A stretch of 50,551 nucleotides of DNA from contig CBFHJX010000001.1 of assembly GCA_965656285.1 (NCBI GenBank), forward strand, positions 1 through 50,551, given 5' to 3'. The translations under genes and the position numbers were made by a program. Below, piece after piece: positions 1-50,551 of the stretch (positions within the stretch are counted from its first letter, which is position 1; every line of letters starts with the position of its first letter). Source of the stretch: Luminiphilus sp. (GTDB taxonomy: Bacteria; Pseudomonadota; Gammaproteobacteria; Pseudomonadales; Halieaceae). The notes under the pieces were generated by a model. It worked only from the letters and a program-made list of their open reading frames with translations. It was not told where the DNA came from and did no database searches.

Positions 1-1
1 C

Positions 2-1525
2 ATTGGGATAGTAGCGTCAGATGGAGCGGCCAACGCGTCACTATTGGTCTCGGTTACAGTCACTGATGTCGAAGAGGATTCTGGACAAGGTGGTGGCCCT
101 GTTAGTGGAAAAGTCGTATCGGGCACCTACTTAAGTCAGGCGTCGGTATTTCAAGATGTCGATGGCAATGGTTCGAAGGGGGATGATGAGCCAGGTGCAC
201 TGACTGACGCCAATGGACAATTCGCATTCGACGTCGATGATTATTTGGCAGGACCCGTCCTGTCGCTCGGGGGCGTTGACCCAGCCTCGGGTTCAAGCTA
301 TGGCGCCGCATACTTATTAAATGGGGGTGTGCCGACGTCCGACCCATTAATCATCTCGCCAATAGGCTCTTTGCTCATTTCGAGTGTTCAGCAGGGCGGC
401 ACATTTGCCAGTGATGTAATACAAGCACTGGACATCACGGAGTCTGCAGCAACGCGAGATCCGCTCATGGCTCTTTCTGAAAACGCCTCAGGTGCAGGGC
501 CTATTGCTTTGAATCACGCGCAGTTATCGGTACTCACTGCGTCGCTGTCCGCTATAACGGGATTACCAACGACATCCGTGGAGGAAGCGATTGCGGTCCG
601 TGGTGCAGCGACGTCTACACGACTTGTGTTCTCCAGTGTCCAGTTGTTTGCTGACGTAGCATCTGATTTGAACGACCCAGTTCTAAATACATTCATTACG
701 GAAATAACCGGATCAGTCGGGCGCTTTTTGCAGCAGATGAGCGCAGCCGATATCAACACGCTAGGTCAATTTGTCGATGTCGGCCTGCGCGTGGTTGTGG
801 CGGATTCAGTAGCAATTGCGGGTGGCGATACCACGCTTGCTGAGGACTACCGTACCGACGTTTTAGGGGTCGTTGAAACTAACTCATCGCTGGTTAACCT
901 TAGTTCGCAGTTGCCTGATTTTAACGAGTATAGCTATCGAATTTCGGAGGGCGCCGCGAGCGGGTTCCAATATACGATAGACGGTGCAGACGCCACTGCA
1001 ACGGATATTATTGTTTATGCTCGCGTAGGCGACACGATTCGATTCGATGATGTCGTTGCACTGACTTCACACCCCTTCAGATTGGGCCGCAGTCCAGAGT
1101 CATCGCCTTTGTCGGAGGCCGACGGTGTCATTATTGACAACAATCACCATGTGGCGCTGGTGGTTAATGAGGATACGCCTAAAACGATATACCCGTACTG
1201 CCAAGTCCACAGCAATATGTTCGACCGAGGTAGGATTGAAATTGTGGAGACATTTGAGGGGCTGGAGTTTCCAGGCTTAGCAAACACGCCGCTACAGGTC
1301 CGAGGAGTTGTCGATACGGGTAAATATGACGGTGCAGCTGGGTACACGTATGACGTGTATCTCACACAAGAAGCGGCAGAGACTGCCTCAAGTCAAACTA
1401 TCCATCAGCATCGTATGAAGGATATGCCGTCAATTCCATTCTTCATGCCCGGTGGTCAGGGCTATCATGGTGCGGTTGAGGCTGCGGCTAATGCGGAATT
1501 CAAGCCGATAAGCGTTCAAGATTAG
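2..1525 (+). CDS. C-terminal part of a large secreted/surface protein (cadherin-like repeat end, Ca-binding-like DxDGNG motif, cupredoxin-like module); 5'-truncated by window edge
   Basis: Frame is open from base 2 (IGIVASDGAANASLLVSVTVTDVEE, typical end of a cadherin/Ig-like repeat), so the TTG at 44 is not the start. Contains 'VFQDVDGNGSKGDDEP...TDANGQF' and H...C-x2-H-x2-M (SHPF...YPYCQVHSNM). Confidence 0.7.
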   Translation: MGIVASDGAANASLLVSVTVTDVEEDSGQGGGPVSGKVVSGTYLSQASVFQDVDGNGSKGDDEPGALTDANGQFAFDVDDYLAGPVLSLGGVDPASGSSYGAAYLLNGGVPTSDPLIISPIGSLLISSVQQGGTFASDVIQALDITESAATRDPLMALSENASGAGPIALNHAQLSVLTASLSAITGLPTTSVEEAIAVRGAATSTRLVFSSVQLFADVASDLNDPVLNTFITEITGSVGRFLQQMSAADINTLGQFVDVGLRVVVADSVAIAGGDTTLAEDYRTDVLGVVETNSSLVNLSSQLPDFNEYSYRISEGAASGFQYTIDGADATATDIIVYARVGDTIRFDDVVALTSHPFRLGRSPESSPLSEADGVIIDNNHHVALVVNEDTPKTIYPYCQVHSNMFDRGRIEIVETFEGLEFPGLANTPLQVRGVVDTGKYDGAAGYTYDVYLTQEAAETASSQTIHQHRMKDMPSIPFFMPGGQGYHGAVEAAANAEFKPISVQD

Positions 1526-1537
1526 ATCGATTTTCAA

Positions 1538-2620
1538 TCAATCCAGGGTGGGTCGTGTCGCCAGCCCTGGAATCTCACAAAATATATCAGCCTCGACCTT
1601 GACGCTGACTGCGGCGTTCGCGTGAGCCCCGACACACCACGAGGGCATGACCATTGAGTAAAGTCCGCTGCCGCCCGCTTGCAAAATTAAAATCTGGTCA
1701 GGGCTTCTGAAGGCCATTCGCCGCTGAGGGTCGGGCCCTGCAAACTGTCCAAACAGCCGTTTCACCACATCACCCTCCACAAAACAACGCGCGTATAGCT
1801 CTTGAGCAATGTCCTCTCGCGTGAGGCCTGCCGCATGCAAAATTGCGCTGTGTTCTGGGTTAAGTACGACCGTGGCATGCCCACCGGTGAGGGTGCCGTT
1901 ATTGCTGGGCGGGTTGGCTAACCCCATGGCCAGCAGTTCAAGCAGTGCTTTGTAGCTCTCGGGGTCATTGCCGTCGCCGGAGAAAATAACCGAGTGGGGT
2001 GCTTCCGCACCGAGAACCGTCACCACGCTGTCATCTGGATCAAATCCACGCCCCACATGCAGTGGTGTGAATGGACTGTTTTCTTCATCTTCGGCCAAGC
2101 AATAGGTGAATTTCCCAGGGTGGCCGAGGAGCGCCATGTCAGAGCTGCCCGGTTGTGCTTTACCAATATTGATCATCGTCAGTCGTAACGCACGGCCGAT
2201 CGATGCATTGGCGCGATGACCAGGACCTAGAGCCCCTGTGCCCGACGCAATGGGTCCGCAGCTGTGTCGTGCGGGCCCGTTAACAATCACGAGCGGTGCT
2301 GTGCAATGTGTGGTCGCTTGCATTTCTGTGAGGTCAAAGACGGGATCAATGACCGCTTTCACAGCGGCGAGCACCACAGGCATGTAGTCAGGCAGACAGC
2401 CCGCCATGACAGCCGCAATGGCGACGTTTTCGACAGTGGCAATGCCGTGGCCCGGGCCCATAGTGCCGAGCACCATGTCACCGTCTTGCCCCGAGGCGAG
2501 GACCATACGCGACACGCGTTCCGCAGTCGGAATAACGACCGGCAAACCGTCGGTACTGCCGTTCCGGTGCAGGTCTTCAAGTGCTTGTGCCTCATCGAGC
2601 GCCGACAGCAATTCAGTCAC
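1538..2620 (-). CDS. Conserved uncharacterised protein (TDGLPVV.PT family), partner of the UGSC selenoprotein
   Basis: About 360-aa ORF with motifs STDGLPVVIPT, AVMAGC.P, VNGP, RANASIGRALRL, GHPGKF and AEDEE. A GTG at 2620 with GAGG upstream overlaps the end of the upstream gene, so it is favoured over the TTG at 2632. Confidence 0.8.
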   Translation of the reverse strand: MTELLSALDEAQALEDLHRNGSTDGLPVVIPTAERVSRMVLASGQDGDMVLGTMGPGHGIATVENVAIAAVMAGCLPDYMPVVLAAVKAVIDPVFDLTEMQATTHCTAPLVIVNGPARHSCGPIASGTGALGPGHRANASIGRALRLTMINIGKAQPGSSDMALLGHPGKFTYCLAEDEENSPFTPLHVGRGFDPDDSVVTVLGAEAPHSVIFSGDGNDPESYKALLELLAMGLANPPSNNGTLTGGHATVVLNPEHSAILHAAGLTREDIAQELYARCFVEGDVVKRLFGQFAGPDPQRRMAFRSPDQILILQAGGSGLYSMVMPSWCVGAHANAAVSVKVEADIFCEIPGLATRPTLD

Positions 2621-3149
2621 TCTGAGCCTCAAGTGCCAAGAGAATGTTGTTTGCGATCGACTCGGCGACGCGAGTCAGATTTGCTGATCCCGTCCCAGCT
2701 ACCGGATGCGGTAACTCGACCCGAGGCACCGTAGACATACCCAGAGACTGAGCCACAAAGTTGCCTTGTGACCAGAATTCTTCAGTCACCAGTGCTACCG
2801 CGGGAATGCCAAGTTTGGCGAGGTTAATGCCGTCACGCACGGTGCCGGTAGTGCAGGAGCCTCAGTGGCCGTAAGCCGCAATCACGCCCACGCAATCGCC
2901 ACCAATCTCACCCAACAGTTTTTCGGGCGCGGGAATCGTAGCATTGCCCTTGTTGTAGGTTTTAAGGGAAATGCCCGGGCGTAAACGGCTCAGAGCTGCA
3001 CCGACCTCATCAAGGAACTCGACAGAATCTGGGAAACCATTGGCAAGTAAGCCGATGGTTGTTGCGCTTGCACCGTCGACTTGGACAGACAAGTCATAGG
3101 GTGTGTCTTCAATGCCGACAGATGCGTTTGGATTTAAATACTCGATCAT
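2613..3149 (-). CDS. UGSC-motif selenoprotein (178 aa, Sec at residue 96; UxxC redox motif)
   Basis: Reverse strand reads GCT TAC GGC CAC TGA GGC TCC TGC ACT ACC GGC ACC GTG CGT GAC = A-Y-G-H-U-G-S-C-T-T-G-T-V-R-D. The TGA (2862-2864) joins ORFs 2862-3149 and 2613-2840 in one frame. Confidence 0.88.
2830..2842 (-). promoter_or_regulatory. Candidate bacterial SECIS apical hairpin
   Basis: mRNA CCGU-GCGUG-ACGG: a 4-bp stem whose G-initiated loop starts 23 nt after the UGA. This fits the bacterial SECIS spacing model. The lower stem was not verified by folding software. Confidence 0.5.
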
Positions 3150-3281
3150 TCAGTTGCCCCTTGCGAGGGTACTGTTATCGCTAACAACCCCCTCGCGTGT
3201 CAAGCCTGCACGATGGTTATTTGATTGGCTCGGGGGTCCATTAGCCGCGTACACTAGACGGCCGCAAAGAGAGGTATCGAT

Positions 3282-4172
3282 ATGGAACGAATTCAGCTGG
3301 CAGAAGACCTTCAGTTTAGTCGTCTGGTTTATGGCCTGTGGCGTCTGGCTGACGATTCGAATACGTCGATAAAACACGTCGAGGCCAAGATTAACGCGGC
3401 GCTTGACCAGGGCATCACCACCTTTGATCAAGCAGATATCTACGGTGGCTATACCGCCGAGGGTGTGATGGGTGCGGCACTTAAGCAAAATCCTGCGCTG
3501 CGTCAGCGTATGGAAATTGTGACCAAGTGTGACATTGTGATCGACGCGGGTCGGCACTCAGGTGCGCGCGTAAAGCACTACGACACCACTGAAAAGCATA
3601 TTCAAGAGAGCGTTAATGCATCGCTTTCGGAGATGGGCATAGAGCACATCGATGTCCTATTGATCCATCGTCCAGACCCGATGATGGATCATCACGAAAC
3701 GGGGGCTGCGCTCGACGGCCTCATTGACTCTGGCAAGGTTCGCGCCGTGGGTGCGTCTAACTTTAGGCCGTGGGATTGGACTCTGCTTCAGTCCGCTATG
3801 CGTCACCCTTTGGTGACGAATCAGATTGAGCTGAGTCTTAAAGCGATCGCACCGTTCACTAACGGAGATCTCGCATTTCACCAGCAGCACGACCACGTGA
3901 TTATGGCGTGGTCGCCGCTGGGCGGTGGCGATCTCATGACGACGGATGGCGAACTGGGCAATCGTCTTGACCGCATTGCGGCTCGATACGGTGCGGACCG
4001 CGCCGCCGTTGCGACCGCCTTTTTGCTTGCGCACCCGGCAGAAATTACGCCGGTATTGGGCACAAACAATCTTGAGCGTATTGGGCAGATCACTGACGCT
4101 CTGACTATCGAACTCGATCGGCAAGATTGGTTCTGGCTCTATGAGTCGGCTTTAGGCCACGAAGTACCGTAG
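3282..4172 (+). CDS. Aldo/keto reductase (YdhF-like oxidoreductase)
   Basis: Motifs GITTFDQADIYG, TKC, DVLLIHRPDP, GKVRAVGASNF, NQIE, AWSPLGGG; GAGG RBS. Confidence 0.92.
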   Translation: MERIQLAEDLQFSRLVYGLWRLADDSNTSIKHVEAKINAALDQGITTFDQADIYGGYTAEGVMGAALKQNPALRQRMEIVTKCDIVIDAGRHSGARVKHYDTTEKHIQESVNASLSEMGIEHIDVLLIHRPDPMMDHHETGAALDGLIDSGKVRAVGASNFRPWDWTLLQSAMRHPLVTNQIELSLKAIAPFTNGDLAFHQQHDHVIMAWSPLGGGDLMTTDGELGNRLDRIAARYGADRAAVATAFLLAHPAEITPVLGTNNLERIGQITDALTIELDRQDWFWLYESALGHEVP

Positions 4173-4197
4173 CGCTACCTGCCGTGCTAGTGACCAC

Positions 4198-4216
4198 AGT
4201 GGACGAGTAGTCCACT
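4198..4216. terminator. Possible bidirectional terminator hairpin between convergent genes
   Basis: AGTGGAC-gagta-GTCCACT, 7-bp stem in the 55-bp gap; no clear U-tract. Confidence 0.3.
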
Positions 4217-4227
4217 CGCAGTGCGCA

Positions 4228-5580
4228 TTATTTAGCCCGGACTAATTTGTAGTTGCGGGCATCGGTGATGAAGTCGGCGTGACCGTAAAGCTTAAGAAGA
4301 CGCGCCAATTTTCGGGTCAGACGACGGTCCAACTTCTCTGCGACGCCGGGAATTTTCATGCCCAGTGAGTAGAGGTTTGAGCTTGCGACGATGGTCGCCA
4401 GGGCACAGGCCGTGGCGACTTTATCGTGCGTTCCATAGTGCACCCCCATTGCCTGGGCTCGTTCAACTTTCCCGTCGCAAAAATGTTGGATTAAGAAGTA
4501 TTTGGAGAAGCCTCGCTCCATCCAACGGTGGAAGCGCCCGGTCAAACTCGGGTCAGTAAACAGTTCTGCACTCATTGTCCCTCTGATGAGTTCGCCGCAG
4601 ATCTCGTCATCGTAGGTCTCGCGCAACGAGAGGGTGCGCGCGGTCATCAGATCAACGATCTCCTGAGGTGTCTCGCCTAAAAGGTCTTCGGGTAAGCCAA
4701 GTAAAAAACAGCGGTAGCGTGCCATTTCAACGCGTGCTCGCTCTGCAGTGGTGAACTGACTTCGCCCATTTGCGAGTAGCTTAAACGACATCAGAAAAAT
4801 GCCAATAAGGCCGGCGGGCATTTGATCAACCTGTGGAATGGGAATGCCATAGGTCGAGACGTCCCACTGACCGCTTCGCATAATATTAAAGCGCACCATT
4901 GAGTGCATGAGCCGAACTTTGGCCGCGGCCTTAAATCCCGGATTAAATCGCTCCATCGCCCCGGGCATGGTTGTTGCCGTAAAAAAGCTTGCTGTTTCAA
5001 ACACGCGACTGACTGATTTTTCATCCGTCAGTGTCCCGGTCATCGTCATTGGAAGCGCCGTATATTTATTCATGAATGTCGCGATAAATGCGCCGCGAAT
5101 GGCAAAGGGGGAAATGGTCCCCAGTGGTATTCGCTCGTGTTTAGCGCCTTCCTCAACCAACGACATATTGACCCAGTCGGGCGTCGCCTCCATGGCATTT
5201 ATAAACCTGACGAGCTCGATGGGCGCGTCTGTGACAGCCTCCACGCCCTCATCGCACGCACGCTCTAGCAGCGTGACCAGGGTCCTAAAGCCGTATTCGG
5301 GGATCAGTGCCGCATAAGCATCCGCCACCTTGTCGCCCATCATGGTGTAATTCTTTATACGGTCTATGAGTTCTGGGTTTTGCAGGACACGCGCCGAGTA
5401 GTCTCGGTGACGTGAGGGGCGCATCGATGCGATGTCAATGTCACCCGCATAGCGCTCGGGAAGCCGGGTAAAGTCGACGTCACCATAAATCGCTGAAATG
5501 AGGGTTTGCTGCTCGACGACGCTTGCGCTAAACCGTGTTTCTCGCTGATGGTTCTCCATGAACGCTCGCTGTTGATTCAT
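4228..5580 (-). CDS. MpaB/DUF2236-family (rubber oxygenase Lcp-like) heme oxygenase
   Basis: GD..AD, P.WVN..LVEEG, R..ET, and KVRLMHSMVR (conserved heme-ligand His), W.....GIPI.Q. Confidence 0.8.
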   Translation of the reverse strand: MNQQRAFMENHQRETRFSASVVEQQTLISAIYGDVDFTRLPERYAGDIDIASMRPSRHRDYSARVLQNPELIDRIKNYTMMGDKVADAYAALIPEYGFRTLVTLLERACDEGVEAVTDAPIELVRFINAMEATPDWVNMSLVEEGAKHERIPLGTISPFAIRGAFIATFMNKYTALPMTMTGTLTDEKSVSRVFETASFFTATTMPGAMERFNPGFKAAAKVRLMHSMVRFNIMRSGQWDVSTYGIPIPQVDQMPAGLIGIFLMSFKLLANGRSQFTTAERARVEMARYRCFLLGLPEDLLGETPQEIVDLMTARTLSLRETYDDEICGELIRGTMSAELFTDPSLTGRFHRWMERGFSKYFLIQHFCDGKVERAQAMGVHYGTHDKVATACALATIVASSNLYSLGMKIPGVAEKLDRRLTRKLARLLKLYGHADFITDARNYKLVRAK

Positions 5581-5747
5581 TCAAGTGTTAGGGAACCTTA
5601 GCGAGTTAGCACCGCTCAGGGCAATGGTTGGGCGAACCTTTCTAACGAGATCCTAGTCAGCGCGGTACAGACCGCGATGATCATCACGCCCCACAGTGGT
5701 AGGACGCGATGAGTCCGGTCGATTAACGCGTTCTGCTCACATCACGT

Positions 5748-6215
5748 TTACTTAACAACCGTTTGTGAGGTGCCCGCACCGCCCTGCAGGGGCGACCAGT
5801 GAGCGGCTTTAACGCGCCATTCACCATCTTCCTTTACAAATGCTTGTGTCACACGCGTACGGTAATTCGGCACCGCAGGCAGGCCTTTGGGCTTCATGTT
5901 GGCCTCTTGATAGTAGTGTGCAATGGCCGCCTGACCTTCAACGAGTACCACTACCTCAATGTGTTTTACCGAACCCGAAAACGCATCAAAGTCCGCGCTA
6001 TCGCTCTCTCGCGTTAAGCGATTGAGTAATCCGCCGCTTGAGAAAAATTCCATCGATCCAGATTTAGATATGCGCATCGGGTCTTGTGAGAGTTTTTGAT
6101 TGCTGTAGGCAATGTTGTTTTTAACCACGTCCTGAATTTCTTGCGCTGTGTCAGCCCAAGCGCTCCCGGTCGATGCCATCAGTGCTAGTGCGGTACTGCA
6201 AAGTAGAGTTCTCAT
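5748..6215 (-). CDS. Secreted NTF2/SnoaL-like (DUF4440-type) protein
   Basis: ATG at 6215 with AGGAG RBS; signal peptide MRTLLCSTALALMASTGSAWA; C-terminal RVTQAFVKEDGEWRVKAAHWSP typical of the NTF2-like fold. Confidence 0.75.
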   Translation of the reverse strand: MRTLLCSTALALMASTGSAWADTAQEIQDVVKNNIAYSNQKLSQDPMRISKSGSMEFFSSGGLLNRLTRESDSADFDAFSGSVKHIEVVVLVEGQAAIAHYYQEANMKPKGLPAVPNYRTRVTQAFVKEDGEWRVKAAHWSPLQGGAGTSQTVVK

Positions 6216-6601
6216 TTTGTACTCCTGGTTCGTTAAAAGGCGGTCACAGGGGCGTGGTGCGGCCACACTGCTTATGTGGAGTGTAGACCTGCGAACCGTA
6301 AATACGAGTTTAATGTTGCGGCATTAGAGATGGACGCTGAATAGATCGCAATTCGAGCGACGTGTAATCAACATGAGTAGTCGTGAGAGGCGATGTCTAA
6401 CTGATTTCTCCGAGAACTCGACGGATAATAATTCCTTCTGCCTCTATAAACGCACGTGGTATACAGACAGGCGTTAACCCTATTTTAAAAGTCATAGGAG
6501 GTTGAGATGAGGCTTTTTCACATCGAGGGCGCCACGGGTTCCCCACTCAGTCCAGTGGCGGTATTTTGATTAGGCCAGTATGTGGCTTGGGAGCTCCTCA
6601 T

Positions 6602-8275
6602 ATGATGGTTCTATTAAAAAGGCTGGGCTTGGTTTTGGTGTTGGCATTGAGTCCGGCTTTAACCGCGCACGCCGACGCAAGTGATACGCGCGCCGTATTG
6701 ATGCCTGAGTCCGGCACTTACTCACGGACAATTTCAACTCAGAGTCCCGACGCCCAGGCTTTCTTTGATCAAGGTCTGCGTCTTGCTTGGGGCTTTTACT
6801 TTCCCGAGTCGATCGCGTCCTATCAGCAGGCGTCACTGTTTGATCCCGACCATCCGATGCCGTATTGGGGTATTGCACATGCGGCGGGTCCAAACCCCAA
6901 CTCGCGTTACGCACAGATGCCCGACGATCCTCAGGGCGCAGGCTTGGCGGCGATTGAGGCGGCATTGGCGCGGATTGATCGCGCAACACCCATGGAGGCG
7001 GCGTTAATTCGCGCGCTTTACGTGTTTTATGACGCGGATAGTATTTCAGACGCGGGTGAGCGAGACCGCGCGTACCTCGCCCAGATGCGTGCACTGAATA
7101 AAAAGCACCCCGACGATCCTGACGTCACGGCGCTTTACGCGGGAAGCTTTATGTCGATTCGGCGCTGGGATTATTGGGACAAGCGCGGTCGGGCGAAGGG
7201 CGAAACGCTGGCGGTGGCCGAGGCGTTAGAGCGTGTGATCAGCAAAGGCGGAGTGCATCCGGGTGTTTACCATCTTCACATTCACCTCATTGAAGCCTCG
7301 CTTGAACCGGAGCGCGCCATGGTTTCGGCGAATGCGCTCGAGGCAACACTGCCTATAGGCGGACATGTGGTCCACATGCCTGCGCATATTTTTGTCCGTG
7401 TTGGTGACTACCAAAGAGCCATCGATAACAACCTTAGATCACTGGCCGTAGACCAGCGTTTTGCTGAGCATTGGGGGGAGCTGCCGTTACCCACTATTGG
7501 CACTTATCCGTTATCGCATAAAATTCACGCCGGACATGCGTTGGACTTTGTGCGTTATGCAGCCACGATGCAGGGCAGTTCTGAACTGGCCATCAGATCC
7601 GCCAAGCAGATGGCGTCAGCGATCAAGTCCCACAGAACCCCCATGGGCCGGATGCAGAAGCGCCTTGCTGCACCGTGGGTAACGCTGAAAATCTTTGGTC
7701 AGTGGGATGAATTGCTGGCAGTTGAGCCGCTTCAAAAGTCGACCCCCTACCTGGCCGGTGTTCTTGCTTATGTTCAGGGAAGTGCTCATGCAGCGAAGGG
7801 TTCGCTTGACGATGCTGAAAAGCAACTGGCAGCGATCCGTTTGATTGCCGAGTCACCGGACGTCTCTGTCAACCGAGCCGGTGCGACGGCGACTGCGGAG
7901 CTTCTTGCTCTTGCAGCACATGCGCTCGATGGCGAAATTAAGATGGCGAGAGGGGATATTACGGCTGCGATTGAGGCATTCGAGAAAGGGGTGGCGCTAG
8001 AAGACACCAACAACTACACCGAACCCCCCGACTGGCCTCAGTCAATGCGGCTTTACTTGGGAACGGCGTTACTGACGGCGCAGCGCTTTGAGGAGGCTGA
8101 AGCGGTTTTCAGACGGGACCTCGTCTGGCATCAAAATAACGGGTGGTCGTTGTTTGGTCTGATGCAGGCGCTCGAGGCGCAGGGGAGGACAAAGGACGCC
8201 GCCACGATTCGAGAACAATGGTCTTCGGTGTGGTCTCATGCTGATGTAGCGCTATCAATGCCGGTTCTGCTCTGA
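6602..8275 (+). CDS. Secreted tetratricopeptide-repeat protein with His-rich motifs
   Basis: Signal peptide ending ALTAHA; AQAFFDQGL, TPR-like helices, HPGVYHLHIHLIE, HVVHMPAHIF, NGWSLFGL. Start could be 6566 (TTG), 6602 or 6605. Confidence 0.8.
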   Translation: MMVLLKRLGLVLVLALSPALTAHADASDTRAVLMPESGTYSRTISTQSPDAQAFFDQGLRLAWGFYFPESIASYQQASLFDPDHPMPYWGIAHAAGPNPNSRYAQMPDDPQGAGLAAIEAALARIDRATPMEAALIRALYVFYDADSISDAGERDRAYLAQMRALNKKHPDDPDVTALYAGSFMSIRRWDYWDKRGRAKGETLAVAEALERVISKGGVHPGVYHLHIHLIEASLEPERAMVSANALEATLPIGGHVVHMPAHIFVRVGDYQRAIDNNLRSLAVDQRFAEHWGELPLPTIGTYPLSHKIHAGHALDFVRYAATMQGSSELAIRSAKQMASAIKSHRTPMGRMQKRLAAPWVTLKIFGQWDELLAVEPLQKSTPYLAGVLAYVQGSAHAAKGSLDDAEKQLAAIRLIAESPDVSVNRAGATATAELLALAAHALDGEIKMARGDITAAIEAFEKGVALEDTNNYTEPPDWPQSMRLYLGTALLTAQRFEEAEAVFRRDLVWHQNNGWSLFGLMQALEAQGRTKDAATIREQWSSVWSHADVALSMPVLL

Positions 8276-8544
8276 GCTGACAATGCTGAGCGATGGGCCA
8301 CACCTGGCCTGCGCCGGTTTGGTCATTCAACGCGCCATACTCTGGCGCACGGACTGCTGCAGTTCAACACGGTGAGCTCGCTCTATTGAGCATGCTGAGT
8401 GATCGACCCAAACAAAGGCAATACGGGTAAGTACTGTGGCGAAAAATGTTGGGTGGTGTGCAGTTAGCACTCGTCGTTAACGCTACATTTTTTAAAAAAC
8501 GACCGGATAGTCAAAAGAGCCAAGTGATTAGGAAGGGTTTAGTG

Positions 8545-9444
8545 ATGCGTCACGCAGTGTCGATTTTCTGTTGGATTCTATTGTGTTGCTTTGCTGCGCA
8601 TGCAGGCGCCAGTGATCTTGAGCCGCCCAATATGACGTTTATACCCCTTGATGTTTCGAAGGTGGAGGGCGAAAACACCGAGCAATGGTCGTTCAATGGC
8701 GCTGAGTGGTGGCTCAGGAATACAAACGTCCCTAGTGTGTCGGTCTACCCTGCGACAAACGACAGCCCAACAGGCGCGGCCGTGCTGGTCATACCCGGAG
8801 GCGGCTTTCAGTTTGTGTCGATGTCTAATGAGGGCTGGCCGATAGCAGAGCGACTTGCAGCCCGAGGTATAACGGCTGTCGTTTTGAAGTACAGAACGGT
8901 CCAAACACCGAGAGATGACCAAGAGTTCTTTGAACTCATGGGACGATTATTTTCGGGGCGACTCGATCCCGAACTTCTGAGTGAGCAACGAGCGCGCGCT
9001 GTGTCCGTGGCTAAAGCAGATGCTCAAGGTGCCTTGGTATGGATCAAGGAAAACGCTGAGCAGTACGGAATCGATTCGTCCCGAGTCGGGGTGTTGGGAT
9101 TTTCGGCAGGCGCGATGACTGCAATGGCTGTTGCGCTCGACTCGGACGGCGGTGCTCCACCCGCTTTTCTGGGGGCTATCTATGGCGACCTAGGCTCAGT
9201 TGCCCCGCCTAAAGACCCAATGCCACTTTTTGTGGCCATTGCGTCTGACGACCCACTATTGGGGCATCAAGGTTTTGGATTAATTGAGGACTGGCACGGC
9301 GCTGGTGGTTCGACGGAACTCCATTGGTATCAGGGAGGTGGTCATGGTTTTGGCAGTTTCTCAAAAGGGACGACGAGCGATCGATGGTTTGATCAATTTA
9401 CAGTGTGGTTGATCGCAGAGGGCTTTACGACGCAGGCGATGTAA
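8545..9444 (+). CDS. Secreted alpha/beta hydrolase (esterase, BD-FAE/xylan-esterase-like)
   Basis: PGGGF oxyanion motif, GFSAG nucleophile, DD and GGHGFG triad residues; signal peptide from ATG 8545 with AGGAAG RBS. Confidence 0.85.
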   Translation: MRHAVSIFCWILLCCFAAHAGASDLEPPNMTFIPLDVSKVEGENTEQWSFNGAEWWLRNTNVPSVSVYPATNDSPTGAAVLVIPGGGFQFVSMSNEGWPIAERLAARGITAVVLKYRTVQTPRDDQEFFELMGRLFSGRLDPELLSEQRARAVSVAKADAQGALVWIKENAEQYGIDSSRVGVLGFSAGAMTAMAVALDSDGGAPPAFLGAIYGDLGSVAPPKDPMPLFVAIASDDPLLGHQGFGLIEDWHGAGGSTELHWYQGGGHGFGSFSKGTTSDRWFDQFTVWLIAEGFTTQAM

Positions 9445-9754
9445 TTGTTCTGTGGACTCGCTCCACCGACAGTGCAATATTGACCGGGATGAACGCCCGA
9501 GACGCGCTTAAAGACTATGTACAGGTTGCCCGTTGCCCCACATCTGTGCGCCGACTCACCGACAGGCAGGGCGTCATGCAGCAGCAGTAACCCCTATTGA
9601 GAGCTTACGGAACGTGCCTCCTAGATGCGCCGAGCTACGGCCATTTTGTGAGCCCTAAAGTGACGCTTGCTCCCCTTATAAGGTAAAAACGAAAACCGAA
9701 TAGTGACTGAAAGGCTTTATTTCATCGTGGCTTGTTATCCTTGGGTCTCAACGA

Positions 9755-10720
9755 ATGTATGGGAGCACGTCGATGCGGCACAAAGATTTGGCAGCCGTTT
9801 TTATCTGGCTGGTTGGGAGCACGTTTTATTCATCTGCATTGTTAGCTGATTCGCACTTCGAATCGGTGACAAAAGACGAGGCCTTTAGGGCGCAACTCAA
9901 TTTGTCTAAAGGCGCCGCATTTGTGGCGCTAAAGCACGGATATACCTACTACCGAACGGCGAATATTGACGATTGTGAAATACCCGATGTGCTGGTTCAT
10001 GGGTTTTCTGTACCGTCCTATATATGGGATCCGACCTTCGATTTCTTGGCATCACAGGGTCGCTGTGTCGTGACGCTGGACCTTTATGGACGTGGTTTTT
10101 CCGATAACCCCGATGTTGAATACACCGATGCACTCTTTGCTCATCAAGTCATCGGACTCCTCGATCACTTGGGGTTGGAGAGGGCGTCGTTGTTTGGGCT
10201 ATCTAACGGGGGGCGCGTGGTCAGCCAAGTGGCGGGCTTGGCACCCCACCGAATAGAGCGCCTGATCTACGTCGCCTCTTCAGGGTTTGGTGATACGCAC
10301 CGAGCGAAGGATACTCGCGTCACCAAGACAGAGATCGACGAACTCATTGCCCAATACCCCAACCTTCCCGCGGGACAACTGTCCGACTTCAAAGACCCGT
10401 CACAATTTCAAGATTGGGACGATAAGTATGCGGAGTTACTGGCTCACAAGGGTTTCGCCCGAGCGCTGATCTCGACGCGAAAGAATCACGACTCAACGGA
10501 GCTGGACCGAATTCATGCGATGCTTCAAGACTCCGATATTCCCGTCGTGACCATTTGGGGTGACAGCGATACCGTGGTGGTTTATGAGCGCTTTGCCCAG
10601 AAGATAGCGCAGCTACTGCCCAAGCGGGTTGAACACTTCGTCCCCAATTCCGGTCATTTACCTCATATGGAAAATCGGATCGTCTTCGAGGCGATTCTTG
10701 AGAAAAGTCTTGGGTTGTAA
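9755..10720 (+). CDS. Alpha/beta fold hydrolase
   Basis: VHGF, DLYGRGFS, GLSNGG nucleophile elbow, WGDSD, SGHLPHME; probable signal peptide (start may be 9773). Confidence 0.88.
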   Translation: MYGSTSMRHKDLAAVFIWLVGSTFYSSALLADSHFESVTKDEAFRAQLNLSKGAAFVALKHGYTYYRTANIDDCEIPDVLVHGFSVPSYIWDPTFDFLASQGRCVVTLDLYGRGFSDNPDVEYTDALFAHQVIGLLDHLGLERASLFGLSNGGRVVSQVAGLAPHRIERLIYVASSGFGDTHRAKDTRVTKTEIDELIAQYPNLPAGQLSDFKDPSQFQDWDDKYAELLAHKGFARALISTRKNHDSTELDRIHAMLQDSDIPVVTIWGDSDTVVVYERFAQKIAQLLPKRVEHFVPNSGHLPHMENRIVFEAILEKSLGL

Positions 10721-10791
10721 CGTCGCCTTTGCGCCTGAGCCGTGTCGGCGCCGACCAAGCGCAGTCATGAAAAAAATAGAGGTCGCAGAAC

Positions 10792-12201
10792 ATGATTAAT
10801 ACCACTCATTTACACCGGTGCGTGATCAGCAGAGTGATCTTTGCTGCGGCCGCTTCGTGTTTGCCGGTGCTGGCCGATGAACCTGGCTCATCACAGCCCA
10901 TCGCATTTGTTGGGGGGCAGCTGTTGGACGGCTACGAAGCGCCGGCTATTCCAGACGGCGTCATTGTCTTTGAGGGGGGGGTCATTACCCAGCTGGGTCC
11001 GAAGGCAGAGGTCGACATTCCCCGCGAGGCTGAAATTATTGATCTCGGTGGACACACGATCCTTCCTGGCCTCATCGATAACCATGTGCATGTTGACCTT
11101 ATTGGTCATGGCTCTTACGAGCGCTACTACGAATTTCTCGGCGGTACGAAGCGCTTACTCGATGTGATGCCAATTGCGGCCAAGCAAATGCTGCGTGCGG
11201 GGGTGACCACGGCGCTTGATCTCGGCGCCCCGTTTGAAATTCTGACGTTGCGCGAACGCATTGAGCGGGGAGTAATTCCCGGACCTGAATTGCTGATCTC
11301 TGGACCTTGGATTACGCGCGTTCAATACGACACGATTCCTGACAGTTACGAGGTGGTGATTACGTCGCCTCAAGTGGCGGCACAAAAGACGCTGGAATTA
11401 ATTGATCGCGGCTCGGACGTCATTAAGACGTGGGAGGGTCTTACTCAGGAGGATTATATCGCCGTTGTAAATGCCGCGCATTCGCGGGGTGTCAAAGTGC
11501 ATGCCCATTTGTACGAGCCTCGAGCCATCGAAATGGCCATGAATGCCGGTGTCGATGTCTTTCAACATGTGGGTTCGGCAGGGAACCCGCCATACGACGA
11601 AACCCTGATTAATGCGATTGCACATCGTGAAATTCCGATCGTTCAAACCATTTCCCACAGGGTCTGGGTTTACCCGTCAACACAGGCGTTTCCGTCGCGA
11701 CTGAGCCGAACGGAATACCGAGAGGACATGCCTGACGACATTTACCAAGAGTTTATGGCCTCATTTGAGAACTTCCATCAGCTACCGTATTTCCGTAATG
11801 CGGCGACAGAGATACGGAACTCGACTCAGTCAGCGGGGCAATTTATCCGCGCGGGAGCTCGCATAGGCGTGGGTACCGATGCAGCAAGTCCCTTAAACAT
11901 GCATTTGGAAGCCATGTGGCGTGAAATGTCGGCCCTCGTCGACAGTGGTATGACGCCGTTGCAAGTCATTTCAGCCGCCACTAAAACGAATGCAGAAATA
12001 CTGGGGTTGTTTGGGGATCGAGGCAGCCTTGAGGTCGGCAAGCGAGCGGACATGCTTATTGTTCAGGGTAATCCCCTCGAAGACATTAACACCCTCGGTA
12101 ACGTGGCCGTTGTCGTGAAGCAGGGTGACCTTTGGTTTACCGAAGGCAGCACCGTAGCGCCTGCAGCCCGCGCTAACTTCTTCGGCGGCGGGTCACGCTA
12201 G
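10792..12201 (+). CDS. Secreted amidohydrolase family protein
   Basis: PGLIDNHVH metal motif, AGVTT, IK, HAH, GTDA, GSLEVGKRAD; GAGG RBS. Confidence 0.9.
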   Translation: MINTTHLHRCVISRVIFAAAASCLPVLADEPGSSQPIAFVGGQLLDGYEAPAIPDGVIVFEGGVITQLGPKAEVDIPREAEIIDLGGHTILPGLIDNHVHVDLIGHGSYERYYEFLGGTKRLLDVMPIAAKQMLRAGVTTALDLGAPFEILTLRERIERGVIPGPELLISGPWITRVQYDTIPDSYEVVITSPQVAAQKTLELIDRGSDVIKTWEGLTQEDYIAVVNAAHSRGVKVHAHLYEPRAIEMAMNAGVDVFQHVGSAGNPPYDETLINAIAHREIPIVQTISHRVWVYPSTQAFPSRLSRTEYREDMPDDIYQEFMASFENFHQLPYFRNAATEIRNSTQSAGQFIRAGARIGVGTDAASPLNMHLEAMWREMSALVDSGMTPLQVISAATKTNAEILGLFGDRGSLEVGKRADMLIVQGNPLEDINTLGNVAVVVKQGDLWFTEGSTVAPAARANFFGGGSR

Positions 12202-12212
12202 GGCGCCTTAGG

Positions 12213-13382
12213 CTAAATACTAATGTCGTCCCGGTTGTAATCGTGCAGGTCATGACGCGCTGCCTCATTCCAGGCAAACGATAAGTTTTTGTCTTCAAAG
12301 GGTTGATATCGGTACGGCTCCTCGTCGGTAAAACGTGCTTGACGCGCGGCAATCGCGTAACCCAAGACCCGTGATCGACGAGCAATAATATCCTCGTCGA
12401 ACACTTGTGCGTCACTGTGAATCCCGCCGCCTTTGACACCCAGTACTGAAGAGCGCTTGTGGAAGCCAAAGTTAACTGTAAGTCGCGGTTCAAAGCCGCT
12501 GTTGGGGAAGGATCCGTGCAACGCTTGGCGGTTACACATCACCACGTCTCCGCGATCGCAGACAAGCGGTACGGCGCCCTCTATTCGCTCGCTTTGCGAC
12601 TGACTGACAAGCGCGCTGATATCGATTTTGCCCAGTTTGTGGCTGCCGGGAAGGACCCACACGCCGTTAACGGCCGTGCTCCCGTAGAGCTGAGCCATGA
12701 AGTTAAAACCGTGAATATTTTCATCAAAATCGGGGCTGTCCCAGTGTGTGACGCCGTCTTGGTGCCAAGAGACGGCCGCACCAATTCCCGGTTCCTTAAT
12801 GAACAAGGCTTCATTGAACGGCGCAAAGTCTTTGCCATTGATCGTCTCAGCAACCATGAGAAGCTGAGGGTGCGCATAGGTGCGAAGACAGGCGTCGGAG
12901 AAGCGCAGTGAGCCTAAGAGTATGAATGGAGAGGCGGCGGGCGTCTCTGAGCCGGCCTCGGGTTCGAACATCTTGACTTGGTGTCGCCCGTTAGCCAGTT
13001 GCGTTCCGCCCAGTGGGTCGCCTAAGGGTTTTGACCAGATCAAGTGCGGTGTTTGTGAGTTACTGCCGAGTGCTGGATTACCTTGCGCATCAACCGAACT
13101 GTCGGGAGACGTGGGAAAGGAGGCCTTCATCGCGATCATGTCAGCTTCTATATCTTGACACTCCTCTTCCGCTAAGACCCCGGTGAAAACATAGAATCCG
13201 TATGTCGAATAGGCATCGAGAATGTGTTGTGCAAGACGTCCAGTATTATCAAACTCGATGGGTCCGCGGTTTCCAAGCGCCAAGGCGCTGCGCTGACCCT
13301 CGATTAAGTAGTCACGCATTGCGTCAGCCTGTTCGCCGTAGCGAGCGGCGCAAGCGTCGATGGATTTAGATATATCGTGCAT
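12213..13382 (-). CDS. Phytanoyl-CoA dioxygenase (PhyH) family Fe(II)/2OG oxygenase
   Basis: WHQD, NG..VLPGSH, LHGSFPN...R motifs; ATG 13382 with GGAG RBS. Confidence 0.88.
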   Translation of the reverse strand: MHDISKSIDACAARYGEQADAMRDYLIEGQRSALALGNRGPIEFDNTGRLAQHILDAYSTYGFYVFTGVLAEEECQDIEADMIAMKASFPTSPDSSVDAQGNPALGSNSQTPHLIWSKPLGDPLGGTQLANGRHQVKMFEPEAGSETPAASPFILLGSLRFSDACLRTYAHPQLLMVAETINGKDFAPFNEALFIKEPGIGAAVSWHQDGVTHWDSPDFDENIHGFNFMAQLYGSTAVNGVWVLPGSHKLGKIDISALVSQSQSERIEGAVPLVCDRGDVVMCNRQALHGSFPNSGFEPRLTVNFGFHKRSSVLGVKGGGIHSDAQVFDEDIIARRSRVLGYAIAARQARFTDEEPYRYQPFEDKNLSFAWNEAARHDLHDYNRDDISI

Positions 13383-13430
13383 CGTGGTCTCCAACTTTAT
13401 GTCGCGTATATTTATCGCTTAGCGTTCTAT

Positions 13431-14561
13431 CTAACCGCCACTCAGTTCTTCATGAAGATTTTTATGGAAACGCACGATCGCCTGCTCAAAGAGACCAAAC
13501 GTTAAGTGCGAGTTGGCGGATGTCGTGACGGTTTCCTGTATGTCTCTTGCTGCTGCACGGTCTTCTTCTTGGCCCGACTGATTGACGAAATCAACATCCT
13601 TCATTGCCGCCTCATGGCTAATTTCTTTACCTGATGTGGCTCTGTGCTTAATGTAATAAGAGAACATCTGTGTACGGGTGGGCGACAGTGGCTCGATAAT
13701 CGTGACACTGGTGTGTTTTGATAAAACGGAAACACTGACGTTAGGGAATAGGTGGTAGACCAGGGTTGCGAAACCCTCTATCTTGCGCTCATTGACGGCG
13801 ATCGATCGTAAGTTTTCGATGCGTTTGAACGGGTACACGACACGCGAGTTTTGACCAAAGGACTCGATGACGTTGATGTTATCCAGTCCAAAGGGGTAGA
13901 AGCTCTCGCGGTGCAATGACTTGATATGGTAACCCTCAAGCAGGGTCTCGGTCAGTAGCTTCCAATTGGCATCATCCACTGTATTACTCTGATGGATCAG
14001 GGGTTGTGTTGAATCGAAAAAGTCCAGCGCAGTGTCTAGTGTGTTCAGTTTTGGACTTCCTTCCTGTTGTACGTAGACGAGCCCTCCCTTCTCGAGTGCA
14101 AAGAGCTCTTTGAGGCCCGCCGTTTCTTGCTCTAAGTCAGGAAATGCGGCGGCCCCTGGAACGCCGCGAAGTGTTCCATCTAAATTGTAAGTCCAGCCGT
14201 GGTAGGGGCAGGAGAACGTGCGCGCACACCCCTGACCTGAGGCGACTTTCATCCCACGATGGCGGCAAGCATTAATAAATGCGCGCACCCTCAAGTCGTT
14301 GTCTCGGACGACAAGAAGTGGTGTACCCGCCGCGGTACGAGATACGAAGCTGCCCGCCTCTGGAATAGCTGCTGAGGGGCAAAAGACCACGGGACGCTCG
14401 CGTAGGAGAGCAATTTCTTTCTCGAACCTTTCCTGACGAACGTAATGACTCACGGGCTCACGCCACGGGGCGTCACCGAGGTCGGTGGTTTTGTTATCGA
14501 TGTGCTCAAATACACGATCAATAACTTCATTGTGTGTCAGGAGCCCTGCATTGTTGTCCAT
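13431..14561 (-). CDS. Rieske non-heme iron ring-hydroxylating oxygenase, alpha subunit
   Basis: Rieske ligands CRHRG...CPYHGW; NWK...EGYHIKSLH mononuclear Fe site; late ED. Confidence 0.92.
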   Translation of the reverse strand: MDNNAGLLTHNEVIDRVFEHIDNKTTDLGDAPWREPVSHYVRQERFEKEIALLRERPVVFCPSAAIPEAGSFVSRTAAGTPLLVVRDNDLRVRAFINACRHRGMKVASGQGCARTFSCPYHGWTYNLDGTLRGVPGAAAFPDLEQETAGLKELFALEKGGLVYVQQEGSPKLNTLDTALDFFDSTQPLIHQSNTVDDANWKLLTETLLEGYHIKSLHRESFYPFGLDNINVIESFGQNSRVVYPFKRIENLRSIAVNERKIEGFATLVYHLFPNVSVSVLSKHTSVTIIEPLSPTRTQMFSYYIKHRATSGKEISHEAAMKDVDFVNQSGQEEDRAAARDIQETVTTSANSHLTFGLFEQAIVRFHKNLHEELSGG

Positions 14562-14794
14562 GGTGACTGCTCTCTATTCTCAGTGTTTAACTGCCCCCGA
14601 AAGGGGTCTCGGGCCGTAATCCATGCGCATCCAATGAGTCGACGCAGGCATTTATCGGCTGTTCTCTGGCACGGCCGCTGCGGCCAGAGCCTGGACTGTT
14701 TATCAAGTATTGATAAACAGCACGTCTTTTATCCACTTAGTACGCTCAATCGCTTGTGGCCTTTGAAATCTGGGGTAAGTAACGCCGTTTACCA

Positions 14795-15814
14795 TTAAAT
14801 AGGATCATGAGCTTTTAGGAGTTGCTTGCCATGGTTCTCGCCCGTGTAGAGGCGCCGCAGCGTATTCGGGATGTTCTCGAAACCTTCCTGCACATCGACC
14901 TGGAACTGCAAGTCTCCAGACATTACCCAGCCTAGAAGATCTTGAATCGCTTCCATCGCTCGGGGCATGTAATCGAGAATAATGAATCCCTCCATGCGAC
15001 TGCGATTAGTCACTAGATTCATTAAGTTTGAGGGTCCAGGAATAGGCGCTTCGGCGTTGTAGCCTGAAATACCGCCACAGAGGACCACGCGTGAATACAA
15101 GTCCAAATGGTTCAAGGCGGCCTCGAGTGTCTCTCCACCGACGTTGTCGAAAAATACGTTCCACTTGTTGGGACAAGCGGCTGCAATTTGACCGTCAAGG
15201 TCGCCCTGTTTGTAATCAATGGCGGCGTCGAGACCAGCGACCTCGGTGAGCCATCGGCACTTCTCAGGACCACCGGCAATACCGACCACCCGGCATCCTT
15301 TAATCTTAGCAATCTGACTGGCAACAGAGCCGGTGGCGCCCGCGGCTCCCGAGACAAGTACGGTATCACCAGCCTGAGGTTGTCCGAGCTCGAGTAATCC
15401 AAAATACGCGGTGATACCCGTGAGGCCGATGACTGAGAGCATCATCTCTGGTGTCACGCCTTCAGGGATTTTAGTGACTCCAGTGACGCCTTCTCCTGGA
15501 GTAACCACGGCGTAGTCTTGCCAGCCCCCCATGGTTTGCACCAGCTCTCCCTCAGCGAACTCAGGGTGGCGTGACTGGACAATTTGGGCGACGGTTCCTG
15601 AGCGCATGACCTCACCTATGGCGACAGGTGGAAGATAGCTTGGTCGATCAACCATCCAGTTTCGCTGTGTTGGATCGAACGAAAAGTAGAGGTTTTTGAT
15701 GAGTATTTGGTTGTCACCCACCACAGGAATAGAACGTTCCACAAGGTCAAAGTTGGACGCCCCGATCATTCCCTCGGGTCTCTTAGCGAGCAGCCATTGG
15801 CGGTTGTGGTTCAT
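14795..15814 (-). CDS. NADP-dependent oxidoreductase (prostaglandin reductase/CurA-like MDR)
   Basis: LAKRPEG, SFDP, TAYFGL, VSGAAGATGS, FFDNVGG, CGGISGYN, GENHGK. Confidence 0.92.
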   Translation of the reverse strand: MNHNRQWLLAKRPEGMIGASNFDLVERSIPVVGDNQILIKNLYFSFDPTQRNWMVDRPSYLPPVAIGEVMRSGTVAQIVQSRHPEFAEGELVQTMGGWQDYAVVTPGEGVTGVTKIPEGVTPEMMLSVIGLTGITAYFGLLELGQPQAGDTVLVSGAAGATGSVASQIAKIKGCRVVGIAGGPEKCRWLTEVAGLDAAIDYKQGDLDGQIAAACPNKWNVFFDNVGGETLEAALNHLDLYSRVVLCGGISGYNAEAPIPGPSNLMNLVTNRSRMEGFIILDYMPRAMEAIQDLLGWVMSGDLQFQVDVQEGFENIPNTLRRLYTGENHGKQLLKAHDPI

Positions 15815-15865
15815 CGTGTGTTCCTTTTGTTTGTGCGCTGCGTGTTCAATTTATGTGGTTTGTAC

Positions 15866-16456
15866 TCAGTCTGAATGGACTCGTATTAAATGCTCGATTC
15901 CGGCAAGAACGTAAGCCACGGCGATTTCAATACTGTCGTCCCTGCTGAGTCCTCCTGTGCTCGACCACTCGGCAGCGGACCAGGCCGCACCCGAGGACAG
16001 CTGCACTATTAAGCTGGCTCTATCTTCATCGAGTTGATAATGCTCAGCCATTTTGTTGATCAGGTAGGCTGCGCTAAATCGAGCGTTGCGCGCCAATTCG
16101 TCGCTGATAATGCTTGCGATCTCCGGTTGGGTGATGAGCATGGGCAAAACTGATCCGGGGGCGAAGTGCTCAAAATTGCTTTTGACAGAAATTCGGACAA
16201 TGTCTTCAAACGTATTCGCATTTTTTGTGGCTTCGAACGTCCGATCGCTAAAGCGCCGATATTCCCGCTTCAGTAGCGTTTGCAGCAGCACAATGCGATT
16301 CGGGAAGTAGTTGTAAATTAAGGGAGCCGAGACGCCTGCGTACTTCGCCAGTCCTTCCATTGTGAAGTAAGCGACGCTCTCCATCGCAATGATTTCAGCA
16401 CTGCAATCGAGTAAGTGCTCTTGGCGTGCCTCAGGACTCAATCGTGTACGTTTCAC
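15866..16456 (-). CDS. TetR/AcrR family transcriptional regulator
   Basis: N-terminal HTH 'FTMEGLAKYAGVSAPLIYNYFPNR'; 196 aa. Confidence 0.9.
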   Translation of the reverse strand: MKRTRLSPEARQEHLLDCSAEIIAMESVAYFTMEGLAKYAGVSAPLIYNYFPNRIVLLQTLLKREYRRFSDRTFEATKNANTFEDIVRISVKSNFEHFAPGSVLPMLITQPEIASIISDELARNARFSAAYLINKMAEHYQLDEDRASLIVQLSSGAAWSAAEWSSTGGLSRDDSIEIAVAYVLAGIEHLIRVHSD

Positions 16457-16475
16457 TGTGCGACTCTGCTCTTGT

Positions 16476-16505
16476 ACTTATTATTGACGGTCATAAATAA
16501 TAAGT
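16476..16505. promoter_or_regulatory. Inverted repeat, probable TetR operator
   Basis: ACTTATTATT-N10-AATAATAAGT, perfect 10-bp arms with an inner TGAC-G-GTCA, 20 bp upstream of the tetR start. Confidence 0.6.
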
Positions 16506-16779
16506 TTAGTTCACCGAGCTTGTTGCGTAAATAAAACTTGCAGTCGACCTTGTAGAACCGTCACACGGCGTTTTTGTTAAATTTGTTGTCAATGGATTGC
16601 GCGTTGCCGCTTACTGTGGCGCGCATTATTTGTGTGGGAGATGTCAGCGAATGACGTCTCGATTGAGCGACGGCGAGCACGACATTACAAAGTTACGCTT
16701 GCCGGCCCTCGGCGTTCCTAACCCGAACGGAAACTGTGCCACTATGCCGGTGTGAGAAAGAGGAAAAAGAGAGATCGTC

Positions 16780-17874
16780 ATGAGATTCGCACGTTGGCTT
16801 CTTTGGAGCATCCTGTTCATCAGTTGTACCAGCACTGCCCGTGAACCGGCGTTGAATACCGATTACGAGACTGTGTTTGCAGGGTTAGCCATGGGCTGTA
16901 TTCACAAAGAATACAGCAATAAAATTGCGCACTACATGAATGAGAAGGGCGACCTGAAACCCCCTCGCGAGTTGTACCCAGCGTTTTACGGCTGTTTCGA
17001 TTGGCACTCGTCAGTTCATGGTCACTGGTTACTGGTGCGGCTGCTCAATACCAATGCAAACCTTGCTGATAGAGACGTGATTGAGGCGAAGCTCAATCAA
17101 AGTTTTAGTGCGGAAAATATCGTCGGAGAGTTGACGAACTATCAGCGTCCGGGCATGAAGTCCTTCGAGCGGCCCTATGGCATTGCTTGGTTACTGCAGC
17201 TCACCGCGGAGCTTCGACAGTCACCCTTGCCCAGAGCGAAGATCTGGCTGAATAACCTTCTTCCCTTGGAGCGTCAGGCGGTTGCCAATATCAGCGAATG
17301 GCTTCCAAAATTGACACATCCGATCCGTACGGGGGAGCACAGCCAAACGGCCTTTGCATTCGGTCTTATGCTGGATTGGAGTAGAATTGCGGGCGACGCC
17401 GTATTTGAGTCGCTGCTGCAGAGGCGCGTAAAAGAACTCTACTTAGCAGATACCAACTGCCCGCTCTCTTACGAGCCGTCCGGCCAAGATTTTTTATCGC
17501 CGTGCATGGCTCAGGCAGACCTGATGCGGCGCGTCATGACCCAGCAAGAGTTTTCGCAATGGCTCACTGCATTTTTCCCCACGCTGACCGAAGGAACCGG
17601 CAACGACTGGCTAGTACCCGCCGTTGTGACCGACAAGTCTGATGGCAAGCTTGCGCATCTCGACGGGCTAAATACCAGTCGTGCTTGGATGCTGGAGGGC
17701 GTCATGACTGCGCTACCCAGTGACGATGTGCGTGTGGCCCCTTTGCGACGTGCGGCCGAAGCGCATCGCCAGTTGGGTCTGAACGCGGTTCTGGGTGACA
17801 TGCACTATATGGGGAGTCACTGGCTGGGCAGTTTTGCCACCTACCTGCAAACCCAACGAGGATTATCGCTTTAG
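16780..17874 (+). CDS. DUF2891-family protein, probable lipoprotein
   Basis: PAFYGCFDWHSSVHGHW, FERPYG.AW, RTGEHSQTAF, EPSGQDFLSP, HLDGLN.SRAW, YMGSHWL; lipobox-like LFISC. Confidence 0.82.
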   Translation: MRFARWLLWSILFISCTSTAREPALNTDYETVFAGLAMGCIHKEYSNKIAHYMNEKGDLKPPRELYPAFYGCFDWHSSVHGHWLLVRLLNTNANLADRDVIEAKLNQSFSAENIVGELTNYQRPGMKSFERPYGIAWLLQLTAELRQSPLPRAKIWLNNLLPLERQAVANISEWLPKLTHPIRTGEHSQTAFAFGLMLDWSRIAGDAVFESLLQRRVKELYLADTNCPLSYEPSGQDFLSPCMAQADLMRRVMTQQEFSQWLTAFFPTLTEGTGNDWLVPAVVTDKSDGKLAHLDGLNTSRAWMLEGVMTALPSDDVRVAPLRRAAEAHRQLGLNAVLGDMHYMGSHWLGSFATYLQTQRGLSL

Positions 17875-17946
17875 ACGTCAAAAGCTGAGTGCAGGCCTTT
17901 CACTTCAGAGCAGTGAGTCGCCTGTAAAGTCGGCTGACAATGACCC

Positions 17947-19278
17947 TCAGTGCAACCACTTTGCGACCGGCCGTGACATCGCAATTTCACCCTGATCAAA
18001 GTAAGCGTCGTGGTTTTCTTCGATACTACTGAGGTCGTACAGGTAATTGACCATAATGCCAATGGATTGATCTAAGCCTTTTTCACTCACATCTGCTGCC
18101 CAGTGAATCGCATGCAGACTCGCACCGTTACCCAGGTGAAAGCGTGCCACAGGGTCTATGGCAAGATTATTGTCGCGCGTGCTGCTTAAGTACTGCGCGC
18201 AAAGTCTCACCAACGATTCCCAAAGAGGATCGGTGGTTTCACGCCCCTGGTCTTTTGCCAGCGCGCGAAGTTCGTCGAGGTTTGCCTGCGCGTTCTGTGC
18301 AGTAAGCCATCGACAGAAACCAGGAACCGGCGACAGCGTGACGTAGCGTTTGGTCTTTGGGTAGCGCTTACCGACTTCTTCAACCACTTGTTTAATCAGA
18401 AAGTTACCAAATGAGACGCCGGATAACCCCGGATGGCAGTTACTGATCGAGTAAAACACCACGGTATCAACAGCGCGCTCATCGGCGGGCTCTGCTGTCT
18501 TGTCGATCAAGGGTGCAATGGCGCTGGGTACACCGGCGGTAAGTGCGACTTCGACAAAGACCAGTGGATCGTCAGGCATCGCTGGGTGGAAAAACGCAAA
18601 ACACATGCGGTTGTCGCGTAGTCGTGATCGTAGATCGTCCCAGCCCTGAATGGCATGAACGGACTCGTACTCAATGATTTTCTCAAGCACCGCTGCAGGG
18701 GAGTTCCAGTCGATCACCCTGAGTTCTAAAAAGCCCCGATTAAACCAAGACACGAACTGATGCTTGAGGTCCGTGTCCACGGGTTTTAGATCAGGATGTT
18801 CGGACAGCAAGCCCAGTAACGTTCCGCGCATTTTTACCAGTAATGGCGTTGCGCTGGGTGCCATGTTCATTCGCCGAAATAGTTTAACCCGCGACGCTTC
18901 GGTGACACGCGAGAGGTCGGCAAGATTCTGCGAACTGGGGTCGGCCTTATAGCGGTCGGCGGCCGCAAGTATGGCGTCGCTGTCAGAGCCAAAGTCTCGA
19001 GCCAAGGCGTCAAAAAATATAATTTTATTGGGTAGATCCAGTGCTTGATAGTCCGCCATGACCTCGCAGGCCAGCGCCAGACCAGAGGCCTCACCGCGAT
19101 GATGTAAGAGTTGTCGACATTTGGTGAGCAAGTCCTCAGAGGGCGCTTGTGCAGTGCCTTGTCGACGACGTGCCAAAATATCTCGACCTGCATTGATGAC
19201 CGAGGCTAAAAGCCCCGAGAAACCGCTTGTAGATGTTTCCGAACGCGTGTCGATGGGGGGCTGAATTTCGCCTGACAT
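17947..19278 (-). CDS. Malonyl-CoA decarboxylase
   Basis: WFNRGFLEL, LEKIIEYESVH, FFHPAMP.DPLVFVEVAL, FYSISNC, GNFLIKQVV, TLSPVPGF, DPVARFHLGNGA, MVNYLY. Confidence 0.93.
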   Translation of the reverse strand: MSGEIQPPIDTRSETSTSGFSGLLASVINAGRDILARRRQGTAQAPSEDLLTKCRQLLHHRGEASGLALACEVMADYQALDLPNKIIFFDALARDFGSDSDAILAAADRYKADPSSQNLADLSRVTEASRVKLFRRMNMAPSATPLLVKMRGTLLGLLSEHPDLKPVDTDLKHQFVSWFNRGFLELRVIDWNSPAAVLEKIIEYESVHAIQGWDDLRSRLRDNRMCFAFFHPAMPDDPLVFVEVALTAGVPSAIAPLIDKTAEPADERAVDTVVFYSISNCHPGLSGVSFGNFLIKQVVEEVGKRYPKTKRYVTLSPVPGFCRWLTAQNAQANLDELRALAKDQGRETTDPLWESLVRLCAQYLSSTRDNNLAIDPVARFHLGNGASLHAIHWAADVSEKGLDQSIGIMVNYLYDLSSIEENHDAYFDQGEIAMSRPVAKWLH

Positions 19279-19517
19279 AACCCGTCACTCCATGGGTGGC
19301 TCTCGATGACTATAGCGATGGTTTGGACAGGCAAGCAACGTATTTGACGCGTATTTTTGTGCGAAATCAGCGTTTAGTGATCTCTTGGTACCGCATCACC
19401 ATCGTCAGGACTTGTCTCTGTCGCTGTGCGGTAAACGTCGGCTCAGATAACGCTGCGACTTAATGTTGCTGATCCTGTATTGGCTCGATCGTTTTATTAC
19501 CGTGACAATGTGCCTCG

Positions 19518-19558
19518 AATCCATAAATGCAAATGATAATCATTTGCATTTATGGATT
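19518..19558. promoter_or_regulatory. Perfect 41-bp palindrome containing a Fur box
   Basis: AATCCATAAATGCAAATGAT-A-ATCATTTGCATTTATGGATT (20-bp arms, 1-bp centre). The core AATGATAATCATT matches the Fur consensus. Confidence 0.8.
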
Positions 19559-19601
19559 GGGCGCGATAGTCTTCACTGCACCCTAGTGAATAGCCATCAT
19601 T

Positions 19602-20087
19602 ATGTTCGTACCCTGTATTTTAACCCCCCATTTTTTGGACGCTGACGCACTGAATATTATCTGTCGCTCGCCTGGAGCAGCCGATGTGTCGTGGAAGCTA
19701 TTGACCGAAAAGGCTGCTTGCTACTTGCGCGCGAATGACTACGAGACCGCATTTTTGGTGGTCGGTGGCGCTTTACAGATCGCCTGTGAAGAGCTTAGGA
19801 GCGACCCGGCACCTGGTTGGCGGTGGGCCATGCGCATGGTGGAGAGTAGTAATATGATCGTCGTGTCGCTTAAAGCACTGGGTTTTCAGGAACTCGTAGT
19901 TCCACTAATGCGACAGGTCGAACGCCAAATAGACGTCGTTTCCGATCTTTCTGAGTGCCCGCCGGGGAAGGACGCCTCCTGGCTGTGCCAATGGTGTCAA
20001 TCGTTGCATAGCCCGCAGCGCCAAGATCAACTACTCGCCCGCTATTTACGCGTTACTGCCCAAACTGTTCATTGGCAGCACCACTAA
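19602..20087 (+). CDS. Hypothetical Cys-rich protein, probably Fur-regulated
   Basis: 161-aa ORF filling the gap 43 bp downstream of the Fur-like palindrome; 7 Cys including CQWC; ends HWQHH. Confidence 0.6.
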   Translation: MFVPCILTPHFLDADALNIICRSPGAADVSWKLLTEKAACYLRANDYETAFLVVGGALQIACEELRSDPAPGWRWAMRMVESSNMIVVSLKALGFQELVVPLMRQVERQIDVVSDLSECPPGKDASWLCQWCQSLHSPQRQDQLLARYLRVTAQTVHWQHH

Positions 20088-20205
20088 AGCCTAGCGATTC
20101 CTTGGCGCTCTCCGGCATCATTGATTACTATTCGTCCGCGGGCATTCGCCGCTCATTACCGGCAGGTCGGATGTGTTTACAGTAGATAGAGAGTGGTATT
20201 TCAAA

Positions 20206-21741
20206 ATGTTAAAGCGCGTTGATCAATCGGCAGTTTTAGTGCCTCTTATTTTAGTGCTCAGCGCCTGTGGTGGCGGTGGCGGTTCTAGCTCAGAGCCAGT
20301 CGTGGTGAATCCTGCGCCGGTTACTCCAGTACCGGACCCTGTCTTACAAAGCTTTGCGTTATTGGCGCAAAATAACGCCGATTTAGATGCTGACATTGAA
20401 TTCAATATTGACGGCGAAACCTTCACCGCCCGGCTTCCAAGTGACGCCGCGGTGACGTCACTGGTACCCACATTTACCTTCGAGGGGTCTCAGGTGCTGG
20501 TCAATGGGGCACCGCAAGCCTCTGGGGAGGACGCCCAAGATCTAACGAGTGTTGTGTCTTACACCGTGGAGAATGAGTCTGGAGCGACCAAGACGTACGC
20601 GATTGATCTAACGCGATTTACGGGTCTCCCTATTATTCATCTAAATACCGATAACGCCATCACGTCCAAAGACGATTACGTCGCGGGTACCTTCATGATG
20701 GATGGCTGGCGAAATTACGACTCGGTTGACGAAATGGCCATGAAAATCAGAGGCCGTGGGAACTCAACTTGGCAGCACCCTAAAAAGCCCTATCAAATGA
20801 AACTGGAGTCGAAACGCGCCTTGTTTGGAATGCCTGAAGACAAAAAGTGGCTCTTGCTCGCAGAGTATTCTGACAAAACACTCATGCGCAACCACCTGGC
20901 GTTTGAGCTCGGCAGCATGAGCAACCTGGCTTGGACACCCAGTGGCCATTACGCAGAAGTCTTCGTCAACGGCAATCACGATGGTGTCTACCACATCTCT
21001 GAAAAAGTCGAGGACGGCGGTAACCGGGTCGACATTGGTGACACGGGATTTTTGCTTGAAATTGATCAGCCCAGTCGTCTGGATCCGGACGACGTCTCCT
21101 TTCGCACAGACACCTACCTCATCAATATTAAAGAGCCGAACCTCGATTACGCGGATCCCAAGTTTAGTCAGGTGCGTCAGCACCTCAATGACTTCGAAGC
21201 AGTACTCTTTAGCGCCGAGTTTGCGGACCCCGAGACGGGTTACGCGTCCTACGCTGACGTGGACAGTTTCGTTGACTGGTTTCTGATTAACGAAATTGCC
21301 AAAAATGTGGATGCGCAGTGGTATTCCAGTATTTATCTACACTGGATTCCTGGTGAAAAAATTAAGATGGGACCCATCTGGGACTTTGACCTTGGATTTG
21401 GAAACGTTGACTACGCGGACGCGACCTACCCCGAAGGTTGGTGGGTCAGGTACAACGACTGGATCAGTCGAATGTTGGAGGATCCGGCGTTCGCTGAGAG
21501 AGTCAAAGAGCGTTACGCCTACTTCGACGCACAACGACCCGCGATTAAGCAGAACATCGCTACCTGGTCTCAATCGCTCGACCTAGCGCAAGCCGAAAAT
21601 GACTCTATTTGGCAAACGCTTGGCGAATACGTGTGGCCCAATCCAGTGGTCTATGACACGTACCAAGAAGAAGTCGATCATCTGGTGGACTGGCTGGATA
21701 CGAGGATGGACTGGCTCGGTAACGCGATTTCAGGACTCTAA
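20206..21741 (+). CDS. CotH-family kinase lipoprotein with N-terminal Ig-like domain
   Basis: Lipobox LSAC followed by a G/P linker; KIRGRGNSTW, KKPYQMK, KWLLLA, RNHLAFEL, GPIWDFDLGFG. Confidence 0.88.
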   Translation: MLKRVDQSAVLVPLILVLSACGGGGGSSSEPVVVNPAPVTPVPDPVLQSFALLAQNNADLDADIEFNIDGETFTARLPSDAAVTSLVPTFTFEGSQVLVNGAPQASGEDAQDLTSVVSYTVENESGATKTYAIDLTRFTGLPIIHLNTDNAITSKDDYVAGTFMMDGWRNYDSVDEMAMKIRGRGNSTWQHPKKPYQMKLESKRALFGMPEDKKWLLLAEYSDKTLMRNHLAFELGSMSNLAWTPSGHYAEVFVNGNHDGVYHISEKVEDGGNRVDIGDTGFLLEIDQPSRLDPDDVSFRTDTYLINIKEPNLDYADPKFSQVRQHLNDFEAVLFSAEFADPETGYASYADVDSFVDWFLINEIAKNVDAQWYSSIYLHWIPGEKIKMGPIWDFDLGFGNVDYADATYPEGWWVRYNDWISRMLEDPAFAERVKERYAYFDAQRPAIKQNIATWSQSLDLAQAENDSIWQTLGEYVWPNPVVYDTYQEEVDHLVDWLDTRMDWLGNAISGL

Positions 21742-22089
21742 GGGGTTGATTCGTCGCTGTGGTTGATCGCGACGGTGAGTGTGGATTGTCCCGGACTTCG
21801 AGGTGAGCTTCACTGATGCGTCTATCAGGATGATAACGAGGTGTTGCGTGTTGGCCGTTCAGGGGAAAGGCCTCTTCGAGGTGGCGCGTGAACACTGTGC
21901 GCCTGAGCTGGCAGGTTGCGAGCGCTCGCAACCTCCGTCGGTACGCTGAACGCATTGGATGATCCTTACTATGACACCGATTTCAAGCATCGTTCTGACA
22001 CAAAAGTCATTAGATTTAGTGCCGCCGTATTGTCAGATTCAGTGGTCGGTAATCGTGATACCGTAATAAAAAGCACCAGGAGATCAGTC

Positions 22090-22806
22090 GTGACAAATAT
22101 TCCAGATGCGCGTCCCGCAAGTACTGTTGTGCTGCTGCGAGATACCCACAATGGTATGGAAACGCTCATGCTAAAGCGTAACAAGGCGCTAATGTTTGCC
22201 GGTGGGCTCTGGGTATTTCCTGGTGGTGCACTGGAGCCGGCCGACATTGAAGAAGCGGGTGGCGATATGAACACTGCCGCCCGAATCGCTGCAGCTCGCG
22301 AGGCAGTGGAAGAGTGTGGGCTCAGACCTGATCTAGAAAAGATGGTTCATCTCAGTCGTTGGACGACCCCCGTGGTCGAGCCCAAGCGATTTCAGACCTG
22401 GATATACGCGGCCCCTTTGGCTGAGAGTGCCGAGGTCGAGATTGATGGCAGTGAGATTCATGACTTTTCCTGGATTGGCGTTGCAGATGCTGTGGCGCAG
22501 CATGAGAATGGCCAGCTGGGTATGCTCCCACCCACTTACATCACACTGTGCAGCTTACTGCGCTACGCTAATACTGCAGCAATGGCCGAGGGTGAGACGC
22601 CGCAGTCACCTCATGAAGTATTCCCCATTTTTACAAAGGACGACGGTCACGTTGCGGTGCTTTTTGAGGGTGATGCTGACTACCCCACCGATGATAACGT
22701 CACTACCGATGCGCGGCACCGGGCTGTTATGCAAGACACAAACTGGGTCTATCTCTACGAAAATGTAGCTGATCAATATCCCCCATTTGTCTCCAAACAG
22801 ACCTGA
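22090..22806 (+). CDS. NUDIX hydrolase
   Basis: RPASTVVLLRD, WVFPGG...AAAREAVEECG Nudix box; GTG 22090 with AGGAG RBS. Confidence 0.9.
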   Translation: MTNIPDARPASTVVLLRDTHNGMETLMLKRNKALMFAGGLWVFPGGALEPADIEEAGGDMNTAARIAAAREAVEECGLRPDLEKMVHLSRWTTPVVEPKRFQTWIYAAPLAESAEVEIDGSEIHDFSWIGVADAVAQHENGQLGMLPPTYITLCSLLRYANTAAMAEGETPQSPHEVFPIFTKDDGHVAVLFEGDADYPTDDNVTTDARHRAVMQDTNWVYLYENVADQYPPFVSKQT

Positions 22807-22977
22807 GTCACTGCATCGTCGATCTGCCCGGAACCTGGGTGCGTAAGTTCAGCCACGCAACCGAGACTTTTTATATACAATCACGGCGCGCGCGAGCTCG
22901 CGGCGATTTGACCCGCGCTTGGTGCGCTGCGATGTGAGCCGACTTTTTACCTTACCCCGAAGTGTTAATGGATATTT

Positions 22978-23955
22978 ATGAATACGCAGGTAACCGAGGT
23001 CTGTAGCCTCTCGAGTGAACTCCCCACAGATACCCAGCAAGCGCCGACTTGGCTGGTCAGTGCGTTGCAGGTTCCCCGGGAAGAGGGGTGGATCGACTCA
23101 GGCGGCTGTAAGGTCCACTATTTTCGCTGGGGTAATCCGGAAAATCCGCCCTTACTACTGATGCATGGTTTTTTAGCGCACGCGCGCTGTTTTGCATTCA
23201 TCGCGCCTTTTTTGGCAGAGCACTATCACGTGGTGGCCTATGACCTTTCGGGAATGGGTGACTCTGAGGCGCGCGAGTCTTACCCCGATAAAATCCGAGC
23301 TCAAGAAGTAGTGGATGTTGCCCGCGGGACCGGTCTTTTTGAACACGACTCAAAGCCCATCGTTATTGCTCACTCCTATGGCGGTCACGTGGGCCTGAAC
23401 GCCATGGAGCGTCATGCTGAGCTCTTCGATGGACTGATCATCTGTGACCTCATGGTGTTACGCGTCGAGCGGCTCAAGGCACACTTTTCAAACGGTAAGC
23501 CGATGCGATCAGATCGAAGTCGGCCTAATCGAATCTATCCCGACTACGCGTCGGCGCGGGCTCGTTTTGTGCTGTCGCCGCCGCAGGATGTGACAGTGGA
23601 GTACCTGAATGAATACATGGCGTACCACTCCCTAAAGCAAGTGGACGATGGGTGGACGTGGAAATTTGATATCAGTGTCTTTGACAGTGATTTTGGTGTC
23701 ACCGATCGAATTTTGAAACAAGCAGAAGCGATTGTAGCCGCTCCGGGTCGAAAGGCGATTGTCTACGGACAAGACAGTAAGCTCTTTGACGACGACTCTG
23801 CCGATTATCTTCGGGAGTGCGGTGCAACCGACATTCCAATCATCGGAATACCGGGTGCGCGCCACCACCTTATGCTGGATGAGCCGATTGCTCTGGTGAG
23901 TACACTGCGCTCTATCGTTGCGCAATGGCATGCATCCGATCAGTTTACTCGCTAA
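22978..23955 (+). CDS. Alpha/beta fold hydrolase
   Basis: HGF, DLSGMGDS, AHSYGG nucleophile, HHLMLDEP. Confidence 0.9.
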   Translation: MNTQVTEVCSLSSELPTDTQQAPTWLVSALQVPREEGWIDSGGCKVHYFRWGNPENPPLLLMHGFLAHARCFAFIAPFLAEHYHVVAYDLSGMGDSEARESYPDKIRAQEVVDVARGTGLFEHDSKPIVIAHSYGGHVGLNAMERHAELFDGLIICDLMVLRVERLKAHFSNGKPMRSDRSRPNRIYPDYASARARFVLSPPQDVTVEYLNEYMAYHSLKQVDDGWTWKFDISVFDSDFGVTDRILKQAEAIVAAPGRKAIVYGQDSKLFDDDSADYLRECGATDIPIIGIPGARHHLMLDEPIALVSTLRSIVAQWHASDQFTR

Positions 23956-24060
23956 GGGCGCCGATATTTCTCTGGATCAAGCGATGATTAGGTTCAGCCT
24001 TGTGGACTGCTTGTTGTCTGAATTGTCCCGCCGTAGTCCTCATCAGGGGAGACGGCGTCA

Positions 24061-24927
24061 ATGAAGTCGAGTGAGTACTACCCCATTTTTTTGGCGTTAC
24101 TGGGTATTTTGTTTTTTTCCATGATGGACGCCGTTATGAAGGCTCAGGCGCTCGCGATGGGAGTCTTCGCTGCGACCTTTTGGCGAGCTGCAATGGGGGC
24201 CTTAGTGGCCTCGATACTGTACCTGCCGAGGCGACCTACCATGGCGTCAGGGCGAGTCCTGAAACTGCATATTATGCGGGCCATCCTGAATGCACTGATG
24301 CTGTGTTGCCTCTTTTTTGGTTTAACACGCATTCCGTTGGCACAAGCGATTGGACTCACGTTCATCGCGCCAATTATCGCATTGTTTCTCGCCGCTCCTA
24401 TTCTGGGAGAAACAATTGATAAGGGCGCGAAGATCGCGGCATTGCTTGGGTTTGGCGGTGTCACGATCATGGTGGGCGGTGATGTCTTATTGTTAGACGT
24501 TCAGGCCGATATTCTTGGTGTTGTCGCCATACTTCTGTTTGCAGTCATGTACGCACTTTACTTGGTGTTGCAGCGCATGCAGGCCCTGGTGGCCAAGCCT
24601 TTGGAGATCGCGTTTTACCAAAATTTTATTATGCTTTTGGTCCTCTTATTGGGTCTGCCATTTGCAGGGTCACTTCCGGCTAACGCCGCGCAGTGGGCAG
24701 GCGCGCTCACCGCGGGTGTGTTGGCCGTCGGCTCGCTCATATTAATGTCCATGGCTTACCGTAAAGTTGAGGCACAACGCTTATTTGCGGTCGAATACAC
24801 CGCCTTTATCTGGGCCGCAATTTTGGGGTGGTTGATTTTTGAGGAGTCAGTAAGCACGCAAACATTACTTGGAACTGCATTAATTATTTTAGGGTGTGTT
24901 GTTACGGCTCGAAGTTCGATGCGATAG
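24061..24927 (+). CDS. DMT/EamA family transporter
   Basis: About 10 hydrophobic helices in two repeats; LGE, G.LIFEE motifs; GGGGAG RBS. Confidence 0.9.
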   Translation: MKSSEYYPIFLALLGILFFSMMDAVMKAQALAMGVFAATFWRAAMGALVASILYLPRRPTMASGRVLKLHIMRAILNALMLCCLFFGLTRIPLAQAIGLTFIAPIIALFLAAPILGETIDKGAKIAALLGFGGVTIMVGGDVLLLDVQADILGVVAILLFAVMYALYLVLQRMQALVAKPLEIAFYQNFIMLLVLLLGLPFAGSLPANAAQWAGALTAGVLAVGSLILMSMAYRKVEAQRLFAVEYTAFIWAAILGWLIFEESVSTQTLLGTALIILGCVVTARSSMR

Positions 24928-24959
24928 TCTTGCAGTCTCGTCTAACAATAAATTGCCTA

Positions 24960-26978
24960 ATGAAAATCCTAAAGACAGCTCTTGTCATCAGTGTCGGCCT
25001 GCTTGTCGCCTGCGCTGAAAAATCCTTAGAACGCGATGAGACGACCGATCGAATCTTATCACCCTGGCATTCGCTCACGAGCGAGGAAGTGGCCGAGGTG
25101 GCGACAGCGGTGACCGAGTCAGTTGACGCTCAAGTTGTCTTTAATCGCATCAGTTTGCTGGAGCCTCACAAGCAGGATGCACTTGCGTGGGACGCTCAAA
25201 GTGTTGCTGCGCGAGGAGCCGATGTTTTGTATCGGTCAGAAAAATCATCCTATCGCGCGCACTACGATTTCCAGACAAGTGTGCTGTCCGATCCGCAGCC
25301 CATTGTCAGTGGTCAGCCGATGCTTGTTGGAGCCGAGATAATCACTGCACTTGACGCCGTGAACGCACTCCCTGAAGTGAGGGCGGCGCTTGAGCGTCGC
25401 GGCGTCAGCGCGCGCAACGGGTTGTGCTTACCGCGCACGGTCGGCCGATTTTTTACAAGCCTTGCCGATCCTGTTACCGACCGTTTGGTCCGCTTTGACT
25501 GTTTCAATATTCGAGGGCAAAGCGGTTTAGGTGTGCTGCCGACGACCAGTGCTTATGCGCGTCCAGTTGAAGGGATTAGCGTGCTCTTCGATGTTGAGGA
25601 GCTTCGTTTGATCGAATTTGTTGACTCGTTTGCTGATACTGAGGCGCCACCAAGCGACTTTGACGTCATTGAATTTCACGCCTCGGCGCTTGAGACGCGC
25701 GCTCCCTTAAATGAAGTCGCTATTGCTCAGGAGCAAGGCCCTAACTTTTCGGTGACGGGCAGCCAAATTGATTGGCAGAACTGGCGATTTCACCTTCGGT
25801 TCGATCCGCGTCAAGGGACTGTCTTAAACAATGTGGGGATTGTTACGGACGAGGGGGTGCGGTCTGTTGCTTACGAGATCGCCATGTCTGAGATGTTTGT
25901 GCCATACCAAGACCCCGACATTCACTGGTTTTATCGCGCCTACTTCGACATGGGTGAGTACGGATTTGGCAACATGGCCACTGCGCTGAAGGGAAACGAT
26001 TGCCCACCGAATGCCGTTTTCCAAAATGTTGTGCTGCACACCGCCGCTGGAGAGCCTTTTGTCGCTGAAAACCGCGTCTGTATTTTTGAGTTTGATCCGG
26101 GCTACCCCAGTTGGCGTCATCATGAGTCGCTATATGACGAGGTGCCGGGCATCGAGAAACATAACTCACGGCGGGCAACGAATCTTGTGGTTCGCATGGT
26201 GGCGGTGATCGGGAACTACGACTATTTCCAAGACTACGTTTTCCAGCAAGACGGCAGGATGCGAATTCGACTTATTTCAACAGGGGTAGACGCCACGAAA
26301 GGTGTTTTCGCTGCGACACTTGCAGACCCTTCGGCCCAGGCTGAAACAGCGACTGGTACGTTGATCGCGCCCTATAGACTGGGGGTGAACCACGACCACT
26401 TTTTTAGTTACCGCATAGATTTCGACATCGACGACGTGGACAACAACTTTGTCAGGCAGCGTCTGCAGCGTGTGACGCAACCGAGCGACGCGACGCGACA
26501 AGGTGTCTGGGGCGTCACCCGTGAAGCCGTAAAGAGCGAGCAGCAGGCGCAAACGGTGATGCAGGTCGATAAGCCTGCATTGCTGACATTTTCGAGTAGC
26601 GCCTCGAAAAATGCCATGGGTTATGACACGTCTTACCAGCTGATGTTTCCCAACATACGCCCGCTGGTGACGCTGGACGATCCTATTTATCAGCGCGCGG
26701 GCTTTTTGAAAAATAATTTGTGGGTGACGAAATACAGACGTGATGAGCTGTTCTCCAGTGGCATCGCCGTCAATCAGTCCGCGCCTGGAGTCGGTCTACC
26801 ACACTACGCGGGCAATAATGATGCTCTGGAAAATAGCGACCTTGTGGCGTGGCCGACGATTGGTTTTCACCATGTTCCTATGGCGGAGGACTGGCCGGTG
26901 ATGCCCGCAAAGGTTGATGAAATCGTGTTGAAACCGCGTAACTTTTTTGACCGAAATCCGGCACTAGACGTGCCTTAA
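24960..26978 (+). CDS. Copper-containing (TPQ) amine oxidase, lipoprotein
   Basis: YFDMGEYG (catalytic Asp), GNYDY (TPQ precursor Tyr at 26217), HDH and FHH Cu ligands, EDWPVMP, LKPRNFFDRNP; lipobox LLVAC. Confidence 0.92.
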   Translation: MKILKTALVISVGLLVACAEKSLERDETTDRILSPWHSLTSEEVAEVATAVTESVDAQVVFNRISLLEPHKQDALAWDAQSVAARGADVLYRSEKSSYRAHYDFQTSVLSDPQPIVSGQPMLVGAEIITALDAVNALPEVRAALERRGVSARNGLCLPRTVGRFFTSLADPVTDRLVRFDCFNIRGQSGLGVLPTTSAYARPVEGISVLFDVEELRLIEFVDSFADTEAPPSDFDVIEFHASALETRAPLNEVAIAQEQGPNFSVTGSQIDWQNWRFHLRFDPRQGTVLNNVGIVTDEGVRSVAYEIAMSEMFVPYQDPDIHWFYRAYFDMGEYGFGNMATALKGNDCPPNAVFQNVVLHTAAGEPFVAENRVCIFEFDPGYPSWRHHESLYDEVPGIEKHNSRRATNLVVRMVAVIGNYDYFQDYVFQQDGRMRIRLISTGVDATKGVFAATLADPSAQAETATGTLIAPYRLGVNHDHFFSYRIDFDIDDVDNNFVRQRLQRVTQPSDATRQGVWGVTREAVKSEQQAQTVMQVDKPALLTFSSSASKNAMGYDTSYQLMFPNIRPLVTLDDPIYQRAGFLKNNLWVTKYRRDELFSSGIAVNQSAPGVGLPHYAGNNDALENSDLVAWPTIGFHHVPMAEDWPVMPAKVDEIVLKPRNFFDRNPALDVP

Positions 26979-27050
26979 TAGCGCGCCTTAGACCGCTTAG
27001 GTCATTTGAAATGCCACCTGCACTTGCGGCGTGTAGTTCGATAGAAATTC

Positions 27051-27722
27051 TCAGCGGCCGAAGTCTAAGGTCAACAGTAGTCGCGAAGCGTCTTCGGAGC
27101 TCGGGGAGCGGTGAACAAGCCCTGCGCCCTCGTTTCCATCCCAAGCCTCGCCTTTGAGTAGGCCGACGGCCCCGCTATCTAGCACGCGAATGTCCTGCTC
27201 CGCGGTGTAGGTGCCACGCTCACGATCTGACTCTAGAGAAGCCGAAGGGCCGAGCTTTGAGCGATCTACCCTAGGGTATTCTAGCCACTGTGTTCCGGGG
27301 CCCACATAGGTCGAAATGAGACGGCAGGGGACCTTGTCGACGTGAAATCGTGGGCACATTGCGCTGCGCAATACCGTTAACCGCAGACCCACGTGTTCGA
27401 CGTTGAAAAGGCAAGAGAACATGTCGACTAAGCAAGTAATATCCTCGGCGAGAACGTCTGTATCGCTGTCCGGTAACACCTTTATGAGGCTTTTAAAAAC
27501 AGATCGGGGTGTTGTCATTAGGCTGACCTGAAAGCCCGGATCTGTCATCACGAGGTGTGTAACCGAGGCGCGTAGCAAAGGGTCCAAAGTGCGATTCCAG
27601 ACCGTCATATTCACGTCGTCTTGGTAAATCTCAGGCAGGCAAGAAACGTCATCTCCAATCACAGTCCTTCGTGTTTTAGCACCGATTTTTGCACGTTCTT
27701 GTGGTGCTGCTAAAACACTCAC
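27051..27722 (-). CDS. DUF1826 domain protein (Zur-regulon associated)
   Basis: MCPRFHVD, RLISTY.GPGTQW, LLKGEAW, GLVHRSP, RLLLTLD; GTG 27722 overlaps the zigA stop. Confidence 0.85.
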   Translation of the reverse strand: MSVLAAPQERAKIGAKTRRTVIGDDVSCLPEIYQDDVNMTVWNRTLDPLLRASVTHLVMTDPGFQVSLMTTPRSVFKSLIKVLPDSDTDVLAEDITCLVDMFSCLFNVEHVGLRLTVLRSAMCPRFHVDKVPCRLISTYVGPGTQWLEYPRVDRSKLGPSASLESDRERGTYTAEQDIRVLDSGAVGLLKGEAWDGNEGAGLVHRSPSSEDASRLLLTLDFGR

Positions 27723-28927
27723 GACGCCTCTTCCCACTGTGGAAACGGATCAGATAACGTGGCCCAATAATCCCTTCCTTTGAGGAGTTCGTCCTCGGTC
27801 AAAAGGCACTGATCGAGGGCCTGGCGGACTTCCGTCTCATCCAGTCCCTGTCCGATAAATACCAGCTCTTGGCGCATGTCTCCAAAGGGTTCAACCCAAC
27901 TCTTCTGAATGCTGTCGAGGTACTCTGGATCATCGGGCCATCGCTCTCTCGGGACCGCTGACCAAAACAAGCCAGCGAAACCGTAACGGGCTATTCCGCC
28001 CGCTTGGCTCCACTGGCCCGCGTATTCTGGTCGAGTCGCCAGCCAGAAGTAGCCTTTGGAGCGTAGCAGCGTTCCATAGGCCTTTGTGTCATGGAGAAAG
28101 GAGAAGAACTTCGCGGGATGAAACGGTCGCCGAGCGCCGTAACTGAAACTCGATATTCCATACTCTAGGGTTTCTGGGACATGCTCACCCCGCATTTCCT
28201 GCAGCCAACCCGGTGCCTGTTGTGCACGCTCAAAGTCGAAGCGACCGGTGCTGATCACTTCATCGATATCCACTGCTCCCGACGCTATGGGCAGTATTTT
28301 GGCGTCGGTATTGAGTGTTCGAAGGATGGCCTCGAGCCGTTTAATATCATCTTGGCTGGCTAAGTCAGTCTTACTGATCAATATCACGTCAGCGAACTCA
28401 ACTTGATCAACTAAGAGGTCAGCAACGCTGCGCTCATCATCTTCCCCGAGCGACTCACCCGTATCCTGCAGAAACTGCGCTTGTTCGTAGTCCTTTAAAA
28501 AGTTTACGGCATCGACAACCGTGACCATGGTATCGAGCTTGGCCACATCGGACAGAGATACGCCATCTTCGTCGGCAAACGTGAAGGTTTCTGCAACTGG
28601 AAGTGGCTCTGAGATCCCCGTGGACTCGACGACCAAGTAGTCAAAGCGACCCTCTTCTGCCAGTTTGGTGATCTCGACGAGCAGGTCTTCTCTGAGCGTG
28701 CAGCAGATGCAACCGTTACTCATTTCGATCAGCTTTTCGTCGCTGCGGCTCAGCGATACGTCGTTTTGAACGATGGCCGCGTCGATATTGATTTCACTCA
28801 TGTCGTTAACAATGACCGCCACCTTCCTGCCTTGGCGATTATTGAGTATGTGGCTGAGTACGGTTGTTTTTCCGGCACCTAAAAACCCAGAAAGTACGGT
28901 GACCGGTAGTTTTTGCTGGAGTGTCAT
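27719..28927 (-). CDS. zigA: COG0523 zinc metallochaperone GTPase (ZigA/YciC-like)
   Basis: LSGFLGAGKTT, GCICC metal motif, ESTGISEP, C-terminal CobW_C (RPFHP, LRSKG, GDMRQELVFIG). Confidence 0.9.
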   Translation of the reverse strand: MTLQQKLPVTVLSGFLGAGKTTVLSHILNNRQGRKVAVIVNDMSEINIDAAIVQNDVSLSRSDEKLIEMSNGCICCTLREDLLVEITKLAEEGRFDYLVVESTGISEPLPVAETFTFADEDGVSLSDVAKLDTMVTVVDAVNFLKDYEQAQFLQDTGESLGEDDERSVADLLVDQVEFADVILISKTDLASQDDIKRLEAILRTLNTDAKILPIASGAVDIDEVISTGRFDFERAQQAPGWLQEMRGEHVPETLEYGISSFSYGARRPFHPAKFFSFLHDTKAYGTLLRSKGYFWLATRPEYAGQWSQAGGIARYGFAGLFWSAVPRERWPDDPEYLDSIQKSWVEPFGDMRQELVFIGQGLDETEVRQALDQCLLTEDELLKGRDYWATLSDPFPQWEEAS

Positions 28928-28966
28928 TAAGAGTCTCAACGCAGTTGAAAAGCACGGGTATATATA

Positions 28967-28981
28967 AGATACAATGTATCA
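28967..28981. promoter_or_regulatory. Candidate Zur operator upstream of zigA
   Basis: A-GATACA-A-TGTATC-A palindrome about 40 bp upstream of the zigA ATG; near-identical copy upstream of zur. Confidence 0.65.
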
Positions 28982-29141
28982 TATCTGACTCTACAGCACA
29001 GTACGTGCGTCACTAATAGCGCGCTTTTGTGCCTGTGCTTAGGTGTCGCTCTTGATGGGGTTGTCGGTGTTAAGGGGTTAAGCGAGTGTCGGGTCTGAGG
29101 GGGCGATGGCTAAAAGGTCGCATCGCCGCACAGCAGAAAAT

Positions 29142-29270
29142 TTAATTTTCCTTATAGTCTTCAGGGAGAATACCTTGCTCCTTCAAGGTTTTGGTTAATT
29201 TCTCCACTCTAATGAACGCAACGAGACCCAGTATTCCAAAGACATACCCAATGACTGCAAAGCTGTCCAT
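29142..29270 (-). CDS. 42-aa single-pass membrane microprotein (not in ORF track)
   Basis: GTGAGGAATTTAAA-ATG strong RBS; MDSFAVIGYVFGILGLVAFIRVEKLTKTLKEQGILPEDYKEN*; hydrophobic N-helix and charged tail. Confidence 0.75.
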   Translation of the reverse strand: MDSFAVIGYVFGILGLVAFIRVEKLTKTLKEQGILPEDYKEN

Positions 29271-29395
29271 TTTAAATTCCTCACCTGAGACGCAAATTGT
29301 GTGGGCGCGCATGCCGAGAGTGGCGCCTTATACTCGTCCGGTTGTTATGATCCGAGAAAGCGCGCTGTACTCACTTTAAGGCTACACTAATCGAC

Positions 29396-30088
29396 ATGGC
29401 TTATCCTGATTACATCTCAATTTATGAACGTGCTTGTGAGCGAAAGGGCGGAGAAGCGCTGTTGGAAGCGTTACTGCCGGAGTCACCGGGGAACGCGCAA
29501 TTGGCGGCGTTGGGCTCTGACAGGTACCTTGCGGAGTTCACGCGAAAAATCTTTCAATCGGGTTTCGTGTGGCGCGTGGTCGATAATAAATGGGTGAATT
29601 TCGAAGAGATTTTTTGGAACTTCGACATCGAGCGTCTGCTGATGATGCCGGACGAAATGCTGGAGCGTAAGGCGAAAGATCCTGGAATTATTAGAAATTT
29701 CAACAAAGTGAAAACGATTCCGCAGAACGCTTTAATGATCGACGATGTCGAGCGGCGAGAGGATCGGGCGTTTGGTGAATTTATTGCCGATTGGCCTGAG
29801 GAAGATGTTATCGGACTGTGGCTATACCTTAAGAAGAAGGGCAGTCGACTGGGTGGAAACACGGGTCCATACGCCTTGAGGTCCATTGGCTTTGACACGT
29901 TCTTGTTGACGTCAGACGTGGAGGGCTTTTTGCGCAATAACGGCATCGTTGACTCGGGCATTGGGAGCCTTCGAGCACTCAACGCGACACAGTCTTTTTT
30001 CAATGAGCTGCGCGCACAAAGTGGGCGAAGTTTATCGGAGCTCAGCCGTATTGTGTCCCTGAGCTACGGTCAAAACCGAGGCCAATAA
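29396..30088 (+). CDS. DNA-3-methyladenine glycosylase I (Tag)-like protein
   Basis: IFQSGFVW.VVDNKW.NFEE.F..FD, IIRN..KV. Confidence 0.8.
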   Translation: MAYPDYISIYERACERKGGEALLEALLPESPGNAQLAALGSDRYLAEFTRKIFQSGFVWRVVDNKWVNFEEIFWNFDIERLLMMPDEMLERKAKDPGIIRNFNKVKTIPQNALMIDDVERREDRAFGEFIADWPEEDVIGLWLYLKKKGSRLGGNTGPYALRSIGFDTFLLTSDVEGFLRNNGIVDSGIGSLRALNATQSFFNELRAQSGRSLSELSRIVSLSYGQNRGQ

Positions 30089-30186
30089 CGTGGGTGAGAG
30101 GCGTGATCTTGCTGACTGGATCGGGAGTGACAGGAGTCGTTTCTAATGCTGCGGCGCCTTGAGAAAAATGCTCGGTCACGATGGGT

Positions 30187-30615
30187 TCAATGATTCGCGG
30201 TCGAGTCCTCAGTATCACAACATTTTACGCTTCGGCAGAGCCGGAAGTTTAGAATATGGCTAATACTCAGACTGAGTGCGCCTGACACTGTTAAAAGGCG
30301 CTCACCCGTTTCTCCCACGAATTCATGCGGCAGGAAAGCCGACATGAACAATAGGCCGATGCCAAGGGCGCCGGTCAGTCCAACCGGATAGCTTTTGTGC
30401 GACCGACAACCGAAAAATAATGCGAATACACTGATGGGAATGGCCATCAACACCATAAAGAGGTGAAAGACTTCGTCGCTGAGCGTCACTGCGATGGTCG
30501 CGGGATACACAGAGACGACGACTGGCAGCATGAGGCAGTGCACGAGACAAAGCGATGAGAGCCCTATAGCGCTTACATCAGCAATCGGTCGATTTTTTTC
30601 GGTTGAAAATCTCAT
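30187..30615 (-). CDS. MerC-domain membrane protein
   Basis: D..AIGLS.LCLVHCL.LP motif, 4 TM helices, H..N and a Cys-rich tail. Confidence 0.82.
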   Translation of the reverse strand: MRFSTEKNRPIADVSAIGLSSLCLVHCLMLPVVVSVYPATIAVTLSDEVFHLFMVLMAIPISVFALFFGCRSHKSYPVGLTGALGIGLLFMSAFLPHEFVGETGERLLTVSGALSLSISHILNFRLCRSVKCCDTEDSTANH

Positions 30616-30627
30616 TGTTAACTCGCG

Positions 30628-31101
30628 TTACTGACTGTTTCGGCAATCGTTGCAGGTGCCCGATAGCTCAAGTTGGCGACTCTCAAGATGAAAGCCTGCG
30701 GTTTGTGCGACTTGTTCCATGGCAACGAGCGCCTCTGAGCTGATATCCACTTCTTGTACTTTCGTGCAGTCATTACAAATTAAGAACTGAGCACGACTGT
30801 AGTGTTTGTGCGCGCAAGTGATATGGGAGCAGGCTACGTATTTATTGGCTGTACTGAGCTTGTGGACGAGCGACTGCTCCTCCAAGAAACTCAGTATCCG
30901 GTAAACTGACATGGCGGGCATGGGTTCATTACTTTCTCGGTTGCACACTTCCATCAGTTCATAGGCAGACAAAGCACGATCTTCTTGCAGCAGCGCGTTA
31001 AGCACCTGCCTCCTGCGGCTCGTGAGTTTTACACCGCTGTCTTCACACCGATGTTCTGCGTCTAACAACACTGCGGCGGAAGATTTAATCTTTAGTGTCA
31101 T
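30628..31101 (-). CDS. zur: Fur-family regulator, Zur-like
   Basis: LTSRRRQVL, LSAYEL, MSVYRILSFL, LVHKL, ACSHITC..H, FLICNDC and C..C structural Zn site; context with zigA. Confidence 0.8.
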   Translation of the reverse strand: MTLKIKSSAAVLLDAEHRCEDSGVKLTSRRRQVLNALLQEDRALSAYELMEVCNRESNEPMPAMSVYRILSFLEEQSLVHKLSTANKYVACSHITCAHKHYSRAQFLICNDCTKVQEVDISSEALVAMEQVAQTAGFHLESRQLELSGTCNDCRNSQ

Positions 31102-31130
31102 GGGCTACGCGAGCTCTTAAGTGCCTATCG

Positions 31131-31145
31131 AGATACAGTATATCA
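31131..31145. promoter_or_regulatory. Candidate Zur autoregulatory operator
   Basis: A-GATACA-G-TATATC-A, 30 bp upstream of the zur ATG; 13 of 15 bases identical to the zigA site. Confidence 0.6.
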
Positions 31146-31295
31146 CTAATAGGGGCATTCGAGCACCCGCATTAACCGGCGAAAAATCGATTCAAGACGG
31201 TGATTACCCGCTGTGCGCAGTAAGCCGGAGTATTGAGCGTGAAGCAGTCACGCCATCTGTAAATGCGATTACGCTCGGGCGGTGTGGCTGAGCCT

Positions 31296-31721
31296 TTACG
31301 GGAAGAACTTACCTCCGGTATCGGTCGTCTCAATATTAAGCTGACCGGCAAGACCGGCAGTGCGGTGCACGGCAATCTCTTGATACGCGCTGAGTTGCAT
31401 CATCTCCAGCATCGCGGCTCGAGAGGGGTATTGGGCAATGGCGACACAGTCCCATAGCTCTTCGACTTCTCCAAGCATGAGTCGACTAACGTCACCCGAA
31501 AAAACGACCTTGCCACCCACCTGCGCTAGTGTTTGGGTCACACCTGCGGAGTAAATTGCGTAAGCCTCTTTTCCAGTTAGCGTTGTTTCACGGTTGTCCT
31601 CGTAAGTTGCTTCGTCTTTGAACTTCAGCAAATTAACCATAAAGATCGACCCGTCTGGGCCTGGCATCAAAAATTCTGCCATCTGAGTCTGTGTTGGAAT
31701 CACACTGTTCTCGACGTTCAC
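31296..31721 (-). CDS. DUF1330 domain protein
   Basis: MVNLLKFK..A.Y, TG.EAY..Y, WD.VAIAQYPSR.A, HR.AGL; GGAGG RBS before the GTG. Confidence 0.82.
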   Translation of the reverse strand: MNVENSVIPTQTQMAEFLMPGPDGSIFMVNLLKFKDEATYEDNRETTLTGKEAYAIYSAGVTQTLAQVGGKVVFSGDVSRLMLGEVEELWDCVAIAQYPSRAAMLEMMQLSAYQEIAVHRTAGLAGQLNIETTDTGGKFFP

Positions 31722-31954
31722 GGGCGTTGCCTCCGTATTGGTTCAATTAAATTAGGAGAAAGAGCATCTCATAATTTGGCAGTTTAAGTGCCAAAATAAG
31801 ACGTGTCACGCGCTTATTGCGGCGCTCAAGTCAGATCTGGCCAGCCGTCTTGCCGCTATGGTCAGTGACGGAGCGGAGATTAAAGTGTCGTGTAGGTTGG
31901 TGAGTGTTCAGAATTCGTACTGGGTGCGCTCATCACACCCTTTGGCCTGTCTTG

Positions 31955-32845
31955 CTAAGCGCGTATTCCAACCCAGGCGTCGGGCCAAGAGTCTTCAAGA
32001 CTCGACAGGTGTGTGAACAGTGCTCGTACCCGTGCGGATTGTCGCAGGTCCTTATGGTAGAGGAGCCAGACGTGAAAGTAGGGTACGCTCAGTGTGTTTG
32101 GTAACCGAATAATATCGCTGTCATCCTCCACCGTGCAGCACGGTAGAGCGCCCACTCCCATTTGATTTAGCACGGCCTCGCGTCGGGCGATGCCGCCGTC
32201 AATCGAGTGCTTTACGGCAATACCAAGATCGCTCGGTTTGGGAAGCTGCGGGGGAAGATCCTCTGCGGTATTAATGTACGTGAGTTCACGTCGCCCGAGC
32301 CGCGCGTCGGTCAGCAGAGCGCGATGCACGTAGTAACCCACCGTCAACAACCCTAGCTTAATGCCGACGATGTCGCGAGGGGGGCGCTCACCGACGGGTA
32401 ACCCGCGGATGGCAAAATCAGCCTCTCGGCGCGAGAGATCGACGATATCGTTAGAGGCTTTTACGTCGAGCTGAATTCGAGGGTAACTTAGAGAGAACTC
32501 ATTGAGTTTCTCAAAAAAAACTGCATTCATGGGCGCAAAATTAGCCAGCGACACCTTGAGCTTACCCGCCAGAAGCGCATCGCGGCCCGTCAGTCGGAGT
32601 TGACCGTCTGAAATGGTGTCCTCAACGATCTTGGCGATGGGCAGTAGCTCCTCGCACAACGCCGTGGCGAGAAGGCCGTCGGGTGTCCGATCAAACAGAC
32701 GTCCCTCGACGGCATCTTCCAGCAATTCCAGCTTTCTGTGAACGGTACTGTTACTGACCTTTAGCGCTGCCGCCGCAGATCGTGTAGACCCAAAGCGACT
32801 GCAGGCTAAAAGTACTTTAAGGTCGTCCCAGTTAAGCTGTTCCAT
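31955..32845 (-). CDS. LysR family transcriptional regulator
   Basis: LNWDDLK, AA..LKVSNSTVHRKL..LE...LFDRTPDG HTH; DLSRREADFAIR. Confidence 0.92.
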   Translation of the reverse strand: MEQLNWDDLKVLLACSRFGSTRSAAAALKVSNSTVHRKLELLEDAVEGRLFDRTPDGLLATALCEELLPIAKIVEDTISDGQLRLTGRDALLAGKLKVSLANFAPMNAVFFEKLNEFSLSYPRIQLDVKASNDIVDLSRREADFAIRGLPVGERPPRDIVGIKLGLLTVGYYVHRALLTDARLGRRELTYINTAEDLPPQLPKPSDLGIAVKHSIDGGIARREAVLNQMGVGALPCCTVEDDSDIIRLPNTLSVPYFHVWLLYHKDLRQSARVRALFTHLSSLEDSWPDAWVGIRA

Positions 32846-32858
32846 CCATTGCCTCGGT

Positions 32859-33158
32859 TTAGAGTGCGTTGCCCTTACGGTCTGTCAGCACCAAGTTGTT
32901 ACTCGCTTTGGAAGCATCGATCTTGCACAGCATGCGCTGACGCGACTCACCGGCGGGGACGACCGATAATTTAACGGTCATGGTGCCTGCAAATTTCTTG
33001 CTTCCCTTCATGGTGATTCGCGTTTCGTCGCCAAATTTTTCTTTCACCGCTGTCTTACAGTAGCTGTAGGCCTCGGTGACATTGCTTGAGGCGTGTGCCG
33101 TTCCAGACAACAACACTGCGAGTATGAACGTGGAAATTGCGGCATTTAATTTAAACAT
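32859..33158 (-). CDS. Small secreted protein with one Cys pair
   Basis: AAGGAG RBS; signal peptide ending TAHA; mature part about 76 aa with 2 Cys. Confidence 0.75.
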   Translation of the reverse strand: MFKLNAAISTFILAVLLSGTAHASSNVTEAYSYCKTAVKEKFGDETRITMKGSKKFAGTMTVKLSVVPAGESRQRMLCKIDASKASNNLVLTDRKGNAL

Positions 33159-33416
33159 GGTGTGTTACTCCTTGATGAATGTCGACAAGGATACGAGCAT
33201 TTTTCAGGAGTCGGCTGTAACGATTTAGCCTTGACCAAACTCAAAAATGGAACACCTAAATTGTCACTTTTTAGAGCTGCCATTTCTGGCGCACTCCAGC
33301 AGGAAAATGTACTGTGACTTCAGAATCACACTTTTGCGCCTGCACCCAGTGAGAGGCCGTGGGCATGGACTGCCCCATGAGAGAGCAGTCACCTAATAAA
33401 AAAGAGCGCATCGACT

Positions 33417-34256
33417 ATGTCAGAAATTACACTCGAAGAAATTTGCCGTTATCCCGTTAAATCGATGTTGGGCGAGTCTCTTACCGAGACCACCCTCTCC
33501 AAGCAGGGTATTCCAGGCGATCGGAGTTGGGCGACGCGAGACGAAAAGCGCGGGGGCATACGAGGTGCAAAAAAAATTCCGCAGCTCATGTTATTCAGTG
33601 CTCGAACGTCTCATGGCGGCGTGGCCGAGATTCAAGCGCCGGACGGGAGTTTGTGTCTCTCTAGCGACATCCACATTAATACGTGGTTGACAGAGAAATT
33701 AGAGCATCCGGTGTCATTATGGCCACTTTTACCGGCTGATAATCTAGAGCACTACCGCCGGGGTGCGCCCGATAGCGCAGATTTCGAGGAGGAACTGCGA
33801 ACACTCTTTGGACGTCTCCCCGAAGAGCCACTGCCCGACCTCAGCGCGTTTAGTGAGGTGTTGGAATTTGAGTCGCCACCCGGAACTTACTTTGACGCGT
33901 TCCCGATTATGTTGGCGACTCGACAGTCACTGAATACGCTGTCAGCGCGTGCGCCGACTTCACGCTTCGATCCGAGACGTTTCAGGGCTAATTTCATAGT
34001 CAATGTGGTGGGATCAGACGCGGCGTATCCCGAGCAGGACTGGATTGGCCGCGAGCTTCACGTTGGTGACGCCGTTCTCAAAATAGTAGACACCTGCCCG
34101 CGCTGCTCTATGACGACCCATGCCACAGCAGATCTCCCGCGGGATACCGAGGTTATGCGTCACCTCGTCAAAGAGGCGGACGGTAATTTAGGGGTCTATG
34201 CGAAGGTGATCAAGCACGGGACAGTCAAAGCCGGTCAGTCGGTGACTGTCGTTTAA
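33417..34256 (+). CDS. MOSC domain protein
   Basis: RYPVKSMLGE, GDRSWA, FDAFPI, RRFRANF, CPRC, LGVYA.V. Confidence 0.9.
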   Translation: MSEITLEEICRYPVKSMLGESLTETTLSKQGIPGDRSWATRDEKRGGIRGAKKIPQLMLFSARTSHGGVAEIQAPDGSLCLSSDIHINTWLTEKLEHPVSLWPLLPADNLEHYRRGAPDSADFEEELRTLFGRLPEEPLPDLSAFSEVLEFESPPGTYFDAFPIMLATRQSLNTLSARAPTSRFDPRRFRANFIVNVVGSDAAYPEQDWIGRELHVGDAVLKIVDTCPRCSMTTHATADLPRDTEVMRHLVKEADGNLGVYAKVIKHGTVKAGQSVTVV

Positions 34257-34309
34257 TGAGGCGCTCTCAATACGATGATTCCACCGATTGAGAACCTTTC
34301 ACTTGTGCT

Positions 34310-35647
34310 TTATGCGTTGACGGTATCGATGAACTGATCCCAAGGGCCTGTGATCGCCAGCGTCGTGGTGGGGGCGTAAACATTGACAAAAAGTGTGGTC
34401 CCGTCGGGTGAAAAGCACGCGCCGGCGAATTCCGTTTGCAATCTGAGTCTGGCCAACGGATAGGCGTGTCCGTCAGGCGTGATGCCGCGCAGAAAGTTGT
34501 CGACCTTTTCCGTGTATTGATCCTCGCAGACAACGAGGTGTCCGTTTGGCGCGACGGTCAGATTGTCACCAAAGTTGAATTGGTTGACTGATACGCTCTC
34601 AAAAAACAGTTCAAGACGATCGTGTTCTCCGGTGCCACTCAAATGCAGACGTAAGATCTGACCCAGTCGGGCTGCTCCGCCGCTGGTAGAACAAATATAA
34701 GCTTCTCCCTGAGCCATATGAGCACCCTCACCTCGAGCAATGAGGCTCGCGCCTTTGGCTCGGGCACGGTGGCGCAAGTCGTCCTTTGGTGACTCAACAT
34801 CGTCAAGATCCAACCAATTGACAGTGCGGATATCACCGGGTCTCAAGGATGCCGCTGACCAATTGCGAAGGTCTGGAGCGCCCACCACCTGCATCGCTTG
34901 CAAACGCCCCCCCATCGCTAACTGGCCCGGTTGTTTGGGTATAAACCGATAGAGCACACTGTCATCGCGGTCTTCCGTCAGATACACAAAGCCGGTATCA
35001 GGGTCCACACAAGCTGCTTCATGATTGAACCGTCCGAGCGCATAAAGTGGCTCAGGTGCCACCAACCCACTGGCATTGGCCGGTACCTCAAAGACCCACC
35101 CGTGATTTTTACTCAAGCCTTCACCGAACTCCTGGCCTGGCCCTGTCGTTGACTCCTCGCACGTGAGCCATGTATTCCAGGGTGTGGTGCCACCGGAACA
35201 GTTGCGGAGGGTGCCGCCAAGCGATCGAAATTGATCGGTGACCGTCAAGGTTTTTGCGTCCAAAATAACGTGTGTTGTACCGCCAGGGACGAACTCGCCA
35301 TCTTTCGAACCAAAGCCCATCGTGAACGGACCGCCACTGTCGTCGGTTGCCACTAATTCGTGGTTACGCACGAGGGCCAGTTGCCCGTTACCCAAGTCAA
35401 AACACCCCATCCCGTCTGCCTTGTTTGGTACTGTTGCACCGTCAGACATAGGATCACCCAAGCTGGAGATAACTCGGTAGACGAAGTTCTCTGGAAGATC
35501 GATTAGACCTTTGGGATCCGACTGGAGCTCACCGTAAGCACTGGGCGCCATAAAAAAGCGCTCCCCCGTGGGGCGAACAACACACCCACTTGCGGCTAAG
35601 GCTGCAAACGCGGATCCCGTGATTTTTAAAAAAGAGCGCCTATTCAT
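34310..35647 (-). CDS. PhoX-family (DUF839) alkaline phosphatase, Tat-exported lipoprotein
   Basis: NRRSFLK Tat motif and ASGC lipobox; RNHE, RNCSGG.TPW.TWLTCEE, GRFNHEA, YLTED, RGEG, DNL, CED, EFAGACFSPDG.TLFVN. Confidence 0.88.
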   Translation of the reverse strand: MNRRSFLKITGSAFAALAASGCVVRPTGERFFMAPSAYGELQSDPKGLIDLPENFVYRVISSLGDPMSDGATVPNKADGMGCFDLGNGQLALVRNHELVATDDSGGPFTMGFGSKDGEFVPGGTTHVILDAKTLTVTDQFRSLGGTLRNCSGGTTPWNTWLTCEESTTGPGQEFGEGLSKNHGWVFEVPANASGLVAPEPLYALGRFNHEAACVDPDTGFVYLTEDRDDSVLYRFIPKQPGQLAMGGRLQAMQVVGAPDLRNWSAASLRPGDIRTVNWLDLDDVESPKDDLRHRARAKGASLIARGEGAHMAQGEAYICSTSGGAARLGQILRLHLSGTGEHDRLELFFESVSVNQFNFGDNLTVAPNGHLVVCEDQYTEKVDNFLRGITPDGHAYPLARLRLQTEFAGACFSPDGTTLFVNVYAPTTTLAITGPWDQFIDTVNA

Positions 35648-35958
35648 TGTCGTGGTGGTAACCCTCGGACCATGGTAAGAAACTCGAGCTTCGTCCCTGC
35701 GCGGCGATTCTCAGAAAGTAACTGATACTCCGGATCATCGAACCAGTTGCGCGCCTTTTCTTCAGAGGGGAATTGGAAAATGATCATTCGGCCTTGTCTC
35801 GGCGCACGCCCCTCAAAGGTCACAGGATCGTCATCGAAGGTGACGAATTGCCCATCGTATTTTTTCAATAGGCCGAAAAAACCCTTTTCATAGATGCGGT
35901 AGGTGTCAGCGTCGGTAACACGAAGGTTGACGATCATGTAAACCGGTAAGTCGTTCAT
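35644..35958 (-). CDS. DUF1330 domain protein
   Basis: ATG 35958 with GAGG; KYDG, FEG, IFQFPS.E.A..WF.DPEYQ...R; stop overlaps the phoX-like start (ATGA). Confidence 0.85.
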   Translation of the reverse strand: MNDLPVYMIVNLRVTDADTYRIYEKGFFGLLKKYDGQFVTFDDDPVTFEGRAPRQGRMIIFQFPSEEKARNWFDDPEYQLLSENRRAGTKLEFLTMVRGLPPRQ

Positions 35959-36270
35959 AAACGGCCCTCTGTCTATGTTCTTTAAACGCGTGCGTGATTC
36001 GGTACTCAAGCGCCGGCATTTGGCGCGACTCGCCGCAGACCCAGTGAATAGTAACGCACTATCTGCACATGCCAAACGCCCGCCTGAAGACGCTGCTGGG
36101 TATTCTAAAGGGGTCTACACCCCTAATTCTCCTCGCGGTGATTAAGCGGTTTTATCTCCGATGGCGACTCTTAAAATCGTCAGGCGACGAGTTGGGAGCG
36201 GGAAGATTGCCTCTGCTTTGTCAGCGTTTCGCGAGACCCGGACTGCTGTCACTATCATTCCTGTTTAATA

Positions 36271-36287
36271 TGACATAACTTATGCCA
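36271..36287. promoter_or_regulatory. Imperfect palindrome, possible operator of the DJ-1/sulfatase operon
   Basis: TGACATAA-C-TTATGCCA (1 mismatch) in an AT-rich patch about 55 bp upstream of ATG 36341. Confidence 0.35.
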
Positions 36288-36340
36288 ATATTTAATTGCG
36301 CGACAATGCGGCGCTGGCTCACAACAAGAGGCACTTCCTA

Positions 36341-37195
36341 ATGAATAAAATGGTCAAAGGTTTAGGTGTCGTCGTGGGGCTTGGCGTTGTACTCGCCATC
36401 GCGTTGCCAACCCTGTTACATAAAGGCGGTTTACATCCTGCCTATGAGGGAGACTCGGTTGCTTTACCGGACAAGCGGGCGTTAATCATTACGACAAGCC
36501 ACAGTGCACTCGCGGCACCTGGTGAGACGGGCGGTGATGACACCGGCGTGATGGCGTCTGAGTTCACGCACCCTTACTACGTGTTCACGGACGGTGGAAT
36601 GGACGTCGATGTGTCGAGTATCAAAGGAGGGCAGATCCCCATTGATCCGCAAACCTTGAACTACATTATCCGAAGCCCAGAAGACGAGCGCTATCTTGAG
36701 GATCCCATTGCGCAAGCAAAGGTCGCGAACTCTATAGCTGTTTCTGAGGTGGATATTACGCAGTACGATATTGTCTTTATTTCTGGAGGCTGGGGTGCTG
36801 CCTACGATCTGGCACAGTCTGCCGTGTTGGGCGAGCAAATTTCGACGTCCTATTACGGTGAGAGAGAGGCGGTTATCGGTGGCGTTTGTCACGGTGTTTT
36901 AGGGCTGGTCAACGCTCAGGACAATGATGGGAATAAATTGATCGCTGGACGCAAAATGACGGGCGTCTCGGATAAACAGATTAAAGAACTTGGCATCGAG
37001 GTGACGCCACTGCATCCGGAGACCGAACTGCGAAAAGCGGGTGTGATTTACGAACAGAAGACTGCGTTTCGTGACTTCTTTGCCACTCACGTGGTCGTGG
37101 ATGATGAGCAACGGTTTGTAACCGGACAAAATCAAAACTCTGGACTAGAGACCGCGCATCGTATGATGAAAGTGATTTCGGATCGTGGTGAGTAA
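36341..37195 (+). CDS. DJ-1/PfpI (Hsp31-like, type 1 glutamine amidotransferase-like) protein with N-terminal membrane anchor
   Basis: SEFTHPY, YDIVFISGGWG, VCHG nucleophile, VTGQNQNS. Confidence 0.88.
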   Translation: MNKMVKGLGVVVGLGVVLAIALPTLLHKGGLHPAYEGDSVALPDKRALIITTSHSALAAPGETGGDDTGVMASEFTHPYYVFTDGGMDVDVSSIKGGQIPIDPQTLNYIIRSPEDERYLEDPIAQAKVANSIAVSEVDITQYDIVFISGGWGAAYDLAQSAVLGEQISTSYYGEREAVIGGVCHGVLGLVNAQDNDGNKLIAGRKMTGVSDKQIKELGIEVTPLHPETELRKAGVIYEQKTAFRDFFATHVVVDDEQRFVTGQNQNSGLETAHRMMKVISDRGE

Positions 37196-37197
37196 TT

Positions 37198-37575
37198 ATG
37201 AATGCTGCTCTCAGGCTCTTGGTGTTATTACTCGGTGTGTTGTTCTTGGTCATGGGTTTGCGCTGGTTATTGGCTCCCCAAGGCATTGCCCCTGACTTTG
37301 GACTCGCGCTTCAGAGTGGTGTCGGTCTGAGTTCACAGATCGGCGATATGGCCGCGTTTTTTCTGCTCCTGGGCATCTGTATTTTCACTGCCTTGGTGAC
37401 TCAGCGTCGATTTTGGTACTACCCACCCATGATCCTGCTGACCTTGACCGCGCTGAGTCGTGTCCTTGCTTGGCTCATGCACGATGCGGCGTTACCGATG
37501 AATCTTATTACTCCTGAGATTGTCGTTGCGTTAGTACTGTGGGTTGCTTCTCGTCATTTATCCGACCGTGACTAG
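37198..37575 (+). CDS. Small 4-TM membrane protein (DUF4345-like)
   Basis: 125 aa, four hydrophobic segments, 2 bp after the DJ-1 gene. Confidence 0.7.
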   Translation: MNAALRLLVLLLGVLFLVMGLRWLLAPQGIAPDFGLALQSGVGLSSQIGDMAAFFLLLGICIFTALVTQRRFWYYPPMILLTLTALSRVLAWLMHDAALPMNLITPEIVVALVLWVASRHLSDRD

Positions 37576-37588
37576 GTACGTAAAAAAA

Positions 37589-39394
37589 ATGCGCACCCTT
37601 TGTCTCGCGTTGACGAGCCATCTCCTGATGGCGTCTGCACTGGCATCAAATGGGCTACCCGCTCAACTAATAGATCCGGTTAACCAGCAGTCAGAAAAAA
37701 ATGGACCGCCCAATGTTGTTTTGATCTTGGCTGATGATCTGGGGTTTTCAGATATCGCGTCATATGGCAGTGAAATTAATACGCCGAGCCTATCTGCCCT
37801 CGCGGAACTGGGCGTCAGTTTTACCAACTACCACACGGCCGCTAACTGTGCGCCTGCACGGGCCATGCTATTAACGGGTGTGGACGCTCACCTGGCCGGG
37901 GTACCCAACATCCCCGAAATGCTCGCACCCGAGCAACAACAAACGGCGCACTATCAGGGTGTGCTGGGTCAAAACGTGGTCACGGTCGCGACCTTGCTGG
38001 AGGATGCCGGCTATCACACTTACATGGCCGGTAAGTGGCACTTGGGCACTGACGCGGGCCTGTTGCCGAGCGAGCGAGGCTTTGAGCGGACAGTTGCACT
38101 CGCGGACTCCGGGGCTGACAACTGGGAACAACGGCCGTATATCCCTATTTATCAGACGGCTCATTGGTTCGCAGACGGCGAGGTTTACCAATTACCCGAC
38201 GACTTCTATTCGTCTCGCTTCTTAGTCGATAAGACCATTGAGTTCATAGACAGCAACGCTGAAGACGGTCGTCCATTTTTTGCCTACCTCCCTTTTCAGG
38301 CTGTACACATTCCGGTGCAGGCGCCCCAGAAGTTTATTGATCCCTACATGGACGTTTACGCTGAAGGCTGGACAGCGATTCGCCAGCAGCGCTACCAGCG
38401 TGCCGTCGCGCTGGGCGTAGTGCCGTCAGGTATCGACTTGGTGGACATGAAAACGACCGGTGACTGGAGCGCGTTGAATGGTGAACGACAGCGCTACGAG
38501 GCCAAGCGAATGGCGGTGTACGCCGGCATGGTTGAAGCGATGGATCACCACATCGGGCGACTGGTTCGGCATCTCAAAGCACAAGGGCTGTTTGAAAATA
38601 CCCTATTTATCTTTACCTCTGACAATGGGGCTGAGGCGTCTGGACCGAGTGATCCGGACAATTTTGCCACGCAACGGCAGCTGAGCTCGCTGGGATACAA
38701 CAGTGATTATGAGACTCTTGGTCTCAAGGGGAGTTACAACTCGATCAGTCCAAGCTTTGCCAGCGCCGCCGTTAGCCCGCTCGCGGACTACAAGTTTTAC
38801 GTCGGAGAGGGCGGAATGCGCGTGCCGATGATTGTGGCGGGTGCGTCGCTTCCGCGACAGGGTGTTTTGAGTGACGCGTTCTCGTTTGTCACCGACATCA
38901 CCCCCACTATTTTGTCGCTCACGGGCGTCAATGCACCCGGGAAGCGGTACGCCGGTCGACCCATAGAGCTCATGATTGGGAAAAATCTCGCACCGCTATT
39001 ACGGGGTGGTGTGGATCGTGTCTACTCAGAGGACGACACAGTGGGTTACGAGCTCGCGGGCAATGCGGCGTTGTTTCAAGGGGACTACAAAATCGTTTTT
39101 AACCGCAGGCCACTGGGAGATGCGCGCTGGCGGCTCTTTAACATTAAGCGGGACCCTGGAGAGACGCGTGACTTATCAAATGAGTCGCCGGGGCGGTTGC
39201 AGACCATGCTCTCGGCCTACCAACGATACACGGTAGACAATAAAGTGCTTCCCATACCTCCGGGTTACGGGCACCTGAAGCAGCTTGTCCTGAATGCAGT
39301 GCAGGGCAGGCTACGAGAGCCGCTGCTGGTTACGTTAATCACGTTACTGATACTAGCGCCGTTTTATGTTTATTTTCGGCTGAGGTCACGTTAA
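37589..39394 (+). CDS. Arylsulfatase (Cys-type formylglycine sulfatase) with C-terminal TM anchor
   Basis: LADDLG, CAPARAMLLTG (CxPxR), GKWHLG, SDNG, EGGMRVP, DPGETRDL. Confidence 0.93.
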   Translation: MRTLCLALTSHLLMASALASNGLPAQLIDPVNQQSEKNGPPNVVLILADDLGFSDIASYGSEINTPSLSALAELGVSFTNYHTAANCAPARAMLLTGVDAHLAGVPNIPEMLAPEQQQTAHYQGVLGQNVVTVATLLEDAGYHTYMAGKWHLGTDAGLLPSERGFERTVALADSGADNWEQRPYIPIYQTAHWFADGEVYQLPDDFYSSRFLVDKTIEFIDSNAEDGRPFFAYLPFQAVHIPVQAPQKFIDPYMDVYAEGWTAIRQQRYQRAVALGVVPSGIDLVDMKTTGDWSALNGERQRYEAKRMAVYAGMVEAMDHHIGRLVRHLKAQGLFENTLFIFTSDNGAEASGPSDPDNFATQRQLSSLGYNSDYETLGLKGSYNSISPSFASAAVSPLADYKFYVGEGGMRVPMIVAGASLPRQGVLSDAFSFVTDITPTILSLTGVNAPGKRYAGRPIELMIGKNLAPLLRGGVDRVYSEDDTVGYELAGNAALFQGDYKIVFNRRPLGDARWRLFNIKRDPGETRDLSNESPGRLQTMLSAYQRYTVDNKVLPIPPGYGHLKQLVLNAVQGRLREPLLVTLITLLILAPFYVYFRLRSR

Positions 39395-39463
39395 CGGATC
39401 CCTGAAGGTTAAACGCAAAAGTTTGCTCAACCTCGCGGTTGCCGGGCTTTTCGAATAATCACC

Positions 39464-40432
39464 TTAGTGATCGGTCAGCGTGCCCAGATCAAAGCCTGTC
39501 TCATCAGCGACAGCGTTGGGCCAATTGGTGCGCCAGACCTCTCGAGAGACCGTGCCAACGGGGACTGGTTGGCGCTGAAACCCGGGCTGGCAGGCAATGA
39601 GTGGCGAGACGACGACATCGTGTCGCGGTACGACAAAGAAAGGGAAGCTGTAGCGTTCTCTCCCCGAGGTATTCACAACTTTATGGGGTGTAGAGACGAA
39701 GTGACCACCAGACCACAGCTCTAAGAGGTCGCCAATATTGACCACCATGGCGTGGGATGGCGCTCGGACTTCCAGCCATTCGCTGTCATCATGAGGGCGC
39801 AGCCAAAGGCCGCCCACATCGTCTGGGAAGAGCAGCGTGAGTGCGTCGGTGTCTTTGTGGGGATGGATACCAAAGCCGGTATTACCCTCGTTTTGGGGAG
39901 GGTAATGGAGCAATGTCATGTTGGTCAGCGGTTGCTCAAACAGGTTTAGAAATGCGTCGATCTCAACATCTATGATCTTTGCGATCAGCCTAAGTAACTG
40001 CTGGCTTGTTGTCTCGCAAGCCTTCCAATACGCCTGAGTTATTTCCTGTAACTGAGCGGGCATGGACGGCCATCGATTGGGTCCGTAGAGGTCGCAGACC
40101 GAACAGATAGGATCATCTGGCGCTGTCTCATTATGAAGTTTGTATCCCTCGTATTGGTCTCGCGTAGCCCCGTGGCTATTGGGTGAAAAAAATCCAAGGG
40201 GTATGTAACCGCGATAGTTGTCAGGCGTAATACAGTCCGCCAGCTTTTCGCTGAGTGGCCGCGAAAAATAGGTTTCCAATTGTTGCCGCATCGTCCGCAC
40301 GAGCGGCCTTGGCACACTGTGACCTTGAACCATGACGAAACCGATTTCTGTCAGTGCGCGTTCCAGAACGGGCAAGACTGTGTCGTCTGAATCCTTAAGG
40401 TTAATCAGCGGAATAGAACTCGACGACGTCAT
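39464..40432 (-). CDS. Isopenicillin N synthase-like Fe(II)/2OG dioxygenase
   Basis: IGF....H, RGY, HKDTD (HxD), NIGDLL..WS, STPHKV, RYSFPFF. Confidence 0.9.
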   Translation of the reverse strand: MTSSSSIPLINLKDSDDTVLPVLERALTEIGFVMVQGHSVPRPLVRTMRQQLETYFSRPLSEKLADCITPDNYRGYIPLGFFSPNSHGATRDQYEGYKLHNETAPDDPICSVCDLYGPNRWPSMPAQLQEITQAYWKACETTSQQLLRLIAKIIDVEIDAFLNLFEQPLTNMTLLHYPPQNEGNTGFGIHPHKDTDALTLLFPDDVGGLWLRPHDDSEWLEVRAPSHAMVVNIGDLLELWSGGHFVSTPHKVVNTSGRERYSFPFFVVPRHDVVVSPLIACQPGFQRQPVPVGTVSREVWRTNWPNAVADETGFDLGTLTDH

Positions 40433-40604
40433 AAACAGCGCTCTTGATTTTCTAACAAGACGGTGTGGCTCGCGAGCAGCTCGCCGTTCTCATCTTCAAC
40501 GAACCAAGGGTAGGCTGTAAACCGGTGTGGGCTTAATTCTGAATGCCTTGGGAATCGTGCTTTTAAGCGGTAGGGTTAGTCCTCCAAGGACCGGGGTTTA
40601 TTCG

Positions 40605-42137
40605 ATGAAGTTAATACGTGTTGCCACTGCAGTTTGTGTTATTGCCTGCGTCAGTTTAACCGCCCGCGCATCTGCCCAAGAGGGTGCGACGATTGCGCGC
40701 GATTACCATGCGAAAAACACTCACCGTATTATTTCAGATTTCCGCTCGTTCCTGAGCTTCCCCAATGTTGCCAGTAACGTAGAGGACATGATGGACAACG
40801 CTCGGTTCATCGAGGGCTACGTCGCCAAACGCGGATTTGTATCAAAAATTGTTTCAGCAGGCGGCGCTCCCTACGTTGTGTCTGAGCGTCGAGGGTCAAA
40901 AGACGCGCCCACCGTTCTCATTTACGCGCACTTCGATGGACAACCGGTGATTCCCAGTCAGTGGTCATCGCCCCCATTTGAGCCGACCCTATGGACGTCC
41001 AATCCGTTAAACCCCAAAGCAAAAGCCTTGCCCTGGGATCAAGATGAGTTCGATCCAAACTGGCGAATTGTGGCGCGGGCGGCAGGCGACGACAAAGGGC
41101 CTGTTATTGCGCTCATGGCGGCGATCGATGCGCTGGTTGCGGTAAACGACATGCCGGACATCACGATTAAACTGCTACTCGACGGCGAAGAGGAGCGAGG
41201 CAGCCCAACGCTTGCGGGCATTCTTGAGCAAGTTGCGGACGACCTAGACGCTGATGTCATGCTGTTTTGCGATGGCCCTATGCATCAGTCGGGTCGTCGC
41301 CAATTGGTATTGGGAGTGCGAGGGAGTATGACCGTTGATCTTACGACGTTTGGGCCCAACCGACCGCTTCATTCTGGGCATTACGGTAATTGGGCGCCTA
41401 ATCCCAATGAAATATTGATGAAATTATTGATGTCACTCAAGGATGACTCAGGGCGCGTTGTTGTTAAGGGGTTTTTGGATAATGTTCGTCCCGTATCCGG
41501 CTTGGAGCAGTCGGCCATTGCGGCAATGCCTTCCGTTGACGCCACGCTTCGATCTGAGCTGGGACTGGGCAGTAACGAAGTGACTGACGAGCGTATAGAG
41601 TCTTCTATTATGCGTCCGGCTATTGTCGTAAAGGGACTTAATGGCGGTGGCGTGGGTGCAGAGTCACGCAATATCATTGAACCGACAGCCGAGGCCTCGT
41701 TGAACCTAAGATTGGTGCCCGGGCAACAGCCTGAAGTCCTACTCGCGGCATTGAAACGTCACTTTGAGGGTCTCGGAATGACGGTCTCGGGAAACGGCCC
41801 GGCAACAAGCGCCCCCCGTGAAACCCATCTTCAGATGGTCGCGCGTTCAGGCGGGTACCGATCGTTCCGCACAAAGATCGACGCTGAGGTTGTCTCGGAA
41901 TTGAAGGTCATTCTGGATCGGTTAGGCGATCAAGAGACGTTAATTACCCCGACCATGGGCGGGTCTCTGCCGATATACCTGTTTGAGGATAATTTAGAGG
42001 CACCGATTGTGATTCTTCCGATTGCCAATCACGACAACAACCAGCACGGAAAGGATGAAAACTTAAGACTGAAAAACCTGTTCGACGCGATCGAGATGTA
42101 CGCTGAAGTCATACAGGGTCTTGCCGCCGGTTCGTGA
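40605..42137 (+). CDS. Secreted M20/M25/M40 metallopeptidase
   Basis: YAHFDGQP, ARAAGDDKG, GEEERGS, DG, HSGHYGN, NQHGKDEN; signal peptide. Confidence 0.9.
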   Translation: MKLIRVATAVCVIACVSLTARASAQEGATIARDYHAKNTHRIISDFRSFLSFPNVASNVEDMMDNARFIEGYVAKRGFVSKIVSAGGAPYVVSERRGSKDAPTVLIYAHFDGQPVIPSQWSSPPFEPTLWTSNPLNPKAKALPWDQDEFDPNWRIVARAAGDDKGPVIALMAAIDALVAVNDMPDITIKLLLDGEEERGSPTLAGILEQVADDLDADVMLFCDGPMHQSGRRQLVLGVRGSMTVDLTTFGPNRPLHSGHYGNWAPNPNEILMKLLMSLKDDSGRVVVKGFLDNVRPVSGLEQSAIAAMPSVDATLRSELGLGSNEVTDERIESSIMRPAIVVKGLNGGGVGAESRNIIEPTAEASLNLRLVPGQQPEVLLAALKRHFEGLGMTVSGNGPATSAPRETHLQMVARSGGYRSFRTKIDAEVVSELKVILDRLGDQETLITPTMGGSLPIYLFEDNLEAPIVILPIANHDNNQHGKDENLRLKNLFDAIEMYAEVIQGLAAGS

Positions 42138-42225
42138 AATGATGACTGGGCTTCGTGGCCTGGCGCGCGTTGTGTGTAACGAGGAGCTCATCGAGGCTCC
42201 TGTCATCCCTAATCGAGTGCTTCGG

Positions 42226-44313
42226 TTAATCTCGGGTGCTTTGACGGCCTTTGTAGCGCTCAAACCAGGCGAGAATATGATCAACTTTTGTGATCAGTCG
42301 CGAGGGTTTGCTCGCGATGCCGTGGGACGCGCCAGGCAGTCGCACCATTGCTGAGTCGACGCCGCGCAGTCTCAGTGCTTGGTAGAATTGCTCAGTCTCT
42401 GACATGGGGGTCCGCCGATCTTCTTCACCGGTGAGCAACAGGGTGGGTGTAACGACATTCCCCACCAACGAGAGCGGTGAACGTTTCCAGTAGTGCTCGA
42501 AGTGCTGCCAAGGTGGGCCTGGAAACTGGTGATAGATCTGTCCGACCATGGAGTCGGCGGTGAGTGTTTTACTGATCCAGTTAATGACTGGTTTGGCGGC
42601 TACGGCTGCGTTGAAGCGGTCAGTCAGTCCAACCGCGTAGGCAGTGGCGATACCACCGGCGCTTCCGCCTGCGATAAACAAGTTGTCTTCGTCGACGAAG
42701 CCCCTCTCGATCAGGGCGTCAATTCCCGACATGTGGTCTGCAAAGTCCTCAACACTTGAGTACTTGTATTGCAGTAAGAGCGCGAAGTCCTCACCGTATG
42801 ACAGGCTCCCGCGATAGTTATTATAAAAAACGACGTAGCCGGCGGCTGCCATTAACTGTAACTCAGCGGAAAAATGGGGTCCGTACGCGAGGTGAGGGCC
42901 GCCGTGAATTTCCAAAATGAGCGGGTACTTTTTGCTCGGATCGAAGTTCGGTGGCGTGACGTACCACCCTTGAATCTCTTGGCCGTCGAATGTCGAGTTG
43001 TAGGTGACTTCGGTGACCTCGCCTAAGGTGCGATAATCCAGAAGGTCGTCGTTTAATGCGGTCACGACCTCGAGTCTCTTGTTTTTGATGACCGCCACAT
43101 CACTGGGCCGATGTTGACTTCCCTGAGTAAACGCAACGACGCCATTTTTATGGTCAAAGCCACCGGAAATGTAAGGTCGCCCGATGGTCGTCCCGCCAAC
43201 CGCGCTCGCAACAGTCGTGACGACTTTAGTTCTGGTGATATTTCGAATGTGTCGCATTCCACGCTCATCAAACGAAAAGTACAGCGATTTGCTGTCCTCA
43301 GCCCAGAAAATATTGTTGGCGTCACCATCGAGGTTGTCTGTCAGGATGGTCATGTCTTTCGTTTGTAAATTCAGCAAGGCAATTCGGTTTGGGGTAAACG
43401 CCAGCGGTCGACGTTCCTCGTAACTAAAGGCGAGTGTTTTGCCGTTGGGCGCTATGACGGGATTGCGCTCGGCACCCGGAGAATCACTGATCTGTCTGAC
43501 GCGGCCGTTGGCCAGAGCAACCGCATAAATATCGGCTTCATCGCTGCGCAGTTCCCAGTCTTCGGATCGATCGGCAGAGAAAAATATTTCTGTACTGTTG
43601 GGGGTCCACGCAAGCTTTCCGAAGTGGTTAAAGTCGCCTTCAGTGAGCTGTCGCGCAACGCCGCCCTCGGCCGGTATCACGAACACATGACGGTGTGCTG
43701 GATCGACAATACCCCGGCCATCGTACTGATAGCGCGTGGTCGTCACCGTCACAGGTGCCTTTGCCCAGCGCGCGCCCTCTGGTGCGGTCCGTCGTTTGGC
43801 AATCGGCTTGGTCTTCTTCTTCACGTCCATGGTGAACGCGAGCCACTTGCCATCGGGTGACCATGCTAAATCAGACGGTGATTGCTGCAGGTTTGAGATG
43901 ACAGTTGTCTGTTGGGATTCCATCCAGCGGACGTGAATTTGCGAGGAACCGCTTTCACGCGAGAAAAAGGCAAGCTTGCTGCCATCAGGTGACCAGCGCG
44001 GTGACGTACTTCGCCCTGAGTCGGTCTTAAGTGGTCGGTGGAAGTCTCCGTTTAGGGACACCTCCCAAAGATCGGCTCGTCCCGTATCAGTCATGATCTC
44101 AAAGGACCGGCGAACATAAACAATGGATTGACCGTCCGGTGCAATCTGAGGATCCGAGGCCCACTCAAGCTCAAACACGTCCATTGCATCAAAGAGAGGG
44201 TGTTGTTGCTCTTCGGTCTGTGCGCTGGCACACCAAGGTAAAAAGAACGCGATTGCGGGCAGCGTGTATTTCCAGACGGCAGTTCGTGTGAAGTGGTTTT
44301 CCATAGTCATCAT
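42226..44313 (-). CDS. S9 family prolyl oligopeptidase/acylaminoacyl peptidase (PD40 beta-propeller)
   Basis: WSPDG repeats, IHGGP, GGSAGG nucleophile, EEDRR, SHGI; start among ATGs 44304-44313. Confidence 0.92.
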   Translation of the reverse strand: MMTMENHFTRTAVWKYTLPAIAFFLPWCASAQTEEQQHPLFDAMDVFELEWASDPQIAPDGQSIVYVRRSFEIMTDTGRADLWEVSLNGDFHRPLKTDSGRSTSPRWSPDGSKLAFFSRESGSSQIHVRWMESQQTTVISNLQQSPSDLAWSPDGKWLAFTMDVKKKTKPIAKRRTAPEGARWAKAPVTVTTTRYQYDGRGIVDPAHRHVFVIPAEGGVARQLTEGDFNHFGKLAWTPNSTEIFFSADRSEDWELRSDEADIYAVALANGRVRQISDSPGAERNPVIAPNGKTLAFSYEERRPLAFTPNRIALLNLQTKDMTILTDNLDGDANNIFWAEDSKSLYFSFDERGMRHIRNITRTKVVTTVASAVGGTTIGRPYISGGFDHKNGVVAFTQGSQHRPSDVAVIKNKRLEVVTALNDDLLDYRTLGEVTEVTYNSTFDGQEIQGWYVTPPNFDPSKKYPLILEIHGGPHLAYGPHFSAELQLMAAAGYVVFYNNYRGSLSYGEDFALLLQYKYSSVEDFADHMSGIDALIERGFVDEDNLFIAGGSAGGIATAYAVGLTDRFNAAVAAKPVINWISKTLTADSMVGQIYHQFPGPPWQHFEHYWKRSPLSLVGNVVTPTLLLTGEEDRRTPMSETEQFYQALRLRGVDSAMVRLPGASHGIASKPSRLITKVDHILAWFERYKGRQSTRD

Positions 44314-44628
44314 CTCGTGTCCGGTGAGCACACTGGTTGGTGAAACCGCAGTATTCCTGTTTGCGACAGAGGTGTCGCCTCCCTCTCGATACGGTATGAG
44401 TCTGTGTTTAGTTTTTAAGGTGCCGTTGTGTTCGCCTTCAAGGTGAAGGTGGGTAAGACCGACGTCAAAGGTAAAAAAGGACCGATCAGTTCAAGCCTGA
44501 CTCAAGGCTATTGCCCACAAAACGATGATCAGATAGTTTCGAGGCGCTGATGATGCGCACAAGGGTAATCCCTAGCGAATTGTCGCGTTGAGCTCGGTGT
44601 TACGCTGGGGGTACTTATTCGCCACTAA

Positions 44629-49136
<4,508 letters not shown>

Positions 49137-49236
49137 CAGCCTATTGAGAGGCAAGGTGGTGCGTTAGAGGCTTTTCCGCTTGTAGCGTCAGCGGCGGGCC
49201 CACAAGACGCGCTTCAGTCGTCTCGGGATCCGTGTT

Positions 49237-50358
49237 CTAAAACGTTGTGTGTAAATAGGTAGAAAGCTTTTGCAGACCGACTTCGATTGTTTTGAGCTCA
49301 TTAGCAAAGCCAATTCGCGCATACCCCTCCATATCAAATGCATCGCCGGGCGTCAGCATGACACCTGTTTTTTGTACAAGGTCGATACAGAACTCTCGCG
49401 AGCTTATTGGAATGTCCAGTTTCAGCATGGCCGTAGTTCCTGCGCGTGGCTTCACCCAACTCACCCGCGACTCGTTTTGAATCCAAGTGTCCAGCATTGC
49501 TAGATTTTCTCGCGTGATGCGCTGACTTCGCGCGAGTAGTTGGTCTGCATTCTCCAACGCCAAGGCGGCGAAGTAATCGTTGATCATGCCGACCGATATG
49601 GTGTCGTAGTCTCGGTGGATCAGAATGTCCTCGGTGACTTCTTTGGGGGCGACCACCCAGCCGATACGTAAACCCGCCAGTGAAAAAACTTTCGACATGC
49701 CCGCCGTGCTAATGCCCTTCTCATACAAGTCGGCAATGGAGGGAACCATGCCATCACCCACTTGTCCGGTACCTCGATACACCTCGTCGCAGAGCAGGTA
49801 AGCGCCGACAGAGTCCGCAATCGATACGATCTCTTCTAACATTGGGCGCTCTATCAATGCACCTGTGGGGTTGTTGGGGTTGGTCAAGGCAATTAACTTC
49901 GTATCAGGCGTCACAAGTGCACGAAGGCGTTCAAGATCGGGCAGAAATCCATTGTCTTCGCGCAGACTCAGGGTCGTCACAGAGGCTTCGATGCTCGCTG
50001 GAATCGAATAATGTTGTTGATAAGTGGGGACGATCGACACGACATGATCTCCCTTGGAGACGAGTGCTTTGTGCACCAACATGTTGGCGGCAATCGTCCC
50101 GTGGGTAATGGTAATGTCGTCGATGTGTTGATTAGCGTACAGATTCGCGATGGCGGAGCGAAGTCGCGGCGAACCGACGATGTCCCCGTATCCGAGTTTC
50201 ATGGGCAGTAGATCGGAAAGGTCTTTGCCACTGCGTCCTGAGAGTGAAAGAAGCTCATCAACGGTAATGCTGGCCACGCAGGTCTCAGCCAAATTATAGG
50301 TACATTGGGTTTCCCATTCGTTCATCCACAGTTCGACTTTGAACGGTTCAATGAACAT
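49237..50358 (-). CDS. PLP-dependent aminotransferase class I/II
   Basis: NPNNPTG, DEVY, SKVFSLAGLRIGW (PLP Lys); GGAG RBS. Confidence 0.92.
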   Translation of the reverse strand: MFIEPFKVELWMNEWETQCTYNLAETCVASITVDELLSLSGRSGKDLSDLLPMKLGYGDIVGSPRLRSAIANLYANQHIDDITITHGTIAANMLVHKALVSKGDHVVSIVPTYQQHYSIPASIEASVTTLSLREDNGFLPDLERLRALVTPDTKLIALTNPNNPTGALIERPMLEEIVSIADSVGAYLLCDEVYRGTGQVGDGMVPSIADLYEKGISTAGMSKVFSLAGLRIGWVVAPKEVTEDILIHRDYDTISVGMINDYFAALALENADQLLARSQRITRENLAMLDTWIQNESRVSWVKPRAGTTAMLKLDIPISSREFCIDLVQKTGVMLTPGDAFDMEGYARIGFANELKTIEVGLQKLSTYLHTTF

Positions 50359-50394
50359 AAGCGTCTCCCAAACTGTAAGAAAAGTGTTCTTTAT

Positions 50395-50550
50395 TCATGA
50401 GGCTTGTCCCTTGGCGAGTTCTTGATCGCGGAGCGATCGGCGCATTATTTTCCCCGTCGTGGTCATGGGTAAACTGTCGACAAATTCGATTAAGCGTGGC
50501 ACTTCATGTTTGGCTAAATGATCTCGCACCAGCGCTTTGAGCGCATCTGC
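50395..50550 (-). CDS. C-terminus of an acyl-CoA synthetase/AMP-binding enzyme (partial; not in ORF track)
   Basis: Translates ADALKALVRDHLAKHEVPRLIEFVDSLPMTTTGKIMRRSLRDQELAKGQAS*, with the A10 motif LP.T.TGKI.R. Confidence 0.88.
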   Translation of the reverse strand, partial: ADALKALVRDHLAKHEVPRLIEFVDSLPMTTTGKIMRRSLRDQELAKGQAS

Positions 50551-50551
50551 C

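What the first reader, a model, noticed from the sequence alone, without database searches (positions are those of the whole stretch)
2613..3149. Hidden selenoprotein: two called ORFs are one UGA-recoded UGSC (UxxC) protein
Seen: ORFs 2862-3149 and 2613-2840 share a frame and are separated only by one TGA (2862-2864) plus 7 sense codons, reading YGH-[TGA]-GSCTTGTVRD. Established: U-x-x-C is the thioredoxin-like selenoprotein redox motif, and UGSC-containing proteins are a known but functionally uncharacterised selenoprotein family from marine/environmental sequence. Inference: this is an intact 178-aa Sec redox enzyme that standard callers split or mark as a pseudogene.
Basis: partly seen in the sequence, partly recalled or inferred. 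Interest (0 to 1): 0.85.

Follow-up and report, generated by a model that had tools for sequence, protein, structure and literature searches.

The report
UGSC selenoprotein coupled to unnamed partner
Two called ORFs share one frame across a TGA that is conserved in relatives and almost certainly encodes selenocysteine, giving a member of the known but unexplained UGSC family; its predicted fold is flavodoxin-like rather than thioredoxin-like, and it likely works with the unnamed protein encoded right behind it as a selenium-dependent reductase of unknown substrate.

Summary
Observation confirmed. 3149→2613 (−) is one 178-codon frame with a single internal TGA (codon 96, U-G-S-C); read through, it scores 132.7 bits on Pfam UGSC (cut-off 25).

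Sec recoding is very well supported:
- TGA96 is kept in 13 of 13 full-length congener orthologues.
- 36 of 39 database homologues spanning the column have Cys.
- Both halves are under purifying selection.
- Codons 101-105 are frozen at DNA level over a SECIS-like hairpin.
- The genome has selA, a split selB and tRNA-Sec; selD maps to an assembly gap.

The 'thioredoxin-like' label fails. The AlphaFold model is a flavodoxin-like (βα)5 domain, and profiles link residues 77-159 to the Sec-bearing end of GrdB/PrdB-like proteins (probability 85%; redoxin control 4%).

This is the 'Unknown_1' family: UGSC accompanies it in 72 of 80 loci, the two are fused in both orders, and it has no fold match.

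Likely a two-subunit selenium-dependent reductase; binding and substrate are untested. The family has been in print since 2007, and this scan has seen it before on other DNA (223 notes, ≥190 genomes). New member of a known kind.

The parts
2613..3149 (-). UGSC-family selenoprotein gene, 178 aa (ATG at 3149, terminal TGA 2613-2615)
   Evidence: Pfam PF24696 132.7 bits; NF041046 102.7 bits, below its 125 cut-off; orthologues
2862..2864 (-). in-frame TGA, codon 96, inferred selenocysteine
   Evidence: TGA in 14 of 14 genus sequences; Cys in 36 of 39 spanning homologues; spanned unchanged by contigs of two public runs
2853..2864 (-). U96-G-S-C99 motif, at the start of the helix after strand 3 in the model
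   Evidence: C96, G97, S98, C99, T100 invariant in alignment A2
2830..2848 (-). candidate bacterial SECIS: 6-bp stem with one G·A mismatch, 5-nt loop (2837-2841) with GU at loop positions 2-3, loop 20 nt after the UGA
   Evidence: codons 101-105 nucleotide-invariant; 132 of 132 cells paired, one compensatory change in 22 sequences; thermodynamically weak
3157..3162 (-). purine-rich ribosome-binding-site-like stretch 7 nt before the ATG
   Evidence: seen in the sequence; purine-rich stretches lie upstream of most orthologue starts; function not tested
1538..2620 (-). partner gene ('Unknown_1' family), 360 aa, GTG start overlapping the UGSC stop by 8 nt; no Pfam or NCBIfam family
   Evidence: start codon at the same place in 14 of 14 genus sequences; matches the Unknown_1 block of PMC2398784 Fig. 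S1A

Best explanation
The two ORFs lie in one frame across a TGA conserved in relatives that almost certainly encodes selenocysteine, and the 178-aa UGSC protein likely forms a two-subunit selenium-dependent reductase with the unnamed 360-aa protein whose gene overlaps its stop codon. Shown: gene structure, family match, conservation, selA/selB/selC in the genome, gene pairing and fusions. Strongly inferred (about 0.97): SelB and tRNA-Sec decode UGA96 with the hairpin at 2830-2848. Predicted: a flavodoxin-like fold with U96/C99 at a helix start, remotely homologous to the Sec-bearing end of GrdB/PrdB. Inferred by analogy to glycine and proline reductase protein B: the partner binds and activates a small organic substrate, the Sec96 selenolate attacks it, Cys99 resolves the intermediate to a selenenyl-sulfide, and thioredoxin/thioredoxin reductase re-reduce it. 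The substrate is not identified; neighbourhoods lean weakly to organic-acid or acyl-CoA catabolism.
For: Recoding: (pN/pS 0.127/0.726 before and 0.122/0.58 after the TGA; the terminal stop varies TGA 9, TAA 4, TAG 1 while codon 96 never does). SECIS: 5 of 9 aa-invariant degenerate codons in 97-108 are nucleotide-invariant against 0 of 55 elsewhere; in 48 distant UGSC genes a hairpin at the same place shows 30 cells with compensatory change against 11.8 in shuffles. Pairing: 72 of 80 partner loci hold a UGSC gene; 37 of 61 long partner homologues carry a UGSC domain or half, N- or C-terminal. Reductant: partner fusions to redoxin (3 of 61), thioredoxin-reductase-like (1) and FtrB (1) domains. 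GrdB/PrdB link: hhalign probability 84.6%, 76 columns, U-x-x-C in register; 71% with the motif masked; best of 8 control families 8.5%; 3 of 9 natural homologues hit GrdB/GrdF models at E 4.6e-5 to 8e-3.
Against: selD is not in the assembly. The hairpin is weak (−6.0 kcal/mol alone, pair probabilities about 0.1, z about 0.5), and its register in this clade differs from the family register (59.7% paired). The first profile comparison with shallow alignments was not significant (probability 0.3%, E 0.23). The window's own protein hits no GrdB model at E≤0.01, and the link covers only residues 77-159. The partner shows no likeness to genes around GrdB/PrdB-like loci and matches no Pfam family, so the GrdE/PrdA analogy has no support from homology. 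8 of 80 partner loci lack UGSC, 4 of them with full 5-kb flanks. Reductant fusions are rare, and this partner has none.
Confidence: 0.5

Rival explanations
1. UGSC is an electron-shuttle or repair subunit. It does not touch the substrate but keeps a catalytic Cys or metal site of the partner (C75, C174, D24, E177, H257) reduced or activated; the partner is the enzyme.
For: The partner has many conserved polar residues and two conserved Cys. It also occurs fused to redoxin, TrxR-like and FtrB domains. 8 of 80 partner loci have no UGSC nearby.
Against: The GrdB/PrdB relationship points to a Sec that reacts with substrate. The fold is not that of a typical shuttle thioredoxin.
Confidence: 0.3
2. 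[quoted passage not shown]
For: U-x-x-C at a helix N-terminus; classed with Trx-like selenoproteins in PMC2398784 and PMC13188914.
Against: Strict βα alternation in the model; redoxin profile probability 3.65% and 0.82%; near-constant pairing and fusion with the partner.
Confidence: 0.12
3. The pair is non-reductive: U/C-x-x-C and partner residues bind a metal or Fe-S cluster for a hydratase, lyase or transferase step.
For: Weak whole-length fold echo of the partner in class I fumarate hydratase (Z 4.5, rmsd 5.1, 190 aligned; Foldseek E≥3.8e-3); one fusion to CoA-transferase III.
Against: These scores are at background level; the fusion partners are mostly redox domains.
Confidence: 0.06
4. 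The TGA is a real stop (pseudogene or natural split), a sequencing error, or a genome-wide TGA reassignment.
For: selD not found in G000; one homologue shows Trp at the column (P0002).
Against: TGA96 is conserved in 14 of 14 with equal purifying selection on both sides. It is seen in two public runs. TGA ends 279 of 827 long ORFs in G000. selD lies in a gap between two G000 contig ends.
Confidence: 0.02

Closest known systems
UGSC family (seleno)protein, Pfam PF24696 / NCBIfam NF041046; 'UGSC-containing protein' of Zhang and Gladyshev (PMC1976440, PMC2398784)
   Same: U-G-S-C motif, full-length profile match, in-frame UGA, aquatic habitat, link to 'Unknown_1' (fusion in Fig. S1A of PMC2398784).
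   Different: Belongs to a Y-G-H-U-G-S-C subgroup that scores under the NCBIfam cut-off (102.7 vs 125 bits) and uses a shifted SECIS register. Here the partner is a separate, overlapping gene. The published 'likely Trx-like fold' is not borne out by the model.
Selenoprotein B of glycine/sarcosine/betaine reductase (GrdB/GrdF; TIGR01917, TIGR01918, NF040794) and D-proline reductase PrdB (Pfam GRDB, PF07355)
   Same: Remote profile homology over the Sec-bearing strand-helix-strand-helix-strand unit, with U-x-x-C in register.
   Different: No PF07355 match in G000. Similarity is limited to about 76 columns. No second C-x-x-C (GrdB has U-x-x-C-x-x-C per PMC13188914). The partner is not detectably related to genes near GrdB/PrdB-like loci. 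The host is a marine Luminiphilus-like gammaproteobacterium, not a Stickland anaerobe.
Thioredoxin-fold U-x-x-C selenoproteins (Trx-like, Prx-like, DsbA-like)
   Same: U-x-x-C at the start of a helix; likely selenenyl-sulfide cycle.
   Different: Different predicted topology and motif position; no profile similarity.

Membership tests
UGSC family (PF24696 / NF041046) | Pfam gathering score 25 bits over the domain | tested here: met
   132.7 bits, profile 16-170 of 172
UGSC family (PF24696 / NF041046) | NCBIfam equivalog cut-off 125 bits | tested here: not met
   102.7 bits, E 1.7e-29, profile 2-146 of 147; five close Cys homologues also fall short at 91-107 bits, so the subgroup lies outside the strict equivalog
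UGSC family (PF24696 / NF041046) | (U/C)-G-S-C motif at the conserved column | tested here: met
Bacterial selenoprotein gene | conserved in-frame UGA aligned to Cys, with conservation on both sides | tested here: met
Bacterial selenoprotein gene | SECIS geometry: 3-9 nt loop, G in first two loop positions, 4-16 bp stem, 16-37 nt from UGA (PMC13188914) | tested here: met
   5-nt loop, G second, 6 bp, 20 nt
Bacterial selenoprotein gene | SECIS stability of -7.5 kcal/mol or lower | tested here: inconclusive
   -6.0 for the hairpin alone, -9.8 with a lower stem, tied with another fold; pair probabilities about 0.1
Bacterial selenoprotein gene | selA, selB, selC in the genome | tested here: met
   selA over cut-off; tRNA-Sec with UCA anticodon; selB in two pieces at contig ends, neither over cut-off, whole in 5 of 5 congeners checked
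Bacterial selenoprotein gene | selD in the genome | tested here: inconclusive
   not found in the 79% complete assembly; in G015 it lies between stretches matching the ends of G000 contigs C64 and C202; 30 of 36 congeners have it
Bacterial selenoprotein gene | selenium in the protein | not testable with these tools
   needs 75Se labelling or mass spectrometry
Thioredoxin fold | Trx topology: motif after the first core strand, and a beta-hairpin in the C-terminal half (definition recalled) | tested here: not met
   model has five alternating strand-helix units with the motif after strand 3 (pLDDT 93)
Thioredoxin fold | structural match to solved thioredoxins | tested here: inconclusive
   the rows shown are flavodoxin-like or Rossmann-like; an unlisted family is not excluded
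GrdB/PrdB selenoprotein B (PF07355, TIGR01918) | score over the family cut-off | tested here: not met
   no hit for the window protein; best homologue 16.2 bits vs 65.45 for TIGR01918
GrdB/PrdB selenoprotein B (PF07355, TIGR01918) | homologous Sec-bearing region | tested here: met
   probability 84.6%, 71% with motif masked, controls 8.5% or less; the shallow first try failed
GrdB/PrdB selenoprotein B (PF07355, TIGR01918) | pyruvoyl proprotein partner GrdE/PrdA (recalled) | tested here: not met
   the partner matches no Pfam family and no ORF in 39 GrdB/PrdB-like loci

The most novel reading that the evidence does not exclude
UGSC and Unknown_1 form a widespread, uncharacterised selenoenzyme in which a GrdB-type selenol works with a partner of unmatched fold in place of the pyruvoyl subunit, carrying glycine-reductase-like bond cleavage into aquatic heterotrophs. 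The overlapping start of the partner gene would also tie partner synthesis to UGA read-through, and so to selenium supply.
Probability: 0.3. Interest if true: 0.65.

Novelty: new member of a known kind. Interest (0 to 1): 0.3.

Why it matters
The gene itself is ordinary for selenium specialists: UGSC was among the most abundant marine selenoprotein families in 2008 (255 sequences, PMC2398784) and has Pfam and NCBIfam models. What is still open is its function. The model corrects the published Trx-like guess, links the Sec site to GrdB/PrdB, and points to a large unnamed partner family (4,566 clusters at 50% identity) with no fold match. A single-copy, two-gene unit like this one is a simple test case. 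The same reading has been reached repeatedly elsewhere in this scan, so this window adds one more instance.

Tried and rejected
- Sequence searches of the PDB with UGSC, its alignment, the partner, its alignment and PrdB-like proteins found nothing significant.
- No thioredoxin appears among the rows shown; this absence excludes nothing.
- Partner fold searches: no Foldseek match at E≤0.001; best VIA Z 5.1. The fumarate hydratase, barbiturase and capsid rows were treated as background.
- ESM Atlas gave only unnamed clusters for the partner and no usable hit for a Cys homologue with UGSC clusters left out.
- The first UGSC vs PrdB-like comparison (37 vs 7 sequences) was not significant. In the deeper one, 4 full-length GrdB frames were dropped because my motif search missed them and one GrdB locus was not recovered, so the template is 24 PrdB-like plus 1 GrdB-like sequence.
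- MFE folding did not single out the SECIS, and 14 congeners gave no covariation.
- A motif survey for other selenoproteins in G000 was too noisy to use.
- The promoter/terminator scan was at chance level.
- Neighbour families in 80 loci are generic catabolic families without a background count, so they name no substrate: SDR 16 loci, luciferase-like 15, CoA-transferase III 15, enoyl-CoA hydratase 11, TctC 11.
- RNA-library contigs cover parts of both genes but cannot show transcription or co-transcription.
- No complex model was obtained, so binding of the two proteins is untested.
- Genome-wide TGA=Trp/Gly was rejected.

Full report
OBSERVATION. window:2613-3149 on the minus strand is one frame of 178 sense codons broken only by TGA at codon 96 (2862-2864), reading AYGH-TGA-GSCTTGTVRD. 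A standard ORF finder splits it into 95 and 75 aa. The halves match consecutive parts of Pfam UGSC, and the read-through scores 132.7 bits against a cut-off of 25. NCBIfam NF041046 gives 102.7 bits, below its 125 cut-off. Contigs of a DNA run and of an RNA run span the codon unchanged (4 runs laid of 24 listed). The genome G000 is 1.83 Mb, 79% complete. The closest named partner locus is a Luminiphilus sp. MAG at 88% identity, so the host is likely a marine Halieaceae-type gammaproteobacterium.

IS THE TGA SELENOCYSTEINE? Of 36 other genomes of the genus, 14 have a match: 13 full-length orthologues (67-96% identity), each with one TGA, and one partial match at a contig end. The TGA is at codon 96 in all 14 full-length sequences including the window's, whereas the terminal stop varies (TGA 9, TAA 4, TAG 1). 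Mean pN/pS against the window is 0.127/0.726 for codons 1-95 and 0.122/0.58 for 97-174. Among the best 120 of 322 database homologues, 39 span the column (36 Cys, 1 Trp, 1 Thr, 1 gap), 79 end exactly at AYGH, and 2 diverge earlier. The single Trp is probably a TGA translated under another code (inference). TGA is a normal stop in G000, ending 279 of 827 ORFs of 300 codons or more.

SEC MACHINERY. G000 has selA over cut-off, tRNA-Sec with a UCA anticodon, and selB in two pieces at the ends of contigs C131 and C211; selB is over cut-off in 5 of 5 congeners checked. selD was not found. In the closest complete relative, G015, selD lies in an 8-kb stretch bounded by DNA matching the ends of G000 contigs C64 and C202, which marks an assembly gap. 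30 of 36 congeners have selD, including 11 of the 13 with the full-length gene; the other two are 72% and 61% complete.

SECIS. Among amino-acid-invariant codons with four or more synonyms, 5 of 9 in codons 97-108 (exactly 101-105) are nucleotide-invariant across the 14 sequences, against 0 of 55 elsewhere, although synonymous sites are near saturation (kin are not independent). This stretch forms a 6-bp hairpin (2830-2848) with a 5-nt loop, G at loop position 2, 20 nt after the UGA, which fits the consensus geometry quoted in PMC13188914 (passages read). In 22 sequences of the subgroup all 132 cells pair, with one compensatory change. In 48 more distant UGSC genes a hairpin at the same place, in a shifted register, shows 30 doubly changed cells against 11.8 in shuffles; that register fits this subgroup poorly (59.7%). 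Against it: the hairpin is thermodynamically weak (−6.0 kcal/mol alone, pair probabilities about 0.1), and the structures were read off these same sequences.

FOLD. AlphaFold2 on 37 sequences gives pLDDT 93.4 and five alternating strand-helix units, with U96-x-x-C99 at the start of the helix after strand 3. Foldseek's top rows are flavodiiron cores, flavodoxins, type II dehydroquinases and azoreductases (best E 1.5e-4, TM at most 0.5). VIA-align gives a flat list of flavodoxin- and Rossmann-like domains (best Z 10.9, rmsd 3.5, 124 aligned). This is a flavodoxin-like fold with no specific relative. The definition of the thioredoxin topology is recalled.

RELATION TO GrdB/PrdB. A shallow profile comparison aligned the C-x-x-C motifs but was not significant. 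With 124 UGSC and 25 PF07355-matching sequences, the probability is 84.6% (pairwise E 6.9e-6, residues 77-159). It stays at 71% with the four motif columns masked. Eight control families reach at most 8.5% (redoxins 3.65% and 0.82%), and reversed or shuffled templates score at most 21.6 against 41.5. Independently, 3 of 9 natural UGSC homologues hit TIGR01917, TIGR01918 or NF040794 over the Sec-bearing end, at E 4.6e-5 to 8e-3 and far below cut-off. UGSC thus works like, and is probably remotely related to, the Sec end of protein B, but it is not a member of that family.

PARTNER. The next gene begins at a GTG at 2620 that overlaps the UGSC stop by 8 nt; a start codon sits there in all 14 sequences (GTG 11, ATG 2, TTG 1). 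Its residues from 67 on match the 'Unknown_1' block that PMC2398784 found fused to UGSC. It has no Pfam or NCBIfam family but 4,566 relatives among 50%-identity clusters. Searching from the partner, 72 of 80 loci (the best 80 of 602, from 3 of 64 parts of the collection) hold a UGSC gene; of 80 UGSC hits 74 have TGA, 1 Cys and 5 were not called. Of the 8 loci without, 4 have full 5-kb flanks. Of 61 long partner homologues picked by length from the best 150, 37 carry UGSC sequence (13 whole and N-terminal, 20 N-terminal post-UGA fragments, 4 C-terminal and cut at the UGA), 3 a redoxin, 1 a thioredoxin-reductase-like domain, 1 FtrB, 1 CoA-transferase III and 18 none. The partner model is confident (pLDDT 94.4) but has no fold match. 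Conserved polar residues include D24, C75, Q101, T104, N138, R143, D161, C174, E177 and H257. Both genes are single-copy in the assembly.

MECHANISM. Shown: gene structure, conservation, machinery, pairing. Strongly inferred: Sec at residue 96. Predicted: fold and GrdB/PrdB kinship. Inferred: a two-subunit reductase in which the partner binds a small substrate, Sec96 attacks, Cys99 resolves and the thioredoxin system recycles (0.5). The main rival is that UGSC only feeds electrons to or reactivates the partner (0.3). Binding and substrate are untested. Neighbour families are generic catabolic enzymes. The patchy presence in the genus (13 full-length orthologues in 36 genomes, many incomplete) suggests an accessory function.

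WHAT IS KNOWN. UGSC was listed in 2007 as a selenoprotein of unknown function (PMC1976440, passages), was a major family in the GOS data (PMC2398784), and is still listed without function in 2016, 2022 and 2026 (PMC5029168, PMC9312934, PMC13188914; passages). Searches of the held library for UGSC with selenoprotein (9 papers), with flavodoxin (0), with glycine reductase (6) and for NF041046 (1) showed no statement of a flavodoxin fold or GrdB link in the passages I read. I read UGSC passages in five papers only, the library lacks most subscription journals, and only one supplement was opened. This scan has noted UGSC with its partner many times (223 findings in at least 190 genomes), several with the GrdB resemblance. 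These are unchecked notes, not support.

VERDICT. A real, intact, mis-called selenoprotein gene; a new member of a known kind. Interest 0.3. The open and testable part is the function of the UGSC-partner pair, not this gene's existence.

Noticed in passing
L024, L026, L027 (G060, G004, G028): A second, distant UGSC paralogue (24-26% identity, D-TGA-G-S-C) lies downstream of its own partner copy, in the reverse gene order. In L026 it is followed by a 326-aa ORF that looks like a 3-oxoacyl-ACP synthase III (recalled; no Pfam hit at E 1e-10).
   Followed up: partly
L031-L037 and L039 (8 of the 9 PF07355 matches among 60 congeners): Cys-type PrdB-like domains (C-P-x-C) fused to a C-terminal extension of about 200 aa. 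Most lie near a dioxygenase-like gene (recalled label); in G009 the locus is about 8 kb from the UGSC gene and in G012 about 14 kb.
   Followed up: partly
G004:C1 and G028:C19: selD lies about 17-18 kb from the UGSC-partner unit in these two genomes.
   Followed up: no
window 2827-2867: Metagenome contigs break here, and a 41-base piece has about twice the depth of its flanks, as expected if the post-UGA stretch is shared letter for letter between species.
   Followed up: partly
window 2-1525 (+): 5'-open ORF of 507 aa or more with no Pfam or NCBIfam hit, converging on the partner gene's end with only 12 nt between them; absent from the 80 partner loci.
   Followed up: no
window 3282-21741: A run of catabolic genes: aldo-keto reductase, MpaB/Lcp-like oxygenase, two alpha/beta hydrolases, amidohydrolase, PhyH dioxygenase, Rieske oxygenase, malonyl-CoA decarboxylase, CotH kinase. 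Only the aldo-keto reductase and the 6566 gene also lie beside the unit in the Luminiphilus locus L040.
   Followed up: partly
P0250, P0252, P0257, P0259, P0287, P0313, P0342: Proteins of 616-741 aa with two or more matched stretches of the partner domain, probably tandem duplications.
   Followed up: no
L050:4374-4889: A UGSC gene of this subgroup lies on the opposite strand directly upstream of its partner; inversion or misassembly not checked.
   Followed up: no
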